IMG/VR virus record: IMGVR_UViG_3300021400_000369
Coordinates: 1 to 64,000 of that record
Reading direction: 5' to 3' (one strand)
DNA length: 64,000 nt
From: a virus
Taxonomy: Duplodnaviria > Caudoviricetes
Part shown: piece by piece, positions 1-64,000 of the stretch
Numbering within the stretch: the stretch's first letter is position 1
How the letters are laid out: every line of letters begins with the position of its first letter
Translations under genes and position numbers: made by a program
The notes under the pieces: model-generated
What the model saw: the letters and a program-made list of their open reading frames with translations, nothing else
Told to the model about the DNA's origin: nothing
Databases searched by the model: none

Positions 1-55
1 GGATCGATATCCTTCAATAATCTTCGGATTGCTCCTTCTCTAATGTAATCAGTCA

Positions 56-268
56 TTATTTCACCAGGTATTTAATAGCTAATTCGACATCTTTTTCATA
101 AATAGTGCGACGTTTCGCGAGTTTCGCAGCGTCGACTGACTTCTCTGTCAGCTCGTAAGTATAATCTTCGACCTGTTTCAGTATCCTGTCTCTCGCTTCC
201 TTGCTCAAATAGCTGTCGGGAGCGATCTCATCCAACAGGTTTCTTATGCTTGATTTTGGAAAATTCAT
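56..268 (-). CDS. Archaeal histone-fold protein (HMf-like)
   Basis: 70 aa from the ATG at 268 (RBS GAGGTGA; the ORF track starts at a GTG inside the RBS). FPKSSIRNLL...LSKEA...AKLAKRRTIYEKDVELAI matches the HMf pattern LP..PI.RI...VS..A...A..A.RKTI..EDI.LA. Confidence 0.8.
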   Translation of the reverse strand: MNFPKSSIRNLLDEIAPDSYLSKEARDRILKQVEDYTYELTEKSVDAAKLAKRRTIYEKDVELAIKYLVK

Positions 269-295
269 TCGATTCACCTCTTGATGTTAAGATTT

Positions 296-314
296 CGGGG
301 GCTTTTCGCCCCCG
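296..314 (-). promoter_or_regulatory. GC hairpin in the 5' leader of the histone gene
   Basis: CGGGGGC-GAAAA-GCCCCCG on the minus strand, between a TATA-like box and the histone RBS. Confidence 0.4.
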
Positions 315-398
315 TCTTATTCGTTAATTATTGTATATTCACATATTTCGGAGAAAATAATGGTCCTTAGTGGACAATATTTCTTATATTTCCTATGT

Positions 399-406
399 TA
401 TTTAAA
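399..406 (-). promoter_or_regulatory. Putative archaeal TATA box for the histone gene
   Basis: TTTAAATA on the minus strand preceded by purine-rich AAAAATGGGATAAG (BRE-like). Confidence 0.4.
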
Positions 407-496
407 CTTATCCCATTTTTACTTCGTTATACCATTGTATAACGAACTAAATTCGGGTTTCCGCGATGATTTTGGGGTCGAAACCCCCTGTCTGGC

Positions 497-610
497 TCGA
501 AATTAGTGGACCAAATCGATGTGAATAGCTATTGCATTTCGATAAATTAGTGGACCCCGTCGATATGAAAGACGGGTTCACTTCGATAAAATTAGCGGAT
601 CCCACTAATT
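497..610. repeat. Three spaced copies of TCGA(TA)AA(A)TTAGYGGAYC (about 43-bp period), iteron-like
   Basis: Copies at about 497, 539 and 583; the third folds as AATTAGCGG-ATC-CCACTAATT; lies in a CpG-rich non-coding stretch. Confidence 0.5.
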
Positions 611-877
611 CTCGAAACCCGAAAACAAGTTCTGGGCCTCGAAAAATTCCCCCAAAAAATCCCCAAACGAAACACGCGCCGGGCTCGCACCCATCGCCAC
701 GACACGCCACGACACGATTACCCTTCGACCCATCAAAAAAAATAGGGTGGCCCCGCCAATACGAAGATCACGATCGAAGTAAAAAATAATTATAACAGCT
801 TCGTTTTCCTCATAACATTATTATTAGCTGTTATTTACGTGTCGCAAAAAAAATATAATAAAAAAATTATAAGCATC

Positions 878-949
878 TTAGAATAGGATGCTGCAAATGA
901 AACCCAGGATCCAACACATGATGTTGAAGGCCACCAGGAATTGGATCAT
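878..949 (-). CDS. Putative small single-TM membrane peptide
   Basis: MIQFLVAFNIMCWILGFICSILF*; the frame extends to an ATA at 973 preceded by GGAGGTGG; not in the ORF track. Confidence 0.35.
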   Translation of the reverse strand: MIQFLVAFNIMCWILGFICSILF

Positions 950-969
950 ATCAATAAGTTCCTTGCCAG

Positions 970-1593
970 TTATAATACCACCTCCTCATCCTTTCTGCCA
1001 TTATTGTCATAGTAGAACACACCTCCAATGTCAACATCATCATTAATCAATCCCTTTTCAAAGGATACTCGGCTGCTTGGTCTGAAGACATCACCATCAC
1101 TCATCTCCCAATATGAAACACCTTCATATTGCTGGGAAATGAACTCGATCTTTCCAATTAAACCATAATACATCTCCTTCTCACTTTCATCAGGAGATTG
1201 GGAAGCAAGTCTCCTCAGGGTTTCTATTGAAAGCCTCATGCCTTTTTCTGCGAAGCCGATTCCATCTTCATCCACCACTACATGAATGATGTTGGAATCA
1301 TCTTCAACTCTTTCAAGAACAACAACCTTAAAGGTATAATTCTTCTTCCCATCTTCCAATTTACCTCCAACATTTGTGATTTCCAAAAAGTTTCCATGGA
1401 AATCATTATATATATGTTGAAGAGCATCATTGTGAGGAAGCCAGAACTCATCACCTTTTTCATCTCGTCCAATGACCTGACGATTAGGTTTCTCTGGACT
1501 TCTGACCATATACATTCTCATGCAACCCAGAACGCTCATTAAATCTCTAACTAATGGAATTCTACCTTTTTTCTCATTTTCATAACTAACCAT
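970..1593 (-). CDS. Hypothetical protein
   Basis: 207 aa, RBS GGTGATAAT, preceded by a family C element. Confidence 0.75.
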   Translation of the reverse strand: MVSYENEKKGRIPLVRDLMSVLGCMRMYMVRSPEKPNRQVIGRDEKGDEFWLPHNDALQHIYNDFHGNFLEITNVGGKLEDGKKNYTFKVVVLERVEDDSNIIHVVVDEDGIGFAEKGMRLSIETLRRLASQSPDESEKEMYYGLIGKIEFISQQYEGVSYWEMSDGDVFRPSSRVSFEKGLINDDVDIGGVFYYDNNGRKDEEVVL

Positions 1594-1639
1594 ATTATCA
1601 CCTTTTATTTTTGTTTTGGATTTTTAAGACTCACCATGT

Positions 1640-2902
1640 CTATCCGATAATCTCCCATACGATTTGTCCTCTGCATATTGAACAGTAATCACAACATTTG
1701 CAGTTGCAGTTGCATATATGAAGAGTTTCAATATCATATTCTTCAGGAAGATCTTCATATTCCTTTTCTATCATTTCAAATGATTCAATTGCTCTGAACC
1801 AATTAGCGTCCTCAACTTTTCTGTACAGCTTCTCATTGGAAGCATTGAGCACCAACCAGTAAGGCTTGTTGGACCAATCGAGATCATATCTTGCAGAGTA
1901 GATGTAGAATCTTCCATCAATGTCCTTATCAGACATTCCTTTATCCTTCATCTTTTTCACAATACCGTTCACAATCTCAAAGATTTCTTCAAGGGTTTCC
2001 TGATCAGGAACATCTCCTGTGTCACAGAATCTCATGCCGTTTCTATCATACATAATTTTCTTGTAGAAGAAATCAATCTTCTCCTGTGTTGTATGAGTAG
2101 CCCAGGCATTCATTCTCTTCATTACTCTGTCTCTTACATTCTTGTAAGTAGTTTCCATATGTTTGGCGTAACATACGTCAGGGCATTGACACAGTCCATA
2201 TCTTTGACCTGAGCACATCCAAGCCAGTTCAAATGCCAGGTAGAACCATTTCTTTCCAAGCTTGGAATTCTGATCGTCTCCAATCAATGGGAATTTTCCA
2301 TGTTCGTCAAAGTATCTTTTCTCATATGCGCTGACTCCGAACCAGTCATCACCGAGTTTGTAATCTTTTGGCACAAGAACCCATGTGACTTTCAAGTCAG
2401 CACTTGACTTCTTCTCACCTGCTGCATTATAGTAGATGATTGGATTGTTCTTGTCTCTGAACTCTCCATTCTCAACACATTCCATAAATGTCTTGTATTC
2501 TCTCTGGGTCAGCTTTGTCATCTTCCTGGTGGTTTCACTACTGATCCTGGTCGGACTTCCTCTGGTGAACAATCTCCTGTTGATGATGTTCTTATCAACA
2601 TTTGACAGGTATGATGTTGTTTCTGATGTGATCATTCTAATCACATCATTCACAATACTATCCTGATTATGGATAGTCTTTAACTCATCATAATTACATT
2701 CACCTTTGATTGCCTTTACAAACAAGGCTTGTCCGCTTATTTCATACAACTTGCTTTTGCTGCTGTTGTTCTTACCATTCTTGTAGACCGGAACCATTGT
2801 ATCTAAACATTCAATATCAATGTTGCACATCTCTTCAAGAGTGTATAATTTATCAGCAATTACATCTTCCATGATTAATTTTCTTGCAGTTCTTTTTACC
2901 AT
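1640..2902 (-). CDS. GP88-like (gene product 88, radical-SAM-like Cys-cluster) protein
   Basis: CQCPDVCYAK, RFCDTGD, FYIYSA and C-terminal CNCNCKCCDYC motifs resemble the phage GP88 family. Confidence 0.55.
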   Translation of the reverse strand: MVKRTARKLIMEDVIADKLYTLEEMCNIDIECLDTMVPVYKNGKNNSSKSKLYEISGQALFVKAIKGECNYDELKTIHNQDSIVNDVIRMITSETTSYLSNVDKNIINRRLFTRGSPTRISSETTRKMTKLTQREYKTFMECVENGEFRDKNNPIIYYNAAGEKKSSADLKVTWVLVPKDYKLGDDWFGVSAYEKRYFDEHGKFPLIGDDQNSKLGKKWFYLAFELAWMCSGQRYGLCQCPDVCYAKHMETTYKNVRDRVMKRMNAWATHTTQEKIDFFYKKIMYDRNGMRFCDTGDVPDQETLEEIFEIVNGIVKKMKDKGMSDKDIDGRFYIYSARYDLDWSNKPYWLVLNASNEKLYRKVEDANWFRAIESFEMIEKEYEDLPEEYDIETLHICNCNCKCCDYCSICRGQIVWEIIG

Positions 2903-2923
2903 AATATCATCTCCATTTTTTAT

Positions 2924-3595
2924 TTAGTATTCATTAAATTCGTAGTATAATCCTTCGTATATGTCTTCAGGGTAATCTTTCTCAGCCATTTTCATGAAAT
3001 ATTTACATATTTTCTTATTGTACTCCTCATCTTCCTGCATTCTCTTCAAATGCTTTTTAAACTTCTCTAAATCTTCTCCACCTTTGTAGAACAACACAGC
3101 ATCATTTAGATACATGAACACTCCTTGTTGTTTAAAGTAGATTTGCGGTTCTTTACTGAACTTGATTTTTCCATCTATTATCTTATAATCACACTCTATT
3201 CCAATAGTGTAATTACTTCCTAAAAATTCATTATGCAATTCGTTTATTAAATATCCTTGTTTCATTTTCATTGTATCATCCTCTATTAATTCAAATTCAA
3301 CTCTCCAGATTAATGTATCTAATGATACATCACCATTTAGGTTTTTAAAATATTTTAAATAATCTTCTTTATCATTAAAACCTTCCTTTCTTCCTTCCTC
3401 ATCAGTTAATTCTGATAAAGGTTCAAGGTGACAATCCTTGATCAGGATTTCGCCATATACTTCAGGAGTACGATCTATTTTAATCTTGTGACGTTTTCCA
3501 GGAATTGCTGGTCTGCGTCCGGTTCTATTCATTCTCCTGGTTACTGTCTTATTTCCATTGATTATCTGATTCTTAGTGTATTCATCGAACATCAT
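2924..3595 (-). CDS. ASCH domain protein with C-terminal extension
   Basis: GNKTVTRR...EGRKEGF...WRVEFEL is the ASCH signature. Confidence 0.75.
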   Translation of the reverse strand: MMFDEYTKNQIINGNKTVTRRMNRTGRRPAIPGKRHKIKIDRTPEVYGEILIKDCHLEPLSELTDEEGRKEGFNDKEDYLKYFKNLNGDVSLDTLIWRVEFELIEDDTMKMKQGYLINELHNEFLGSNYTIGIECDYKIIDGKIKFSKEPQIYFKQQGVFMYLNDAVLFYKGGEDLEKFKKHLKRMQEDEEYNKKICKYFMKMAEKDYPEDIYEGLYYEFNEY

Positions 3596-4263
3596 CTTAT
3601 TATACCTCCATATTTATTGTATTCCATATTTGCCTTTTCAATCTTATCCCATCCTGGGTAAAAGTCATCCATTAATTTTTTGAACTCACTTCCATGATTA
3701 TGAACATACAAGTGTGTTAGTTCATGAGTAATCACTTCCTTAATGATTTCCTCAGGCATCTGAACCAGCACAAGGTTAATCCAGATTCTTTCAGCCACTA
3801 CATTGCATGTTCCCCATTTGGTTTTCATTCTTTTGATTCGGAATTCCTTGGGAGCTCTTCCTGTAACTTGAACACATTCATCCATCATTCTCGGAAGTTC
3901 CTTTTTGAACAGACTCCTTCCTAATCTTGCAGCTGATTCCATCATATCACCATATAATATTATGGTGTTGTTATTAATTTCTCCAATCTTTGTCTTACCA
4001 TCCTTATGTTCAATATTATATTTCTTTCCAAAAAGATACATTGAAGAGAAATCAATCTCTTTTTTGCTTTGATCGATTTCCTTTTGCATCTCTCTTAATG
4101 TATCAACATTCTCTTTCAATAAGGCTTCGACATAATCCATCTCCACCCATGATGGAACAGATGCATACACCTGCATGCGTCTTTTATCTGTTCCGATTTG
4201 AAATCTTCTCATTCTCTTATTATTTCTCACTCTTATATCTACATCTATTCCTTCTATATTCAT
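3592..4263 (-). CDS. M48/YgjP (DUF45, SprT-like) zinc metallohydrolase
   Basis: MKTKWGTC...WINLVL...HELTHL..HNHGSEF. Confidence 0.85.
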   Translation of the reverse strand: MNIEGIDVDIRVRNNKRMRRFQIGTDKRRMQVYASVPSWVEMDYVEALLKENVDTLREMQKEIDQSKKEIDFSSMYLFGKKYNIEHKDGKTKIGEINNNTIILYGDMMESAARLGRSLFKKELPRMMDECVQVTGRAPKEFRIKRMKTKWGTCNVVAERIWINLVLVQMPEEIIKEVITHELTHLYVHNHGSEFKKLMDDFYPGWDKIEKANMEYNKYGGIIR

Positions 4264-4271
4264 ATTATCAC

Positions 4272-5525
4272 CTATTCTTCTTCAATGATTTTACTAATAT
4301 GTTTTCCTAATCTTTCAACAACACCTATGACCAATGCGTTACCCATCATGAAATATCTTCTTCTTTCAGTCATGGATTTCGCTTGCACATTTGTCCAATT
4401 ATCAGGAAACATTTGGATTCTTTCAGCTTCCATAGGAGTAAGGGTTCTTAACTTACCTGTTCTAATATCTTTCACTATATGAGTACTTCTGTTCATAGTG
4501 GATTCACTTGTTAATAATGTTCTAGCAGGTCTGTTAAGATAATCAGGGAAAGCCACATTACCTTCTGAGAAGAAATACTTCTCACCATTGGGTTTTGTTC
4601 TCTCTATCTTCTTGCTACCTTTTAGGTATTTCATTCTTTCAATCTTTTCATCTGTTAAGAAATACTTTTCATTAATTTCACCTTTCTCTATGATATCTCC
4701 CAATGTAGTTATTTCATCACAATTTGGTTTTGTCTTAAATGTATAGATATTACCTTTATGCATGAATCCTGAATTCAGGAATTGGAAGATGAAGCGATCG
4801 CTGAGATCAACCAAATCTTTAAACCCTTTTATGCTGTTAACATCTCTCTCAGGTTCAGACTCATCTACCTTTACTGGGAAGCAGGAAGCAAATACTCCAT
4901 CATAGTAGATTATCTCTTCAGCGTTTTTCCGACTTATTTCCTGATAGTATTTTGTTGACTCATGATAAGCAAAAATAAATACTCTTCGTCTTTTTTGAGG
5001 GAATCCATACTCAGCAGCATTGATAACTCTCCATTCCACACCATAACCATTATCCCATAATGTTTTAAGGATTATTCCAAAGTCTCTACCTCTTTGAAAT
5101 GATGGAGATTTAAGTAGCCTGTCCACATTTTCAAGTAATATAAATGGTGGTTGTTTCTTTTCTAAGATTTCAGCAATCTGCCACCAGAGAACTCCTTTCT
5201 TGCCTTCAATTCCTTTTTCATTTGATAATGAACGAGCAACTGAATAGTCCTGACATGGGAAGCCTCCAACTAAAAGAGTGTGATCTGGGATGCTTGTCTT
5301 ATCAATAAGACTAATATCCTCATTCACATGGTTTTCACTTTCTCCGAATCGTTCCACATAGCAATCATAAGCCGCTTGGGTTTTAGTGCTCGGTTCCCAT
5401 TGATTAATCCAAACAAAATCCCAAGTATCATCTTCAACGACTTCATTGTTTTTTAATTCAACCTTATTTAATCCACAACGGAATCCACCAACTCCTGCAA
5501 ATAATTCTACTACTGTCTTATCCAT
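4272..5525 (-). CDS. dcm: DNA (cytosine-5) methyltransferase, M.Sau3AI-like
   Basis: ELFAGVGG (I), GGFPCQDYS (IV), ENV (VI), QKRRRVF (VIII), MGNA (X); NQWEPS, LLKSPSFQRGRDF and PARTLLTSE..NRSTH recall M.Sau3AI; start corrected to the ATG at 5525 (RBS GGTGAT). Confidence 0.92.
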   Translation of the reverse strand: MDKTVVELFAGVGGFRCGLNKVELKNNEVVEDDTWDFVWINQWEPSTKTQAAYDCYVERFGESENHVNEDISLIDKTSIPDHTLLVGGFPCQDYSVARSLSNEKGIEGKKGVLWWQIAEILEKKQPPFILLENVDRLLKSPSFQRGRDFGIILKTLWDNGYGVEWRVINAAEYGFPQKRRRVFIFAYHESTKYYQEISRKNAEEIIYYDGVFASCFPVKVDESEPERDVNSIKGFKDLVDLSDRFIFQFLNSGFMHKGNIYTFKTKPNCDEITTLGDIIEKGEINEKYFLTDEKIERMKYLKGSKKIERTKPNGEKYFFSEGNVAFPDYLNRPARTLLTSESTMNRSTHIVKDIRTGKLRTLTPMEAERIQMFPDNWTNVQAKSMTERRRYFMMGNALVIGVVERLGKHISKIIEEE

Positions 5526-5529
5526 ATTA

Positions 5530-5838
5530 TCACCATTCATTTAATTTAAAACAAATTCTATTCTCGCAATATTCATCAATCTCATATGTGAATATCTTCA
5601 TTCCAAGTTTTTGATTTAATTCTTCAAAATATTTCTCAATTCTTGGTTTGACAATCTTAAATTCTTTCTCTAAATAAGCTTGATATTCATACTCATTATT
5701 AAAATCATCAATTCTTTTAAATTCTATATCATCATTTAATGGTTTATAATCTAATCGGAGGCTATTGTCTCCAACCCATTCAAAACCATATTTTTCATTC
5801 AATTCTTTAAACATTTTTTTTAATTCATCTTTTATCAT
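5530..5838 (-). CDS. Hypothetical protein
   Basis: Start corrected to MIKDEL (RBS GGTGATAAT). Confidence 0.7.
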   Translation of the reverse strand: MIKDELKKMFKELNEKYGFEWVGDNSLRLDYKPLNDDIEFKRIDDFNNEYEYQAYLEKEFKIVKPRIEKYFEELNQKLGMKIFTYEIDEYCENRICFKLNEW

Positions 5839-5842
5839 ATTA

Positions 5843-6154
5843 TCACCATTCGATTTTAACTGTATCCCCCATGAAACAACCCAATAAATCATAGATAGTG
5901 TTGATGACAAAATCATCAACAGTTATCTCTTTTTCATTATCATCTTTGGTTAGTTCGACAATTAATCTTATACGGTTTTCATCAATCACCTTCAACATTT
6001 GTCCTAATATTAAAGGGTCCATTTCTTCAAAGCCACCAATTGGTGCTCTAAAGTTTATGATATTTTCAGTTTCATCAATAGAGAAGAAAAGAAAAGTATC
6101 TTTTCCATCATGTTCTAGGTAATCCCTTCTCCTAATAATTCCACCTTTATCCAT
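5843..6154 (-). CDS. Hypothetical protein
   Basis: Start corrected to MDKGG (RBS GGTGATAA). Confidence 0.7.
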   Translation of the reverse strand: MDKGGIIRRRDYLEHDGKDTFLFFSIDETENIINFRAPIGGFEEMDPLILGQMLKVIDENRIRLIVELTKDDNEKEITVDDFVINTIYDLLGCFMGDTVKIEW

Positions 6155-6164
6155 TTTATCACCT

Positions 6165-6818
6165 TTAAATATCATAATGTGATGGGAAGAATAAATACAT
6201 ATCATCGTCTAATTTAACAAGTGGACATATACTACATTCATTCTCCATATTCTCAATCATTCTATCTATATTATTGTTGTATTTTGCAAGTTGATCTTTA
6301 AAATTCATAATTACAGATTCTTCATTAAATAAGATAATAGATGAAATAATCATTTTAAACGCATTAACCCAATCTTGTACGCATTGGTCGTATTGTTCCG
6401 CATCATCAAGATTATATATGCATTCATCTATTTCATAATTTACATGTTCACGTAACGCATCAAACATGACATTTGCGGTGTTTTCATTTGCTGAAAAGAT
6501 GCCAATATCATTAATTGCGGCGGCGATAATTCTACATTTATCTGTATGATATCCCTTTGCATCGAATGGAAACGGTCCCATATCATATAGGAAACGTTCC
6601 CAATCCAAAGGAGTTTCAAGTACATACCTATACTTATTTAGAATTTTCTGATTGTTCTCAGAAAAGTTACATAAGTAACGTCCATCGTCCACAGGTATCT
6701 CATCCATAAGGCTAAAGATGTTATCCGCGGATTCGTTATTGTTAATATTACGTTCATGTAACATTTCTGTAAGAATGCGTCCTATATCTATTTTTGAAAT
6801 ATATCTTGTTTTTTTCAT
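6165..6818 (-). CDS. Hypothetical protein
   Basis: 217 aa, RBS GGTGATAAT, preceded by a family B element. Confidence 0.75.
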   Translation of the reverse strand: MKKTRYISKIDIGRILTEMLHERNINNNESADNIFSLMDEIPVDDGRYLCNFSENNQKILNKYRYVLETPLDWERFLYDMGPFPFDAKGYHTDKCRIIAAAINDIGIFSANENTANVMFDALREHVNYEIDECIYNLDDAEQYDQCVQDWVNAFKMIISSIILFNEESVIMNFKDQLAKYNNNIDRMIENMENECSICPLVKLDDDMYLFFPSHYDI

Positions 6819-6890
6819 ATTATCACCTTTATTTTTTTTGTTTTATATTTTTGATGAGGGAGAATATTAACTCCCAATAGTTTATTTATG

Positions 6891-7679
6891 TTATTCAATT
6901 TCTTCATCGAAGAACTCTTTAATAAATTTCATATAAAGTTTTTCTAATTCACAATGCATATCGTGAGCCCACCATTCATTAGTTGGGTTTTCTTGACCTG
7001 TATGTTTTTCAAATGTAGCTTCAAGTATCTCCCAATCAATACAACACGGTAATGTGTTATCCGCAAAGAAATCACAACAATCGTTGTCATCGTAAAGAGA
7101 TAGTCTTTGTATTTCAAGAATTCCAAGTAATTCATCTATCGGCATTAGATTGATAAATTTTTTGTAATTGAAATTATATGTGCCATTTTCGTTAGCAATG
7201 ATACATAATGGCACAAGCTTTCTTATTGTTTCTTTTGAAACTGTATGTCTACGATAATATGAGTGTCCCATTTCTTCCATTCTATCAAGAATGGTGGTAT
7301 TTTCAAGTGTTTCTGGATAATACTCTAATTTTACTTCATCAAGAAGTCGCAGAGATCTTTCCACATATTCTTCTTCGGTCATCATTTCATGATTGTCTTT
7401 GTAAACTGTACCTCCTGGTGCGGCTAAGTTCATGTAAAGTGTGTCAATATATTCCTGATATGTTTGAGTGTATGGATCACTATCTCCATCATCTTGATGG
7501 ATTACTTTTTGATTGTCATCAATGATAAAAACAATGCATGCAGTTCCGAAAAAAGGATCACGATATATGCTAATTACTTCGTTTTCTAATTCTGTCAGTA
7601 ATTGCATATTGCCTTTTGTCATTTTCATGTTTTGTGTTTTTCTTTCAATTGCGTTTTTTACTTTGTCTGCTAATACCAT
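6891..7679 (-). CDS. Hypothetical protein
   Basis: 262 aa, RBS GGTGATAAT, preceded by a family B element. Confidence 0.75.
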   Translation of the reverse strand: MVLADKVKNAIERKTQNMKMTKGNMQLLTELENEVISIYRDPFFGTACIVFIIDDNQKVIHQDDGDSDPYTQTYQEYIDTLYMNLAAPGGTVYKDNHEMMTEEEYVERSLRLLDEVKLEYYPETLENTTILDRMEEMGHSYYRRHTVSKETIRKLVPLCIIANENGTYNFNYKKFINLMPIDELLGILEIQRLSLYDDNDCCDFFADNTLPCCIDWEILEATFEKHTGQENPTNEWWAHDMHCELEKLYMKFIKEFFDEEIE

Positions 7680-7764
7680 ATTATCACCATTTAATTTTGT
7701 TTTATATATTTTTGATGAAGGAGAATATTAACTCCCAATAGTTCGACAGTCTTTATTCTATTAT

Positions 7765-8142
7765 TTAATCATCTTCCTCGCAATATCCACAATTTATGCA
7801 ATCATAATCCTCAACACCTATTTCATCGAAGAGACATATTCCTTCCCCTATATCCTGCATGAACACTTTCAGTCTGCGTATTTCGTTAAATCTTCTGAGC
7901 ACTTGCCAGATTGTAAGCTCTCCATCAGCCTCATCCCTTACTACCTTGCCATTTCTGACCTGAATCCATGTATAGTTAAAGATGTGGTCTGGATCGTCAT
8001 CATGATGTTCCAGTTCAAAGTAGGCGTATGTGTTCTCTCTAAAAGGCACACTAAAGGACCAAGACTTGAGAGTACGCAATCCTTCTGGGTCATAGTCGCT
8101 AAAATATTCATCAAACAATTCTTTTAATTCTTCTTTTTTCAT
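7765..8142 (-). CDS. Hypothetical protein with C-terminal Cys cluster
   Basis: 125 aa, C...CINCGYC, RBS GGAG. Confidence 0.7.
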   Translation of the reverse strand: MKKEELKELFDEYFSDYDPEGLRTLKSWSFSVPFRENTYAYFELEHHDDDPDHIFNYTWIQVRNGKVVRDEADGELTIWQVLRRFNEIRRLKVFMQDIGEGICLFDEIGVEDYDCINCGYCEEDD

Positions 8143-8156
8143 AATTATTTCTCCAG

Positions 8157-8462
8157 TTAGTTTATTATTAAATAGTAGTTTTCTCTGTCAATTGTTCTTC
8201 TGCCATCATCTTTACAATCCCATATCCATTGCAGGAATTGAGAGTCTTCTGCCCAGTTTTGGATTAATTGATGGTATTGCATATGTTCCTCTTCTGCAAA
8301 GTCGAATGGGTTTCTTGGCAGGTTAGCTGTGGTAAAACCTTGATGATCATAGTAACCAATGTCGGGTTCATCATCATCGATTGTTGTAATGTCCACATAT
8401 CCTTTAAGGGTTATTTGACTGTTTTCGGTGCTTACAATTTCAAAATCTACATATTCTATCAT
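8157..8462 (-). CDS. Hypothetical protein
   Basis: Start corrected to MIEYVDF (RBS GGTGAT). Confidence 0.7.
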   Translation of the reverse strand: MIEYVDFEIVSTENSQITLKGYVDITTIDDDEPDIGYYDHQGFTTANLPRNPFDFAEEEHMQYHQLIQNWAEDSQFLQWIWDCKDDGRRTIDRENYYLIIN

Positions 8463-8482
8463 TTTATCACCTTTTTGTGTAG

Positions 8483-9010
8483 TTATTCTCCTGGGCAAAT
8501 TGCTTTTCTATCATCTCTCATTTCTGATTTTTCGATGTATGGTTTTAATTCGTCATCTTGTTTACATTTTTTAATTACTGCGGTAAAGATATCTTCAATT
8601 TCTTTATCATTAAGATCTTCATACTTGTTTTCAATCATATCATTTACATATACGTCAAATTGGTTTTCAGGATATACATCATCTTCAAACCATTCTTTTT
8701 TGGCTATTCGGTATATGAAATTCGCTTTATACTCTTTTTCTTTTTCTTTAAAAAATGGATCATCTTCGTATATGTCTTTGGATAACATATCTTGGATATC
8801 ACTGCCAGATATTTTATCTAATAATTCATCAAATTTTTTAATTTCTTTTTGTGTCATTTTTCCTCTACCTACAACATAATTATAAAGGTTACTAAGACCA
8901 CTAATATGTCCTGCTGTGTATGCAGATCTCAATGCTTTGACAGTAAAAAGTGCGTCTGTTTTCCATTCTTTTCTCATTTGGTATTCTTGTTTGATTTCTT
9001 TTTTCTCCAT
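8483..9010 (-). CDS. Hypothetical protein
   Basis: Start corrected to MEKKEIK; the ORF-track N-terminus (STWRKSLKASKK) is read-through of repeat A. Confidence 0.7.
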   Translation of the reverse strand: MEKKEIKQEYQMRKEWKTDALFTVKALRSAYTAGHISGLSNLYNYVVGRGKMTQKEIKKFDELLDKISGSDIQDMLSKDIYEDDPFFKEKEKEYKANFIYRIAKKEWFEDDVYPENQFDVYVNDMIENKYEDLNDKEIEDIFTAVIKKCKQDDELKPYIEKSEMRDDRKAICPGE

Positions 9011-9088
9011 AATATCACCATTTTTTGTTTTTTTTGAGGCTTTTAGCGACTTCCTCCAGGTCGAATAATTCAACAGTTATTTATTACA

Positions 9089-9604
9089 TTATAATTTTTC
9101 ATATAATTCTTTGAGTTTTTCTTTTGAAAAATTATCTCCTTGTCCTTTCTTTTCATAATAGGCCCAAGTGTCTAAGTCAATGATAGTGTCATCACCATCT
9201 GTTTCAGAATATAGGAAAACACCTCCTACGTGGTGTATGTTTCCGTTCATATAGTGCTGAATATCACCAACACATAAGAAGTGTTGGCGAATATGCTTAC
9301 TGTTCTCTACCAACCATTCACATACTTTCTCAACCGCATTACGAGTGAGATCTTCTTCACATGATTCTATGATTTTATCTATAATTTCTTCTCTTGTTTT
9401 TTCCTTAGGCAGGGATTCCATATATCTCTTAGTCGCTTCATTTAATACTTTATCCCATATATCATCTGTGACATCTAATAGGATATCGTTCAAGTGGGTT
9501 TTATTCTCTTCAAATGATTTGCCAACACCAATTATTCCTCTTTTTTCCCATAGGGGAATGGTATCACTATTCAATATTTTATTTATAAGATTTTCGCAAT
9601 CCAT
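9089..9604 (-). CDS. Hypothetical protein
   Basis: 171 aa, RBS GGTGAT, preceded by repeat A. Confidence 0.7.
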   Translation of the reverse strand: MDCENLINKILNSDTIPLWEKRGIIGVGKSFEENKTHLNDILLDVTDDIWDKVLNEATKRYMESLPKEKTREEIIDKIIESCEEDLTRNAVEKVCEWLVENSKHIRQHFLCVGDIQHYMNGNIHHVGGVFLYSETDGDDTIIDLDTWAYYEKKGQGDNFSKEKLKELYEKL

Positions 9605-9680
9605 AACATCACCTTTTTTTGTTTTTATATTTTGAGGCTTTTCGCGACTTCCTCCAGGTCGAATAGTTCGTCAGTTGTTA

Positions 9681-10112
9681 TTAAAATCCTGTCCATTCAA
9701 TGGAATACTCATCATCAATTTCTTCCAATCCCTCTAAAAAGAACCTGATAATTTCATGATCCTCACTATAATCTGGGTCATTAAGGAAATATTTTCCTCC
9801 GTTTTTCATATTTTCTTTATCAAATTGATCAAGAACATATTTTTTGCCATCATAAAAACTACAATCATTCTCTCCATATTCAGAAAATCTCATTTCAATG
9901 ATTTGTTCAAAAATACCTTCATCAAGAATTGATGGAGGGATAAAGTATATTGTATTTTCATCTCCAATTTCTGTGTAAAAATAGAAATCAAGAATAGTGG
10001 AGATTTTTTCTACCTCTATCCCTTTTTCTTTTAATTCTGATATTTTTTCATCTACATCGCTTTTTAAAGCGACCATTTTTTTTCCATTTTCTTCTATAAT
10101 ATACTTTTCCAT
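9681..10112 (-). CDS. Hypothetical protein
   Basis: Start corrected to MEKYII; shares S.iDE.fiE.iI.MR..E with its neighbour 10134-10430. Confidence 0.7.
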   Translation of the reverse strand: MEKYIIEENGKKMVALKSDVDEKISELKEKGIEVEKISTILDFYFYTEIGDENTIYFIPPSILDEGIFEQIIEMRFSEYGENDCSFYDGKKYVLDQFDKENMKNGGKYFLNDPDYSEDHEIIRFFLEGLEEIDDEYSIEWTGF

Positions 10113-10133
10113 ATTACCACCATTCACTCATAT

Positions 10134-10430
10134 TTATCTTCTTCTGTTCCATCTGACATAAAATTTCTCACCGGCTTCTTTAAAAGCGTATTCATATGAA
10201 TCTATGTAGGATTTTTTATTTGGAAAAGCCTTTTCTAAAGCTTCCAAATTATTGTTGAAGAATTGTTTATCATCTTCATTTAATTCATAATCTTTGTTCG
10301 GTTTCATAGGTTCATCATAACGCATTTGAATCAATGGTTCGATGAACGCTTCATCAATAACACTTGATCCTATTTTAATAATTGCTTTCTTATTTTCATC
10401 TTTAAAAGTTATGTTCTGATGTAAATACAT
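10134..10430 (-). CDS. Hypothetical protein
   Basis: Start corrected to MYLHQN downstream of repeat A. Confidence 0.65.
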   Translation of the reverse strand: MYLHQNITFKDENKKAIIKIGSSVIDEAFIEPLIQMRYDEPMKPNKDYELNEDDKQFFNNNLEALEKAFPNKKSYIDSYEYAFKEAGEKFYVRWNRRR

Positions 10431-10541
10431 ATTATCACTTAATATTTTTTTGAGGCTTTTAGCGACATCCTCCAGGTCGAAAAATTCGTACAAATATCAA
10501 CAAACGAACACATCAACAAATACGCATTCGTTTGGTTACAA

Positions 10542-10736
10542 TTATTCTAATCCATTCCAATCCATGTAATGGGCTCTACGGTATTCATAATCTCTAATGT
10601 TCCGTTCAGCGATTGCTCTTTTGTATTCAGAATCTCTCGGTCCGTTGTCACACACACCGCATGTTCCGTACTCGCATTTCTCACATAACTTTGGGTTATG
10701 GTGCTCATTGTTTCCCCAGGTTTCATATTCTGTCAT
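10542..10736 (-). CDS. Small putative zinc-finger protein
   Basis: CEKC...CGVC, preceded by a family B element. Confidence 0.65.
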   Translation of the reverse strand: MTEYETWGNNEHHNPKLCEKCEYGTCGVCDNGPRDSEYKRAIAERNIRDYEYRRAHYMDWNGLE

Positions 10737-10810
10737 GATATCACTATTTTTTGTTTTTTATTATTGCATTTTTGATATGGGAGAATGCTAACTCCCAATA
10801 GTTCGACAGT

Positions 10811-12004
10811 CTAAATCATACGTGCGAGACACATAAGTTCTTTGTGGGATCGTTTGTTTAATATTCCTTCAAGATTTTTTATTGTCTCCTCGGTGATTCC
10901 ATTCTGATCTCTTGAGATGACAAGCATGATTCCGCTTAAATTAGAACTCAACCATTCATGAATTTGTTCCATGGCATATTCTTGGTCTTCTTCAAGTACT
11001 TCCAAAACATGGTCAATCGCCCATTCTCTGAATGTTTTCAGAATCTTGTCATATATTTCAGGGAACACCTCATTCCATATAATATTACGTAATTGGTCTT
11101 CTGTTAATTTTTCGAGAGCTGTACCATATAAGTCGTACTCATCATTAATCATTTCTACAATCTTATCCATTTCTTTTGTCTCATCCATTTTATCACCTAA
11201 ATCTAGTTTTAAATCATCAAACATTTCTGATATCTCATCAGCATCTTTTTCTTCATAACCATGTCCTTCAATACCCCAACTTGAGCTTGCGTAGAAATGG
11301 TTAAGATATTCTTTGAAAGTCATTGATTGAGGTATTGTATCATCTATATAGTCAGGATTTTTCATTTTTCCATAGTCATAGATTTTATTGTTTGAAATTT
11401 TCGCAACTCGATCAAATCCTGATATCTCATTATCAAATTTCAATAATTTTTTAATATTTTCTTCTGTGAGAGGTATTTTTTCAACTGTGTCGTAAATTCT
11501 GACATGTAATTCATGTCTTTTTCTTGTTTCTTCTTCCTTTTCCTTTTCAAAGACTGATTGGATTGGGGTTAAATCGTATCCCATCCAATGCTCCCAGCCA
11601 TTGTCTCCATCATCTTCTAAGCCGTTATCATCAATATCAATGGTAAAATATTTCAACTGTGGCTTTAATTCTCTTAGGTTTTCCAGTAATACTTCTTCCA
11701 ATACACATGCCTTGCCCATTTCGTATTCTTTTGGGTATCTAACATAGTCGCCTTTACGGTTCATTCTTGAACATGTTGATATGCTCAACCCAAGAGTGAT
11801 TTTATCGGTCTCGAAATCTTCAAAAACATCCAACTCATGAGGATAGAGTGGACCATCAATTTCAAATTTCTTTCCGTTCTTTATTCCATCTGAGATTTTC
11901 CAAGAGTCATCAAGAGGAAATGGACATGTGTCTTTGATGCATTGAATGGTTGAGTTTACATTTTCGATTTCTTTAATACTGTTTTTTGTCATTTTCATTT
12001 TCAT
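10811..12004 (-). CDS. Hypothetical protein (acidic, possibly a fusion of modules)
   Basis: 397 aa, RBS GAGGTGA; an internal GGTGATAAAATG at MDETKE suggests a fused former gene. Confidence 0.75.
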   Translation of the reverse strand: MKMKMTKNSIKEIENVNSTIQCIKDTCPFPLDDSWKISDGIKNGKKFEIDGPLYPHELDVFEDFETDKITLGLSISTCSRMNRKGDYVRYPKEYEMGKACVLEEVLLENLRELKPQLKYFTIDIDDNGLEDDGDNGWEHWMGYDLTPIQSVFEKEKEEETRKRHELHVRIYDTVEKIPLTEENIKKLLKFDNEISGFDRVAKISNNKIYDYGKMKNPDYIDDTIPQSMTFKEYLNHFYASSSWGIEGHGYEEKDADEISEMFDDLKLDLGDKMDETKEMDKIVEMINDEYDLYGTALEKLTEDQLRNIIWNEVFPEIYDKILKTFREWAIDHVLEVLEEDQEYAMEQIHEWLSSNLSGIMLVISRDQNGITEETIKNLEGILNKRSHKELMCLARMI

Positions 12005-12017
12005 TTTTTCACCTCAT

Positions 12018-12278
12018 TTATGAGAAATAAACCATATAGGTTTTTCCTTCTTCAATTTCTTCTTCAAGACATTTTATTAAAAATTCTATTAAAGGATTTT
12101 CAGAATATTGTCTTAAAAATTCTATTAACTCTTTCATCACATCGGAAGAATAAAAGTATCTCTTACATTCTTCTATTTCACCAAACTGTGAGAAGAATTT
12201 ATAAAATTCTTCTCTTTGACTGTAATTTATAATTTCAACGGCGTATTCTCCTTTTTCAATAGTTATTCCATAACTCAT
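12018..12278 (-). CDS. Hypothetical protein
   Basis: Start corrected to MSYGITI (RBS GGTGATAAT). Confidence 0.7.
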   Translation of the reverse strand: MSYGITIEKGEYAVEIINYSQREEFYKFFSQFGEIEECKRYFYSSDVMKELIEFLRQYSENPLIEFLIKCLEEEIEEGKTYMVYFS

Positions 12279-12289
12279 ATTATCACCAT

Positions 12290-12703
12290 TTACCAAATTT
12301 CACCAAGCATTGTAAGAAAAACTTCTTCGGGATAGGAGTCAAACTCACTTCTTGAATGATAATGATTTATTTTTTTAATATTTTTTGTCAATGTTTTTAA
12401 AAGTTCTAAATCTTCTTCGGACATATTGTTAATGCTCAACTGCCAAGTTCGATAAGGATTGTATCCTCCAATATCATCTCTTATGAATAATATACCTTCT
12501 CTCGGATCATCAGCATTGATTATCAATCCCAACTCACTTTTATATTGGGGATTTTTTTCTATATGATCCCTAACTTTTATGAAGATTTCTTCAGCTCTTC
12601 TTATGTTTTTCTCCTGATATAATTCAATCTCTTCTTTTACAATTTTTAATTCTTTTTCTAACTGTCTTTCTTTGTCTTTTAAGATTTTAATTTTCATAGT
12701 CAT
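12290..12703 (-). CDS. Hypothetical protein with N-terminal coiled coil
   Basis: Start corrected to MTMKIK downstream of repeat A. Confidence 0.7.
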   Translation of the reverse strand: MTMKIKILKDKERQLEKELKIVKEEIELYQEKNIRRAEEIFIKVRDHIEKNPQYKSELGLIINADDPREGILFIRDDIGGYNPYRTWQLSINNMSEEDLELLKTLTKNIKKINHYHSRSEFDSYPEEVFLTMLGEIW

Positions 12704-12805
12704 TTTATCACCATTTTTTTGTTTTTTTGAGGCTTTTAGCGACATCCTCCAGGTCGAAATAAAATTCGTATAAAATCTAATAAACGAACACAAACACAAA
12801 TACGT

Positions 12806-13444
12806 TTATTCGTCTTCATGTTGCATTTCACGTAATTTATTGAACAATTCACTCAGGCTTTCCTGATTGTGAATGGCTGATTTTTCAATATCATTCAACA
12901 ATTTTATATCTGCTTCGGAAATGTATTTATTTCCTGATTTGTCGTTTATCCAAGCTGTTTTGATTCCATATGCTTGAAGTTCTATGCTTTTTATAGCAAA
13001 ATACAGGGATCTTACATCCCATTTCAGTTGGACTATGTTGTCCAATCCTTTCTCTTCTTTCTTCTTATCCTCTTTATATGTTATTTTAACTGACATACTA
13101 TCTTCCTCTTCACAGAATTTAACTTCTAAATTATTATCCATTTCTTCAATTAGTTTTCCTGCATCATGAACATCTTCTTTGAAGTTTTCACCTTTCTCCA
13201 GATAATCGTGCAACTCAAACTCAATCTCGGGAATATCATCATCTACGAGCATACTATACACTTCAATATCTTTGAAATCTTCAATGGTCTTCTTGATTTC
13301 ATCCTGAAACGCTTCTGCTTGAATGTCACCATAATCACATTTGTCTTTAACTTCTGTGTTATGGTATATGCAATTCATGCATAAGTATTTTCTTTCACAT
13401 TCAGTAAAATTTTCTTTTAGACAAAGTTTACTATAATTCTTCAT
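12806..13444 (-). CDS. Hypothetical protein with N-terminal Cys cluster
   Basis: 212 aa, RBS GGTGG. Confidence 0.7.
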   Translation of the reverse strand: MKNYSKLCLKENFTECERKYLCMNCIYHNTEVKDKCDYGDIQAEAFQDEIKKTIEDFKDIEVYSMLVDDDIPEIEFELHDYLEKGENFKEDVHDAGKLIEEMDNNLEVKFCEEEDSMSVKITYKEDKKKEEKGLDNIVQLKWDVRSLYFAIKSIELQAYGIKTAWINDKSGNKYISEADIKLLNDIEKSAIHNQESLSELFNKLREMQHEDE

Positions 13445-13456
13445 AATACCACCTTC

Positions 13457-13618
13457 TTATTTTTCAACAATTTCTCCATTATCATATACTCTGTAAATGG
13501 ATACATCTCCACCTTGTGTAGTGACGAATTGCACATAATCACAACAAGTGCTTATGTCAAGTATTCTTTCAGCTCCAGTTTCCGCAAATAATATTTTTTT
13601 CGCTTTCTCGATTTTCAT
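13457..13618 (-). CDS. Small hypothetical protein (53 aa)
   Basis: MKIEKAKKILFAETG...NGEIVEK*, RBS GGTGAT, preceded by a family B element; not in the ORF track. Confidence 0.65.
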   Translation of the reverse strand: MKIEKAKKILFAETGAERILDISTCCDYVQFVTTQGGDVSIYRVYDNGEIVEK

Positions 13619-13691
13619 AATATCACCATTTTATTTTTTGTTATTGTATTTTTGATAAGGGAGAATACTAACTCCCAATCGTTCGACGGTC

Positions 13692-14057
13692 TTATTCAAA
13701 TTCTTTTTTCAAAAGCATAACTGAATTTCTAATTGAATCCATATAAGGATCCTGATTACATATTTCATCAGTCACACTTTCATTAATCTGATAAGCGTAT
13801 TCCTTTAACGCTTTTACATAGATTTCTGGAACATCTTCAGGTTTTGGTCTAAGAGGGATATCTTCCTTTTTCGGAGGAATTTGATTTCCTTGAAGATATT
13901 CTGTGATTGTGTAACAATCGTCATATCTTCTATTCCAAACTTCAATATTCAGGTTTAGGAGGTTCATAAACAATACATTATAATCTCCTAATGTAAATCT
14001 ATTAATTAGAGTAGCTACTAATTGGATACTCTCTATATTACATATATACATACTCAT
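13692..14057 (-). CDS. Hypothetical protein
   Basis: Start at MSMYIC, RBS GAGGTGAT. Confidence 0.7.
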   Translation of the reverse strand: MSMYICNIESIQLVATLINRFTLGDYNVLFMNLLNLNIEVWNRRYDDCYTITEYLQGNQIPPKKEDIPLRPKPEDVPEIYVKALKEYAYQINESVTDEICNQDPYMDSIRNSVMLLKKEFE

Positions 14058-14067
14058 TTTTATCACC

Positions 14068-14331
14068 TCATTCGGTGTATCCTTCTTCTATCAGATATTC
14101 TTCAAATTCTTCAGGAATATCCACATGGATATCTCCTGAGCTGTCTTCGCTAATGTGGAGATTCGCATCCCACAACATTTGCTTAATTGGTTCTTTCTTT
14201 TCTCGGTTGTCGTAATCAAATTCGATGAGCACCACCGGGGTTGGGAAGGCGGATGTTTCAACATAACATCTTACATCATTCTCAGCACCGAAGTCTTCGC
14301 ATAATTGATTCAATCTTTCGTAGTCTTCCAT
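14068..14331 (-). CDS. Hypothetical protein (acidic)
   Basis: Start corrected to MEDYERL, preceded by repeat A. Confidence 0.7.
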   Translation of the reverse strand: MEDYERLNQLCEDFGAENDVRCYVETSAFPTPVVLIEFDYDNREKKEPIKQMLWDANLHISEDSSGDIHVDIPEEFEEYLIEEGYTE

Positions 14332-14397
14332 GTTTATCACCATATTTTTTTGTTTTTTATTGAGGCTTTTAACGACGTCCTCCAGGTCGAAACAATT

Positions 14398-14868
14398 TTA
14401 TTTAATAAAAAAGTGTAATATATCTATTCGACCTCTTTCTTCTGAGTGGAAGTCAAGCATAAGATTCATTTGATCTCCTTCACAGATTTTTTCTTCTCTC
14501 ATTTTTTGAACGACCTTGAAAATATTACCTGTTTTCGGATTTCCGGTTATTTCAATCTTCTTATCCTTTTTTGTTATTGCAATGTCAGGATAATCATATG
14601 ACAACTTTTGTATCTTTTGAATCATGTTTTCTCTTTCCTTTTCTTTTTCCAGATTTTTTATCTTTGCTCCTTGTTGTAATAAAGTAGTCAATTCCTCTAA
14701 CCCTATCCAATCAGCGATATCATAATAGAACCATTCTCCAACGGCATTGTCTTCTGTTTCTAATATCGCTTCATAGTTTTTTTCTATGATTTCCAATAGT
14801 TTTTCTGTTGCAATGTTCATTCTCTTTTGGATGCCTTCTTTAACTTCTTCTAATGTCTTCTTTTCCAT
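14398..14868 (-). CDS. Hypothetical protein
   Basis: 156 aa, RBS GGTGAT, preceded by repeat A. Confidence 0.7.
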   Translation of the reverse strand: MEKKTLEEVKEGIQKRMNIATEKLLEIIEKNYEAILETEDNAVGEWFYYDIADWIGLEELTTLLQQGAKIKNLEKEKERENMIQKIQKLSYDYPDIAITKKDKKIEITGNPKTGNIFKVVQKMREEKICEGDQMNLMLDFHSEERGRIDILHFFIK

Positions 14869-14927
14869 ATTATCACCTAATGTTTTTTTGAGGCTTTTAA
14901 TGACGTCCTCCAGGTCATATTCAACTG

Positions 14928-15290
14928 TTATAATTTGTCAATCGCTTTACTGATTAATTCAAATTCCATGTCAATCATGATAAGTTCTTGTTCTAGTTCA
15001 AAAATTTCCTCACTTTTCTTGTCTTCACCTGTTTCCTTGTTTGTGTATTTTTGATCTTCTTTTATGAGTGATTTTGTTTTGGCATCTGTCATTTTCGCAA
15101 TGCCAAATGTTTCCTCGGTTTCCTGAGAAGTCATTCTTGCAATCTCAATTCGCATTTCCGCCTCCCTATGTTCCTTAGCTCGTTTGAATTTCCTATAAGC
15201 TTTTCGAGCTTCTCCTAATTCCTTTACAATTTTTCTTCTTCTTTTAATTATTCCTAATGTATCTTCAAAGATACTTTCTCTTGATACCAT
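14928..15290 (-). CDS. Hypothetical coiled-coil protein
   Basis: Start at MVSRES, preceded by repeat A. Confidence 0.7.
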   Translation of the reverse strand: MVSRESIFEDTLGIIKRRRKIVKELGEARKAYRKFKRAKEHREAEMRIEIARMTSQETEETFGIAKMTDAKTKSLIKEDQKYTNKETGEDKKSEEIFELEQELIMIDMEFELISKAIDKL

Positions 15291-15357
15291 ATTTTTCACC
15301 ATTTTTATTTTTTTTTTGAGGCTTTTAATGACGTCCTCCAGGTCATATTCAACAACT

Positions 15358-15570
15358 TTAGTTACTTTTTGGCAATATGATTGTAATCATTTGCTCATTT
15401 GTACCTAATATATCATCAAATGAACCATCATTGATGATATTTTTTTCATCAATAGTTTTGTATTGTGCATCAGGATCATATGAATCCATTACTGTAATTT
15501 CTCCATTTTCATTATTCTCATACACTTCAATAGCATATATTTTTTCATTTGCTTTTATTTTTAATATCAT
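15358..15570 (-). CDS. Small hypothetical protein
   Basis: 70 aa, RBS AGTGAT. Confidence 0.6.
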   Translation of the reverse strand: MILKIKANEKIYAIEVYENNENGEITVMDSYDPDAQYKTIDEKNIINDGSFDDILGTNEQMITIILPKSN

Positions 15571-15605
15571 TTTATCACTTTAGATATAATTTTCAATATT
15601 ACTTT

Positions 15606-16073
15606 TTACTCCTGTTTGAAATCATTCCAACAGGAAACGCTGATATAATCTCTGATATCAGCTGAATTATTTAACATCTCATTTTCGTCATAATAATTCT
15701 GCATACGTTCGCGGCCTTTTTTATTGAGGCGTATTATCTGCAGAGTTTCTTTGCCGTCATGATGAGAACATTCCATCATCAGATGGTTGTGTTTTTCAAC
15801 ATAAAATCTGACAATGTCAGCAGCTCTCATTCCCCAATCCAGGATTTCTCTCATATTAGAGAAGAACTCTGTCATACGACCTCGGTTATCAGATCCAAGA
15901 CCATACAAATTCATACTTCCAACACACAAGCCCGCATACTTGTGTTCATTTTCCTCAAAGATGTTATTGAAATTCTCAAGGATGATGTCATACAGACTAT
16001 CAATATCCATCTTTTCAATTGTTTCCTCATCAAACATGTCATAGACATAATTTGACCATAATAATTTCTTCAT
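15606..16073 (-). CDS. Hypothetical protein
   Basis: RBS GGAGG; start at 16073 or 16082. Confidence 0.7.
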   Translation of the reverse strand: MKKLLWSNYVYDMFDEETIEKMDIDSLYDIILENFNNIFEENEHKYAGLCVGSMNLYGLGSDNRGRMTEFFSNMREILDWGMRAADIVRFYVEKHNHLMMECSHHDGKETLQIIRLNKKGRERMQNYYDENEMLNNSADIRDYISVSCWNDFKQE

Positions 16074-16090
16074 CTTATTCATCCTCCATA

Positions 16091-16627
16091 TTATTCTATT
16101 TCATTAAGAATGTTTGTTAGGTCTTCATGAAACTTGATTGTCTTGCAACAAGATTTCTTTTTCGCCCATTCCTTGGCTTTTTGTGTTCGGATGTCTATAT
16201 AATGAAGACGATCATGAACTACTTCAACCCCATTGATTTCCCTAATCATTCTTCTAACGTCAGATTCAACCTTTCCAATGTTAATATGAATATAAGAGTT
16301 AAGACCTTCTTGATATAAGGTTACTCTTTCTATATAACTTAAATTTGCCTCTCTTAAGTCTCTTTCAACGTCTTCATATGTTTGTTGGTTTAAGGCATCT
16401 TTGAGTCTTTCATTGTTTATAAATACCGCTTTGGTGGAGTAAACAAATCCATACCAATTTTCATTGTTTTGTAATATTTTGGTTATCAATTCTTCCTTTA
16501 CGTATTTTTCAAAATCGTTTTCCCCACAATCCCAATAAATGACAATATGGTCTTTTTCAATTTTTCCTCTGACGTATTTCTTTGCTCCTAATTTTCTTAT
16601 TACGGTTTTAAGTTGGTCAAACTTCAT
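16091..16627 (-). CDS. Hypothetical protein, paralog of 19591-20148
   Basis: Shared MKFDQ...T.KAKEW.KKK..CK.IKF.ED...IL.E.E. Confidence 0.75.
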   Translation of the reverse strand: MKFDQLKTVIRKLGAKKYVRGKIEKDHIVIYWDCGENDFEKYVKEELITKILQNNENWYGFVYSTKAVFINNERLKDALNQQTYEDVERDLREANLSYIERVTLYQEGLNSYIHINIGKVESDVRRMIREINGVEVVHDRLHYIDIRTQKAKEWAKKKSCCKTIKFHEDLTNILNEIE

Positions 16628-16694
16628 TTAATCTACCTCATTTTTATTTTTTTTTGAGGCTTTTAACGACATCCTCAGGTCGTATTCAACAATC

Positions 16695-17216
16695 TTATTC
16701 CCAGTCGAAACCAGCTGGTTTCCAATATACTGAGTCAACTTTCACATCTCTCACATTTGTGAGGATTGTTTTTGATGCGGCACGATTTGGATAATCATGT
16801 TGCATAAAGATGAATACATTTTTTGTAATCCTGCTGATTTTTCTGACATCAGGCATAAACACTCTGTCATCACAACCATCGTTTACAATGACATTGTTGT
16901 GTCTGCCTGCTCTCAAAAGAACAATATCGTTCTCCATCACATCCTGTGTGATGTTTAGATTTGTTTTTTCGTGAACTGTCTTTACCTTCATTTCCTCAAC
17001 ATTTGTTACATTGCGGATACTAATATGTCCTCCACATTTTTCATTAGAATCGTTCACGGGATGAATCTCCCCTGTGACTTTTCCTTGATATGTATCTAAA
17101 TTAATCGCATCCGCTTTTACACAGATGTTGTTAATTTTGATATATTTTGGCTCAAAGACAACGTCTTTGGCATTTAGTTCACCTTTTTTTATTTTTTTAA
17201 GATATTTTTTTATCAT
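16695..17216 (-). CDS. Hypothetical protein
   Basis: Start corrected to MIKKYL, preceded by repeat A. Confidence 0.7.
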   Translation of the reverse strand: MIKKYLKKIKKGELNAKDVVFEPKYIKINNICVKADAINLDTYQGKVTGEIHPVNDSNEKCGGHISIRNVTNVEEMKVKTVHEKTNLNITQDVMENDIVLLRAGRHNNVIVNDGCDDRVFMPDVRKISRITKNVFIFMQHDYPNRAASKTILTNVRDVKVDSVYWKPAGFDWE

Positions 17217-17337
17217 AGTATCTACCTCATATGTTTTGTTTTTTTTTGAGGCTTTTAGCGACTTCCTCCAGGTCGTTGAAAAATTTCGTATAAAAACGAC
17301 CAAACGAACACAACAAAGAATACGTACTTATTGGTTA

Positions 17338-17934
17338 TTATTTTCTAAAGAGTTCATCAAACTCCGCAATTTTTTTATCTGTTTGACATCTGTGCTTACA
17401 TCTTTCTTTTTCGTTAATGCTTTCTTTGCTGATTTCTACCCATCCCAACCAATTATAGTCTTCATAACTGAAGTCTTCAACAGTAACCTCTCCTTCTATG
17501 TTACATATTTTATCTATTACATAGTTTGCAACATCTAAATATCCATTATTGCCATTGAAGACAATTTTTAATTTTGTCTCAATTCCTTTTCTTTTTCTTT
17601 CTATTTCACCCCTTTTTATCCATGTATTGTCTTCTAAGATTTCTAAGATTTCTTCATATGTTTTTGCTTCAATAAGCACTTTTATGAGATTATCTAAATG
17701 GATTTTAGGGATCCATCTTTCATCTTTGACGTGATAAGCGTCTGTTAATACCAATTCATTATTGAATGTGTTTTTTATATATTTTTTGAAATCTTGATTC
17801 TGTTCTTTATCAAGCCATTTCTGTCCTTCAACCTGTGCAAAATGCCATCTAAAGAAATTTCGATCTTCAATTATCTCTATAGTACCTAATTCCTTTACCT
17901 TTTCTTTAAATTCTTCAATAGTCATTTTTATCAT
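17338..17934 (-). CDS. Hypothetical protein, paralog of 18786-19328
   Basis: Shared MIKMTIEEFKEKV, LTDAY, WIPK and RC.HRC.TDK.IA.FDE. Confidence 0.75.
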   Translation of the reverse strand: MIKMTIEEFKEKVKELGTIEIIEDRNFFRWHFAQVEGQKWLDKEQNQDFKKYIKNTFNNELVLTDAYHVKDERWIPKIHLDNLIKVLIEAKTYEEILEILEDNTWIKRGEIERKRKGIETKLKIVFNGNNGYLDVANYVIDKICNIEGEVTVEDFSYEDYNWLGWVEISKESINEKERCKHRCQTDKKIAEFDELFRK

Positions 17935-18007
17935 AATATCACCATTTTTTTATTTTCTTTTGAGGCTTTTAGCGACATCCTCCAGGTCGAAACAGTTCGT
18001 ATAAAAT

Positions 18008-18718
18008 TTATTCTTTTTCATTTCCTATGTTGTTGAATGCTTCAATGATAAATTCTGATTCTCCACATTCATCATAATAGTCTTTGATTCTTTGTTTCAA
18101 ATTTTTGCAGAATTCATCACTTGATTGGGCTTTGAAGTCGGTTAAGTCCATGTTGTGGATTATGACAATTTTACCAAACGCTTCAAATACTTGATGTTTG
18201 AATTCATCAGCTTTGTTTAGGGCGCAGAGTTTTTTGTATCCCACGCATAGTTCTTCGATCAGATCGGCATCATCCAAACAGTCATCGATTTTATTCAGGA
18301 CTTGTTTGACTTTGAAATCCTTCCATTTCTGATCATCTTCGGTTTTGAGATTCTTCAATGTAGGAATTCTCATGTTCCTGACATCTTCATTTTCAATCAG
18401 GAATACAACTTCTGGCTTGTATAAGTCAAAGCCGTATAGTTTATTCATAATCATCCAAATATCTGATAATACCGGATATTCTTCTCCAAAACTGTTTCTA
18501 CATTCTTCTCTGGCTTTTGAATACATTTCTTGGAACTCTTCCTGGGTGAAGAGTTTTTTATGTGTGAAGATCGCGTAATTGATTACACATTCTGAGATGT
18601 TTTCTTCCAAGTACACACCATAGGTGTGCATCTCTTCTTCACTATTCAGCAGTTTTTTCAAGCATTTTTTACCACATTCATCTAAATTGTTATAGATTTT
18701 GTATACATTGTTTTCCAT
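18008..18718 (-). CDS. Hypothetical protein
   Basis: Start corrected to MENNVY, preceded by repeat A. Confidence 0.7.
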   Translation of the reverse strand: MENNVYKIYNNLDECGKKCLKKLLNSEEEMHTYGVYLEENISECVINYAIFTHKKLFTQEEFQEMYSKAREECRNSFGEEYPVLSDIWMIMNKLYGFDLYKPEVVFLIENEDVRNMRIPTLKNLKTEDDQKWKDFKVKQVLNKIDDCLDDADLIEELCVGYKKLCALNKADEFKHQVFEAFGKIVIIHNMDLTDFKAQSSDEFCKNLKQRIKDYYDECGESEFIIEAFNNIGNEKE

Positions 18719-18785
18719 ATTATCACCTAATATTTGTTTGAGGCTTTTAGCGACATCCTCCAGGTCGAAACAGTTCGTATAAAAA

Positions 18786-19328
18786 CTATAAGTCAAATAT
18801 CTCATCGAATTTAGCTATCGCCTTATCTGTTTCACATCGGTGTCGACATCTGACTTTTTCATCAATATCTTTTTTACTGATTACGAGTTCGAGTCTGTAA
18901 ATTTCTACATCAATGTTTTCATTTTCTTCGAGTACACCTGCTACACATCTTTTTGCTGTTAATGCTATATCACTCCTTTCAAAATGAATTTTTGCTTGTT
19001 GAAAGATATCGTCTTTCTTTTTAATCTCAGTTTCTCTTATAAATGGTGACTGAGGGTTTATTTCTTCATAACTCTCAGCACGTATAATGTGCTGTACGAT
19101 TCTTTCGATTTCTGTTTTTGGAATCCATACATTACATTTATTAGGTTCGTCCACTAAATACGCATCTGTTAAAATTAGGTTGTAACTTAATTGTTCAACT
19201 ATGTAGTCCTTTAAATCTTTGTTCTGGCCTTTTGCTTGCCAGAAATAATATCCATTTCTTTTTATAAATGCCAGATTGTCTGTCTTTTCTACTTTTTCTT
19301 TGAACTCTTCTATTGTCATTTTTATCAT
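18786..19328 (-). CDS. Hypothetical protein, paralog of 17338-17934
   Basis: Motifs shared with the paralog; preceded by repeat A. Confidence 0.75.
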   Translation of the reverse strand: MIKMTIEEFKEKVEKTDNLAFIKRNGYYFWQAKGQNKDLKDYIVEQLSYNLILTDAYLVDEPNKCNVWIPKTEIERIVQHIIRAESYEEINPQSPFIRETEIKKKDDIFQQAKIHFERSDIALTAKRCVAGVLEENENIDVEIYRLELVISKKDIDEKVRCRHRCETDKAIAKFDEIFDL

Positions 19329-19394
19329 ACTATCACTATTCTTTTTGTTTTTTGTTGAGGCTTTTACCGACTTCCTCCAGGTCGTGTTCGACGG

Positions 19395-19589
19395 TTATTT
19401 GAAGGTCACTTCAAGGCGGCCTTCGTTGTACTCATGAGAAAAGAAAATCCCATTAAGATCTAAGTCATTAAGGAGAAGTTCCTTTTCCTCGTCATCTATA
19501 TGGCAGACCAGGGATCCGCCATTAATCGCATAAGCACCTGTGTAGTGCTTAACAATTTCATCAATTTTCACAAAGGTTTCAAAATCCAT
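19395..19589 (-). CDS. Small hypothetical protein
   Basis: Start MDFETF, RBS GGTGA. Confidence 0.6.
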   Translation of the reverse strand: MDFETFVKIDEIVKHYTGAYAINGGSLVCHIDDEEKELLLNDLDLNGIFFSHEYNEGRLEVTFK

Positions 19590-19590
19590 C

Positions 19591-20148
19591 TTATTCACCT
19601 TCTTCTACTTCTTTAAGGATTTCATTGAAATCTTCAATGAATTTTATTTCTTTGCAACTCTCTTTTTTCTTCTCCCATTCTTTTGCTTTTTCAGTTGAGA
19701 GGAAGAGGGTATTGGTCAAACGGTCTTTACGGTTTAGTTCTATTCCATCCATCCCTTCTATAGCGTCTTTTACCATATTATATACATAATGGTCCCTAAA
19801 ATACATACCAATACATTTATCACTAACATCAGTGATTGAATCTGTTACATAATCGACTTCTCCCTTGTCAAATGCTGCTGTCATCTCTCCATATGTTGGA
19901 AGTTCCAACACCTGTTTCAGTTTTGTTACATTACAACAGATTAAAACGACTCCATCATTTTGTCTAACACATTCTTCTTCAATGTTTCTCATCACATCAT
20001 ATATTTTTGTACGAATTACACTTCTAAGGGAATCCCCCTTAGCTTTTGGGTTAATGTACATATAATCTTTGTCAATTCTTGAGTTCTCGGATACATATCC
20101 TTGTTCTTGTAATTTCTTCATTATTTTTGTTGCTTGGTCAAACTTCAT
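19591..20148 (-). CDS. Hypothetical protein, paralog of 16091-16627
   Basis: Start corrected to MKFDQATK, preceded by repeat A. Confidence 0.75.
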   Translation of the reverse strand: MKFDQATKIMKKLQEQGYVSENSRIDKDYMYINPKAKGDSLRSVIRTKIYDVMRNIEEECVRQNDGVVLICCNVTKLKQVLELPTYGEMTAAFDKGEVDYVTDSITDVSDKCIGMYFRDHYVYNMVKDAIEGMDGIELNRKDRLTNTLFLSTEKAKEWEKKKESCKEIKFIEDFNEILKEVEEGE

Positions 20149-20211
20149 TTTATCACCATTTTTTTTATTTTTTGAGGCTTTTAACGACTTCCTCCAGGTC
20201 GCGTTCACATT

Positions 20212-20499
20212 TTACCAGCAGATATCCTCAGTGTGTTGGTACACTCCACCAACGTAACCGGTATCTCTAAATTTATATCCTTTTTGAATGAGGATATCTC
20301 TTAACTCTGGGACATCCTCATATTTTCCTTTATAAAGGAAAAAGAAACCACCATACTGTGGTTTGCTGGCAAAACAAACTCTGGTTCTACCTTTAGATGC
20401 CGCTTCTCTAATCTCTTCTTCTACACGTTTCAAAGCAGCTTGAATAATTTCTTCTCTACCGTTTTCGTTACTGATTCTTCTTGCTTCACTTGCATCCAT
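20212..20499 (-). CDS. Hypothetical protein
   Basis: 95 aa, RBS GAGGT, preceded by repeat A. Confidence 0.7.
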   Translation of the reverse strand: MDASEARRISNENGREEIIQAALKRVEEEIREAASKGRTRVCFASKPQYGGFFFLYKGKYEDVPELRDILIQKGYKFRDTGYVGGVYQHTEDICW

Positions 20500-20568
20500 T
20501 CTATCTACCTCTTTTTTATTTTTTTTGAGGCTTTTAACGACATCCTCCAGGTCGCATTCAACTGTTAT

Positions 20569-20745
20569 TTAAAATCTATTACTATCTCCCTCAGGTACTG
20601 TGATTAAACAGAATCCAAGCACCATCATCAGGGTGCTTATGAATAATCCGGTGTAAAGGAGTGGGTTATCCCCAATGAGGAAGATTAATCCCCCGAAGAT
20701 GAGTCCAATCAGACTCATTGTCTCCGGTCTTGGGAGGAATATCAT
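20569..20745 (-). CDS. Small two-TM membrane protein (58 aa)
   Basis: MIFLPRPETMSLIGLIFGGLIFLIG...LMMVLGFCLITV...*, ATGA overlap with the upstream gene; not in the ORF track. Confidence 0.6.
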   Translation of the reverse strand: MIFLPRPETMSLIGLIFGGLIFLIGDNPLLYTGLFISTLMMVLGFCLITVPEGDSNRF

Positions 20746-20972
20746 AAGTATTCCCCCATTTCTCTGATTAATGAGTTGATCCAGCCGGTCAGTCCGGCTT
20801 TCTCAAATTCATCAATCTCAACTTCAAATCCCATGCCGGTGTAGTACGGCATGTTTCCTCTGACTTTTGCAAGCACTTTGCGTGCTTTCTCAGCTGCTTT
20901 GCTTGCGGCTCTCTGTTCAACTGCTTCTTCGATTCCATTAAATTTAATAACTGCAACTTTTCTGCTTGTCAT
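20742..20972 (-). CDS. Hypothetical protein
   Basis: Start corrected to MTSRKV, preceded by repeat A. Confidence 0.65.
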   Translation of the reverse strand: MTSRKVAVIKFNGIEEAVEQRAASKAAEKARKVLAKVRGNMPYYTGMGFEVEIDEFEKAGLTGWINSLIREMGEYL

Positions 20973-21041
20973 TATCTCTACCTTTTTTTGTTTTTTTGTT
21001 GAGGCTTTTAACGACATCCTCCAGGTCGAATAGTTCATCAG

Positions 21042-21254
21042 TCAATATTCAATTTTAAGTCTTATGAAGTTTTCAAAACGGGTGAAGTATATTTTCTTTA
21101 TTTCTTCAACTTTACTCACTTCTTCCATCAACTTACATATTGCTTTAGATTCTCCTCGGATTTCAATTCCGTGGGAGAATCCATCATAATAATAACCTTT
21201 AATACAAAGGTCATTATCTGAACATATTTTTTTAATTTTTTCTTCGGTATTCAA
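21042..21254 (-). CDS. Small hypothetical protein
   Basis: TTG start after GGTGAT. Confidence 0.6.
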   Translation of the reverse strand: MNTEEKIKKICSDNDLCIKGYYYDGFSHGIEIRGESKAICKLMEEVSKVEEIKKIYFTRFENFIRLKIEY

Positions 21255-21262
21255 AGTATCAC

Positions 21263-21499
21263 CTATCCAAGAGACTCATATATCAATTCTTTGATTAGAT
21301 CGTCAAGAGTCATTTCTGATTCAAATGATTCCTTGAATCCTTTAAGGATTCTTTCCGGGGTACAGGCTTCTATCAAGCCATCACATTTAACCCCGGTGAT
21401 TTTGGAGTTCGCAATGATGCTGTCTCTAGCATCATCACATTTCTTCTTTAACTCTAGATATTCATCAGTAGTTAAAATTATTTCAATCTTCACTTTCAT
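21263..21499 (-). CDS. Small hypothetical protein
   Basis: 78 aa, RBS GGAGG. Confidence 0.6.
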   Translation of the reverse strand: MKVKIEIILTTDEYLELKKKCDDARDSIIANSKITGVKCDGLIEACTPERILKGFKESFESEMTLDDLIKELIYESLG

Positions 21500-21695
21500 T
21501 TTTTATTTCCTCCATTTCTTTGAGGAACTCTGGGGAGAGTTCTAAGTAACTCTCCATTTGGTTCAAAAATTCATCGAATAAATCCCATGCTTTGGCTTTG
21601 TCATTTTCTATTTCGTCAAGTTTATCTTGACAAGCGAAAATTTCATCCATACTGACACATACATGTTGTTTGTCATCTATCCATTTTTGTTCCAT
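21483..21695 (-). CDS. Small acidic hypothetical protein
   Basis: 70 aa, RBS GGTG, preceded by a family D element. Confidence 0.6.
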   Translation of the reverse strand: MEQKWIDDKQHVCVSMDEIFACQDKLDEIENDKAKAWDLFDEFLNQMESYLELSPEFLKEMEEIKNESED

Positions 21696-21883
21696 ATTTT
21701 ACACCTTTTTATAATCATGCTTCATCAGGCACGTTTCATGCCGAATCATCAGCGGAAAAAATTCAACAATCTTTTTACATACGAATGATCATGGTTCATC
21801 ATTCAAATTCACCATAACCATTCATTCGCCCAAACCCACACCACACACCATTTTTTCGCGTCCTCCATTCAACCACTCACCCC

Positions 21884-21909
21884 TGATGTCACAATTTTTT
21901 GTGACATCA
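21884..21909. promoter_or_regulatory. Perfect 11-bp inverted repeat
   Basis: TGATGTCACAA-TTTT-TTGTGACATCA. Confidence 0.4.
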
Positions 21910-21934
21910 AGGGAACATTTTGATAATCAATCTA

Positions 21935-22109
21935 CTACATATTATCACCATTTAATTTTGTTTTATATTTTTGATAAGGGAGAATATCAACTCCCAAGTT
22001 CGACAGTCTCATTCTTCCACAACCATTGTTTATCCTACATATTATCACCATTTAATTTTGTTTTATATTTTTGATAAGGGAGAATATCAACTCCCAAGTT
22101 CGACAGTCT
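21935..22109 (-). repeat. 75-bp identical direct repeat at 100-bp period (family B element + RBS + ATG-TAG)
   Basis: 21935-22009 equals 22035-22109. Confidence 0.9.
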
Positions 22110-23386
22110 TACTCTTTCGCAACTATTGTTTCAGCTAACATCTCTACTTCCCATCTTTTCCAAATGGTTGCAGCAAGTGTATCACCTATACGTTTGTAGA
22201 CAGGATTGCCACTTCGTGACATCCTGTTAAATTCTACAAAGATAGTGATGTATTCACATTCACCACCATCTTGAGTTGATGATTTTATTACCCCATTTTT
22301 GAGGATGACAATTTCATCCTCTTGTGGGTCATAATGATCCGCTTTCAATGTTTTTATGGAGGAGAAATATTCTCTTTCCATATTCTTCCATTTTTTCAAG
22401 GTGTTATAAACAACACCAAGATACTCACTATCGTACCATGCTCCGTATCTGTAATCCCAGACATTGAAGCAGCCTTGACCATTTCCGCCGTGGCAGATTG
22501 AGGTAATTAAATGTTGATTGTATGATTGCTCTCCATATATATCGACATAGTCGATTTCCAAGTATCTACTTTCATGTGACCCATATGATGATGGGTCATG
22601 GTATCCCCCGATATATATTCTTTTCACATTCATTTTATTCAGAAATATTGGATGGAATGAATCCTCCAATATTTCTATTTCATATGCGATCATTGATCGC
22701 ACATTTTCTATTAGGGATGTATCAATGCCTAATTTTTTATTTTCAGTCACCCATTCTTTCATATCTGAATGGATTTGTGAAACCCATTCATATACTTTGT
22801 TGATTTCTTCACTGGATATCTCTCCAACGAAGAAACCTAAGTATTCTTCGTTTACCGCGAAGCATCCTGCTCCATACCCACCATGTGTATGGTAGGTATG
22901 GAAGCCGTCTGCTTCCAATTTTGCTACATCATGTGAATACTCTGAAGAGGTTTCCTCTTCATTTAACACAATGCTTGGGTATTCTCCAAAGTATCCACTA
23001 TTTTCGATTTCTTTTGTCATCTCTTTTATTTCTTGCCATTTTACATTAGCAAGATTCATAATTTCATCATCGAAAGCGTCGAATTTGAATTCAATTCGAT
23101 TGTTCCAATTGTTCCAGCTAAGATGGAACAGAACGTTCTTTAATTTCATGTTATCACAAGGTTTGTTGTATTCACGAGGGTCTTCTTCATATCCGTGGGT
23201 ACGGTTTAATTGTGCCCACATATGGTTCCATGTAAAATCCAACTCTTCTTGTACTTCCGCAGGAATATATTTCACTATTAAACTTCTTGGGTCTACACCC
23301 AGAACGTATTTTTCACCTTTTATTTCAATAGGTACTTCCATAACGTTGTTATCATAAACAACACCAAATTTTCCTTTAAATATCAT
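22109..23386 (-). CDS. Hypothetical protein
   Basis: 425 aa; start corrected to MIFKGKF downstream of a family C element. Confidence 0.75.
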   Translation of the reverse strand: MIFKGKFGVVYDNNVMEVPIEIKGEKYVLGVDPRSLIVKYIPAEVQEELDFTWNHMWAQLNRTHGYEEDPREYNKPCDNMKLKNVLFHLSWNNWNNRIEFKFDAFDDEIMNLANVKWQEIKEMTKEIENSGYFGEYPSIVLNEEETSSEYSHDVAKLEADGFHTYHTHGGYGAGCFAVNEEYLGFFVGEISSEEINKVYEWVSQIHSDMKEWVTENKKLGIDTSLIENVRSMIAYEIEILEDSFHPIFLNKMNVKRIYIGGYHDPSSYGSHESRYLEIDYVDIYGEQSYNQHLITSICHGGNGQGCFNVWDYRYGAWYDSEYLGVVYNTLKKWKNMEREYFSSIKTLKADHYDPQEDEIVILKNGVIKSSTQDGGECEYITIFVEFNRMSRSGNPVYKRIGDTLAATIWKRWEVEMLAETIVAKE

Positions 23387-23466
23387 TTTTATCACCATTG
23401 TTATCATTGGATTTTTAAGACTCACCATGTCAAATCCTTGTTTTAATGGACATTATATGCAATAAA

Positions 23467-23511
23467 ACCCATCTGATGGAATCGAACCACCATTATTAAC
23501 CATTGACGGGT
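23467..23511 (-). ncRNA. tRNA-like module without anticodon arm (variant 1)
   Basis: ACCCGUC-AAUGGUUAAUAA-UGGUGG-UUCGAUU-CCAUCA-GAUGGGU. Confidence 0.6.
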
Positions 23512-23580
23512 AATTGGAGAGGGAGTCTTTCGACTCCCCTTAGATTGATGTGCTAGGGGGGTTTGCTGAGACCCCCTAAA

Positions 23581-23681
23581 GCCTGTATCATGGAATCGAA
23601 CCATGACGGATCACCAGAACAGGCAGCTACAGTCTCAAGGTTTCTATTTTCGCTTGGGGAGAAACCAGGTCAAAGAACCCA
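23581..23681 (-). ncRNA. Structured RNA: GGUUUCU/AGAAACC hairpin + 44-nt tRNA-like module
   Basis: Module 23581-23624 GCCUGU-UCUGGUGAUCC-GUCAUGG-UUCGAUU-CCAUGAU-ACAGGC, identical in 3 copies. Confidence 0.65.
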
Positions 23682-23688
23682 TTATCCA

Positions 23689-23928
23689 TTAATATTCGTA
23701 CGCTTCTATCATCTCCCAGGTTCGGTTTTCACCGATAATTTTGAGGTCTCTAATCACTTTCTTGACACTCTCTACACTTCCTGTATTGAGCGCTTCCTTC
23801 ATCTCCTCTATAAGGAGACTGATTAATTCAATCTCCTCCAGGAAGAATTCTTCTTCTAAAGATAGAATGAAGTTTGCAGCTTCATTGCAAACCTCCTCTA
23901 CCTCTTTTATCTTTTTTGCATCTTTCAT
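23689..23928 (-). CDS. Small acidic hypothetical protein
   Basis: Start corrected to MKDAKK, preceded by a family D element. Confidence 0.65.
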   Translation of the reverse strand: MKDAKKIKEVEEVCNEAANFILSLEEEFFLEEIELISLLIEEMKEALNTGSVESVKKVIRDLKIIGENRTWEMIEAYEY

Positions 23929-23992
23929 GTTCTCACCTTTTTTAACATGCTTCATCAGGCACACCTCATGCCGAATCATAAGCACAATATAT

Positions 23993-24313
23993 TTATATTA
24001 TTTTTGTGTAGGTTGTGAAACCATATATCTCATATTCCGCCATATGATAGCGGATCCTGTCTATATTATCATTAGCCTCTTTTGACCAATAGACTCCACG
24101 AATTAAATCATGGTTTAATAACTTCAGCATTTGTCTTGCTGTTATATTCAGCAAGACAGCTAATACTGCTATATCTGCGGTATTGCAGACATTTTCTCCA
24201 ATTTTAATTGGAGACTGAGCAAGTACAACTTCTGTAACTTCTGTAACTTCTTCTTCAACTTCTTCTTCAACTTCTTCTACAATTTCTTCTAAAAGTTCAA
24301 ATTCTTTTGTCAT
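23993..24313 (-). CDS. Hypothetical protein with acidic N-terminal EEEV repeats
   Basis: 106 aa, RBS GGAGGG. Confidence 0.65.
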   Translation of the reverse strand: MTKEFELLEEIVEEVEEEVEEEVTEVTEVVLAQSPIKIGENVCNTADIAVLAVLLNITARQMLKLLNHDLIRGVYWSKEANDNIDRIRYHMAEYEIYGFTTYTKII

Positions 24314-24420
24314 TCATAATCCCTCCTTTTATTATTGCAATGCTGGACAGGGATTGTCCTTGTTTATTGGCATGCATGATTCACCAGCCTATGATAATGA
24401 CAAAACTCATAGGACTTGAT

Positions 24421-24468
24421 AACTCATTAATGGAATCGAACCATCACTAAGCCCACCAGGTATGAGTT
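24421..24468 (-). ncRNA. tRNA-like module without anticodon arm (variant 2)
   Basis: AACUCAU-ACCUGGUGGGCUUAG-UGAUGG-UUCGAUU-CCAUUA-AUGAGUU. Confidence 0.6.
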
Positions 24469-24508
24469 ACACATGAACGAACTAGTTTGGGGTTGGAGAG
24501 ACCCCAAA

Positions 24509-24610
24509 GCCTGTATCATGGAATCGAACCATGACGGATCACCAGAACAGGCGGTTAACAACTCAAGGTTTCTATTCTCGCTTGGGGAGAAACCAGGGCA
24601 AACAACCCAC
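24509..24610 (-). ncRNA. Structured RNA: hairpin + 44-nt tRNA-like module (copy 2)
   Basis: Module 24509-24552 is identical to 23581-23624. Confidence 0.65.
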
Positions 24611-24617
24611 TATTACT

Positions 24618-24758
24618 TTAAAAACCTCTACAGAAGCGTCTGCGGGCTTCCAGAGTAATTCTTAAAGATTTTTGACTTTCTTCACTCTCTTTTCTGAGAG
24701 CAAGAATTTCTTGGTTTTTTTCCCAAGTCCTTTGTTCTTTTGCGGTTCTTTTTTCCAT
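24618..24758 (-). CDS. Small hypothetical protein (46 aa)
   Basis: MEKRTAKEQRTWEKNQE...RFCRGF*, RBS GGTGAT; not in the ORF track. Confidence 0.55.
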   Translation of the reverse strand: MEKRTAKEQRTWEKNQEILALRKESEESQKSLRITLEARRRFCRGF

Positions 24759-24776
24759 TTTATCACCTTTAAATCG

Positions 24777-25223
24777 TTAATATCCGAGCATCTCAAATGT
24801 TTTGTTTTCTAGTTTTGAAAAATCATCAAAATTATCTTTTTCTGAAAATTTGATATTATCAAATATCCAGTTGATAATTTTTTCCAGGAAGTCTTGAACT
24901 TCCTTATTAAAGCTCACTACTCTGCTTACATCCATACTGTATTCTGCCCAACAAGAGCCACAAAGGCTTCCTGATGTTGCTTCTACAGCGACTACCTCAG
25001 GGTAATTATATACGTTTAGATCACATCTGACTTCTAAACTCAGTCTGTATTGAGTTCTTCTGTCATGATCAACATTATGTACCAATAATGTCTCTGGGAA
25101 TTCGTTTCTGTCGATTGCTTTTTTCACTTCATTTTCAATTTCTGGTAAGCTGAAAATATAATGAATAAAGTCATTTTCAGTTTTTATGATACTCTCTACT
25201 TGTTCTTTTGTTAGTGTTTGCAT
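24777..25223 (-). CDS. Hypothetical protein
   Basis: 148 aa, RBS GGTGAT, preceded by a family C element. Confidence 0.7.
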   Translation of the reverse strand: MQTLTKEQVESIIKTENDFIHYIFSLPEIENEVKKAIDRNEFPETLLVHNVDHDRRTQYRLSLEVRCDLNVYNYPEVVAVEATSGSLCGSCWAEYSMDVSRVVSFNKEVQDFLEKIINWIFDNIKFSEKDNFDDFSKLENKTFEMLGY

Positions 25224-25276
25224 CTTTTATCACCATTTTTTTGTTTTTTCGGATTTTTAAGACTCACTATGTCAAA

Positions 25277-25380
25277 GCCTGTATCATGGAATCGAACCAT
25301 GACGGATCACCAGAACAGGCATCTACAATCTCAAGGTTTCTTGTTCTTGCTTATAGGTGGAAACCAGGACAAAGACACCT
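25277..25380 (-). ncRNA. Structured RNA: hairpin + 44-nt tRNA-like module (copy 3)
   Basis: Module 25277-25320 is identical to the other copies; the upstream GGUUUC/GAAACC stem is kept with a different loop. Confidence 0.65.
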
Positions 25381-25392
25381 ATTTATAGGGAG

Positions 25393-25635
25393 TTAAAATT
25401 TAACTTTTCCGCAATATAATGCGGATTTATTAACTCCCTTTTTCATGCTAACATTCTGATATCTTTGAGATACCAGTTTGTTAGAGGATTTCTGATTCAT
25501 TTTTGGCTCATTCTTTCTGAACTTTTTCTCGTTCTGATATTTAAATGAACGATAGAGAAGTTCAGAAATGAGTTCTATATCTTCCATATTTGTGATGGAG
25601 GATGATATGAATCTAACCCTCTCTTTACTGATCAT
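25393..25635 (-). CDS. Small basic hypothetical protein
   Basis: Start corrected to MISKERV, preceded by a family D element. Confidence 0.6.
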   Translation of the reverse strand: MISKERVRFISSSITNMEDIELISELLYRSFKYQNEKKFRKNEPKMNQKSSNKLVSQRYQNVSMKKGVNKSALYCGKVKF

Positions 25636-25722
25636 TCTTTCACCTCTTTTATGATCATGCTTCATCAGGCACATCTCATGCCGAATCATCAGCCATTTAA
25701 CATTAGCCGACTTCTACCTGAA

Positions 25723-25806
25723 TTAGGTATTTATGAAGTCAGCTTCTTCATATCTATCTTGTTCATTCATCATTGCGATGAATTGTCTCATGAAGTCACT
25801 ATACAT
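25723..25806 (-). CDS. Putative 27-aa peptide
   Basis: MYSDFMRQFIAMMNEQDRYEEADFINT*, strong RBS GGTGATAAT after a family C element. Confidence 0.45.
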   Translation of the reverse strand: MYSDFMRQFIAMMNEQDRYEEADFINT

Positions 25807-25862
25807 ATTATCACCATAACATTATAATTGGATTTTTAAGACTCACCATGTCATTTCAACAT

Positions 25863-26192
25863 CTATTTCCATCCCTGATCTGGATAATAGAACATCATAT
25901 GAACAATCGCATCCTTTGGTATGGATGTGTCATTGACGAACAAGTGATCGCCTGCGTTGTTTATGATAACCCCATCATCATAACCGATAAATATATCTAT
26001 ACTAATACAATTATCCAGTCTAATTGAGCACATACTAGGGGTTTGTTTCCCCTTGGTGGTATAGATATGAGGGTGGGGATACCAATCCCCATCGATGTCA
26101 ACGTCAGCGTGTTTAAATCCATAGTCGTCATTGAGTGTCTGATCGATGCGTTTTGTTGCATCCATTATCTGCTGTATATAATCTGCGTCCAT
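25863..26192 (-). CDS. Hypothetical protein (first gene of the leftward array)
   Basis: 109 aa, RBS GGTGAT, preceded by a family C element. Confidence 0.7.
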   Translation of the reverse strand: MDADYIQQIMDATKRIDQTLNDDYGFKHADVDIDGDWYPHPHIYTTKGKQTPSMCSIRLDNCISIDIFIGYDDGVIINNAGDHLFVNDTSIPKDAIVHMMFYYPDQGWK

Positions 26193-26538
26193 ACTATCAC
26201 CATTAATAATATTATAATTGGATTTTTAAGACTCACCATGTCATTTCAATAATTCAAAATTTCCTTAACATTATTCCCATACGAAACAAGAATAACATCA
26301 AGGAAACACTTCCGAACCCTTCCAATCCAACCCAACCAACCACCACACCCTAAAATTACACGAGCCAGAAAAGTATCATACATTCAACAAAATTTCCCCA
26401 AAAAATCAATAAACGAAAACAAAAAAAGAACCGCAACCCAACCATAAGGGGGGTGAAAATAAGGACATCGACTTTCTCTTTCTTTCAATGAATGTGGTGT
26501 TCTCACAATTTCATCCCGTTTTTCTCATACGAAAAAAC

Positions 26539-26552
26539 GAAACATTTAAATA
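26539..26552 (+). promoter_or_regulatory. BRE-TATA promoter for the DUF2828 unit
   Basis: GAAACA-TTTAAATA about 30 nt upstream of the structured leader. Confidence 0.55.
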
Positions 26553-26579
26553 CCATAAAAAACAGAGTATGTGTGTCAA

Positions 26580-26717
26580 AAGATTCATACAGCAAAAAAA
26601 CACACTAAAATAACTGAAAGATTTTGATTGAATGAATCTTGACGACATAGCACAGAACCAAAGATGGCTACAGCAAACATTAATGAAAAAGCAGGAAACT
26701 TTTCAGAGCCATCTTGG
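26580..26717 (+). ncRNA. Two tandem stem-loops sharing an AAGAU..-UACAGCAAA motif in the leader of the Ro60-like gene
   Basis: AAGATTCA-TACAGCAAA...TGAATCTT (26580-26640) and AAGATGGC-TACAGCAAA...GCCATCTT (26661-26715); the closing stems covary. Confidence 0.6.
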
Positions 26718-26730
26718 AGGTTTCATTATT

Positions 26731-28203
26731 ATGTTAGATGAATTAAAAAAAGAATTGAATACATCAGTAACCGAGAACGGGGCACGAGGCCACGCGTCTT
26801 CCGGGTCTTTGATAGTGGATTTCAACTTCATGGCTTCTTCGATGAGGGCCTGGGGCGCTGATGAGATCAGGGATTATTTCCTTGAGGTGTATCATGATGA
26901 TCCATTGTTGGCGCTCCGGTGGCTTTTTTATGCCCGTGACATCAGGATGGGCATGGGGGAACGCAGGCTTTTCCGCGAATGCTACAGGGCTTTGCCGGTC
27001 CCGGCGGCCGTGGCGAACTTGGCGAATATTCCTTTTTATGGCAGGTGGGATGACCTGGTTTCCTTGTTTGGCGTGATGGGTTCTGCCGTTGATGAGGCTG
27101 TGGTGCGGATTGTTTCCGCTCAGCTTGACTTGGACCTGCTCAGCATGGAACGCGGCGGTCCTGTTTCCTTGCTGGCGAAGTGGATGCCGAGCGAGAACGC
27201 TTCCTCCATTGAATCAAGACGCCTGGCCAGGAAACTGGCTAAGGCTCTGGACCTGTCATTCAAGGAGTACCGCAGGACCCTGTCATCCTTGAGGGGTTAT
27301 ATTGATGTTGTGGAATCAAGGATGTGCAATGGCGACTGGTCCGGGATCGATTATGAGAAAGTGCCTTCAATGGCCAATCTCAGGTATGGCGATGCCTTCA
27401 TGCGCCACGATCCTGCCCGAAGAGCCCAGTACCTTAGCGAGGTTTCCAATGGAAAGGCGGACTTCAACATGTCCGTGGCTTCCCCGGTGGATGTGGTTCA
27501 CAGGTATGTCGGCCGTCACAGAAGTCCTGATGAGCGGGATGATGTTCTTGAACTGGCTTGGAAGAACCTGTCCGATGTGTTCGTGGATGATGTCCTGGTT
27601 GTCGCGGACGGCAGCGGAAGCATGACATGGGCTCTCTCCGGGGTCTTGCCTTTGACTGTCGCGAACAGTCTCGCCTTATACACGGCGGAGCATAATAGTG
27701 GTGAGTTCAGGAATCATTTCATCACATTCAGCTCCCACCCCCGACTCATTAAAATCCCCGAAGACGCCACCCTCTATGAGAAATTGAGGATCATGTCCAG
27801 GTACATGGAATGTTCATCCACCAACATCGAGGCCGTGTTCAACCTCATCCTTGATGCCGCCGTCAATAATGAGATGACTCAGGATGACATGCCCGGATCC
27901 GTTTTGGTCATCTCCGACATGGAGTTCAACCAGGCGGTCTCAGGCGGCCCTGACAAGACACTCTTCGATGAGATTAAAGCCAAGTATGAGCATCATGGGT
28001 TTGTGATGCCCCGCCTGGTCTTCTGGAATGTCAGCAGCCGAACCGGGACAATCCCCGTCCGAACCAACAGCATGGGTGTCGCATTGGTCAGCGGATACTC
28101 CCAGAACACTCTCAAGATGGTCATGAGCGACAAGCTCGACCCGTATGATGTTCTTGTTGAGACATTGATGAGTCCTCGTTATGACCGGGTTGTTCCCGGA
28201 TAA
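26731..28203 (+). CDS. DUF2828-family Ro60/TROVE-like protein with C-terminal VWA domain
   Basis: TENGA, RDIRMGMGER, YGRWDDL, LAKWMPSE, VVADGSGSM (MIDAS), ISDMEF, VFWNV; start corrected to the ATG at 26731 after GGAGG; GC-rich relative to its flanks. Confidence 0.85.
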   Translation: MLDELKKELNTSVTENGARGHASSGSLIVDFNFMASSMRAWGADEIRDYFLEVYHDDPLLALRWLFYARDIRMGMGERRLFRECYRALPVPAAVANLANIPFYGRWDDLVSLFGVMGSAVDEAVVRIVSAQLDLDLLSMERGGPVSLLAKWMPSENASSIESRRLARKLAKALDLSFKEYRRTLSSLRGYIDVVESRMCNGDWSGIDYEKVPSMANLRYGDAFMRHDPARRAQYLSEVSNGKADFNMSVASPVDVVHRYVGRHRSPDERDDVLELAWKNLSDVFVDDVLVVADGSGSMTWALSGVLPLTVANSLALYTAEHNSGEFRNHFITFSSHPRLIKIPEDATLYEKLRIMSRYMECSSTNIEAVFNLILDAAVNNEMTQDDMPGSVLVISDMEFNQAVSGGPDKTLFDEIKAKYEHHGFVMPRLVFWNVSSRTGTIPVRTNSMGVALVSGYSQNTLKMVMSDKLDPYDVLVETLMSPRYDRVVPG

Positions 28204-28244
28204 TCATTTTTATCATATTACTACCTTTTTTTGTTTTTTTGTGG

Positions 28245-28280
28245 AAAAAAAAAGGCGGAAGCCACAAGTGGCCTCCGCCT
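28245..28280 (-). terminator. Hairpin + U-tract terminator between convergent genes
   Basis: Minus strand AGGCGGAGGCCAC-TT-GTGGCTTCCGCCT followed by a T run; T-tracts for the plus strand at 28226-28240. Confidence 0.65.
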
Positions 28281-28318
28281 AGGATTTCCATCTCTTCTTT
28301 TTTTTACTGTTTTTACTA

Positions 28319-29311
28319 TTAATCACCTAATGGTGGCTTGCCGATCACGTATCGAAGTCCATTCATTGAATGATAATCAAAGCTCCTGTGACCCCCTGTT
28401 AATGGGTTCTTGGTGAGTCTTTGACCGTCAAGATTATATTTATATAGTTTTATATTGCTTCTTTGAACATTATACGCCTTGGGGAAAGTGTTCCTGCTGT
28501 TGCCCAGGTACCATGAGGACCCGCAGAGCCTGAACCAGTTATAATTCTTCGGGGTCTGGCTGACCTCGAAACAGAACACGTCCGCCCTGCCGATCATCAA
28601 GACAGCCTCCCTCATCTGCTTGAAGTTCCAGCACACATAATATGTTCCTGATTCCCTCTTCGCCCTGCCGAGGAACTTCTTCCTTAAGCTGAAAGGCTCG
28701 TCAACAAGCCAGAAGTCATTGATTCTCACGCAATCCACAACCTCACCATTGATTGTAATAAAGTCTCCATCACCGAAGGCGTCGACATCAATCCTCTCCA
28801 CCATGGGTTCGCCCAGGGCTTCTGTCACCACCAATGGAAAGCTAAGGCTTCTGCACATGAGGCTGGTCTTCGGAGCTGGGATCACAACTTCCCTGTCCGG
28901 GACGATCTTGCAGAACCTGCCCGTCTTGTTCCTCCTGAACTGTTTCTGAATGCATTGCCTGAGAATGGCTTCAAGGTCATGCTGATACTCGTAGACCTTG
29001 ATGAAATCCATCGGGTTGAACATGAAGAACTTGTTCAGCTCCAGCACCTTGTCCACGAAATCCTGTCCCTGAACAACCTTTGACTCCTTGAATGGGATAT
29101 CCTTGCACGGGGTCTCATCCCATCTCACAAAGAGATAATTGCAGAACCACAGCTTCCAGCCATCCACGTCAAGGCTCGGCGCCAGAGTGTTTCTTTTTCC
29201 ATATGTCCTTTCCCAGAACCTGTGAACGGATTCCTCTTCCTGCATGAACTTGTTCTCTTTCTTTAGTCCGTAATTTCGTTTACTTACCATCTCATTATCC
29301 GCGTCCACCAT
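28319..29311 (-). CDS. Hypothetical protein, possibly a degenerate ATP-dependent DNA ligase-like fold
   Basis: VVDCVRINDFWLVDEPFSLRKKFL and KNYNWFRL resemble ligase motifs IIIa and V; no KxDG motif. Confidence 0.5.
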   Translation of the reverse strand: MVDADNEMVSKRNYGLKKENKFMQEEESVHRFWERTYGKRNTLAPSLDVDGWKLWFCNYLFVRWDETPCKDIPFKESKVVQGQDFVDKVLELNKFFMFNPMDFIKVYEYQHDLEAILRQCIQKQFRRNKTGRFCKIVPDREVVIPAPKTSLMCRSLSFPLVVTEALGEPMVERIDVDAFGDGDFITINGEVVDCVRINDFWLVDEPFSLRKKFLGRAKRESGTYYVCWNFKQMREAVLMIGRADVFCFEVSQTPKNYNWFRLCGSSWYLGNSRNTFPKAYNVQRSNIKLYKYNLDGQRLTKNPLTGGHRSFDYHSMNGLRYVIGKPPLGD

Positions 29312-29454
29312 TATAACAGCATCTCCATCATTGTTATCGCGACCTTTAAGTCGTCATCTGTCTTGTCGCACCGGGTCAGAGCCTTCGCTATGTTCTTCAC
29401 GGCTTTTTCCCTGTTTCCTACTTTTTTCATCTTCAATACATACTTGAGATTCAT
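29311..29454 (-). CDS. Small hypothetical protein (47 aa)
   Basis: ATGA overlap with the GIY-YIG gene and TAATG overlap with the next gene. Confidence 0.5.
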   Translation of the reverse strand: MNLKYVLKMKKVGNREKAVKNIAKALTRCDKTDDDLKVAITMMEMLL

Positions 29455-29891
29455 TTCAAGCTTATCCTTTTCATCCATTTGTTCACCTCGTCATCAGGTA
29501 TGTCATCGGTTATAACCTGTTCGTTTTCAGAATAATCATAATCAGGAGCCTCTTCTCTTTTTTTCAAGTAATCGGAATTATCATTATGTCCCGGACTGAC
29601 ATTATATCCTATTTCACTATTATTACTCCCATACATGTCAATATAATGTTCTTCAACAAGATCCAAAGCTTCGTCTGGAACATCATCCGCGATCGTAGCC
29701 ACTTTGAACGCGTCCTTCCCGTATTTTCTGATTCCTCTTGACAGGCAGTTGTTGTAAGCTCTCTTATTTTCATTATAAGCATCAAGCAAATGTTGTTTGA
29801 ATCTTGTATCCACATCCTGAACTGTTTGTCCGATGTATATTTTACCATTGATGATGTTCATCATCATGTATATTTTTCCACGGTTTTTCAT
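29451..29891 (-). CDS. GIY-YIG endonuclease (free-standing homing-endonuclease type)
   Basis: GKIYMMMNIINGKIYIGQT...RFKQH...E...GYN. Confidence 0.85.
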   Translation of the reverse strand: MKNRGKIYMMMNIINGKIYIGQTVQDVDTRFKQHLLDAYNENKRAYNNCLSRGIRKYGKDAFKVATIADDVPDEALDLVEEHYIDMYGSNNSEIGYNVSPGHNDNSDYLKKREEAPDYDYSENEQVITDDIPDDEVNKWMKRISLK

Positions 29892-29998
29892 AATTAATAT
29901 TTATATTGTTTAAATATTTATAATTAATGATTAATAGGAAGTTTTATATAACAAAAGAAACGATTATTAATTGTTTAAAACTTGCGAAAAGGATAATT

Positions 29999-31549
29999 AT
30001 GAGAAATCAACCAGAATCAGGTAAAATTAAGCAGATACTTAAGAAATCAAAGGAGTATCCTAGTTTTTTTGCTAAAAGTTTTCTGATAGGCAAAGATGGA
30101 AGACCACTTAATCTTGAGCCACAACAGAGATATTTCGTAGATGATAAGACACCATTCAGAGTGTTTTTTGCATCAAGAAGAAGCGGGAAGAGTGTGGCAT
30201 TAAGTGTTGATATTCTGCATAAATTATTTTTCAATACAGACTTCAATATCATCGTATTAGCACCATCTCTTAAACAGTCAAAAGAGTTTGCAAATGTATT
30301 CGGAGATTTGATAGACAGGTCTCCAATGATAAGATCATCAGTAACAGTTGACAACAAGATGGAGAAGAAACTCGCGAACAGATCAAGAGTCAGCTTCTTC
30401 ACCGCTGGCGGCTCATCAGGAAAAAAAGAAGACTCATCAGTAGTAGGATCTTCACCTGATGTCCTTTATGCGGACGAATTACAATCCATTGGAGATGAAA
30501 CTCTTGGAACAATTCTGCCGGCAGCTGTTGGACAAAGAAAACAGATGCAGATAATATATGCGGGAACTCCAAGACAAAGATCAGGAACATTCTATGAAGC
30601 TGTGTCAAATGCCAAATATATTACAGAATGGTATAATGATAAATTTATGCAGGTTCAAAATCCATCAGGCAGATTCTCTCTTCATCAGTTCAAAATCACC
30701 GAAACAGATGAAGACGGCAATGTATTATTATCAAGAAGCCCCAGGGTATCCATTGAAGACTTGGAAACAATTAAGGAATCAATAGGTCTTCAGAAATTCC
30801 AAAGGGAATTCGAGCTTGAATTCCTTGATGCAAGCACAATAGTATATTATCAGGGCCTTATTGAGAAACAGGGCATACTCGACCCTCCAAAAACATTCTT
30901 CAGCCGACAAATAGCTGTTGGAGGCATAGATATAGGAAAACAGAGAAACAATACGGTCTTGACAATAGCTCTTATGGAAAAACCCGACCTATGGAATATC
31001 CAACACTACAAAAGCTGGGAATTAGGAACAAGATACAAGGATATACTTCATTATTTGAAAAATGTTCTACCTACAAAATTTCCAAACTTTAAATATCTCA
31101 GCATTGACAAGACAGGGGTAGGAAATGCGATTTATGAGGATATGGAGGGTTTCAAGAAATACGTGGTCGATGGAGTCATATTCTCACAGCCGTCAAAAAT
31201 CACATTAGCCGAGGGTGCCGTGGCTAACTTGGAAAGCGGGCTGCTGCGTTTCTACCCACATAAGGTTCTTTTAAGAGAAATGGATGGATACAACAGAACC
31301 GAGACAGAACAAGGAAGAATTGTTTATGAAAAAGGAATATCTGATGATTTCATAGATAGTTTTAATCTTTGCAACTATTCAATAAACCAAGTGCTTAATC
31401 AAAGAATGCTGTTCGGAACAAATAAGAATGTTGTATCATCACTCGGCAGAAAAACATTTGGAAGCAACCGGACCCAGACAAGGGATACCCCATACACAAT
31501 GAAAAACTCAAGACAGAATAGAGGCCGATATTCATGGCAAAGAAAGTAG
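29999..31549 (+). CDS. terL: Terminase large subunit
   Basis: Walker A ASRRSGKS, Walker B LYADE, coupling motif AGTP, RNase H-like GGIDIG, DKTGVG and SDDFIDS; start at 29999 (or 29927). Confidence 0.92.
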   Translation: MRNQPESGKIKQILKKSKEYPSFFAKSFLIGKDGRPLNLEPQQRYFVDDKTPFRVFFASRRSGKSVALSVDILHKLFFNTDFNIIVLAPSLKQSKEFANVFGDLIDRSPMIRSSVTVDNKMEKKLANRSRVSFFTAGGSSGKKEDSSVVGSSPDVLYADELQSIGDETLGTILPAAVGQRKQMQIIYAGTPRQRSGTFYEAVSNAKYITEWYNDKFMQVQNPSGRFSLHQFKITETDEDGNVLLSRSPRVSIEDLETIKESIGLQKFQREFELEFLDASTIVYYQGLIEKQGILDPPKTFFSRQIAVGGIDIGKQRNNTVLTIALMEKPDLWNIQHYKSWELGTRYKDILHYLKNVLPTKFPNFKYLSIDKTGVGNAIYEDMEGFKKYVVDGVIFSQPSKITLAEGAVANLESGLLRFYPHKVLLREMDGYNRTETEQGRIVYEKGISDDFIDSFNLCNYSINQVLNQRMLFGTNKNVVSSLGRKTFGSNRTQTRDTPYTMKNSRQNRGRYSWQRK

Positions 31550-32799
31550 AAAATATAAAAAAAGTATACACGAGAGGATTCAGGGTATACGACAAATACG
31601 CTCATTATAGTGATTTAACTTATCAAATCCTTGATGGATTATACGAAAGAACAATAATGAATAAGATTATCAGAAAATATGTATCATCTATTGTGCCACC
31701 ATTTTATAATATAAGAGTCGAAGATGAAGATGGAGATCGAATAATTGAAATCGAGAAGGTTTTGAAGAATCTCGACAGGCTTATAGATAGAACATTGCTG
31801 ACTGAAATAATGAAATATTATTTTCTTTATGGTACAACCATAGTTTACAAAGGCAACATTGAAGAGGAAATCTTCCTGATAGATATGAGACTGCTGAGTC
31901 CGAAGATAAGCACAGACCATGAGCATCTTGGGGAGCTTCTTGGATTTGATTACACATATAAGGGAGAAATTGTGTTTCTGCCATTGGAAGATTTGGCGAT
32001 CTTGGCGAATGATCCCCCAATGGGTGAGATATTTGGAAATTCAATAATGAACCACACCCTTGACACCATACATCAGTACTTGAATGATAACCTGGCTCTT
32101 GCTCAAATTCTTGATCAATATTCAGACCCAATCCTTTTATGGCTGGTTGATGTGTCAGAGCTTCAGATGACAGATGAGGACGCGTTCATTGAGAAGATCA
32201 AGAACGAATTATGGAAACAATTGGATGTCGGAGACGATATCGTAACTGACGCAAGAGTTACTCCAACACTTGTCGAGTTTTCCGAAACAGCAGCTCATCT
32301 TGTTGACATACTCAAGGAGGCAAGAACCGATCTCGGAATGCTTACAATTCCACAAGCTCTTCTTGGTGGTCCGGCTGATAACCTAAGCGCGATCAAGGTT
32401 CAGGTTGGAATCTATTATGAAGAGATAAACGGATATAAGGCCATACTCAACGATTTCATAGTTAGAGAAATATACATACCATATCTTGAAAGAAACGGAT
32501 ACATTCAGGGAGAAGATTTTCATAATATTTACCTTAATTTCGGAGTAGCCTCAGCGGAGCTTCAATCAGATTCAATCTTATGGTTGAAAACCGCATTTGA
32601 ACTTGGAGCTATAACATTAAGCGAAGTCAGAGCGACACTCGGATTCAGAGGACAAGCCCCGGGAGTCACAGAGGAGCTGGAAAATTATTACATAGCCCAG
32701 ACATTGAAAATAGACACAGGAGACAACTCAAATGACCCATACAACAAAACAACCCCAAAAAACAAAGACGGACGAGATCCGGACGGAACAAAAGGATGA
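31534..32799 (+). CDS. Portal protein
   Basis: 421 aa directly after terL; YFLYGT, IFGNSI and C-terminal GAITLSEVRATLGF are typical of portals. Confidence 0.8.
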   Translation: MAKKVENIKKVYTRGFRVYDKYAHYSDLTYQILDGLYERTIMNKIIRKYVSSIVPPFYNIRVEDEDGDRIIEIEKVLKNLDRLIDRTLLTEIMKYYFLYGTTIVYKGNIEEEIFLIDMRLLSPKISTDHEHLGELLGFDYTYKGEIVFLPLEDLAILANDPPMGEIFGNSIMNHTLDTIHQYLNDNLALAQILDQYSDPILLWLVDVSELQMTDEDAFIEKIKNELWKQLDVGDDIVTDARVTPTLVEFSETAAHLVDILKEARTDLGMLTIPQALLGGPADNLSAIKVQVGIYYEEINGYKAILNDFIVREIYIPYLERNGYIQGEDFHNIYLNFGVASAELQSDSILWLKTAFELGAITLSEVRATLGFRGQAPGVTEELENYYIAQTLKIDTGDNSNDPYNKTTPKNKDGRDPDGTKG

Positions 32800-32878
32800 A
32801 TGCGATTGCAAATGCAAGGAATGTAAAATAAGAAAAATGAAAATGGGATTCAAAAAGAGATTTTCAGGAATAATTTAA

Positions 32879-33547
32879 ATGTATACATTATATTCAATCA
32901 CAAATAAGGATGGCAGAATATATTATGGCAGAACGCGAGATTTTCATAACCAGCTCTCGCTCCATGATGAATTTTTAAAAAAAAATATACATTTCAACAA
33001 GCTTCTTCAATGTGTTTATAATGATTATAAATATGATCCTGTTTTTGAAATCATAACCGAATCTGATGATCCAAAGGAAATCACTCTGGAATGCATTAAT
33101 CTCATCAATGAAGATAAGACATACATGGCCGCTAATGGGTATAATCTTTTTACGGATGGATCCGGATTGAAGTCAAGGTTTTTCAATCCGCTTCTTTATA
33201 ATGAAGACATATTCTTTCACTATTTAAAAAATGGAAAAACCTCCACTTTAAAAGAGTTTGATATATCTAATAATGTTTTAAATTATAAATTAAAAACATA
33301 TGGTTTATTAAATCAAAAGAAGCCTCTATTATCTTCATACGAAGAGGTTTACTCTTATGCACAATACGTCTTATTTTTAAATAAAGGATGGCTGAGTTCG
33401 GCGCAGATATTTGACCGATTGAATAATCATTATCAGATATCAAAACGTTTGAGGATCACTCCACACAAAATCGCGAAATCATTTACGGGGTATAAGAATA
33501 TAATAAAGCAAAAACACTCCGGTTTTATGAAATACAAGATGATATAA
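32879..33547 (+). CDS. GIY-YIG-like protein with C-terminal HTH-like region
   Basis: YTLYSITN..GRIYYGRT...H...N.HFNKLLQ...GYN; the catalytic Arg appears altered. Confidence 0.55.
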   Translation: MYTLYSITNKDGRIYYGRTRDFHNQLSLHDEFLKKNIHFNKLLQCVYNDYKYDPVFEIITESDDPKEITLECINLINEDKTYMAANGYNLFTDGSGLKSRFFNPLLYNEDIFFHYLKNGKTSTLKEFDISNNVLNYKLKTYGLLNQKKPLLSSYEEVYSYAQYVLFLNKGWLSSAQIFDRLNNHYQISKRLRITPHKIAKSFTGYKNIIKQKHSGFMKYKMI

Positions 33548-33618
33548 CTAATATTTATATAAAAGCCAAAATTAAAGAATAATTATAATAAAAATTTTAT
33601 TTTTATGAGGTTGACTGT

Positions 33619-34710
33619 ATGACAGAAAAAATAACCTTGAATGAAAACAATTTATCCTATTCTGTCAATGATAAAGGAGACAGGATGATTCGTGGTTTCG
33701 CTATTCATCCGGGACAATATCATGAATATATTAGGATTAATGATGATGAAATAACTAATGCAACAAACTCACTTAAAGGAGCTATTCTTTTAAAAGATCA
33801 TAATAATTCTGTCGATTCAGCAGTTGGCAGGGTTCATTACACAGAAACCAAGATGGATCCGGAGATCAACAAGTACGGCACTTATTATGAAGCAAGCATT
33901 GATGCAGAGGAAACCGATCTCATCAGGAAAATTGACAAAGGAATCGTGAACTCCACATCAATTGGTTTCAGTTACGAACCTATATGTGGAATTTGTGGTG
34001 AAAGCGTCAAAGAATGTTCCCATTGGGTATGGGATGACGGTTTCTTTATAGACGCTCAGAATGTTAAAGTGCATGAGTTATCTATTGTATCTATTCCTGC
34101 TGATTCAAACGCCACAGTAACTGGTTTTTCAGAGGAATTATTTAGTGATGATTTAGTTAAATCAATCGAATTTAAGAAGGAGAATAAAAATATGACTAAT
34201 TTGGAAGAAAAATACGCTGCGTTATCCGAAAAATTAGCGGATGCTACCGAAGCTCACAAAGCAGAACTTCAATCTGTCAAAGATTCATATGAGACTCAAT
34301 TAAGTGAGTTAAAAGAAGAGCATGATGCTAAGTTTTCTGATAAAGTAGAAGAAATGCTTAAAGTTAAAAACGACTTGAAAGAACTTCAAGAGAAGTATGA
34401 TGAATTATCCTCTTCTTATGATGAATTACAATCTAAAATGAGCGAAATTAAGGAAGCTGAATTATCCGAGCTCAGAGACAAGGTAACCGAATTATCCGAA
34501 CAGGTCGGTGCCGGATTATCCGAAGAGGAAATTAAAGAATTTAGCGAAGCTACTTTAAACAGATATTTAGAAATCTTTGGTAATATCGCAAAACAAAACC
34601 AACCAGCAAATATCAAGAATGTTAAAGAAGCTCACGCACATTATGAAGATAATAAAGAGTTTGAAGAAGCTAGTCCTCTTGAAAAACTCTCTATGAGACT
34701 TAACAAATAA
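33619..34710 (+). CDS. HK97-type prohead protease fused to a coiled-coil scaffold
   Basis: LLKDHN, STSIGF, CGICG..CSH, ELSIVSIPAD; acidic coiled-coil C-terminal half. Confidence 0.85.
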   Translation: MTEKITLNENNLSYSVNDKGDRMIRGFAIHPGQYHEYIRINDDEITNATNSLKGAILLKDHNNSVDSAVGRVHYTETKMDPEINKYGTYYEASIDAEETDLIRKIDKGIVNSTSIGFSYEPICGICGESVKECSHWVWDDGFFIDAQNVKVHELSIVSIPADSNATVTGFSEELFSDDLVKSIEFKKENKNMTNLEEKYAALSEKLADATEAHKAELQSVKDSYETQLSELKEEHDAKFSDKVEEMLKVKNDLKELQEKYDELSSSYDELQSKMSEIKEAELSELRDKVTELSEQVGAGLSEEEIKEFSEATLNRYLEIFGNIAKQNQPANIKNVKEAHAHYEDNKEFEEASPLEKLSMRLNK

Positions 34711-34722
34711 GGAGAGAAGAAT

Positions 34723-35217
34723 ATGATAGAAAGTTCAGGACAAATTCTTACCGCAAGAGCAGCAACTGACCTTGCGGCAGTAATCGAAGTAAACGCGGGA
34801 GCAGACGGCTTCCACAGAACAAAATATAAGGGATTAATGTTAGCTGATACTTTTCCTGAAGAAGACTCAAGAACCAAAGGTACTTGGGCAGTTATCAGCC
34901 AAACCGGTAATGAAGCTAAATTCCTTGGAGTAGTTGGAGACGACACCTCACCACACGCAAACATTAAACTGGACTCAGGCAGTCCTGTTCTCGAATGGTA
35001 TCAATCCCACAACTTCAAACAAGGAGATGTTATGACCGTGGAAAGAAACGGAATCATTCCTGTAATCGCAGAAGGCGCTATCAAAGAGGGAGATCTCATC
35101 TGCCTCGGAGATGACGGAACTTTCAAGAAAACCACGAACATCGCCAATGCTGTAGGACGTTCTTACGAAAACGCCCAAGATGGAGAAGTCTTTAGAGCAT
35201 TCATTAAAGCATTATAA
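34723..35217 (+). CDS. Head decoration/cement protein (putative)
   Basis: Lies between protease and MCP; AEGAIKEGD...AVGR..E.A.DGE pattern. Confidence 0.6.
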   Translation: MIESSGQILTARAATDLAAVIEVNAGADGFHRTKYKGLMLADTFPEEDSRTKGTWAVISQTGNEAKFLGVVGDDTSPHANIKLDSGSPVLEWYQSHNFKQGDVMTVERNGIIPVIAEGAIKEGDLICLGDDGTFKKTTNIANAVGRSYENAQDGEVFRAFIKAL

Positions 35218-35231
35218 GGAGAGAGTTAAAG

Positions 35232-36122
35232 ATGAAAGATTTAGAACACTTCACTCACAGTCCGCAAACATCAGGCGGAAGATACAGAAACAACACCACA
35301 GTTGCTCCGGAAATCATCAAATACTTAGAAGATGAATCCGATTTAAGACAATTCTTCGTCTCTAAACCAATGAGAGGAGTATTATCCAAATCCTATAGAA
35401 TCCAAAAAGATGAAGGTGTAGCTGTACAAATCGCAGGTAATGCAGAGGTTCCTCGTGCAGAGGACGTAGAAAAAATGTTCACCGTATTCCTGCACAGAAA
35501 CGCAACCGGTTACAAGATCGATGATGACGATAGGAAAATCAACGCTGACGACCCAGGCTACGAATCCAGAAAAATGACCAGAGCAATGGAAAGGATGCTC
35601 AAAAAAGAAAGACTCGACATGGTTCAAGTCTTCAAAGCAGCTCCTCAGAACTCCATGAGCTACACTGGTTCCTTAACCGTAGACACCATCAGAGCAGCAA
35701 CCAAGACAATGATACTCACCACCACCGGATACGGTACTGATGACATTCAACCAAGCATGATTTTCATGTCCTATTCCTCATTCGTTGACTTGCAAAACGA
35801 CCCTAACTTCAAATATGTTCCAGAAATATTTGAAAGAATCCTGTTAGAAGGCAAAATTAGTCCTTCCTCAACCAGAAGCCCACTCAACGGCCCAACAGGA
35901 CAAACCATCAACGGATTACCAATCTTCCTCGTTAACGAGTTAGAAGATGACATTATTTTAATGGACACCACTAAGGAAGCTCTCTGGTTAAATGAAGACC
36001 AAGAACCTACTATTACCGCTTACAGGGATTACGAACACATTTCTGACATCGTAGATATCAGACACGATGAACAGCCTGTATGTGTACGTCCAGAATGTCT
36101 TTACAAGATTACTAAAAACTAA
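35232..36122 (+). CDS. Major capsid protein (HK97 fold)
   Basis: 296 aa, position, QTINGLPIF and VCVRPECLYKI termini, highly expressed codon style. Confidence 0.75.
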   Translation: MKDLEHFTHSPQTSGGRYRNNTTVAPEIIKYLEDESDLRQFFVSKPMRGVLSKSYRIQKDEGVAVQIAGNAEVPRAEDVEKMFTVFLHRNATGYKIDDDDRKINADDPGYESRKMTRAMERMLKKERLDMVQVFKAAPQNSMSYTGSLTVDTIRAATKTMILTTTGYGTDDIQPSMIFMSYSSFVDLQNDPNFKYVPEIFERILLEGKISPSSTRSPLNGPTGQTINGLPIFLVNELEDDIILMDTTKEALWLNEDQEPTITAYRDYEHISDIVDIRHDEQPVCVRPECLYKITKN

Positions 36123-36173
36123 TCCCTAAGGATATATAATTTTTTACTTTCTAAGATGATGAGGTGAGAAAAA

Positions 36174-36620
36174 ATGGCACGTAAAGCAACAAGTAAAAAA
36201 ACAACAACCACTAAAAAGACAACATCCAAAAAGAAATCAGAAAACATAAAATTAACCTTCAGACCATTATGGTCTGCAAGCAGAACCTATACGGCTTTCT
36301 TGACAAAGAAGACCGTCAAGGTTGAACATGGAACAGAGGTTGTTGTTAATGTACCAATGATTGAAGGATTACCGACATTGTTGACGGTTCATGCGGGGGA
36401 GATACTGGAAGTGACTCCTGAACAATTCAACGAGCTTGACGCCCTTGGTTTCATAGAATCACAGGAACAGGTTCAGAGGAGACAGGAACTTGAAAGGAAT
36501 CTTCCGAAACAACATCCTGAACGCATGACATATGACATGTTAGATAACAATATTGATAATAATATAAGACCGAGACAGGTCTCATCATTATATAATGATA
36601 AATTAATAGTAGTTGATTAA
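36174..36620 (+). CDS. Hypothetical virion-module protein with basic N-terminal tail
   Basis: MARKATSKKTTTTKK..., RBS GAGGTGA. Confidence 0.7.
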   Translation: MARKATSKKTTTTKKTTSKKKSENIKLTFRPLWSASRTYTAFLTKKTVKVEHGTEVVVNVPMIEGLPTLLTVHAGEILEVTPEQFNELDALGFIESQEQVQRRQELERNLPKQHPERMTYDMLDNNIDNNIRPRQVSSLYNDKLIVVD

Positions 36621-36621
36621 G

Positions 36622-37050
36622 ATGTTTACAGTAGATGACATTCGAGGATTGTTGAGGCTGTCTGTGGAGGAATGCTCAGATGATGAGCTTGAAAGATACA
36701 TAAACCTGTTCACTCTTCAGATCGCCGCGAAAATAGGGAAAGACCCGAACGATGAGGAACTGCTTAATTCACCATTGTTCGATGAAGCCTTGTTAAGCAA
36801 GATTGCGTGTCATCTCATTCAACTTGACCCCAAGATTTTCTCAGGGCTTACCGCTTATAAAGTCGGTGATACAAGCGAGGAATTTGATGATATTAACGAT
36901 ATTGAAAAAAGAGGAGTCCCAAGTTGGTGCAGTAGATACGATAATGCTTTAGAGAATTTAACAAATAGTTTTGCTGATGTTAATAATGTCCTTGTATTTA
37001 GAAGACGTGGTTTATCAGCACATCCAGGTTGGAAGCATCATGTCTTTTAA
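36622..37050 (+). CDS. Head-tail adaptor (putative)
   Basis: MFTVDDIRGLL...AYKVGDTSEEF; position after the capsid genes. Confidence 0.6.
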   Translation: MFTVDDIRGLLRLSVEECSDDELERYINLFTLQIAAKIGKDPNDEELLNSPLFDEALLSKIACHLIQLDPKIFSGLTAYKVGDTSEEFDDINDIEKRGVPSWCSRYDNALENLTNSFADVNNVLVFRRRGLSAHPGWKHHVF

Positions 37051-37420
37051 ACATATAATGACTTATGTGAATCGCCCAGATGAGCGTATAACTCTTATGG
37101 GGCAAACTTATGGGGAGAAGGATGAATTTGGTTTCTCAAAGAAGATTTTTGGAGAAATCCAAGAACTTCAAGGGGTAATTCAAAGAGACCAAGATACTGA
37201 AATCGCCGAGAAAGGAACAGAATCCGAACCCTTATACACAGGTTATTTCATACCTGATTTCATAATCAACACGGCGAATGTGAATGATTACAGAATAAAA
37301 TATGAAAGACCACACGAGACTCTGATTCTGAAAATCAGAGAATATAATCCAAACCTGTTTCTTGAACACTCAAGAGACCATATTCAATTAAGATTAATAC
37401 TGGAAAAGAAAAATGTTTGA
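37040..37420 (+). CDS. Head closure protein (putative)
   Basis: Start corrected to MSFKHI; KDEFG motif and position. Confidence 0.55.
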   Translation: MSFKHIMTYVNRPDERITLMGQTYGEKDEFGFSKKIFGEIQELQGVIQRDQDTEIAEKGTESEPLYTGYFIPDFIINTANVNDYRIKYERPHETLILKIREYNPNLFLEHSRDHIQLRLILEKKNV

Positions 37421-37913
37421 ATTAGTTATAGATGATTCTGAATTGAAAGATGTCATGAGAAGAATCCAATTAATGGAGGAGCAGGAAGTTTCCGCCGCAA
37501 CCCTTAATGACATAGGTCAGACAGGGGTTCAGAAGGCTCAGAACCATCTTCGTCAGAATGGAAGCGTGAAGACTCAGCAATTATTGAAGGGCATTTCATT
37601 TAAGACATATTCATCCCGCAATAATGAAAGAGTCACATGGAACGCGATGGCTCATAATTCAAAAGGAGATAACTATGCTCCATATGTCGAATATGGAACA
37701 ATCAAATCAACAGCCAAGCCGTTCATGCGTCCAATGCTGTCTGAAATGGGACCAATAGCCGCCCAGAAAGCCATGGAAGAAAAGCTTAACGCTTTCACGA
37801 AAGGCAGGACGACATTGAAGAACAACATTTCAACGCCATCAAAAAGTAACTTATCAACAAGAACAAAAACAAGAAACTACCAAGGTCACGTGAAATACCA
37901 TAAAAGGGGATAA
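37413..37913 (+). CDS. HK97 gp10-like neck protein
   Basis: VKTQQLLKGI...YAPYVEYGT...AKPFMRP. Confidence 0.8.
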   Translation: MFELVIDDSELKDVMRRIQLMEEQEVSAATLNDIGQTGVQKAQNHLRQNGSVKTQQLLKGISFKTYSSRNNERVTWNAMAHNSKGDNYAPYVEYGTIKSTAKPFMRPMLSEMGPIAAQKAMEEKLNAFTKGRTTLKNNISTPSKSNLSTRTKTRNYQGHVKYHKRG

Positions 37914-37916
37914 TGA

Positions 37917-38678
37917 ATGAATATCGCCATAAAAACAATATTGGAGGTTCTCGGGGATGAAACAGAGCAAGGATACGCATTGCCTTTTTCACCAACCCTG
38001 TCAATTCCAATTTTTCTAAACAAGGATGATACAACAGTTTATCCCGAGATTCGCGTTTCACCATTCATCCAACAGGATGAATACCATGTGAATAGATGGA
38101 CCAATCATTGTTTAAGGGAATACGTGGATTATCGTGTTGGGAAATTCCAGATCGATATATATGCCAGGGAACTGAGCCTTGTCAATAAGATATATGAAGT
38201 ATTGAGAATCAGAATGTACGAGTTCTTCAATCTCGAAATATACACGTTTGATTATAATGAATACTTTGAAGTAGAAGATGACCATTACAAGAACATAAGC
38301 TATGGGATCGGAGATCTCTTTAATGACATATACTACATAACTGTTGATGAGAAACAGCTCACAAGAACCCAGTCTTTAGATGATTTGACAGATGACAGCT
38401 TTTTTGTCAATGATGAAGCCTTATATGTGAAAACCGATTTGGATTTAACAAAGATCAAGATAGCGGTGATAACCCAAGGCAGATTGTTAAGCAATCATGA
38501 TTCATTATTAAACAGGGGAATAGTTTATTATGAAATATCCTCAGCCAAGAATCTCAGCGAATTGCAAAACAATGAAGTTGAAAGGTTGTCATTTGATATA
38601 GAAGTCTTGTTTGGATTGAAAAATCAAAGAAGCAAGATTCCAAAACTAAACAAAGTGATGCTCAATGGCGAGAACTAG
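37917..38678 (+). CDS. Tail terminator (putative)
   Basis: FQIDIYA motif; position before the sheath gene. Confidence 0.55.
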   Translation: MNIAIKTILEVLGDETEQGYALPFSPTLSIPIFLNKDDTTVYPEIRVSPFIQQDEYHVNRWTNHCLREYVDYRVGKFQIDIYARELSLVNKIYEVLRIRMYEFFNLEIYTFDYNEYFEVEDDHYKNISYGIGDLFNDIYYITVDEKQLTRTQSLDDLTDDSFFVNDEALYVKTDLDLTKIKIAVITQGRLLSNHDSLLNRGIVYYEISSAKNLSELQNNEVERLSFDIEVLFGLKNQRSKIPKLNKVMLNGEN

Positions 38679-38850
38679 AAAAACAAAAACAAAAGCAAAA
38701 GCAAAAAAGATTGAGCCAAAAAGATACACTTTTGGTGATATCAAGGAAATGTATGGATATACATTTGCGGAATTAAAATTAAAATATATAATAAATAATA
38801 TTGATATTAATGACAAGCTCTCTAAAGAAGAGTTCGAAAAACTAAAATAA
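38665..38850 (+). CDS. Small basic protein
   Basis: 61 aa, between the terminator and sheath genes. Confidence 0.6.
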   Translation: MARTRKTKTKAKAKKIEPKRYTFGDIKEMYGYTFAELKLKYIINNIDINDKLSKEEFEKLK

Positions 38851-38862
38851 GGAGAAAAAATA

Positions 38863-40752
38863 ATGGTTGTTAAAATACCTACATTTAGATTATTAGACGT
38901 AACTGCTGGAAATTTAGATGTTGTTAGAAACTCCGAGTATCTTTTCGCATATGTCATTGAAGCGACCAAGGGACCTATTCTCACCCCTACTTTCGTTCGT
39001 TCCAATGGTGAAGCAAAAGATATCTTCGGAGTAGATTTTGGACCTCATTTCGACCAAAATCCAAAAGGACTGCTTATTGTCAGAGTACAATATGATGGTA
39101 TGGAGTACAACTCTATCCAATACACATTTGAAGAAGCAGGAAGTTACACCATAAGAAGAACCAGTAAAGGAAAACCAATAGAAGACACCAAAGTATTAAT
39201 CAAGAAAGATCCAGATTATGATGGATACAGATTAATCCTCAAAGTCCCTGAATTAGGAGAAAAAACCTATAAAGGTATCAGTTCATTAGGAAACGTATTC
39301 GACCGTATCCAAACCATGGCTGGAGATTACCTTGAAATCGTTGACGATGGTTTAACCGCCGAAAAGAATGATGGTCAGGATTATTTAGTAACCGCTACCG
39401 ACAACAAGCTCAAAGGTTACTTTGAAGTCACCTCAGAAGCAGGAGACGGTGTGTTAACTGGAGGTTCTAATGGTAAAGTGCAAACTTCCGAAGCAGGAGA
39501 ACCTACTGTCACCTACACTTATGAATCATACACTCCTAAAAAATATGTGCTCACAACCAGCATCCTTGAAGACAATTCCGGTTCAAACTCATTCTTTGTC
39601 GATGCAAACGGAACAACCAAAACTTCCAACAGCGATGCAGTAACCACCTTTGAAGATGGAAAAACCGAAGACGATTACACCGAAGTATTTGAACAAAAAT
39701 CCCATACCGAAACCGCTGAGGCAACCTACATGGATGTAGGAGCTGACGGAACTCTCGTTCCATCCCAAGCAACCGACATCGATGACGACGCTAAAGCAGC
39801 AGCCGCAGCAGGTCAGAAGAAAGTATTTGAAAAAGCATTCAGAGAATTAGAGGGAGAAGATGTTCTCGGAGTATCAGTATTATCCAGATCTCCAATACCA
39901 CACGATGTAATGGTAACCCACGTCAACAGTATGAACGAAGAAGATGTCGCAAGAATCAGATTCGGTATCACCGGATTCATCCCAGAAAGTTCTGGAAAAG
40001 ACTTCAACACGGGCGTTAAAAACAAACAAACCCCATACGGCTCTGCCGGAGCATACATCCAGGCAATGAGCGAAGCAGAAGCATACAACGACCCATACAT
40101 CATCTACATCGGTCAAGGTGTAGTATTCAAAGAAGACGAATACTCCCAAGCAACCTACCTCGAACCATGGCAATGTGTACAATTATACACCGGTATCCGT
40201 TCTCACCTCGCATACCAGTACGCAATCTTTGGTGGAGAAGACAAGAAAGTTCTCAATGGTGTAAAAGACATCATTCCATTCGATTACAATATGGATATGA
40301 ATGCTCTCAGAAACACCATGATTGAAATGAACCAAGCTGGATGTATCATCTTCAAGAAAGAATATGGTAAAGTAACCTTTGTAGAAGGAGTAACCACTTC
40401 CAGTTCCGATGTCTTATCACACGAGTCCATCATGTCAATCGTGGCTCATGTAGAGAAAAGACTCATTACAATCTGCAAGCCTTACCAAGGTCAGAACTTA
40501 ACTGAGGACTTAAAAGCTACCCTCAGAACCGCATTATCAAATGAATTAAGAAACATCACCGAAACCGATAAATCATTAATCTCTATCGAAGAATACGGCC
40601 TCACCCCATGGGATGTAGATGTATCCTCAGCAGCAATGGTAAGATTCGATGACAAAGGTACTCTTATCAGAGAATCCAAGATTGTTATCAGAACCAAGAT
40701 TGTGCCTGTTGGAGCTTTAAGAGATATTGATTTAGGTGTAATTGTAATATAA
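38863..40752 (+). CDS. Tail sheath protein
   Basis: 629 aa; ATKGPILTPT N-terminus, LTGGSNG, C-terminal IVPVGALRDI. Confidence 0.85.
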   Translation: MVVKIPTFRLLDVTAGNLDVVRNSEYLFAYVIEATKGPILTPTFVRSNGEAKDIFGVDFGPHFDQNPKGLLIVRVQYDGMEYNSIQYTFEEAGSYTIRRTSKGKPIEDTKVLIKKDPDYDGYRLILKVPELGEKTYKGISSLGNVFDRIQTMAGDYLEIVDDGLTAEKNDGQDYLVTATDNKLKGYFEVTSEAGDGVLTGGSNGKVQTSEAGEPTVTYTYESYTPKKYVLTTSILEDNSGSNSFFVDANGTTKTSNSDAVTTFEDGKTEDDYTEVFEQKSHTETAEATYMDVGADGTLVPSQATDIDDDAKAAAAAGQKKVFEKAFRELEGEDVLGVSVLSRSPIPHDVMVTHVNSMNEEDVARIRFGITGFIPESSGKDFNTGVKNKQTPYGSAGAYIQAMSEAEAYNDPYIIYIGQGVVFKEDEYSQATYLEPWQCVQLYTGIRSHLAYQYAIFGGEDKKVLNGVKDIIPFDYNMDMNALRNTMIEMNQAGCIIFKKEYGKVTFVEGVTTSSSDVLSHESIMSIVAHVEKRLITICKPYQGQNLTEDLKATLRTALSNELRNITETDKSLISIEEYGLTPWDVDVSSAAMVRFDDKGTLIRESKIVIRTKIVPVGALRDIDLGVIVI

Positions 40753-40765
40753 GGAGGAATAATTA

Positions 40766-41221
40766 ATGGCAGACGAAAACTCAACTCAAATCTGGACTAA
40801 TGGTTATATTGTTCTCGGAGCTTCAACCAGAATCCCAGTAGAAGAAGTATCTATCGATTTAAGTCGTGATTTAAAAGAATATTACAATTCAGGAAGCCCA
40901 AAAGCAGCAGCTCTTATACCAGGAAATGAAAAGATTGATTTTAAAATCAAAAGAATCTTTTCCAACATCACCTTGATGAACATTTACCTGAAAAGATGTC
41001 AGTTCAACATGGTTCTTTTCAACAACACCGCTGACCCGGGAAACAACGCTACCGGACAACAGGTTTGTGCTTTAACCGGTTGCTTATTAGAAAAGAACAG
41101 TTTAGGAACTTTAGGTAAAGGGGATCCGGTTGAAGAAGATGTAAGTGGTAAAGCTTTAGATATCACCTTTAACATCACCGAAATCGCATCCTTTGTAAAC
41201 CCTACCTGTAACAACTTATAA
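40766..41221 (+). CDS. Tail tube protein
   Basis: 151 aa immediately after the sheath gene. Confidence 0.75.
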   Translation: MADENSTQIWTNGYIVLGASTRIPVEEVSIDLSRDLKEYYNSGSPKAAALIPGNEKIDFKIKRIFSNITLMNIYLKRCQFNMVLFNNTADPGNNATGQQVCALTGCLLEKNSLGTLGKGDPVEEDVSGKALDITFNITEIASFVNPTCNNL

Positions 41222-41231
41222 GAGCGTTTTT

Positions 41232-41264
41232 AATGATGATCCTATCATAGGATTGTCATTTTTT
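41232..41264 (+). terminator. Hairpin + T-tract after the tube gene
   Basis: AATGATGATCCTA-TCA-TAGGATTGTCATT followed by a T run. Confidence 0.55.
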
Positions 41265-41294
41265 CTATTTTTCATATTTAATATACATTATAAT

Positions 41295-41391
41295 AAGTGT
41301 AAGATTTCAAAGATAAAAGCATCCCCATTTAGTCTTGTCGTGACGAGCGGCGAATTAGGTGCTCTATGGGTTCTTTGATTTTACACTTTTT
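41295..41391 (+). ncRNA. Candidate small structured RNA
   Basis: Terminal stem AAGTGTAA..TCAAAGA / TCTTTGA..TTACACTT with inner helices, an upstream TATA-like box and a downstream T tract. Confidence 0.45.
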
Positions 41392-41482
41392 CAATCAAAT
41401 TAACAACACACTACTTTTTTTAATTAATCTTTAAATATTCATATATCTCATATTTAAATTATAAATAATATGAGGTAATGAA

Positions 41483-42160
41483 ATGAATAACGATTATATC
41501 ATACCAAATGAAGACTGGGACAGTCAAGAAAAAAAAGAAACCGTCAGAATGAAAAACGCAGATCTTCCAGAAGGATTAGAAATCATAGAAGACAAAACCT
41601 ACACCGAAAAGGCTTTAGAAGACATTCAAGAAGCCGCAAAAGAAGAAGGTCTCGAAGGAACTGAGAACCTTGGAGGAGAAGGCGCGTCACCAGAGGAAGT
41701 TATCGCTGCAATGAGAGCGGAATCTATGCCAGAAGGAGCTGTCAAAGCTAAAGTAGAGTATGAAGATAAAAAAATCAAAGAATTCAAGGAAATCACCGCT
41801 ACAAGAGACATGCTTTTCAACAGATTAAAAAAGCCTGTAAAAGTATACATTGATGTTGGAGAAGATCCGGCAACACATGAACCGGTGAAAATGTCATTCA
41901 TGGTTAGGAAATTATCCGAGACAGAAAACAATCACCTGTTGAATCACAGATTAATCGGAAAGAAACTCAATGAATTAACCATGGCAGAATATGAGGAATC
42001 CATGGCATTCAGAAGAAGAACTCTGGCTTCAACTGTCATTCAACCAAGATTAACTGAACAGGAATGGGCGGATAATGTTGAAAATGGTATTATTGTAGCA
42101 CTCTTTGATGAGGTTCAAAAGGTATTAACGGATATTTCCGATGTAGACTCATTTCAATAA
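41483..42160 (+). CDS. Tail assembly chaperone
   Basis: Acidic 225 aa between the tube and tape measure genes. Confidence 0.7.
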   Translation: MNNDYIIPNEDWDSQEKKETVRMKNADLPEGLEIIEDKTYTEKALEDIQEAAKEEGLEGTENLGGEGASPEEVIAAMRAESMPEGAVKAKVEYEDKKIKEFKEITATRDMLFNRLKKPVKVYIDVGEDPATHEPVKMSFMVRKLSETENNHLLNHRLIGKKLNELTMAEYEESMAFRRRTLASTVIQPRLTEQEWADNVENGIIVALFDEVQKVLTDISDVDSFQ

Positions 42161-42356
42161 ATATTATGAGCAGATCAAGGATTCAAGACAATTGCAGCTT
42201 GATGGTGAATTATGCCTAATGTTAAGGAAGACACCATCGGAAATAGGTGAACTTGAAAGAAAAGGATTTCTTTCATATGAGGAGAAAATGTTTTTATACG
42301 CTTTCCTGCAATGGAGGCAGGAATTTCAATTAGAATATCATGTTAGTTTATTTTAG
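42153..42356 (+). CDS. Tail chaperone C-terminal extension via probable +1 frameshift
   Basis: 67 open codons in the +1 frame starting at TTT-CAA-TAA; KTPSEIGEL...EKMFLY resembles gpT-like extensions. Confidence 0.55.
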   Translation, partial: FNKYYEQIKDSRQLQLDGELCLMLRKTPSEIGELERKGFLSYEEKMFLYAFLQWRQEFQLEYHVSLF

Positions 42357-42388
42357 CATAACCGTTTAATGGTTATGCTTTTTTTTTA
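42355..42388 (+). terminator. Hairpin + T-tract upstream of the tape measure gene
   Basis: AGCATAACCG-TTTAA-TGGTTATGCT followed by a T run. Confidence 0.55.
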
Positions 42389-42418
42389 GAAAAATTTCAA
42401 TAAAAAGGTCGTAAAATA

Positions 42419-45400
42419 ATGGTTCAAGAAGATATGAATATTAACATGTCCTTTGTGGCAAAGGACATGAGCGGTATTGTAGCGGCTCAGACAAACCTCA
42501 ACCAACTGGTTGGAGTATTCTCCAATGTTGGTGAAGGAATCGCTAGAAATGTCGGAGCTATAGACGCCGCAGTAGCAACCGCAGGGGTTAGCCTCGGAAT
42601 TTTATCAACACAAGCCGCAAGGGCATATGGAGAATTTGAAAGAGGACAGGCTATTGTACAAACCGTTTCAGGTTCAACTAATGCGGAAATGCAGATACTC
42701 GGTCATACAGCTCAACAATTCTCATCAGAATTCAGGATGGGAATAGATGATGTGAACGAAGGTCTGACAACATTAGGCAGAGCCGGTTTGACAGATGTGA
42801 ACAATCAGATAGAAACATTAAGACAAGGATTTTCTTTGGCTAAGATTGAGGGTATGAATTTAGCTACGGCTTTGGAAGAGATTGTTCAAACCACTTCATT
42901 ATTAGGTGGTGACATTCAAAGTAGCGATTTTGGTATGGATACTGAAAAAGTCACCAATATGCTTGTAGGAACATCCTTAAGTGGCCCTTTGAACGTTAAT
43001 GATGTTGTTCAGACCCTGAAATATGTTGGAGGTACCGCGGCAGCCGCAGGAGCGAACTTAAGCAATGAAGACCTATTATACGACCTTATGGGTACTACAT
43101 CAGCTTTCGCTCAAAAAGGTGTAGTTGGTTCAATGGCCGGTACCGCATTAAGAGCCTTCCTGTCCAAACCAGCTACACAGGATAGTTCAGTATGGGAAGC
43201 GTTGAAGGAAATAGGCTTAGAACCGTATAGTCTCTGGGAAGATGGTCAACAGGAAATGAAACCAATCTCAGAACAGATTCGTATCATTCGTCAGGCAATG
43301 AAAGATAATAACAAATCCACAATGGACCAGCTTGAAATATGGGGGAAACTTGTTGGTACAAAGATGGGCCAGCAGATGATGAAGCTTGATGAAAATACGA
43401 TTCAAGAAAGCACCGCGAAAATCCGTGAGAAGGCAAGCGCGGAGACTTTGGCTAATAGGAGCATGCAGAACTTCGCTTCACAACAAGAAGAGATAATGAA
43501 ATCATTGGAAACCATTTGGAGAAATTATGGTAAGACCATAGCTGATGTCTTATCTCCAATACTTGAGATAATGAAGCCAATTGTTGATTTCCTTGCGAAC
43601 GATTCATATGGTAGTAAGTTTGCTATCTGGGGTATTGTCGCTATAGTTAATACTCTTTTAGGCAAGGCACTTGGTTCTATCCGAGAAGTATTGAAGTTTG
43701 TTACAGAATTGGTTTCCAAGGCTCGAGAACAGGTGAGTTTAACAACTCAAGAGTCAGCAACAACAGAAGAATTATTAGCTCAAAATAAAGCATTGACTGG
43801 TGAATTAGAAAAACAGGCTCAGGCGAAACAAAAGATAGCCACATACTCCAATGTTGATGAAACACATATGAGATACCAAACCGGAGGAAACGGTTTTGGA
43901 AAAACCTTATATATGCATCCAGATGCGGTTAACGCATTAACTCCCGCCCAAAGAACTCAAAATGGATTATTATTAAATGAATTACAAGCCCTTAAAGAAG
44001 TTGGGAACACAAATGCCGCCATCAAAGATGAGTTTAAGAATGTTGTTCAGAGTTATTATCAGCAAGAAGTCGCTCCGTTCTTAGCGATGGGAGGAGATAA
44101 AAGTGATTTCTCAGGTTATATTGATGCAAGTGTAATAGATGAGAATCTCCCTAATACAATGAAAATGTTTGGTGGCGATTACAGCCCAGAACTTCAATAT
44201 CACATCCGAAATGAATTAGGTCGACAAATACGCAATGCCGCATTATATGGGAAAACCGATGCGAACGGCAACATTAAAGTTAGATATATCGGCAATATGA
44301 TAGCGGATGCTTTTGGAGGAGCTATATATAAAAGCGGAGACTTTTCCGGAAACATCTTTTCATATGATAAAGGGCTTGGTCAATATGGTGTTTTGAATGC
44401 GAAAACAGGAACATTAGATACTCGTAAGGATTCAACAACAGGATATTTCGGTGTATCAAATTATGGACAATATGAAGACAAACCGGGAAATCCGGGAAAA
44501 GCCGTCGCCCTTATGGATCCAAATAAATTCATATCATCCGATGATGGCATGAATTATAGAAGAACTGTTTTAGATAGGATAAGTCGTGATTTAAGTAACA
44601 CTACTCAGGGTTTAAATGATATTAACAATTCTATCGTTTCCGCAACTAATGTATTTTCTCAGAGCATGCCTCAAAATAATACAGCGCTTCAGACGGATGC
44701 CGCTACGGGAAATTCAAACTCATCATCTGATTATAAGCGTAATTGGGGAGATAAGGTTTCAACGAATTGGGCTAACAATCTGAACCGTGCGGCTGATAAA
44801 TTATACGAAGCGGCAAGAAGATTAAGTAGTGATGATTTATATTATAATCGATTAGATAGAAATCGACGAGAATTCATAGGAAATTCATATGATGCAAATG
44901 GACAAAGAGTGAGCGGTAATGTTAAAATTAATCCAGCGACAAATCAGGTTTATATTAAAGCCGATGATGGAAAGTGGATTAATAAAGGAGCGCAATTCAG
45001 AGGCAAGAAAGATGAAGAGTACGAAGTTTTAGAATACTCTAATTATTCAAAAGATTCTTCATTTGAACAGAGAAAACCTGTTATTGTTAGGGATAGATAT
45101 AATAAAGTATTGCGATATGATTACAATAAGGATGATTATTATCCTGTAACTTTAAATGATACTCGTTCAGAACAAGCCAGATATGCAGCGGAAGCTAATA
45201 GAAGATTATATAACACAAGCAGAAGTGTTAAATATAATAAATTAGATTACGCTGGAAATGAATTTGTTCATTTCCAGGAAAATGATATAGATGAAGACAA
45301 GATCAAGAACCTCGGCTCCGACACTCGTCTGCAATCTCAGGCAACAGGACAAAAAGGACATTATGTCGCCAAGATCAATCCGGAAACAAACGCATTGGGA

Positions 45401-48400
45401 TTAGCTCATGCAATGGAAGATGACAGAGGTTTCCAATGGGTTACATGGAAATGGTACGCTGATAGAGGAAAAGGGTTAAGCAATGAAGAATTATCACCAT
45501 TTGGCTTGTCACATCCTGTGATTAATGGAAAAGAAGATAGAACAGTATTGCAGCATATGGTTGATGGGGTTGCAAAAGATATTGTTACAAATATGGAAAG
45601 AAACCCTGTTGCCGTGAGACAAGCGATAATCAATCAAAGAGATACTTTTGCGGGAGCTCAACGTCCATCAAAACAATATAGAGATTCCATATCAACAGGA
45701 GTGAACGGAATTGATATTGACAAATATTATCCTTATGGATATAGCGACAAATATGACACATATTTAGCTAAGAACAAAGAACAAACACCAAGGGATAATA
45801 CGGTCAATGGATTATTGAATACAATCGTAGATAGCTTAGGCACTATTAAAGGTCATACAAAACTCCTTAATAATATCAAGGGATATCAGGATAATATCAG
45901 TAGTAAAGTCAGCAGTATCTATTATGACTTGAATAATTTTATTAACAGAAACACATACACATCCTTGAATGGAGATCAGAAAAACAATATTGGATTAGAA
46001 TCAGGTAAGGCAGCGTTAGCTAGGGATTTAGGTGTTTATGATGACAACATGTCAGCAATGCGTCTTAATATTGATGAAAGATTAAGAAATATTGAAAATA
46101 CATATCCGTCCACCGGTAGCGGAAGATTCAAAACATATAATGATTCAGACATTCAAAGAGAATACAGTCAATTAATCGGGATCAAAAAAGAATTGGATAA
46201 CGCCGAATATGCTCTAAACGGAAGACCTTTTGGAAATCAGTTTAGGGATAAATTCCTAGCGATTGATACGGAAAACACGGGTCTCGATCCAAGCAAACAT
46301 AGGATGATTCAGGTTGGCGTTCAGAAATTTGAAAACGGAATAGCAACAACAGGTTTTGAGAAGAACATAAATCAGCCTGATGAAATCGCCCGACTTATGG
46401 AGCAAGAACCTGATTCTCCCGCTCTTAGAATGTTGCATAATATTGATGGGCTGAGATCAAATAACACTTTCGCAAATGGAGTTTCAGAACTCGATGCCTT
46501 AGTTGATTTGTTTAATATGTTCAAAGAGGAAGATGTTCTCTCAGGAGCAACTCCTTTAGTCGGTCAAAATATCACTTATGATATGAGTATGTTAAGGGAA
46601 GCCGTGCTTAGGAATGAAGAATTCTTGAAAGCCGCAGGATATGGCATTAATGACTTTAACAATATCAGATTCATAGACACTCAGACAATAGCATCAAGAG
46701 GATTTAATTTCTCAGATAACAAATTAGGCACAATCGCGAGAAACCTTGGCATTGATTTTAATGGAACACAACACACGGCACTTGCTGATGCGGATGTCAC
46801 CGGAAAGTCATTAATTGAAATGTCAAACATTATTGATGCCGACATACCTCGTGATACATTGCAACATATTATTAATATAGAGAATCTTTTAAGGAGACAA
46901 TTTGGAGGAACAAGACAAAGATTAAACTCTAACTCACAACAGTCATCAATAGGAGGCGAATCTTCCACAATAAATAATCCAGCTTCAGGCTTTGAAGACG
47001 AAACACTTATCCCCAATGAAAATAACGATTCTCAAAAAACTCGTAGAGGATTTCTTCGTTTTTCATTTAGAGATGGTTGGAGAAGGATTGCTGATGGTTC
47101 TACAGAATATTTACGTTCCCCAACGGGTGATAAATATCATCGTGCATTTGGAGAATCTGATTGGTTTGATGAAAATAATGAACGCGTTTCTACTATTTTA
47201 CCTCATAAGGAATTTATGCAATTAGAGGGACAGGCTCTTGAGGATGCTATTGCATATCAGAATACGGTCATCCCTAAACATGAGGAATATAATAAATTAA
47301 TGAGTCAACGTGAGCAATTGTGGAAACAATTTGAAGAAGCGAGAGACATTCATTATGCGGCTGGATTACATGGAGATGTTGAAACTTATGAAGCTTATGG
47401 TCAAACCGCAACCGTACTTCGAAATAAAGTAGAAGAAATTGATGATCAATTATATGAAATAATGCCGTTTTTAGATATTGATGAGGCAGAAGAACGCAGA
47501 TTAGAGTATGTTGGACAAAGAAAAGAGCTATTAGATCAGATTTCTGACTTGGAAAGTGATTTAGCGGTTAATGAAGGTAGACCTATTCCAAAAACGGAAC
47601 GTAGACCAAAGCCTGGAAGTAAATGGCGTTATGAAGACGCTAATCAAATCGCTAAAAACACACTTGACGAAGCTATTGAATCAGCGAAAAAAGAAGCGAT
47701 TACTTTTATGGGAACGAAGGAGTTTCAGGAACGTTTCCCAACAGAAGTTATTCCAGATAATTATATGAACGAACCCGGTAGGAATAATTTCAGAAAACCT
47801 AGGGCAGGCAGTAAGAATTATGAAAAACGTCTTGAAAAATATGAAACAAGAGTAAGAAATTATGAAAATAAGAGAGATGTTCTTGCGGAACAATTTGGAT
47901 ATTTAACAGACCTTCGTAATAGTCCTGCTTATAATGTCTTTGATGAGAAAGGGGAACTTGATGATTATTTATTAACAAATTCAACAAGCAAGAGTTTTGG
48001 TCCCGGATCAAGAAGCGGTAAAAAACTTTTAAATGATATTTGGAGAATAAACACAAGAAACAAAGAGAAGATTGAAGTCTCCAATGGGTATATAGAGATT
48101 GAAAGAGACGCCGCCGAAATCGAACAGGAAACAAGAGAAATCAGAGAAAAGAGTGAAAGGATAAAGGCAAAATTAGCAGCTAAAAAAGAACAACTGGCTC
48201 TCATTGAAGCGAAAATTGATAAAGCAGATCAAATGTCAATATACCATGAGAATGCCGCTTTCGATCCAAGAACTGATATCTTTAATCTTGATGATATCAG
48301 CAGGAGAACTGATGATACCCTTAATGTCATCGCTAAATATCTGCAAGGACTTGGATATGATATGACACTTGGAATGGTTGGAGATGATATTGTCAAAGCC

Positions 48401-51400
48401 ACAGTTCTCGGAAGTCTTGAAGACATGCCTTTGGTTTTACCCGAAGAGGTACAGAAAATCAGACAAGGTGCGTTGCCTGAACAAGTTCTCAGCAAGGATA
48501 TAATCGATGCAAGAATGTTGGATTTCACACCAAACGCTGGACCTATTACGGGTGTAGAGGCTGCTCAATTAGCAATGAACCAGATTACTCAATTAATTAT
48601 TGATAGTGGTAAGCACGAACATCTCGGTCAAGCTATGAACCCAATACAAATCATTGATAATATTTTTAGAGGAACAACTCCTAATCCATATACATTGATT
48701 TCAATGAAGGGAGGGTTTAACAATGAGGAACAGGCTAGGGCTTTTGCTCAGATGATTAATCCAGTTTTCTTGAAAGATGTCATGAGTGGCATGATTGATC
48801 GTGATAATTGGACATTGGACCTTGATCCTGACAGACTTCAATACTTTGGATTAACCCCTGATATGGTATTTGAGGAATTGCAGCATAGTTTCGGCAACAT
48901 TTCAATGTCACTCTCAGATAACCAGATAAAATTCAACCCTACCAATGATACAGATAAGCATCAAATAAGAAATTGGATAAGCGAAGCTCAAATTAATGGA
49001 ATTTCCGGAATCAAACCTATTGATTTTGATGGTCATATATATAAACATGATGTTGAAGGACAGCCTGAAGAGTGGCGTATTCTCACTCGGGGTAGTAATG
49101 TTGGTTTCTTAGATAGCATCCTAGGAACAGATGAATATAAAGACGCATTTGACTTCATTACAACTGATTTCAGAGATGTGGAAGCTACTCGAGGAGTCGA
49201 AGCTGCCAGAGGGGTGATAACATCTCAGTTAAAAGCAACATTACAACGTCTGGGGCTTAATATTTCAGATGATATTATTAAAGCTATTACTTATATGATG
49301 ACGCAATCAGGCAAAGTTATTTCTGTTGGTGATATTGTTCATCAAAGAAACAATCCTTTGGAGAGAGCGGCTTATGAAAATAGTATGAGAGTAATGTATG
49401 ATGCTGCCCTGCATGGGGAAACAGCTCATACCACCCCTACTGTCAATACCATTATCGGACAAGGTAGCGAACCTTTATTAGAAACATTGGATGCGGATAC
49501 AGCGGAGAGGATTATTCATGAAGAACACAGTTCTGATTACATCAAGACATTAGTTGATGAAAACTATGTTGGAGATCCTGGAGATATTGAGAAAATTTTG
49601 AAAAGTCAACGGGATGAGTATAATACAATGTTGGCTAAGGATACCCGTGAGAATCCACAACGGGCCAGGGTTGTTGCGGAGCAATCAAATCCTATTCCTC
49701 CTGCCGCTTTTAAGGATGCAAGAAGTCTTCAGTTATTACAGATGCTGGCTGCTGAGTCACTTAATAAGCAATATGAGATAATGAATGGTACACAGGGAGC
49801 ATTAGCTGATCTGGATAAACGCAGACAATTATTAATGGAAAAGAAAAATGCTTTGGCGGCGAAAATTGAAAGCGATGCTCAAATTGATGAAAATGATAGG
49901 ATCCAGTTGGAAGAACTGGAATCTCGGATCAAAGGTATTGACGCTGCAACCGCAGATATCAGACAAGGAAAAGCCGCTTTTAGTTATGCCGAATTGAACA
50001 GGTCTGCTAGTGAAACATTGAACCCTAACCCTCTTTACGAAGAAGATCTAGCTGTGATCAGGCAAAGTCTTCAGGAACGTGTTGATAATGGCAAAATGGC
50101 TCAATCAACAATGGATTATATTTTATCAGGAGAAGGAGAACAAAGGGGTCCGTCAGCATGGGATAGTGCTGGAATCCTTAAAGAAGAAAGTATTGAAACA
50201 ATGGCGTCAAAGGTTCGAGAATTACCTCCTAATGAGGTTTTCGAGGGAGTTGAGGATCTTTTTGAAGAGTTAAGAAGAAACTCAATCAATGATTATGACG
50301 CTTATCAATTTATTAATTGGATTGGCAAACAATTCGGAATGGAGTTAGATGGAAATGGTGTTGCTGATCCGACAAAAATTGTTGGTGGATTACGCAGCAA
50401 TGTTGGAGCGAAGGGTTTTCATGGAATGGGAGCTGTGCCAATTAGAATGGCAGGCATAATGCAGGTTATGGAAGCTCTTAGGGATTCTGACGCCAGCTTG
50501 CCTGAGGGAGCTATTCCAATGCCTCGTCTTGAAAAGACACAAGGCAACCTCAGCAACCCTATTTATAATATGACCGAGGGTTTGACTAATGAGGTTATGG
50601 CTGCGAAAGTTGTGGCCGACACATACCGTGTCACTCATGCCCGTATGGAAGATTTATTGTATAGTACAAGCATTATAGCTCGAACTGATGGAAGAACGGA
50701 TTTAAGATATCAAACAGAAGAACTTCAAAAATTGAATGACGAATTTGACGAGTTATTTAAAATCGATATAGACGGCAGAAAACGAAGTTTCTTTGGTTTG
50801 GATAATGAAGACTGGGCTGATCCGGCAATTGTTGAAGAATTCAACAAGCGAGTTAAGGAAAGAGAAGAATTCATTCAAAAATATTATGAACGAATGATCG
50901 CATTCCGAGAACAAATCAAGGAAGAAGATGCCGGAATCATCAGAGAACAAGAGAAAGCTATTCATGCGAATAGCGAACTCGGGTACTATCACACTTATGA
51001 TGAAGAAGGAAATTATCTTGGCCTTACTCCTACAATCAATAGGGATGGCGAATTCAGAGATATTGACAGAGAAAGAAAGACAATTCGTGCGTTAAAGGAA
51101 AGATATCCTAATATGCCTGAACTTGATGAACCAAAAATAACAACAATAGGGGATGTCACTCCTTCATTTAGTCAGGGATCGCTCCTTAATGATGAAGTTG
51201 AGAAAGGAGTATTCACCATTCCAGAACCAAATCAAGTCGAAAACATGGCTAAAACAATAGAGGGATTAAGTGATCGCAATAAGGCTCAACAAGAGAAATC
51301 CCAGGCTTATTATCTAGACAGAATTGTCAATGGTACATTAAGAGAACAACAAGAAGCCTACTCTCGTTTCTATGCAAAGAATTATGATGAGCTAATCAAC

Positions 51401-54400
51401 TGGTTCAGAGCATTCCATGTTGAAGATGATGTCATAAACAAATTCATATCAGAAAAAGGAATTCTTCATGACAATCTAAATATCGCCAGATTATTAAGTC
51501 AATTCGATGATGCTATAGACCAGGGTATCGCTCCGGTTCACACCGTCAAAGCACTCATTGATGAATTGGACGAGACGAGAAATCCTTATCGTAGAATGAA
51601 AATTCATGAAGGGCGTGGAGACACCCCTGAAAGCGTAAGAAGCTACCCATTCAAAATGCTGGCGGAAAATGAACTGTTAAGCGCACAAAAAGGATTCTTT
51701 GATCATGACAAGTTTATAGAATGGTGGAAAGAAGCTAGTGTAGAAGAACAGGAATTGTTTGGACGCAATATCAAACAAGGTGTTTATGCTCGTCAGGCCG
51801 ATACTCCAAATTTACCAGGTTTTGATGATTTCCTAACCGAAGAAGGTCAGAAGCAATTCGGAACAATAACTAATATGTTGAATTTTGAGGAGAAATTGGA
51901 GGAAATTAGGCAAATAGAATCTCAACAATTATCTGCTTTAGAAAGAATATTGAGCGAGGGAAGATTCATAAATCCTGATGATATGAATGAGATTAATGAT
52001 CAGTACTTCAATAGTGAAGAGTATAAGGCTTCTGAACGTGGTAAAAAATTACGAGAAGCAAGTGGATCATATAATTATGAAGGTGGAATGTTCTTTGGAA
52101 CAGGCAGCGAAATCATGGACGATTTAGCCGATGAATTTGCTTACAATATTAAGGAAGCCGATATGACACCATTTTGGTGGTCAGATTTGCCTGATAAAGA
52201 AGTGCCTAAAAATAAATCAGCTCCATCTTATAAAGGTATGATTACTGCCGGTGGTCAAATATATCCTGTGACAGTTTCTCCTGAACAAATTGAAAAAATT
52301 ACAAACAAAGTTACAGAAACAAGTCGTCGCAACCAGGCTAAAGCAGATGTTGACCGAGGATTTAATGCATCAAATGGCATGTTCTTTGGTACCGGAGTTG
52401 TTGATGAAAAAACATTGAAAGAAAGACTAAAAACTTCAGATTCAAAGCCAACAGAAGGTATACTTAGCCGTATTAAAAATTGGATGACAACACCAGGGGA
52501 ACTCAATCTCAAGGGACTTTCAACAGGATTTAAAGGATTAGGTTCAGCCGCTTTATCTGTTGCAAACATGATGGGTGGACCAATGATGGCCGCAATGACT
52601 ATCTTCCAAGGTGTTATGCAAGCTTATTCCGCAGTAGTTGAAAAGGAATCCGAAAGAATTACAAAAATCCAAACAGAGACATCCGAGGCTCAGGAGAGAT
52701 ATTCACAAGCTGAATCAAATTTCCTAACCAGCAAAGAACGAGCTGATGAAAACTTCTCCAATGTTAGTGAAGATGACAAGGAAACAGCAATCGAAGAAGC
52801 TTTGAAAGAAGGTCGGGATAAAGATGTTACAATGCAGGATCTCAGACTCTTAACGGATGAGAATCTCGAGTTAACTGAATCAGAACAGCTCAATAAAGAT
52901 TTAACCGCTCTTGAAGCAAATACTCGATTATTATATACATCACAATTGCAAATGACCGCGGCATTAAGAAATGAAGCTAATGTTGAAGATGATACCGGAC
53001 AATTAGGACATTACGGAACACAAGCTGATTTCACGGAATGGTATGAAGGTAGCGGTATTAAGAATTCTAAAGATGAATATGGTTTGGGAGATATACTTGA
53101 CATTAATGCTTGGAAAACAAAATTTGGACTCACAGATAAAGGAGAGGAATATCTTGAAGATATTGCTCAATCATCTGAAAATGGATTGCAGTTTACTACT
53201 CGTATTAAAAACGCTGAGGATTTGGAAACAGATTTTGAAAAGTTAGCGGCGTCATTTGATAAAAGGAATGTTGGCGGAAATGATATATCAACAATCTTTG
53301 GAGGAAATAAGGGATTATATCCTCAATATAATAGTTATTGGAATGATATTGGTACTCACAATGGAGGATACTCAGCAACTCAATTAGCGAAACTTGGAAA
53401 ACAATATGATAAACAATTAAACCGCTTTGAACGTAAGAACTTTAGATTTGAATTCAAAAATGGTCGATTAGTTCTAAAAAATATTCAAAACATTGATAAG
53501 AAATTCGCTAATCTTGGTCAGCGTTTAGGTATTAGTAAAATCGCGGCCCAACAATTAGTAATGTTACATACTTTAAACGATTTATATCAAGTTGCTGAAA
53601 CACAAGTTAAACCTGAATTAATTAATCAAACACAAGGATTATACTCTCAATTAGCTACCAGCAGCGGTATTCACTCTAATACTGGATCAAGTGTTAGTGT
53701 TGAGCAGGCAATGAACCAAGGTTTAGCTGTTATTAGTCAACAATTAAGTCAAGTTATTGTCAGTACAGCGAATGAAGCAGCTGTTGATTCCTATAACGCC
53801 GTATCTGATACTCCGGTAGAGAGTGTTGGAGAATTAAATAAAATAATTAAAGATGGAAATAAAAGCAGCGATGAGTATAAGAATGCGGTAGAAGCAATGG
53901 ATACCAAATATAAAACTCAAGCATATCAGGCGAAATATTATGAAAGATTGAACGCCGGAGATACTCCAGCCGAAGCTATGAAGAAAGCTCAAAAAAGTTC
54001 TGAAGAATATTTGAAAAAATATGGAGTAGAAAATGGTTCATATTGGAAAACCCATCAAAAGTATACTGATATAGCTAAGGAATATGAGAGTCCAACTATT
54101 GGAAATTTCATGAAAAGACTTGCATCAAATATTCCTGGTTTTCCATCAAGTGGTTATTCAGATTATAACGCAACAGATATCATGAAACTTAATGACGAGG
54201 TTGTTAAGAATAATCCAGAAGTTATTAAATACTTGATGAACTTAACAAACACAATCAATGAAAGCAATATGGATGCTGAAGATGCTGCTGATGATGAGAC
54301 AGGTGGTTCCGGAAGAGGCGGTGGCAAAGATTATGACAACAACAACAGGCAGCGTTATGTTCAATTAGCCATCTGTAACAAGAAAGCCATACCAAAACTC

Positions 54401-54649
54401 AATGTGAACCTGTTCAAAAAAGCTCCGAGCTTCACGGTCATGAATAAGAACTTCAAGCTCCGTGACATCAAAATCAACACAGCTGACAAGGCAAAGAATA
54501 TTGAGAGCGCGGTTAAGAACGCCATCATTGATGTTCAGGAAAGATCCGATCCTAAGATCATACAGGATGAGGAAGCGGAGTACGACCCAGTCGGAGCTAC
54601 CGATGGGGACAACCTCCCTACCGGAACAACCCAGACAAACAACAACTAA
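42419..54649 (+). CDS. Giant tape measure protein (4076 aa) with embedded DEDDh exonuclease, Rpo1C(A'')-like and possible TFB-like domains
   Basis: N-terminal TP901-type TMP motifs (LGRAG, LKYVGGTA, GSMAGTALR); exonuclease at 46253-46822; Rpo1C-like region at 48539-49462. Confidence 0.9.
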   Translation: MVQEDMNINMSFVAKDMSGIVAAQTNLNQLVGVFSNVGEGIARNVGAIDAAVATAGVSLGILSTQAARAYGEFERGQAIVQTVSGSTNAEMQILGHTAQQFSSEFRMGIDDVNEGLTTLGRAGLTDVNNQIETLRQGFSLAKIEGMNLATALEEIVQTTSLLGGDIQSSDFGMDTEKVTNMLVGTSLSGPLNVNDVVQTLKYVGGTAAAAGANLSNEDLLYDLMGTTSAFAQKGVVGSMAGTALRAFLSKPATQDSSVWEALKEIGLEPYSLWEDGQQEMKPISEQIRIIRQAMKDNNKSTMDQLEIWGKLVGTKMGQQMMKLDENTIQESTAKIREKASAETLANRSMQNFASQQEEIMKSLETIWRNYGKTIADVLSPILEIMKPIVDFLANDSYGSKFAIWGIVAIVNTLLGKALGSIREVLKFVTELVSKAREQVSLTTQESATTEELLAQNKALTGELEKQAQAKQKIATYSNVDETHMRYQTGGNGFGKTLYMHPDAVNALTPAQRTQNGLLLNELQALKEVGNTNAAIKDEFKNVVQSYYQQEVAPFLAMGGDKSDFSGYIDASVIDENLPNTMKMFGGDYSPELQYHIRNELGRQIRNAALYGKTDANGNIKVRYIGNMIADAFGGAIYKSGDFSGNIFSYDKGLGQYGVLNAKTGTLDTRKDSTTGYFGVSNYGQYEDKPGNPGKAVALMDPNKFISSDDGMNYRRTVLDRISRDLSNTTQGLNDINNSIVSATNVFSQSMPQNNTALQTDAATGNSNSSSDYKRNWGDKVSTNWANNLNRAADKLYEAARRLSSDDLYYNRLDRNRREFIGNSYDANGQRVSGNVKINPATNQVYIKADDGKWINKGAQFRGKKDEEYEVLEYSNYSKDSSFEQRKPVIVRDRYNKVLRYDYNKDDYYPVTLNDTRSEQARYAAEANRRLYNTSRSVKYNKLDYAGNEFVHFQENDIDEDKIKNLGSDTRLQSQATGQKGHYVAKINPETNALGLAHAMEDDRGFQWVTWKWYADRGKGLSNEELSPFGLSHPVINGKEDRTVLQHMVDGVAKDIVTNMERNPVAVRQAIINQRDTFAGAQRPSKQYRDSISTGVNGIDIDKYYPYGYSDKYDTYLAKNKEQTPRDNTVNGLLNTIVDSLGTIKGHTKLLNNIKGYQDNISSKVSSIYYDLNNFINRNTYTSLNGDQKNNIGLESGKAALARDLGVYDDNMSAMRLNIDERLRNIENTYPSTGSGRFKTYNDSDIQREYSQLIGIKKELDNAEYALNGRPFGNQFRDKFLAIDTENTGLDPSKHRMIQVGVQKFENGIATTGFEKNINQPDEIARLMEQEPDSPALRMLHNIDGLRSNNTFANGVSELDALVDLFNMFKEEDVLSGATPLVGQNITYDMSMLREAVLRNEEFLKAAGYGINDFNNIRFIDTQTIASRGFNFSDNKLGTIARNLGIDFNGTQHTALADADVTGKSLIEMSNIIDADIPRDTLQHIINIENLLRRQFGGTRQRLNSNSQQSSIGGESSTINNPASGFEDETLIPNENNDSQKTRRGFLRFSFRDGWRRIADGSTEYLRSPTGDKYHRAFGESDWFDENNERVSTILPHKEFMQLEGQALEDAIAYQNTVIPKHEEYNKLMSQREQLWKQFEEARDIHYAAGLHGDVETYEAYGQTATVLRNKVEEIDDQLYEIMPFLDIDEAEERRLEYVGQRKELLDQISDLESDLAVNEGRPIPKTERRPKPGSKWRYEDANQIAKNTLDEAIESAKKEAITFMGTKEFQERFPTEVIPDNYMNEPGRNNFRKPRAGSKNYEKRLEKYETRVRNYENKRDVLAEQFGYLTDLRNSPAYNVFDEKGELDDYLLTNSTSKSFGPGSRSGKKLLNDIWRINTRNKEKIEVSNGYIEIERDAAEIEQETREIREKSERIKAKLAAKKEQLALIEAKIDKADQMSIYHENAAFDPRTDIFNLDDISRRTDDTLNVIAKYLQGLGYDMTLGMVGDDIVKATVLGSLEDMPLVLPEEVQKIRQGALPEQVLSKDIIDARMLDFTPNAGPITGVEAAQLAMNQITQLIIDSGKHEHLGQAMNPIQIIDNIFRGTTPNPYTLISMKGGFNNEEQARAFAQMINPVFLKDVMSGMIDRDNWTLDLDPDRLQYFGLTPDMVFEELQHSFGNISMSLSDNQIKFNPTNDTDKHQIRNWISEAQINGISGIKPIDFDGHIYKHDVEGQPEEWRILTRGSNVGFLDSILGTDEYKDAFDFITTDFRDVEATRGVEAARGVITSQLKATLQRLGLNISDDIIKAITYMMTQSGKVISVGDIVHQRNNPLERAAYENSMRVMYDAALHGETAHTTPTVNTIIGQGSEPLLETLDADTAERIIHEEHSSDYIKTLVDENYVGDPGDIEKILKSQRDEYNTMLAKDTRENPQRARVVAEQSNPIPPAAFKDARSLQLLQMLAAESLNKQYEIMNGTQGALADLDKRRQLLMEKKNALAAKIESDAQIDENDRIQLEELESRIKGIDAATADIRQGKAAFSYAELNRSASETLNPNPLYEEDLAVIRQSLQERVDNGKMAQSTMDYILSGEGEQRGPSAWDSAGILKEESIETMASKVRELPPNEVFEGVEDLFEELRRNSINDYDAYQFINWIGKQFGMELDGNGVADPTKIVGGLRSNVGAKGFHGMGAVPIRMAGIMQVMEALRDSDASLPEGAIPMPRLEKTQGNLSNPIYNMTEGLTNEVMAAKVVADTYRVTHARMEDLLYSTSIIARTDGRTDLRYQTEELQKLNDEFDELFKIDIDGRKRSFFGLDNEDWADPAIVEEFNKRVKEREEFIQKYYERMIAFREQIKEEDAGIIREQEKAIHANSELGYYHTYDEEGNYLGLTPTINRDGEFRDIDRERKTIRALKERYPNMPELDEPKITTIGDVTPSFSQGSLLNDEVEKGVFTIPEPNQVENMAKTIEGLSDRNKAQQEKSQAYYLDRIVNGTLREQQEAYSRFYAKNYDELINWFRAFHVEDDVINKFISEKGILHDNLNIARLLSQFDDAIDQGIAPVHTVKALIDELDETRNPYRRMKIHEGRGDTPESVRSYPFKMLAENELLSAQKGFFDHDKFIEWWKEASVEEQELFGRNIKQGVYARQADTPNLPGFDDFLTEEGQKQFGTITNMLNFEEKLEEIRQIESQQLSALERILSEGRFINPDDMNEINDQYFNSEEYKASERGKKLREASGSYNYEGGMFFGTGSEIMDDLADEFAYNIKEADMTPFWWSDLPDKEVPKNKSAPSYKGMITAGGQIYPVTVSPEQIEKITNKVTETSRRNQAKADVDRGFNASNGMFFGTGVVDEKTLKERLKTSDSKPTEGILSRIKNWMTTPGELNLKGLSTGFKGLGSAALSVANMMGGPMMAAMTIFQGVMQAYSAVVEKESERITKIQTETSEAQERYSQAESNFLTSKERADENFSNVSEDDKETAIEEALKEGRDKDVTMQDLRLLTDENLELTESEQLNKDLTALEANTRLLYTSQLQMTAALRNEANVEDDTGQLGHYGTQADFTEWYEGSGIKNSKDEYGLGDILDINAWKTKFGLTDKGEEYLEDIAQSSENGLQFTTRIKNAEDLETDFEKLAASFDKRNVGGNDISTIFGGNKGLYPQYNSYWNDIGTHNGGYSATQLAKLGKQYDKQLNRFERKNFRFEFKNGRLVLKNIQNIDKKFANLGQRLGISKIAAQQLVMLHTLNDLYQVAETQVKPELINQTQGLYSQLATSSGIHSNTGSSVSVEQAMNQGLAVISQQLSQVIVSTANEAAVDSYNAVSDTPVESVGELNKIIKDGNKSSDEYKNAVEAMDTKYKTQAYQAKYYERLNAGDTPAEAMKKAQKSSEEYLKKYGVENGSYWKTHQKYTDIAKEYESPTIGNFMKRLASNIPGFPSSGYSDYNATDIMKLNDEVVKNNPEVIKYLMNLTNTINESNMDAEDAADDETGGSGRGGGKDYDNNNRQRYVQLAICNKKAIPKLNVNLFKKAPSFTVMNKNFKLRDIKINTADKAKNIESAVKNAIIDVQERSDPKIIQDEEAEYDPVGATDGDNLPTGTTQTNNN
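46253..46822 (+). other. DEDDh (DnaQ-like) 3'-5' exonuclease domain within the TMP
   Basis: AIDTENTGL, VGQNITYD, FIDT, HTALADA; all catalytic residues present. Confidence 0.85.
48539..49462 (+). other. RNA polymerase subunit Rpo1C (A'')-like domain within the TMP
   Basis: Collinear motifs GVEAAQ..TQ, INGISGI, EWRILTRGSN, GVEAAR..I, MTQSG, LERAAYE, NTIIGQ. Confidence 0.8.
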
Positions 54650-54665
54650 TGAGGTATAAGATATT

Positions 54666-55358
54666 ATGACAGAGTTTTCATTAACAAAAGGTTCTGTCTT
54701 GATAATCCCCGGATATACTGACGCGGAGAACCTGCAGAACTATTACAATCAGAAGAACAACAACAAGAAGACCTCATCCTCAGAAGATCTGGGGTCTTCA
54801 TACACCGACAAGACCACAGGAAGTACAACGAACAGCATAGTGTCAAAGGATGATGTGACCAAGGACAAGTACAAGAAGGTAGAACCACCTCATGCGATGT
54901 ATTTCAATGTCCGGAATGTTGAATTCACACCACATGGGAAGGATTATGAGGAATTCGATTCCGCCCAGGGAATGATACTTGTTGAAAAGGCTTGCGACAG
55001 GTTCGCCGAGGTTCAACTCGAAGTGCTTGTCCATCAAAGGCTCAGCTCTGTAACGGGAAAATTATCATATGAGAACAACAATCAGGATGTCGACATACAC
55101 GTCGAGGACTTCCATTACAATACTGATGAGGAGTTCTCATTCCTATGGGTTTATCCAGAGGATTATGATGACAAGTTTGTGGAATTGAGAAAATCATTCT
55201 TCGACAACCTGCAGGGCAGGCCGCTGACCGTCATTTCTCCATTATTCCCTACAATCGTTGTGGGATACATGACCGAATGCGATTACAGCATAGGGGAGGG
55301 AGAAGAGGAATCCGCATGGAGCATCACCATCAGGGAAGTAAACAACTGGGGATTCTAA
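54666..55358 (+). CDS. Tail/baseplate protein (tube-initiator position)
   Basis: Directly after the TMP; C-terminal WSITIREV. Confidence 0.55.
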   Translation: MTEFSLTKGSVLIIPGYTDAENLQNYYNQKNNNKKTSSSEDLGSSYTDKTTGSTTNSIVSKDDVTKDKYKKVEPPHAMYFNVRNVEFTPHGKDYEEFDSAQGMILVEKACDRFAEVQLEVLVHQRLSSVTGKLSYENNNQDVDIHVEDFHYNTDEEFSFLWVYPEDYDDKFVELRKSFFDNLQGRPLTVISPLFPTIVVGYMTECDYSIGEGEEESAWSITIREVNNWGF

Positions 55359-55359
55359 A

Positions 55360-56514
55360 ATGTCAACTAAAAGATATGATTACAACGGACTTTCAGAAGT
55401 GTTGAGAGTAGAAACATACCCTGATGGCAAGATCCATGATTACATCACAGCCTTCGACCTTGACTGCGACAAGAACGACATCGTGACAACAGTAGTTCTG
55501 CACATGCCTTATGATCCAGACTTGATGGCTTATTGGGAGCCAGGTCGGATGTCATGCGCCATTTATGGCGGAACATATGACCGGGAGAAGCTGTTCTCCG
55601 GGAGAGTCAGGGAGATCATGCACACGGGGTATGAGATACAGGTCACATGTGAGAATATCGGATGGAAGCTCAAGCAGTTGTGTCCGGCTTCCGTCCTGGA
55701 TTATCTTGATGGCAAACCAGTCAAGGATGTTGTATACACATTATTAGGAATGGCCAATGTCAAATACCATGTGAATCTGGATGGAATAACCGACCTGAAC
55801 AAGTATGTATATGAAAGCGGAGGCTCGGTCGCCATAGGAGGCACAACGGTCGAGTCAATTCCCGATCTTAATCAGGTAATCAAGAACATGAAAGGAAGCG
55901 ATATAGACCAGGCTGTGGCCGATGCGAAATATACAAAGGAAAACACGGAAGTCAGCAGGGAATTCAATAACAGAGAACTCTACAAACTGACTCAGGTTGT
56001 AGGGTCAAGCAATTATTATTACCCTTCATCAATCCGCAACTCATGGACGATCAATAACAATGTTAATTTGAAAACGGCTTCAAGGATAACATCAAAGAAT
56101 GATCTGGAGAATCTGTCGGAATATTATGTGACCGGGATAGACAAGAAATCAAGCGCCTACAAGAGCCTTCAGAAGAAGATGAAATCCGAAGCCAAGGCGA
56201 AGGCGAAAGCCGCCGCGAAGGCTTCACAGGAATCAGAATCATCAGGAGATTCATCATCTGATGTGCCGTCATCCGATTCAACATCCTCTGAAACAACACC
56301 GGCTCCAAAGCCAAAGGCGTACAGCAAAGCCTACTACAAACAGATATGGGAAGCCTGGTACGGCAATGCGACATCCCATAGCGGTACGGGCAAGCAGGCA
56401 TGGATAGACAGGGCTTATAAGAAACAAACATATTACGGCACTCCCGCCCAGAACAGGAGAAGAATTCAAAGAACAATTGAAAGTCAAAGATACGTAAGCG
56501 GGGTTCACCTATGA
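55360..56514 (+). CDS. Baseplate hub N-half-like protein (paralog of 57954-59204)
   Basis: Shared P.D.DLM.YWEP, LF.GR.RE...GYE, N.GWK, IPDL. Confidence 0.6.
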   Translation: MSTKRYDYNGLSEVLRVETYPDGKIHDYITAFDLDCDKNDIVTTVVLHMPYDPDLMAYWEPGRMSCAIYGGTYDREKLFSGRVREIMHTGYEIQVTCENIGWKLKQLCPASVLDYLDGKPVKDVVYTLLGMANVKYHVNLDGITDLNKYVYESGGSVAIGGTTVESIPDLNQVIKNMKGSDIDQAVADAKYTKENTEVSREFNNRELYKLTQVVGSSNYYYPSSIRNSWTINNNVNLKTASRITSKNDLENLSEYYVTGIDKKSSAYKSLQKKMKSEAKAKAKAAAKASQESESSGDSSSDVPSSDSTSSETTPAPKPKAYSKAYYKQIWEAWYGNATSHSGTGKQAWIDRAYKKQTYYGTPAQNRRRIQRTIESQRYVSGVHL

Positions 56515-57941
56515 CACAGGTTTTCGATTCAATATATACCCATTTGAGATGGGCTTATCCAACATACAGCAAGAAACAATTATACAGCTTCTCAAAAAGA
56601 CTGGCCGGAGCCCGGTGCGCATGGAGAAACATAGCCCTCATAACTAATGAGATGGGCGGTCCTTTCTCCCATTATAAGAACCAGAATGCTCTGATAAGGG
56701 ATATCATGAGGATAAAAGGATGTGAAACGTCCTCCTCCGATGACCTTGAAGAACCTGACGCTACTGATGAGGAGTCATTGTTAAGCGGTGATTCAGAATC
56801 ATCAGGAGGTGGTTCTTCCGGAAGCGGCTCATCCGATTCCGATGATTCCTCAGCGGACAAGGCTGATAATGAAGATTTAACCTTTGATGATGTTCTTCAC
56901 AGCATAGCATCAGCGATTGACGCTCATTATTACATAGTTAATGATACAGTATATTTTGTATCCTTTAACACATTATTCGCCGGAGGGTACAAGGAAACCG
57001 GCTTTCCTGACAAGCCGATAGTGATTGATTATTGGATGCAGGAAGATGGAAGTCTTGATGTTGATGTCAATCAGGCGGGGATGATAAATACTGTCATCCT
57101 GCATTACAGGAATGGAACTGTCAAAGTATGCAATGAAGACCTTGTTAATATATATGGCGAGGTTTCTGCAACCTATTCCGACAAGACCCTTTCATATACT
57201 CAAGCGAGGGTGAAGGCAGAAGCATACTTGAGTGCGAACATTAGAGATTTTAACATGACCGTTCAAGTATCTGCACTCTATAGTGGTAAGCTTGCGGTCG
57301 GACAATACATAAAATTAAGAAACCCCCTCACAATGACGGAAAACCTTTACTACATATACGGCTTGTCAGTAAACTGGAACGCTGGTGAAAAAACATTCGT
57401 GGCGGACCTCGACCTGAGGTACGGCCCCGAAAACCCCGACAATCCGGAAGTCCCGGAAACCGGTGGCGGATATTATACTAATAACAGCAGCGGAAGCAGC
57501 GGCGGTGGTGGCCAGATGGCTGGAAACCCATCAGGCACCGTGGCTGATTTCGCCAAAAAGATAGTAGGCAACGCCACCACTAATGATGAAAAAGTCCAGA
57601 AAATATGGGCCTGGTGGAAATCAAATATGCATTATGGACATTATGAATGTAGTAGACAAAGTACAGAACAAGTTCTTAGCAGCAAATCCGCTAATTGTAC
57701 AGATACAGCCAAGGCATTATGTGATTTATTCACAGCGGTTGGCGTTCCAAACAAACTCCATCATTGCTTCTCGGTTACATTCACAACAGGACATACCGCG
57801 GGACACTATTACCCAGAAGCCAAATATGGAAACGGATGGGTAATTGTAGATGGCGTAAGCCGTTATGCCGGATGGGGCGGAAAGAACATGGTTTCAAAAT
57901 CAAATTGCAAAGAACTTTCAAGTGTTTCGGAAGTTTGCTAG
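56511..57941 (+). CDS. Baseplate hub C-half-like protein with transglutaminase-like (PeiW-type) C-terminal domain
   Basis: NTV...Y.NG.VK...DLV.IYGE core; ANCTD...GHYY...WVIVD Cys-His-Asp triad. Confidence 0.7.
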   Translation: MTQVFDSIYTHLRWAYPTYSKKQLYSFSKRLAGARCAWRNIALITNEMGGPFSHYKNQNALIRDIMRIKGCETSSSDDLEEPDATDEESLLSGDSESSGGGSSGSGSSDSDDSSADKADNEDLTFDDVLHSIASAIDAHYYIVNDTVYFVSFNTLFAGGYKETGFPDKPIVIDYWMQEDGSLDVDVNQAGMINTVILHYRNGTVKVCNEDLVNIYGEVSATYSDKTLSYTQARVKAEAYLSANIRDFNMTVQVSALYSGKLAVGQYIKLRNPLTMTENLYYIYGLSVNWNAGEKTFVADLDLRYGPENPDNPEVPETGGGYYTNNSSGSSGGGGQMAGNPSGTVADFAKKIVGNATTNDEKVQKIWAWWKSNMHYGHYECSRQSTEQVLSSKSANCTDTAKALCDLFTAVGVPNKLHHCFSVTFTTGHTAGHYYPEAKYGNGWVIVDGVSRYAGWGGKNMVSKSNCKELSSVSEVC

Positions 57942-57953
57942 AGGTGATAAGAG

Positions 57954-59204
57954 ATGTCAGAAAAAGATAAGAATACAGCTGAAGCTTACATTAAATTAAA
58001 AAAAGCGGGTTTCTTAAAGCCCAACAACAACAGAAAGCTTGGGATTGATGATAATACATCATATAAGAGTCCGAACTTCAAAACCCAGGTCAATGTATGG
58101 ACGAATACTGATAAACAGACACATACCTACTTTCATTCATTAAGCATTGATGTTCAAGTGTCTGAATTCATGGGGACGGCGGAGCTGAGATGTCCTTTCG
58201 ACTCCGACCTGATGGAATACTGGGAACCTTTAAGAGCCACATGTGTAATATACGGGGCCAACAAGGGAGCTCCTAAAATATTATTTGTAGGAAGATGCCG
58301 TGAAGTCAGACAAGATGGATACGAGCTTGTTGTTTCATTGCAGAATTATGGATGGAAATTCGAGCAGAACGCATCATCAGCTTTTGTCAATGACAATGTG
58401 GTGAACAAGGATGGGTATACTGTCATGAAGTTGATATTTGAAGCCTTGAAGATTGACAAGTACGTCATATCCCCTAATGCGAAAAAAAGATTAAAAGAGA
58501 TTGGTTTTGATGAGAACGGCAATGTGACAATGAATGGGGAAGAAATTACTGAAATCCCTGACCTCATTGACAGGATCAAAAAGACGAACCCAAGCGACAC
58601 TATAAACAAGTATACCTTGCAGAACAAACTGGATGAAGATAAATTAAATAACCTTTATCATATAAATTACACCTTGAAATACAGCAAAGTCACTCCAACA
58701 ATGAGCAAGATCGCGAAAGGAAACACTTACAGCGGAAGCGGAGCATCAGTCTACGGCACAACATACGGAGGAGCCGCCCAGTCAGGAGCTCAGGAATCAA
58801 CAACACAGAACACGGGCACTTATTCTCCAACAACAAATGGCCAGCCAACGGGTGGAAACGCCGGTCAGGAGAATGTGAAGAAATGGTTGAAGAGCGCCTA
58901 TAATGCAAGGTACTGGGCTAAAAACCCTACAGCATTGAATTCTGTCGCCACAATCTACAGAATATGGTATGCCGGGGTTGGAACATCAAACGCGACAGGA
59001 AACAGATCCCCTACATGGTATCTGAACAGGATATATAAGGGCAGAACCGATAAGAACCTGCTTTTAAAAGATCTTCATACTTTCAGACAAGGGGCGAAGA
59101 CCAACAGGAATTGGTGGCCGAGCTCCCTGGGAACAGAACCAACCGGCTCATCATCAAGCGGCGGAAACGGCTTGTTGAATGCAATATCAAATCTCTTCGG
59201 GTGA
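57954..59204 (+). CDS. Baseplate hub N-half-like protein (paralog of 55360-56514)
   Basis: Motifs shared with the paralog. Confidence 0.6.
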   Translation: MSEKDKNTAEAYIKLKKAGFLKPNNNRKLGIDDNTSYKSPNFKTQVNVWTNTDKQTHTYFHSLSIDVQVSEFMGTAELRCPFDSDLMEYWEPLRATCVIYGANKGAPKILFVGRCREVRQDGYELVVSLQNYGWKFEQNASSAFVNDNVVNKDGYTVMKLIFEALKIDKYVISPNAKKRLKEIGFDENGNVTMNGEEITEIPDLIDRIKKTNPSDTINKYTLQNKLDEDKLNNLYHINYTLKYSKVTPTMSKIAKGNTYSGSGASVYGTTYGGAAQSGAQESTTQNTGTYSPTTNGQPTGGNAGQENVKKWLKSAYNARYWAKNPTALNSVATIYRIWYAGVGTSNATGNRSPTWYLNRIYKGRTDKNLLLKDLHTFRQGAKTNRNWWPSSLGTEPTGSSSSGGNGLLNAISNLFG

Positions 59205-59208
59205 TATC

Positions 59209-60525
59209 ATGGCATTGGACGGAGTTAAAGCCGAATACTCACAGGATAAGAAAATCATCCACACATGGTCATACCCGGGTAGGAGCGGATATTCATATGA
59301 ATTGACGGAACATTACTGGAAAAACAAATGCCCATTATGTGGAAAGGAAGGAACATTATTATTCAATCCCAAGAAAACCGCCGAGGGAGAATTGACATGC
59401 AGCGCTTGTGATGCTGATTATGATTGCGTGAACGGGGAGGATAAGTGGACCCCGTCAAGAGGGACACTGACCCCCGCATCCAATGAGAACCCGGTAAGCG
59501 CCGATGGTTCTTCATCCTCATCATCTTCATCATCAGAAGCCGCTTACAATCCTGTTTTAAGTGGTGAGAAAACATTCAAGGATCTTATTGGTGAAATCTG
59601 CAACGGGATTGATGTGCAATTTCTATGCAAGAGAAACATGATTGTCGTGACTGATGTGGAAACATTATATGCGGAAGCCGCATACTTGAGGGAGAAACAA
59701 AAAAACAGCGCCGAAGACATAGCATTATGGCAGCTTCAGGACGGAACTTACGACCTTGATGTCAATGAATACGGATTCTTCAACACGGTTTATGTTCAAT
59801 ACAGGAACGGGGTTGTCAAGGAATCCTTCCCCGATCTTGTCAGAGTGTATGGTGAGGTCCCGAAGACATACAAGGAAAAGAAGCTGAGCAAAACCCAGGC
59901 TCAGAAAAAAGCCAAGATGTACCTCGCCGCCCATATGAGAGATTTTGGAATGGGGATAAAAGCAAGTATCCTCCATGACGGAGGCATAGACATAGGGGAT
60001 ATTGTCACATTGGAGAACCCATTGACATTGAAGAATGAGATAAAAAAACAGGAAGGCGAGCTTCCCGAGTTTTATTTTGTAAAAGGATTGAACATCGAAT
60101 GGGATGAAGGCCCGATCACATGTGATTTGGAATTATCCTACAGCCCAGAGGCCCCTGAGCGGGATGAATCAGGAACATCATCAAACACTACTTCTTCATC
60201 ATCAGGGGGTAGTGGAGGCGGTAATGGGTCTTCAGGCTCTTCAGATGATTCCGGAACAACCGGTGAGACAGAAGATGTTCCAACAACAGAGGGAACTGAG
60301 GACACAGGCAACAGCAAGGTCTGGACCGAGATAGCAAAGGTCATTCAAAACGCTTACCCGAGAAACAGGACAACAGAAAAAGCCAGGATCGTCGGGACCC
60401 TGATGAAAACCCCATGCGCATACAGAAACATTGCACTGGTTGTCAACACCCTCGGTCCGATAACACATTACAAAAACCAGAACGCGGTTATAAATGCGAT
60501 AAGAAAAGCCAAGGGGTGCTTATAG
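59209..60525 (+). CDS. Baseplate hub C-half-like protein with N-terminal Zn ribbon
   Basis: Start corrected to MALDGVK (RBS GGTGAT); CPLC...CSAC..YDC; core shared with 56511 and 60526. Confidence 0.65.
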   Translation: MALDGVKAEYSQDKKIIHTWSYPGRSGYSYELTEHYWKNKCPLCGKEGTLLFNPKKTAEGELTCSACDADYDCVNGEDKWTPSRGTLTPASNENPVSADGSSSSSSSSSEAAYNPVLSGEKTFKDLIGEICNGIDVQFLCKRNMIVVTDVETLYAEAAYLREKQKNSAEDIALWQLQDGTYDLDVNEYGFFNTVYVQYRNGVVKESFPDLVRVYGEVPKTYKEKKLSKTQAQKKAKMYLAAHMRDFGMGIKASILHDGGIDIGDIVTLENPLTLKNEIKKQEGELPEFYFVKGLNIEWDEGPITCDLELSYSPEAPERDESGTSSNTTSSSSGGSGGGNGSSGSSDDSGTTGETEDVPTTEGTEDTGNSKVWTEIAKVIQNAYPRNRTTEKARIVGTLMKTPCAYRNIALVVNTLGPITHYKNQNAVINAIRKAKGCL

Positions 60526-62160
60526 ATGGATATCATAATGGGGTGCGACAGCAATAACATATCCGAAGACAGGGTTACATTGCAGAAAATGGCCAAGGTT
60601 TTAAGAGACGCCGGACACACGGTTAAAACAGTACCGGTTGGCCCGAGTCCCTTGCAGAATACCTGCCTGTCATCAAGCACTTCAGGAAAAGTAGCTGTGA
60701 TGTTAGTGAATGGTGCTGACTTGCAAACATATAAGGATTTTCATGATGGAATCAGCAAAGGATACTACCATGTCTCACATTGCTACTTCGCCCTCCAGGG
60801 ATGGATAGAAACAAACACATGCACATGCAGCGGAGCGACTACGGCGAAGCTCAACTGGGTTGCGGATGGTGTGGCTCCTCGTTCATACGTAGCCGAACTC
60901 ATCGGAATGACAACAGCTGAGGTTATGCAGAAATACCCCGAATGCGACTATGCCTGCGGATCATCATTTGATGAATTAGCTCAGAACCTTCTCTCTGTAC
61001 TGGGTGGACAAACTAATGGTTCATCATCCGATTACGGAACCCAGCAAGGCGATTCCGCCCTGATGAATCCAATGCTGAGTGGTGAAAGAACCTTTCAGGA
61101 TATCATAGGAGATATCTGCAATGGATTGGATATTCTCTTCTTATGCAAGAGAAACATGGTTGTGGTTACTGATTTTGAATCAATCTATAATGAAGCCCAG
61201 GAGATAAGAGACAAGAAAAAGGTCTCATCGAGCGAAGACATTAAATTATGGCAGATAGAAGATGGTTCATACGAGGTTGATGTGAACCAGTTTGGATTCT
61301 ATAACACAGTATATGTCAAATACTCAAACGGGGTTGTCAAGGAACAATACAATGACCTTGTCGCCGTATATGGAGAACACGCCATCACATATAAAGAGCC
61401 GAAGCTCAGCAAGACACAGGCCATAAGGAAAGCCAAGACATACCTCGCCGCCCATGTCAGAGAATTTTCAATGACAATGGGAGTGTCTCTTCTTCATGAT
61501 GGAGACATAGATGTGGGAGACATAGTAACCTTGGACAATCCTCACATGCTTCATAACACCGGAAAGAACCAGGAATTCTATTTTGTCAAAGGAGTTGGGG
61601 TTGAATGGGATGAGGGCCCCATACAGGTTGACCTGGAGCTTGAGTTCTCCCCTGAAAGCCCTGACCATCCGGAGGTTCCGGAGACGGGAACAGGCGGATA
61701 CTCCCCCGAAAGCAGCTCAGGGAATGTCGGCAGCGATTGCTGGAACAAATACTGGGATATAGCGAAAAACTCAGTATGGTCCCACAACTACTCAATGAGC
61801 AACCCCCATGATCCAGCCGAAGCTTATAAGGTTTTCGGAGAAAACACATCCAGGAAACAATGGGATTGCTACTCATCCACAGCATGGCTGTATTATGTTC
61901 TTAACTTCAAATGCAATGTCCCGGCAAGGGATGTTGTCGGAGCCGGAAGCGGTGTGAGCGGAACTCACCATGTCATACAGGTGAAACAGGGTGGAGAATG
62001 GATATTCCCACCCGAACAGAGCGAAATGCCTAGCGGCCTGACCCCGACATCAGCAATGAAAGCGGGACACTACCATGTATCAAGAGCTCCTCCGTCAGAC
62101 ATGAACAACCCTAGTTCATACCCTGGCTATCAGAACCCTTGGTATGGAAATCATTCATAA
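60526..62160 (+). CDS. Baseplate hub C-half-like protein with putative C-terminal Cys-His peptidase domain
   Basis: Core nearly collinear with 59209-60525; WDCYSSTAWL...THHVIQV...EWIF. Confidence 0.65.
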   Translation: MDIIMGCDSNNISEDRVTLQKMAKVLRDAGHTVKTVPVGPSPLQNTCLSSSTSGKVAVMLVNGADLQTYKDFHDGISKGYYHVSHCYFALQGWIETNTCTCSGATTAKLNWVADGVAPRSYVAELIGMTTAEVMQKYPECDYACGSSFDELAQNLLSVLGGQTNGSSSDYGTQQGDSALMNPMLSGERTFQDIIGDICNGLDILFLCKRNMVVVTDFESIYNEAQEIRDKKKVSSSEDIKLWQIEDGSYEVDVNQFGFYNTVYVKYSNGVVKEQYNDLVAVYGEHAITYKEPKLSKTQAIRKAKTYLAAHVREFSMTMGVSLLHDGDIDVGDIVTLDNPHMLHNTGKNQEFYFVKGVGVEWDEGPIQVDLELEFSPESPDHPEVPETGTGGYSPESSSGNVGSDCWNKYWDIAKNSVWSHNYSMSNPHDPAEAYKVFGENTSRKQWDCYSSTAWLYYVLNFKCNVPARDVVGAGSGVSGTHHVIQVKQGGEWIFPPEQSEMPSGLTPTSAMKAGHYHVSRAPPSDMNNPSSYPGYQNPWYGNHS

Positions 62161-62214
62161 TTAATATTTAAATAAAAAATTTAGGGAAAAATTAAAACAT
62201 AAGAGGTTGTTTAA

Positions 62215-62811
62215 ATGGTAAGAAGTTCATATCGTCCTACAAATAAGAGATTCCGAGACAGGTTTCAGGAATTCGCTGGAACAAAAACCAAGAAAGGACA
62301 TTTCGATCAGGATGAAGATACAAAAGAAAAAACAGGAACATTGAAGAAGATAGACAAGAGCAAGCTGTTTGGAAAAGGATGGTATGTCGAAATCAATGGA
62401 CAGGTTCATCCATGCACATACAGCGGATACGATGGAGTCCTGCCTGAGGGAAAGGAGACGGATAAGTTTCTATATCCGAAACAAAAACTTACATGCGATG
62501 TCGCGGTAAACAAGAAGGAGAAAAAATACGACATCCAAAGGATCGAGAACCTGAAACAAAGCCCGACATCAGTAAAAGAAGGGACCATCACAATCCAGAA
62601 CAATCTATCATCAAATGATTACAAAAACATCATCCTAAAAAACGAAAGCACAAATGTATCATTAACAGAGGAAAGCATCAACCTGAACTCTGCCAATGTC
62701 AACATCAACGGAAACAACATCAACGAAACAATCGACGGACTTCAAACTCAAATCAATGATCTACAGGATGAAAACATGAAACTCAAAGCCAAAATAGAGG
62801 GTGAAGAATGA
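62215..62811 (+). CDS. Baseplate spike/assembly protein (putative)
   Basis: OB-like N-half, beta-repeat NLNSANVNING, coiled-coil end. Confidence 0.5.
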   Translation: MVRSSYRPTNKRFRDRFQEFAGTKTKKGHFDQDEDTKEKTGTLKKIDKSKLFGKGWYVEINGQVHPCTYSGYDGVLPEGKETDKFLYPKQKLTCDVAVNKKEKKYDIQRIENLKQSPTSVKEGTITIQNNLSSNDYKNIILKNESTNVSLTEESINLNSANVNINGNNINETIDGLQTQINDLQDENMKLKAKIEGEE

Positions 62812-64000
62812 GCAATGAAGAAATAAACATCATGAACAATGATAATCAGAAATATTACATAGGCGAAGCCTTGTCAAGGGAGAACCTGACAAAACAGTAC
62901 CAGTACGTCCTCGACCTCATCATAGCATATGGTGGGGAAGGTTCAAAGATAGATGCCGACATGCTGGACGGGCATCATGCCAGCGATTTCATCACAAAAG
63001 ATGATTACTATCTTGATGTGCTGCAGTCAGGAATGTATATCGGAAGCACTCAGATTAATAATTACAAGACAATCAACAGTCAGTTCCTTAGGGATGTGGA
63101 TGTTAAATTGTCTGATATGGAATGCTCCATATTCGATGTGTATAAGGATGATTCCATATCAAACGACAGCGTCCTGACAAACATCAATGATGTTCATTAC
63201 GCATTGGAGCTTCTTGGAAGACACGCTGAAGAAAGCGAACATAGTTTTGGAGAATTCATGAACGAGTATGAGGCGTTTGTGAACAAGGAAGAATCAAGAT
63301 GGGCCAATACATTGGATCCAGAGGACGCCCTCGAGCTTCAAAGAATCCTGAACAATCATTCCGTGGAAGCCGTTGACGTCAACAACAACCTTGTACATTA
63401 TTATAACAAGATTCCTGTCACATATAACCCCGACATCACAGATGAAGAGGGAGAAGTTGTGGAATTGTATCAGGATTATAATGGAACATGCTTGTTTGTT
63501 TCAAAGGTTCCCGACATCGCATGCGAACTGGTGGACGAAGAAGCCGGTGAAACATCAGAATATTGCATATTCACTCTCAACTCACGCTATATCGATGAAG
63601 ATTATCTCCTGGACGCCCAACCTGTCAATGACGACGGTACTCTAAACGAAGACTATATAGAAGTATACAAAAAGAACGAGGCAGATGGGGAGACAACTTA
63701 TCAGAGAAAATACATCTTGGAATCAAGAATCTCAGAATCACAATACAATACCAATACATTCTTCTCCGCCGATATGGTGAACGGACTTCAATTCATACTT
63801 ATAACACAAGAAGAATACGACAACCTGGATTCTGAATTGAAAGACAACTGGCATTATGTTTACATAATAAGAGATGATATAAACACGTTTGATGATTACG
63901 CCGACCCAACAAAGATATATACAACATCAGGGTTGAAATTCAAATTCAGAGTCGACCCGGAAACACAGGAAAGCGACAATCCAAAATTACAATTCGCCGT
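62808..64000 (+). CDS. Tail fibre-like protein (partial, runs off the window)
   Basis: ATGA overlap; GEGSKIDADMLDGHHASDF motif typical of tail fibres; absent from the ORF track, consistent with no stop codon before the window edge. Confidence 0.65.
   Translation, partial: MSNEEINIMNNDNQKYYIGEALSRENLTKQYQYVLDLIIAYGGEGSKIDADMLDGHHASDFITKDDYYLDVLQSGMYIGSTQINNYKTINSQFLRDVDVKLSDMECSIFDVYKDDSISNDSVLTNINDVHYALELLGRHAEESEHSFGEFMNEYEAFVNKEESRWANTLDPEDALELQRILNNHSVEAVDVNNNLVHYYNKIPVTYNPDITDEEGEVVELYQDYNGTCLFVSKVPDIACELVDEEAGETSEYCIFTLNSRYIDEDYLLDAQPVNDDGTLNEDYIEVYKKNEADGETTYQRKYILESRISESQYNTNTFFSADMVNGLQFILITQEEYDNLDSELKDNWHYVYIIRDDINTFDDYADPTKIYTTSGLKFKFRVDPETQESDNPKLQFA

What the first reader, a model, noticed from the sequence alone, without database searches (positions are those of the whole stretch)
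23467..25380. Five anticodon-less mini-tRNA modules (acceptor stem + D-loop + T-arm)
Seen: each has a closing stem, a single-stranded UGG-containing loop and a T-arm with GG-UUCGAUU-CC. Stems differ among the three sequence variants but remain paired, and closing stem + T-stem totals 13 bp in each (7+6 or 6+7). There is no anticodon arm and no encoded CCA. Three identical copies share an upstream GGUUUC/GAAACC hairpin, and a GAAA-tetraloop hairpin (23521-23538) confirms minus-strand sense. Established: elbow mimics (tmRNA TLD, mascRNA, YrlA Y RNA) are substrates for RNase P/Z or partner with Ro60. Inference: tRNA-punctuation processing sites, decoys for tRNA-targeting defences, or Y-like RNAs for the Ro60-like gene about 1.4 kb away.
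Basis: partly seen in the sequence, partly recalled or inferred. Interest (0 to 1): 0.78.

Follow-up and report, generated by a model that had tools for sequence, protein, structure and literature searches.

The report
Anticodon-less mini-tRNAs between viral genes
Five 45-nucleotide tRNA look-alikes that keep the acceptor stem, a tiny D-hairpin and the T-arm but have no anticodon arm sit between the early genes of a probable methanogen virus; they belong to a widespread, apparently uncatalogued viral family that most likely marks where host tRNA-processing enzymes cut long transcripts.

Summary
Five modules on the minus strand (25277-25320, 24509-24552, 24421-24468, 23581-23624, 23467-23511) each have a 6-7 bp closing stem, an 11-15 nt linker with a UGGU mini-hairpin, and a 6-7 bp T-arm with loop UUCGAUU. 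None has an anticodon arm or an encoded CCA. ARAGORN and Rfam 15 find nothing there.

They are not a local oddity. A covariance model and a pattern scan found the same architecture in dozens of viral contigs, including the T7-like cyanophage S-TIP37. About 96% of stem positions pair, against 43-55% in slid controls. The modules sit between co-oriented small genes, usually starting 0-22 nt after a stop codon. One genome holds seven.

The window's virus is probably archaeal (Methanobacteriales): it carries a pseudomurein-binding repeat, and its TerL, portal and capsid proteins are nearest to virus PhiF1.

The best reading (confidence about 0.5) is viral "t-elements", cis signals cut by RNase P and tRNase Z that punctuate polycistronic RNA.

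The main rival is that the released RNAs act in trans, as decoys or as partners of the neighbouring protein, whose predicted fold does match Ro60. However, 0 of 36 other module-bearing viral records encode such a protein.

No RNA data were available.

The parts
25277..25320 (-). Mini-tRNA module M1: 6-bp closing stem, UC-UGGU-GA mini-hairpin, 7-bp T-arm with loop UUCGAUU
   Evidence: R1 74.2 bits; R2 60.7 bits
24509..24552 (-). Mini-tRNA module M2, identical to M1
24421..24468 (-). Mini-tRNA module M3: 7-bp closing stem, CC-UGGU-GG mini-hairpin, 6-bp T-arm. A different sequence with the same architecture
   Evidence: Found by model R1, which was built without it: 31.6 bits, E 3e-7. R2 44.5 bits
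23581..23624 (-). Mini-tRNA module M4, identical to M1
23467..23511 (-). Mini-tRNA module M5: 7-bp closing stem, A-UGGU-U loop, 6-bp T-arm. The third sequence variant
   Evidence: R1 62 bits; R2 47.4 bits
25335..25365 (-). Hairpin H1 (GGUUUC...GAAACC), followed by UUGAG, 14 nt upstream of M1
   Evidence: (repeat family D1)
24567..24594 (-). Hairpin H2 upstream of M2
23639..23666 (-). Hairpin H3 upstream of M4
24486..24508 (-). G+C-rich hairpin (UUUGGGGU...ACCCCAAA) between M2 and M3
   Evidence: read
23554..23578 (-). G+C-rich hairpin (UAGGGGGU...ACCCCCCUA) between M4 and M5
   Evidence: read
23519..23538 (-). GAAA-tetraloop hairpin. Contains GUCGAAAG, which fits the GNCGAAN0-1G word of bacterial Y RNAs but could be a chance match
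   Evidence: read; motif definition from passages of PMC4201824
25237..25280 (-). Repeated motif D4 (UGACAURGUGAGUCUUAAAAAUCC) directly 3' of M1, ahead of the RBS of the next gene
   Evidence: 4 copies, the others at 23395-23438, 25816-25859 and 26206-26249
23395..23438 (-). D4 motif copy 3' of M5
26632..28203 (+). Context gene: DUF2828/DUF7788 protein with a predicted Ro60/TROVE+vWA fold, on the opposite strand, 1.3 kb from M1
   Evidence: Pfam; phrog_850 'RNA-binding protein'; model with pLDDT 81 matches Ro60 structures at E 6e-9 to 5e-7

Best explanation
The five modules are viral 't-elements': cis-acting tRNA mimics transcribed as part of the minus-strand early polycistronic RNA. Each folds into the tRNA elbow. 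A 12-13 bp acceptor/T-arm stack is capped by a T-loop, which the GG of the UGGU mini-D-hairpin can dock against. The host's tRNA-maturation enzymes are expected to recognise this shape (inferred). RNase P would cut at the 5' edge of the closing stem, and tRNase Z would cut after the discriminator base, where no CCA is encoded. These cuts would divide the transcript into separate mRNAs with defined ends and release a roughly 45-nt by-product that may receive CCA.

Shown here: the structure, its conservation through compensatory changes, its family-wide placement between co-oriented genes, and the probable archaeal host.

Inferred: transcription, the cleavage itself, and its effect on mRNA fate.
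For: (1) Architecture. The modules combine an acceptor-like stem, a UGG hairpin and a canonical T-arm. The GGTTCRANYCC motif is the very one used to find plant mitochondrial t-elements (passages of PMC1920247).

(2) The family is real.
- Of 80 viral loci matching CTGGTG-N8-12-GGTTCGATTCC, 65 had a T-stem of at least 5 bp and could be tested. In 37 of those 65, at least 6 of 7 closing-stem pairs flank the motif directly. An offset control gave 2 of 65.
- 96.2% of stem cells pair in alignment A5 and 96.3% in A7, against 43-55% when partners are slid. 12 of 13 pairs show changes on both sides.
- The mini-hairpin's second pair forms in 37 of 49 modules, using four Watson-Crick pair types, against 18 of 49 in the slid control.

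(3) Placement.
- Among 33 modules, the upstream ORF is on the same strand in 24 of 30 cases and the downstream ORF in 23 of 31.
- In the two multi-copy records L328 (7 modules) and L329 (4 modules), 9 of 11 modules start within 22 nt after the stop codon of a co-oriented ORF.
- In the same two records, 8 of 11 have a co-oriented ORF start 26-78 nt downstream.
- In L328 a canonical tRNA-Arg sits in an equivalent slot.
- In cyanophage S-TIP37 the module begins at the stop codon of ORF 31, 115 nt before the capsid gene.
- In L133 an RBS and start codon follow the module directly.
- In L112 hammerhead and twister ribozymes lie about 350 nt upstream.

(4) In the window, the modules lie 64-72 nt after three stop codons on the gene strand. 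Module sequence is invariant across the three copies while the flanks diverge.

(5) Precedent. In the archaeon Haloferax, t-elements flanking an RNA are processed in vivo by RNase P and tRNase Z (passages of PMC4326828). This matters because the host here is probably archaeal: PMBR at 52.5 bits and PhiF1 as the nearest virus.

(6) The family occurs in both bacterial and archaeal viruses, which points to a partner found in every host. RNase P fits that description (from my own knowledge).
Against: - There are no RNA data, so transcription and cleavage are unproven.
- Tandem pairs occur (M2-M3, M4-M5; also L154 and L139). One cut site would be enough for punctuation.
- In G001:C34 the module ends an operon and is followed by a terminator-like hairpin with no downstream cistron. 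That looks like a small-RNA gene.
- The stack here is 13 bp, not the canonical 12. Many relatives are 7+5.
- A cut by RNase P right after a stop codon would leave the upstream mRNA without a protective 3' structure.
- In the window, a repeated D4 motif of unknown role lies between modules M1 and M5 and the next genes. If D4 is a promoter, these modules would be 3'-terminal rather than internal.
Confidence: 0.5

Rival explanations
1. The product matters, not the cut. The modules are genes for abundant ~45-nt tRNA-mimic RNAs, matured like tRNAs and perhaps given CCA, that act in trans. They could be decoys or sponges for host factors that recognise the acceptor/T-arm elbow, such as tRNA-directed defence nucleases or modifying enzymes. 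Alternatively they could be the RNA partner of the virus's Ro60-like protein, a Y-RNA analogue.
For: - The window has five copies in three sequence variants, and tandem pairs occur here and in L154 and L139. This suggests dosage or diversity of a product.
- In G001:C34 a module closes a tRNA-containing operon. It lies just after a weak DUF2828+DUF7788 gene and just before a terminator-like hairpin.
- The neighbouring window protein models as Ro60/TROVE.
- Its relatives sit in phage tRNA arrays: a tRNA lies within 2 kb in 41 of 73 loci, and 591 of 591 tRNAs are on the gene's strand.
- Bacterial Ro60 partners (YrlA) contain a tRNA-like domain (PMC4201824).
- GUCGAAAG, which fits the GNCGAAN0-1G word, lies 9 nt upstream of M5.
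Against: - 0 of 36 other module-bearing viral records encode DUF7788, including 0 of 9 that are at least 90% complete. The positive control on the window's own record worked.
- No full module was found in the 73 DUF2828 loci.
- The modules lie on the strand opposite the Ro60-like gene, whereas YrlA genes lie on the same strand.
- The topology differs from YrlA, and there is no anticodon loop to bait anticodon nucleases.
- The tight placement after stop codons is not needed for a free-standing RNA gene.
- The GNCGAA word is expected by chance about 0.1-0.4 times in these spacers (my own estimate).
Confidence: 0.25
2. The conserved intergenic blocks (hairpin, module, hairpins) serve mainly as homology patches for recombination that shuffles small early-gene cassettes. 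This would resemble the promoter stem-loop cassettes of T4-type phages (recalled from memory, not looked up here). The tRNA shape would then be incidental or secondary.
For: In contigs from three other animal-gut runs, module-bearing segments recur at 85-99% likeness and are joined in other orders or with other DNA between them. Examples are 23847>24308 with 574 other letters, 23682>25236 with 138 other letters, and 24468>23629. In addition, 47 nt are invariant across the three copies while the flanks vary.
Against: Recombination does not explain the compensatory stem changes across unrelated viruses, the conserved UGGN and T-loop motifs, or single-copy members. The joints were called at 85% likeness on short contigs and may come from repeats or from other organisms.
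Confidence: 0.1
3. They are decayed tRNA genes, internal-deletion pseudogenes with no function.
For: T-arm sequences identical to M1's occur in real phage tRNAs, for example in L023. The virus has no intact tRNA gene.
Against: Three variants here and dozens elsewhere share the same deletion-like architecture with covarying stems and a conserved mini-hairpin. Independent decay would not converge in this way.
Confidence: 0.05
4. They are halves or pieces of split or permuted archaeal tRNAs whose missing D and anticodon parts are supplied in trans.
For: The host is probably archaeal, and split tRNAs are known in archaea (from my own knowledge).
Against: Each module carries both acceptor strands in cis and closes on itself, so it has no free end to pair with a partner. 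ARAGORN finds no tRNA parts anywhere in the 97-kb record. The same architecture also occurs in bacteriophages.
Confidence: 0.02

Closest known systems
t-elements (tRNA-like processing signals) of plant mitochondria and of Haloferax volcanii
   Same: These are non-canonical tRNA-like folds built around the GGTTCRANYCC T-arm and an acceptor-like stem. They lie at mRNA or rRNA ends and are cut by RNase P and RNase Z. In Haloferax they work in vivo when placed on either side of an RNA (passages of PMC1920247; passages of PMC4326828).
   Different: The elements here are encoded by viruses and form a sequence-defined family with a UGGN mini-D-hairpin and no anticodon arm. They can be multi-copy, with up to 7 in one record. 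Cleavage has not been shown. I did not compare sequences with the published t-elements, and the Haloferax papers PMC2327364 and Biochimie 2012 could not be read.
Mitochondrial tRNA punctuation of polycistronic transcripts
   Same: tRNA-shaped elements between cistrons define the mRNA ends (from my own knowledge).
   Different: In mitochondria the punctuating elements are functional tRNAs. Here they cannot decode anything.
YrlA-type bacterial and phage Y RNAs (Ro60 partners)
   Same: They are T-arm plus D-arm tRNA mimics encoded near a Ro60/TROVE gene. M. smegmatis YrlA is cut by RNase P and gains CCA (PMC4201824).
   Different: In YrlA a Ro-binding stem is formed by the 5' and 3' ends, the 'acceptor' stem-loop is closed, and the gene lies on the same strand as Ro60. 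The modules here have an open acceptor stem, no terminal Ro-binding stem, and lie on the opposite strand. No Rfam family matches them.
tmRNA tRNA-like domain, and the mRNA-less tmRNA of jakobid mitochondria
   Same: Both have an acceptor stem, a D-loop analogue with GG, and a T-arm, with no anticodon arm.
   Different: A G3:U70 alanine identity pair is not conserved: the third pair is C-G, G-C or U-A in most members. ARAGORN calls no tmRNA and Rfam gives no tmRNA hit on the modules.
mascRNA (MALAT1) and other tRNA-like 3'-end signals
   Same: A tRNA-like fold inside a long transcript is cut by RNase P and RNase Z, which sets the end of the long RNA (from my own knowledge).
   Different: mascRNA is eukaryotic, nuclear and a cloverleaf with an anticodon-like arm. 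It is unrelated in sequence.

Membership tests
canonical tRNA | Cloverleaf with an anticodon arm, detectable by ARAGORN or Rfam RF00005 | tested here: not met
   ARAGORN finds 0 genes in the window and in the whole record. No RF00005 hit at E<=10 over 22000-27000. The linker between the closing stem and the T-arm is only 11-15 nt.
t-element (tRNA-like processing signal) | Acceptor-like stem stacked coaxially on a T-arm that carries GGTTCRANYCC | tested here: met
   covariation
t-element (tRNA-like processing signal) | Lies at or between transcript or cistron ends, on the transcribed strand | tested here: met
   By gene geometry only. The window modules lie 64-72 nt after stop codons. In relatives, 9 of 11 start within 22 nt after a stop, and 24 of 30 upstream and 23 of 31 downstream ORFs are co-oriented.
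t-element (tRNA-like processing signal) | Cleaved by RNase P and/or RNase Z | not testable with these tools
   No RNA run holds the region.
YrlA / Y RNA | Match to a curated Y-RNA covariance model | tested here: not met
   No Rfam 15 family of any kind overlaps a module at E<=10. I did not verify which Y-RNA families Rfam 15 contains.
YrlA / Y RNA | Encoded within ~4 kb of the Ro60 gene and on the same strand | tested here: not met
   The distance is 1.3-3.2 kb, but the modules are on the opposite strand. Criterion taken from PMC4201824.
YrlA / Y RNA | [quoted passage not shown] | tested here: not met
   The closing stem is open-ended and carries no such word. The only GUCGAAAG lies in a separate hairpin upstream of M5.
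tmRNA tRNA-like domain | G3:U70 pair for alanylation, and an mRNA-like domain or a two-piece form | tested here: not met
   Third-pair types are CG 14, GC 9, UA 8, AU 2, GU 1, UG 1. ARAGORN tmRNAs.
split / permuted tRNA half | Only one acceptor strand per transcript piece, with a partner elsewhere | tested here: not met
   Both strands are present in cis and pair with each other. No partner-like tRNA part was found in the 97-kb record.
Ro60/TROVE (the neighbouring protein) | TROVE alpha-solenoid ring followed by a vWA domain | tested here: met
   AlphaFold model with pLDDT 81.1. Foldseek hits to 9kop, 1yvr, 2i91, 2nvo and 9l5y at E 6e-9 to 5e-7, TM 0.33-0.56, over about 500 columns. RNA binding itself was not tested.

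The most novel reading that the evidence does not exclude
The viral mini-tRNAs are matured like tRNAs and then act in trans as an anticodon-less 'elbow RNA' class. In this virus they would be the Y-RNA-like partner of its Ro60-like protein, or a sponge for host tRNA-directed defence or processing factors. That would make them the first such system in an archaeal virus. Their stereotyped intercistronic position would then simply ensure co-expression.
Probability: 0.2. Interest if true: 0.85.

Novelty: new variant of a known kind. Interest (0 to 1): 0.72.

Why it matters
If the reading is right, many phages and at least one archaeal virus divide their operons with a dedicated 45-nt tRNA mimic, borrowing the one RNA-processing machinery found in every host. 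This would extend the tRNA-punctuation and t-element principle from organelles and Haloferax to viruses of two domains. It would also supply a compact, portable and probably host-independent RNA-processing signal for synthetic operons, as Haloferax t-elements have already been used. Finally, it defines an RNA family missing from Rfam 15 that current phage annotation silently skips, or in S-TIP37 partly covers with an ORF call. The link with a Ro60-like protein embedded in phage tRNA arrays is a separate lead on what viral Ro60 proteins bind.

Tried and rejected
**Close relatives of the window.**
- The 439-aa neighbour protein and TerL, used as single proteins against viral contigs, gave no relatives.
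- A 31-nt exact stretch of M1 gave 0 matches in viral contigs.
- blastn of 22000-26500 against GenBank phages gave no match.
- A TerL alignment against genome contigs gave 3 loci at 45% identity in gut or rumen MAGs. No module lies in those loci. However, other contigs of one of those MAGs, G001, do hold 4 modules.
- PhiF1 has no module and no tRNA in the 40 kb scanned by ARAGORN.

**Metagenome pattern scan.** The pattern GAAACCTTGAG-N14-24-CTGGTG was too loose. That scan was wasted.

**RNA evidence.** No RNA holder was listed for the region. The RNA run from the probable source sample laid only three short pieces on a low-complexity stretch at 24238-24277. Nothing can be said about expression. 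In that call, parts of the stretch without contig cover, such as the ORFs at 24617-25222, are not evidence of absence.

**Sigma-70 promoter and intrinsic terminator scan**. It gave nothing interpretable, and the scan is not designed for an archaeal host.

**Aminoacylation and tmRNA-like rescue.** Rejected because no identity pair is conserved.

**attP or integration-site remnant.** Rejected because both acceptor strands are present and the modules lie inside operons, not at provirus ends.

**Literature.** Searches and 114 of open-access PMC and bioRxiv found no description of anticodon-less tRNA-like elements in phages. Subscription journals and bioRxiv supplements were not searchable. The 10,006 candidate viral RNAs of PMC10690425 were seen only as text passages, so one of them could be this family.
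Full report
**1.

The word GGTTCGATTCC occurs five times, all on the minus strand, within 1.8 kb of the window. Shuffles gave a mean of 1.01 matches at up to one mismatch, and 0 of 100 shuffles reached 6. It occurs nowhere else in the 97-kb virus record that contains the window.

Read on the minus strand, each copy is the core of a 44-48 nt module:
- M1 25277-25320, M2 24509-24552 and M4 23581-23624 are identical. Their closing stem is GCCUGU/ACAGGC and their T-stem is GUCAUGG/CCAUGAU.
- M3 24421-24468 has AACUCAU/AUGAGUU and UGAUGG/CCAUUA.
- M5 23467-23511 has ACCCGUC/GAUGGGU and UGGUGG/CCAUCA.

Every module has a UUCGAUU loop, an 11-15 nt linker containing UGGU, 13 stacked pairs, no anticodon arm and no encoded CCA.

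Four of the five fold this way at minimum free energy, with z-scores of -2.3 to -2.65. M3 has a competing minimum-energy fold. ARAGORN finds no tRNA or tmRNA in the window or in the whole record. No Rfam 15 family touches the modules even at E<=10.

A covariance model built without M3 finds it at 31.6 bits, E 3e-7.

The three identical copies belong to a longer repeat. The GGUUUC/GAAACC hairpin, the UUGAG word and a 47-nt block covering the module are invariant. The 9-nt spacer, the hairpin loop and the downstream DNA differ.

**2. The virus and its probable host.**

The record is an uncultivated tailed virus. It is 97 kb long, estimated 66% complete, with 36% G+C.
- TerL, portal and major capsid protein have Methanobacterium virus PhiF1 as their best or only match among GenBank phages. 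Identities are 30%, 34% and 23%, with E-values of 3e-52, 9e-45 and 2e-6.
- One tail-region protein carries the pseudomurein-binding repeat PF09373 at 52.5 bits against a cut-off of 24.9. Another carries a transglutaminase core.
- Pseudomurein is confined to Methanobacteriales and Methanopyrales (from my own knowledge).
- The region recurs in DNA runs from animal guts.

I therefore read the host as a gut or rumen methanogen. TerL relatives at 45% identity lie in MAGs labelled as three different bacterial taxa. I take these to be mis-binned viral contigs.

**3. The modules belong to a widespread viral family.**

- 65 of the 80 have a T-stem of at least 5 bp and could be tested.
- In 37 of those 65, the 7 nt directly upstream of CTGGTG pairs at 6 or more of 7 positions with the 7 nt directly after the T-stem. 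Fourteen pair at 7 of 7.
- With the 5' strand taken 100 nt further away, the figure is 2 of 65.

*Covariation.* On the model-fitted alignment of 40 matches (38 distinct rows), 96.2% of stem cells pair, against 44-55% with slid partners, and 12 of 13 pairs show changes on both sides. These loci had been pre-selected for a closing stem, so helix 1 is biased there.

A second set of 20 modules includes 14 from outside the window. Twelve of those lack the exact scan pattern and so could be found only by the model. This set gives 96.3% against 43-49%.

*Specificity.* The family model R2 scores the five window modules at 44-61 bits. The 591 canonical tRNAs in 1.18 Mb of tRNA-rich phage DNA give only partial T-arm hits, the best at 22.7 bits.

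*Mini-hairpin.* The UGG lies in a mini-hairpin. Among 49 modules with a UGGN loop, the closing pair forms in 42. The next pair forms in 37, using U-A, A-U, G-C and C-G, against 18 of 49 in the slid control.

*Stack length.* Many members are 7+5, the canonical 12 pairs. Others, including the window's, are 13.

*Rfam.* In 20 member loci, Rfam 15 has no family for the element itself.

**4. Where family members sit.**

- For 33 modules, the nearest upstream ORF is co-oriented in 24 of 30 cases and the downstream ORF in 23 of 31.
- 11 of 36 records hold two or more copies.
- The two richest records are L328 with seven modules and L329 with four. All lie on the gene strand in regions of small ORFs.
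- In those two records, nine of the eleven modules start 0-22 nt after the stop codon of a co-oriented ORF. Eight have a co-oriented start codon 26-78 nt downstream.
- A canonical tRNA-Arg occupies just such a slot in L328.
- In the cultured T7-like cyanophage S-TIP37, the module (R1 31.8 bits) begins at the stop codon of the 38-aa ORF that follows a glutamine-II riboswitch after psbA. It lies 115 nt before the capsid gene and is not annotated.
- Other contexts are between the T7-like scaffold and capsid genes (L136), in tandem pairs upstream of terS (L154, L139), directly after a canonical tRNA and directly before an RBS (L133), and about 350 nt from hammerhead and twister ribozymes (L112).

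**5. The window's arrangement.**

The window shows a more elaborate version of the same plan. On the minus strand, each of three stop codons (25393, 24618, 23689) is followed by this series:
- the H hairpin 64-72 nt of spacer-and-hairpin before the module;
- an M1-type module;
- either the repeated D4 motif and the next gene's RBS (spacer 1), or a G+C hairpin and a second module of a different sequence (spacers 2 and 3). In spacer 3 an extra GAAA hairpin precedes that second module.

In contigs from three other animal-gut runs, module-bearing segments recur at 85-99% likeness. They are joined in other orders or with other DNA between them. This suggests cassette exchange at these blocks. The caveat is that the contigs are short and the likeness threshold was low.

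**6. Mechanism.**

The elements keep exactly what structure-reading tRNA enzymes need and discard what decoding needs. The closest known kind is the t-element.
- In plant mitochondria, non-canonical tRNA-like folds were found by this same T-arm motif. They coincide with mRNA 5' and 3' ends and are taken to be RNase P and RNase Z signals (passages of PMC1920247).
- In the archaeon Haloferax, a t-element upstream of 5S rRNA is cut by tRNase Z. t-elements placed on both sides of a crRNA are processed in vivo by RNase P and tRNase Z (passages of PMC4326828).

I therefore propose, at about 0.5, that the modules punctuate the early polycistronic RNA. Transcription, cleavage and the consequences for mRNA stability are all inferred.

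**7. The Ro60 question.**

The protein encoded at 26632-28203 (DUF2828+DUF7788, phrog_850 "RNA-binding protein") models with pLDDT 81. It matches Ro60/TROVE structures over its full length, at E 6e-9 to 5e-7.

Its relatives in 73 viral loci sit inside tRNA arrays. Forty-one loci have a tRNA within 2 kb, and all 591 tRNAs are on the gene's strand. One bacterial-phage contig, G001:C34, has three tRNAs, a weak DUF2828+DUF7788 gene, a glucosaminidase gene, a module and a terminator-like hairpin, in that order on one strand. These observations keep a trans-acting, Y-RNA-like reading alive.

Against it:
- The window's modules are on the opposite strand.
- They lack the YrlA topology described in PMC4201824.
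- No module occurs in the 73 DUF2828 loci.
- 0 of 36 other module-bearing records encode DUF7788, including 0 of 9 that are at least 90% complete. The positive control worked.

The family as a whole therefore does not depend on a virus-encoded Ro60.

**8. Other readings.**

- Decayed tRNAs are contradicted by the covariation.
- Split-tRNA halves are contradicted by both acceptor strands being present in cis.
- A tmRNA-like domain is contradicted by the absence of a conserved G3:U70 pair.
- Recombination patches may be a real secondary property.

**9. Novelty and limits.**

Six searches of the open-access library found no description of such elements in phages. Subscription papers, bioRxiv supplements and the candidate lists of PMC10690425 were not inspected, so prior description cannot be excluded.

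I rate this a new variant of a known kind (t-elements). As a family it appears to be uncatalogued.

Noticed in passing
window 21707-21753, 23937-23983, 25647-25693 (minus strand): A 47-nt repeated element with two CUGAUGA boxes flanking a GGCA...UGCC hairpin lies just upstream of the RBS and ATG of three early genes. It looks like a k-turn or C/D-box motif, which would fit an archaeal host (L7Ae). The only Rfam hint is a weak eL15-Euryarchaeota leader match at E 9.9.
   Followed up: no
window 23395-23438, 25237-25280, 25816-25859, 26206-26249 (minus strand): The repeated motif UGACAURGUGAGUCUUAAAAAUCC occurs four times ahead of early-gene ribosome-binding sites. It contains a TATA-like UUAAAAAU, but the spacing to the RBS fits neither a bacterial nor an obvious archaeal promoter.
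   Followed up: partly
G000 69888-70958 (L203 7888-8958) and window 56511-57941: A pseudomurein-binding repeat protein (PF09373, 52.5 bits) and a transglutaminase-core protein. Together with the PhiF1-like TerL, portal and capsid proteins, they point to a Methanobacteriales host for a virus of about 150 kb.
   Followed up: partly
loci L006-L078 (relatives of window 26632-28203): Genes for the Ro60-fold DUF2828/DUF7788 protein are embedded in phage tRNA arrays. Of 73 loci, 55 have tRNAs and 41 have one within 2 kb. Of the 60 loci with enough upstream flank, 36 have a tRNA within 2 kb upstream. All 591 tRNAs are on the gene's strand.
   Followed up: partly
L006 9361-9482 and 9688-9802 (also L046 9360-9478): Two tRNA-like genes of about 115-120 nt carry an insertion of about 50 nt in the anticodon region. 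They lie 200-640 nt upstream of the closest relatives of the Ro60-like gene. Rfam calls them tRNA or weakly tmRNA, and ARAGORN misses them. An ACAGCAA word recurs six times around them, and again upstream of the module in G001:C34. They could be intron-bearing tRNAs or Y-RNA-like partners.
   Followed up: no
window 42419-54649 (+): A 4076-aa tape-measure-like protein carries an RNase_T exonuclease domain at residues 1281-1462. It also has a sub-threshold RNA_pol_Rpb1_5 match at 2163-2306.
   Followed up: no
L199 (S-TIP37, MH540083) 1582-1738: The short ORF controlled by a glutamine-II riboswitch after psbA ends inside the 5' strand of a mini-tRNA module. An RNase P cut there would remove its stop codon.
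   Followed up: partly
window 21935-22131: A 97-nt tandem duplication at 95% identity spans an RBS-like region just upstream or at the end of the 439-aa gene.
   Followed up: no
window 29451-29891 (-) and 32879-33547 (+): Two GIY-YIG endonuclease genes flank the terminase and portal genes. They are possibly homing endonucleases.
   Followed up: no
L328 (G039) 5' flanks of modules: Several modules are preceded by UAAGUAGUA-like words that place stop codons in more than one frame immediately before the closing stem.
   Followed up: no

Follow-up and report, generated by a model that had tools for sequence, protein, structure and literature searches.

Does a virus of methanogenic archaea carry a copy of a host RNA polymerase (RNAP) subunit inside its tape measure protein (TMP), and what could such a copy do there? 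The question is raised by the window analysed here, a stretch of 64,000 nucleotides covering positions 1 to 64,000 of the IMG/VR virus record IMGVR_UViG_3300021400_000369. An earlier note on this DNA had placed a homologue of archaeal Rpo1C (A'') within a very long TMP and knew of no account of the fusion; we likewise found no description of an Rpo1C-TMP fusion in the literature searched, where supplementary gene tables (e.g. those of PMC13465236) may list the Pfam match. Very few viral factors touching archaeal RNAP are known. According to an excerpt of PMC5569661, archaeal viruses are thought to be devoid of RNAP components of their own and to rely entirely on the enzyme of the host. Our analysis leads to the conclusion that the TMP of a rumen methanogen virus contains a copy of archaeal Rpo1C/A'' that has diverged strongly and is disabled for catalysis.

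The source is a tailed virus of ruminant guts, and its host is most likely a pseudomurein methanogen of the genus Methanobrevibacter. The record encodes a PMBR-repeat protein, the sole species-named homologue of which comes from Methanobrevibacter olleyae. Scans of GTDB genomes with the TMP family alignment, or with the M. olleyae PMBR protein (P0280), as query confirmed nothing and thus yielded no provirus, and in the RNA runs X19-X22 a fraction of 0.00-0.07 of the sampled words was present. Neither Rpo1N (TIGR02390) nor Rpo2 (PF00562) was matched in the 97-kb record, for which CheckV estimates a completeness of only 66%. Viruses of rumen methanogens are of practical interest for methane control.

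The identification of the carrier protein as a TMP was upheld. Both N-terminal profile matches listed in Table 1 exceed their cut-offs (TIGR01760, 86.3 bits against 28.8; PF10145, 77.3 bits against 33.2), and the gene lies between head and baseplate genes, downstream of those for TerL, portal and protease and upstream of a Baseplate_J-like gene; a weak capsid match (Phage_capsid, 16.5 bits), likewise upstream of the TMP gene, is under its cut-off of 24.2. Residues 1-874 share 71% identity with the 3625-aa TMP of a relative, L004, and shorter relative TMPs align up to about residue 4115 when the 4120-aa TMP P0002 is used as query. The centre of the protein is not alignable between relatives, and TMP lengths within the virus group range from 1627 to 4076 aa.

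Table 1. Features of the TMP gene and its product, in window coordinates
Feature	Position	Strand	Evidence
TMP gene (P0001), 4076 aa	42419..54649	+	ORF; TIGR01760 E 2e-24, PF10145 E 1.9e-21, both N-terminal
Conserved N-terminal TMP module, aa 65-410	42611..43648	+	TIGR01760 aa 65-410, PF10145 aa 97-300
Hydrophobic segment, aa 401-419	43619..43675	+	Kyte-Doolittle 19-residue mean 1.65, protein maximum
DEDD-type 3'-5' exonuclease domain, aa 1276-1471	46244..46831	+	Pfam RNase_T E 6.2e-8
Rpo1C/A''-like domain, aa 2041-2348	48539..49462	+	TIGR02389, PDB chains, alignment, AlphaFold, Foldseek
Degenerate trigger-loop region, aa 2041-2068	48539..48622	+	Alignment with 30 cellular Rpo1C; low pLDDT
Approximate Rpo1C jaw equivalent, aa ~2117-2207	48767..49039	+	phmmer alignment offset to Sulfolobus A'' chains
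Conserved C-terminal TMP module, aa 3156-4076	51884..54646	+	36% identity to L004 TMP C-terminus

Apart from the Rpo1C-like domain, the protein contains a hydrophobic segment that is possibly a membrane-inserting helix, and a DEDD exonuclease domain. The latter was recognised by PF00929 (33.8 bits against a gathering score of 24, aa 1281-1462), by NCBIfam 3'-5' exonuclease models (to E 2e-7) and by a PDB oligoribonuclease (E 0.0085), and it was found in the TMP of L004 too. An ESM Atlas search with residues 2401-3160 gave a best score of 0.78, under the lead threshold of 0.9.

The central claim of the earlier note, that the TMP carries a true Rpo1C homologue at residues 2041-2348, was borne out by profile, sequence and fold searches, its coordinates match these residues exactly, and the peptide strings it quoted are found in the translation. 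The NCBIfam model TIGR02389 (RNA_pol_rpoA2) matched residues 2084-2348 with an E value of 5.1e-28 and 98.1 bits, over profile positions 91-353 of 367; the excised piece scored 102 bits, and the match was recovered in a six-frame search of the genome (E 7.4e-31). Pfam RNA_pol_Rpb1_5 (PF04998, gathering score 28.5) gave 26.7 bits with the whole TMP and 31.2 bits with an excised 500-aa piece, and is contained in the precomputed Pfam lists of both P0001 and P0002. Against PDB sequences, phmmer returned 13 matches at E<=0.01, every one an RNAP largest-subunit chain, the best seven being archaeal Rpo1C/A'' chains (E 9.6e-16 to 5e-12). An exhaustive phmmer search of 1.84 billion cluster representatives yielded 159 proteins at E<=1e-3, and all ten of the matches that were scanned proved to be cellular Rpo1C by TIGR02389 (297-515 bits, four of the ten above the cut-off of that model).

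In a MAFFT alignment with 30 cellular Rpo1C sequences, the match reaches N-terminally to the AAQ...TQ motif that bears the trigger loop, and the domain therefore covers essentially the whole length of A''. From this motif through to the C-terminal IIGQ block, the conserved blocks follow one another as in Rpo1C; the jaw range was taken as 147-236 from an excerpt of PMC2675907, and its boundaries in the TMP are approximate. The AlphaFold model of the domain has a mean pLDDT of 72.2, with means of 75-93 for 10-residue blocks over model residues 81-310. Foldseek retrieved 282 PDB matches at E<=0.001, the top seven of which are archaeal Rpo1C chains with TM 0.50-0.54 (for the matches to 8orq_C and 8cro_C, E 6e-19, TM 0.51-0.55 and 380 aligned columns are given). 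This result is to be read in the light of the model's input, an alignment of cellular Rpo1C sequences, which makes it lean towards that fold. Fold and block order are thus shared with archaeal Rpo1C/A'' (TIGR02389; RNA_pol_Rpb1_5), whereas the cellular protein is a free subunit and the viral domain is embedded in a virion protein of 4076 aa.

Judged on its sequence, the domain is nevertheless not an orthologue of Rpo1C: its TIGR02389 score is far below the equivalog cut-off of 420.65 bits, identity to any cellular Rpo1C is at most 31% and the trigger-loop motif is lost. The degeneration of the trigger loop, remarked on earlier, is plain in the alignment, where the stretch reads AAQLAMNQITQLIIDS opposite the cellular consensus, with a gap of four columns after it. 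In the motif, L, N and Q stand in place of S, E and P, and the TFHxAG part falls opposite the gap. The same region is modelled with pLDDT <50 (model residues 63-73). With this motif lost, the domain cannot support catalysis in the manner of a normal subunit. In addition, a gap of two residues interrupts the IGRxG block, and PxGTG at the C-terminal end is absent. The earlier note had also pointed to the lack of an NADFDGD motif; this is irrelevant to Rpo1C, the catalytic aspartates of RNAP being located in Rpo1N (PMC2675907, in excerpt). A D.D.D pattern occurs twice in the TMP (DIDED at 956 and DLDPD at 2134), in neither case in an RNAP context.

The manner in which the domain has changed bears on its possible role. 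Of the 40 columns with >=90% conservation across the 30 cellular Rpo1C sequences, 22 retain the consensus residue and 18 have changed. When three TMP alleles are compared, columns with >=70% conservation are less often variable (11 of 93) than the others (54 of 201; odds ratio 0.37, p 0.004), and purifying selection thus appears to act on fold-determining columns, not on known functional motifs. At the same time, no other long region of the TMP family diverges as fast: identity is 61-79% in the domain and 95-100% in most of the remaining windows, which could reflect relaxed constraint and not an arms race. The domain is strongly acidic as well, with a pI of 4.5-4.8 and a net charge of -15 to -17 over 276-277 residues; of 12 Methanobrevibacter Rpo1C regions, 11 are less acidic, and the other homologues have a higher median pI (6.4).

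The insert recurs in related virus TMPs, five further examples, near-full-length or partial, having been found in other assemblies. P0002 (4120 aa) has the identical architecture of PF10145, PF00929 and PF04998, and the other aligned cluster members with the domain are 4115, 4073, 4133 and 3304 aa long (JGI, ENA and Logan assemblies); a 364-aa fragment, P0155, the sixth cluster member, was left out of this count. Among the 1.84 billion representatives, only the query's own cluster stood above 1e-30. More distantly, none of the six scanned related TMPs of 1627-3625 aa had the domain (L005, L007 and L011, three of nine metagenome loci, were left out with truncated ORFs), and TIGR02389 matched nowhere in a relative of 121,120 bp that is complete and bears terminal repeats; that whole-record search did not extend to L004, L010 and L012. 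Because these relatives are without it, the domain is an accessory module in the variable TMP centre and, on this comparison, dispensable for the virus group. A scan of viral contigs with the domain alone, which may skip near-identical records, revealed no relative, tblastn of residues 2000-2400 against 50,697 GenBank phage records gave no match, and metagenome and viral scans with P0002 returned more distant TMPs only.

The probable source of the Rpo1C copy is the lineage of the Methanobrevibacter host, as suggested by the best cellular phmmer scores once Methanobrevibacter sequences were added (81.5 bits for P0404, 81.1 for P0402 and 75.5 for P0374, from uncultured Methanobrevibacter); the top DPANN match, P0003, scored 73.8 bits. 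In trees of 77 and 83 rows, a very long stem leads to the TMP clade (in the 83-row tree about 3.3 plus 1.1 changes per column), and the clade is without a supported neighbour; the 83-row tree left out matches covering <235 query positions, as well as P0074, P0111, P0036, P0063 and P0005 (long branches or fragment). A tree constrained to unite the TMPs with Methanobrevibacter had a log-likelihood 2.31 above that of the free tree (p-AU 0.568), and the AU test neither rejects nor proves such a clade, so that the tree cannot resolve the origin.

As to function, we favour, with a confidence somewhat short of even, the explanation that the domain is a virion-borne effector engaging the host transcription machinery. 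The domain, a genuine Rpo1C paralogue, is embedded in the variable 'cargo' centre of the TMP, beside the DEDD exonuclease domain; on infection the TMP would be extruded before the DNA, and the module, made beforehand, would work as an effector within or at the host cytoplasm. There its inherited Rpo1C surfaces would bind Rpo1N/Rpo2-type partners or Rpo1C-docking factors, and host transcription would be disturbed or recruited where the genome enters. We are more doubtful of a specific form of this proposal, in which the TMP-threaded subunit mimic, devoid of a trigger loop and tethered at the entry site, captures such partners or factors prior to viral expression; just as tentative is the outcome it would have, namely a crippled or reprogrammed polymerase, or host transcription machinery held at the incoming genome. 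If true, it would be the first case in which a structural copy of a core RNAP subunit serves a virus as an injected effector. A disabled core subunit in a virion protein would represent a new mode of transcription interference; archaeal A'' being a polypeptide of its own, it would also be a natural probe of how RNAP assembles. Viruses of rumen methanogens could then stow cytoplasm-directed domains as cargo in the TMP centre.

The domain may be carried into the cell during infection, for which injected virion proteins offer precedents, and the exonuclease domain in the same TMP provides a cargo context. A complex prediction for the domain together with residues 330-850 of RPO1N_METTH (Swiss-Prot), a Methanothermobacter stand-in, scored 0.37, as compared with 0.00 for the best of three controls, and was rated as 'weak support' for binding. 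The runs share >=46% of contacts, and partner pLDDT is >=67. Of 80 solved complexes, 58 attain the mark used for such predictions, as do 2 of 110 mismatched pairs; at scores <=0.60 it is attained by only seven of the 80 solved complexes and by both passing mismatches. Moreover, since archaeal RNAP complexes have been solved, the score may reflect known structures that the model has learnt. The earlier note had thought of a decoy or replacement subunit. It should be noted that a virion contains few TMP copies, which a stoichiometric decoy would hardly fit; this makes a stoichiometric poisoning of RNAP implausible and leaves only a local or catalytic role workable.

The strongest competitor of the effector explanation, which we consider unlikely though deserving of serious attention, is structural exaptation, the Rpo1C fold serving as a folding unit, spacer or plug in the tail or the trans-envelope channel, unrelated to transcription. 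In its favour, selection apparently acts on fold-determining columns, the catalytic trigger-loop motif is lost, the TMP centres of the group vary freely in length and content, and the complex prediction with Rpo1N was rated no higher than 'weak support'. However, relatives do without the domain, a globular fold of roughly 310 aa would be an odd spacer for a narrow tail tube, and the neighbouring domain is a nucleic-acid enzyme, which points to cargo with intracellular targets. Even a purely structural role would offer a clean and datable case of a host informational protein recruited into the virion.

It is improbable, in our view, that the domain is a decaying passenger, a fragment of host rpo1C caught by illegitimate recombination in a tolerant TMP centre and now drifting, its frame kept open only by the need for the essential C-terminal TMP module, which a stop codon would cut off. 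Among the long segments of the family, the domain is the most divergent; it is limited to one narrow clade, is missing from relatives and has a very long stem branch. Yet the fold is still recognisable over about 310 residues except for the short trigger-loop and IGRxG gaps, the core is modelled with confidence and allele differences avoid the conserved core columns; in-frame deletions would be tolerable to a passenger, and the domain is nonetheless retained in six of six aligned members.

The TMP precedes the DNA during ejection, and this counts for a further reading, to which we give little credence, whereby the jaw and cleft surfaces, which hold downstream DNA in RNAP, would now grasp the front end of the viral DNA and pull it in behind the TMP. 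The nearby nuclease domain would suit such dealings with nucleic acid, and the Rpo1C jaw is implicated in downstream DNA binding (PMC2675907, in excerpt). Against this stand the strong acidity of the domain and the likelihood that the DNA channel of RNAP is made by several subunits jointly and not by A'' alone. Finally, an assembly chimera or mis-called gene is effectively refuted: the window is one metagenomic contig, and the sole run with the whole stretch unbroken may be its source, but the gene is a single uninterrupted 12.2-kb frame, five other TMPs from different collections carry the domain, and contigs of independent bovine-gut runs bridge both of its borders (X2 record 11, 47988-48602; X4 record 21, 48336-48985; X2 record 13, 49425-50096), which contradicts the junction artefact that the earlier note had reckoned with, uncovered bins in X4 and X6 carrying no evidential weight.

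TMPs with cell-wall-degrading or resuscitation-factor-like motifs exist, and the present protein resembles them in having conserved N- and C-terminal modules and inserted globular domains. It differs in that the inserts are a transcription-subunit homologue and a DEDD exonuclease, not envelope-degrading enzymes, and that the host is an archaeon. A precedent for effectors of such a kind is offered by contractile injection systems with TMP-related ejected effectors (PMC13277306, in excerpt) and another by the injected multidomain 'polyvalent' proteins, the prototypes of which enter together with DNA (PMC5512222, in excerpt). Like the latter, our TMP comes from an invader, is very large and combines several domains likely to act on nucleic-acid or transcription systems of the host, two unrelated ones (DEDD exonuclease and Rpo1C-like) within 4076 aa, and by virtue of being a TMP it is presumably packaged and delivered with the DNA. 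Polyvalent proteins of >1000 aa are almost all bacterial, with a paucity in archaea (Iyer et al. 2017, PMC5512222, in excerpt), and the word 'tape' is absent from that text; in our case the scaffold is a TMP and the cargo an RNAP-subunit domain.

If the effector explanation is right, a functional analogue would be ORF145/RIP of the Acidianus two-tailed virus, an archaeal viral protein that directly targets host RNAP (PMC5123050, PMC8448823, both in excerpt). RIP, in contrast to the TMP domain, is small, is made after infection and binds inside the DNA channel; it is neither a homologue of an RNAP subunit nor a tail protein. A fold search of viral models returned 37 matches at E<=0.001, and among the 29 of them that are named, none is from a prokaryotic virus and 28 are DNA-directed RNAP subunits of large eukaryotic DNA viruses. 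In those viruses the subunits are part of complete, active polymerases, whereas the TMP domain is a single, disabled subunit on its own.

The long open reading frame of the window encodes the tape measure protein (TMP) of a tailed virus, because its N-terminus matches tape measure models (TIGR01760, E 2e-24, 86.3 bits with a cut-off of 28.8; PF10145, E 1.9e-21) and it is preceded by head genes (large terminase, portal, prohead protease and a weak capsid candidate, Phage_capsid 16.5 bits, under the 24.2 cut-off) and followed by a Baseplate_J-like gene which, with a transglutaminase-like gene, lies in part past the window end. The source record is linear, 97,018 bases long and 66% complete (CheckV), the window being its first 64 kb.

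Features of the window and of the remainder of the source record (G000)
Feature	Position	Strand	Basis or remark
C-5 cytosine DNA methylase	4272-5540	-	PF00145, E 3.7e-65
523-aa protein, DUF2828 + DUF7788	26632-28203	+	phrog_850 'RNA-binding protein', E 4.7e-127
TMP gene	42419..54649	+	single unbroken frame, 4076 codons
DEDD-type 3'-5' exonuclease domain, TMP aa 1276-1471	46244-46831		RNase_T 33.8 bits; oligoribonuclease-like PDB matches
Rpo1C/A''-like domain, TMP aa 2041-2348	48539-49462	+	profile, sequence and fold matches
Transglutaminase-like core protein, 476 aa, tail region	56511-57941	+	E 2.2e-15
PMBR pseudomurein-binding protein	G000 69888-70958		beyond window
905-aa protein, staphylococcal-nuclease domain, baseplate region	G000 74539-77256		beyond window
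Anaerobic ribonucleotide reductase NrdD	G000 93323-95353		beyond window

The earlier note had claimed that the TMP carries a homologue of the archaeal RNA polymerase (RNAP) subunit Rpo1C with a degenerate trigger loop; both claims were borne out, the homology beyond chance. The profile of RNAP subunit A'' (TIGR02389) aligned to TMP residues 2084-2348 over positions 91-353 of 367 (E 5.1e-28; E 7.4e-31 in a six-frame search of the whole record), and Pfam RNA_pol_Rpb1_5 scored 26.7 bits with the whole TMP and 31.2 bits with an excised 500-aa piece (cut-off 28.5). All 13 PDB chains matched at E≤0.01 were RNAP largest subunits, the best seven being archaeal Rpo1C/A'' (E 9.6e-16 to 5e-12). An exhaustive phmmer search of 1.84 billion cluster representatives returned 159 proteins at E≤1e-3, 11 at ≤1e-10 and the query's own cluster only at ≤1e-30; the top match outside that cluster was 31% identical to the viral domain, and all ten matches scanned were cellular Rpo1C (TIGR02389 297-515 bits, four above cut-off). 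The assignment of an Rpo1C homologue within the TMP is right and robust.

In an alignment with 30 normal-length cellular Rpo1C, the viral segment extends from the trigger-loop-bearing block to the C-terminal ...IIGQ block, that is, over the whole of A''. The trigger-loop consensus is replaced by ...AAQLAMNQITQLIIDS and a 4-column gap, AMNP stands where cellular Rpo1C has GLPR, the IGRxG block has a gap of 2 residues and the terminal PxGTG is missing; of 40 columns with at least 90% conservation among the cellular proteins, 22 keep the consensus residue. For aa 2000-2400, AlphaFold2 gave a model (mean pLDDT 72.2, pTM 0.61) that is biased to the Rpo1C fold because its input alignment consisted of the window segment and 30 cellular Rpo1C; 10-residue block means are 75-93 across model residues 81-310, and the tip of the trigger loop falls under pLDDT 50. 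Foldseek found 282 PDB matches at E≤0.001, the best seven being archaeal Rpo1C chains (top 8orq_C and 8cro_C, E 6e-19, TM 0.51-0.55). A library of viral structure models yielded 37 fold matches at the same threshold, 29 of them named; 28 of these were RNAP subunits encoded by large DNA viruses of eukaryotes, with no prokaryotic virus among the 29. The catalytic aspartates of archaeal RNAP sit in Rpo1N (PMC2675907), and the 97,018-base record, 66% complete, contains no Rpo1N or Rpo2 homologue. The viral domain is a solitary, catalytically disabled subunit copy rather than a hidden polymerase.

An assembly chimera was ruled out by placing public contigs on window positions 47000-51000 and by five other domain-bearing TMPs. 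The one contig that covers the entire interval may be the source of the window itself; the 5' border is spanned by independent contigs from bovine gut (run X2, 47988-48602; run X4, 48336-48985), and so is the 3' border (X2, 49425-50096). A length-matched search recovered P0002, a TMP of 4120 aa with the same three Pfam families (PF10145, PF00929 and PF04998) and a domain 78% identical to that of the window, whose 90% cluster includes proteins of 4115, 4073, 4133 and 3304 aa from JGI, ENA and Logan assemblies. The domain is present in six of six aligned proteins of this family; a 364-aa fragment of the same cluster (P0155) is not among the six.

The Rpo1C-like domain is an accessory module of the variable TMP centre. 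A search of related TMPs for the same insert found it in all six of its own family and in none of six more distant ones, the latter belonging to six of nine loci from a metagenome scan with P0002 (three loci with truncated ORFs were left out). The closest locus, L004, encodes a TMP of 3625 aa that is 71% identical to the window TMP over the N-terminal 874 residues, 30% over the exonuclease region and 36% over the C-terminal 920 residues, with no alignable sequence for window TMP aa 1503 to 3156; it has the DEDD exonuclease and no Rpo1C match, and the five shorter TMPs (1627-1990 aa) have neither domain. No TIGR02389 match was found anywhere in a complete relative (121,120 bases, terminal repeats) or in a second relative, G002 (55,346 bases, 45% complete). 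Among the related TMPs of rumen viruses (loci L004-L014), lengths vary between 1627 and 4076 aa, the ends being conserved and the centres unrelated. A simple scaling of tail length with TMP length would require tails that differ 2.5-fold. The exonuclease shares its TMP with the Rpo1C-like domain in the window and also occurs in L004; its putative acidic and histidine motifs appear intact by eye.

Within the domain-bearing family, identity to the window TMP is 95-100% in most 100-residue windows and drops over aa 2101-2400, to 79, 71 and 61-62 of 94. In that region the five other alleles share 92-100% identity with one another. Among three alleles, 11 of 93 columns conserved in cellular Rpo1C were variable versus 54 of 201 others (odds ratio 0.37, p 0.004); because the differences avoid the conserved columns, this comparison speaks for selection on the Rpo1C fold. 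A second hypervariable stretch, TMP aa 3201-3400 (window 52016-52618), has 38-40 of 87-92 residues identical to four relatives, yet is 96-97% identical to another TMP, P0153, a pattern suggestive of mosaic exchange among the alleles.

By its gene content and occurrence, the virus has as its host a rumen methanogen with pseudomurein, most likely a Methanobrevibacter, because the record encodes a protein with a pseudomurein-binding repeat (PF09373, E 3.5e-14) whose sole species-named relative among 120 listed homologues is from Methanobrevibacter olleyae (40% identity), and the window stretch or near variants were found in runs with bovine or sheep gut labels, of which X2 and X4, which share a study, and X6, from a different one, are independent of X1, the possible source. 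The 476-aa transglutaminase-like protein may be a cell-wall-cleaving cysteine protease directed against such a host. DPANN archaea headed the first phmmer list, which held one representative per 50% cluster; with relatives of P0010, a Methanobrevibacter Rpo1C (84% identity to the M. olleyae protein), added, the best scores were of Methanobrevibacter type (81.5, 81.1 and 75.5 bits; best DPANN 73.8). In trees the stem of the viral clade was about 3.3 plus 1.1 changes per column long and no neighbour had support, and a tree forcing the clade together with 12 Methanobrevibacter rows had a log-likelihood 2.31 above the free tree (p-AU 0.568). Our best guess is that the domain was captured from the host lineage. 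A comparison of P0010 and P0329 with P0374 and P0421 shows that Methanobrevibacter Rpo1C falls into two length classes, about 385-390 aa and about 557 aa; in the longer class some 190 extra N-terminal residues precede the TIGR02389 match.

The TMP would exit the tail before the DNA, and its modules could therefore gain access to the infected cell, at its membrane or in its cytoplasm, ahead of any viral gene expression; there the surfaces of the Rpo1C copy, which evolved to pack on Rpo1N, Rpo2 and the small subunits and as docking sites for factors, might be used. A complex prediction that paired the viral domain with a stand-in, Methanothermobacter Rpo1N residues 330-850, scored 0.37 ('weak support'; best of three controls 0.00); as solved structures of archaeal RNAP exist, this score may reflect no more than resemblance. 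The tool's mark is attained by 58 of 80 solved complexes and by 2 of 110 mismatched pairs, of which only 7 of the 80 and both of the mismatches scored 0.60 or under; at least 46% of contacts agreed between runs, with partner pLDDT at least 67. A virion carries few TMP copies, so that global titration of host RNAP is unlikely and a local role at the genome entry site more likely; a role for surplus TMP made late in infection is possible. Stand-alone gripping of DNA is disfavoured because the domain is acidic (pI 4.5-4.8). A putative virion-borne multidomain effector of an archaeal virus, built on a TMP scaffold and with a copy of a core RNAP subunit for its cargo, is plausible.

Such a protein is akin to other TMPs with embedded domains and to the 'polyvalent proteins' injected by phages and conjugative elements, large examples of which are, according to the defining paper, nearly all bacterial with a paucity in archaea; tape measures go unmentioned there (PMC5512222). 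Other related kinds are the effectors, themselves related to TMPs, that contractile injection systems eject (PMC13277306), and the archaeal viral RNAP inhibitor ORF145/RIP (PMC5123050 and PMC8448823). That the fusion is undescribed, as the earlier note supposed, has held so far in the full-text literature searched on TMPs, Rpo1C and methanogen viruses, including passages of PMC13465236; supplementary tables may list the Pfam match.

Elsewhere in the window, the cytosine methylase probably serves self-methylation against restriction. The gene of the DUF2828 and DUF7788 protein sits where minus-strand genes give way to plus-strand genes, and lies in the window's most GC-rich part (0.466 versus about 0.33-0.39 nearby).
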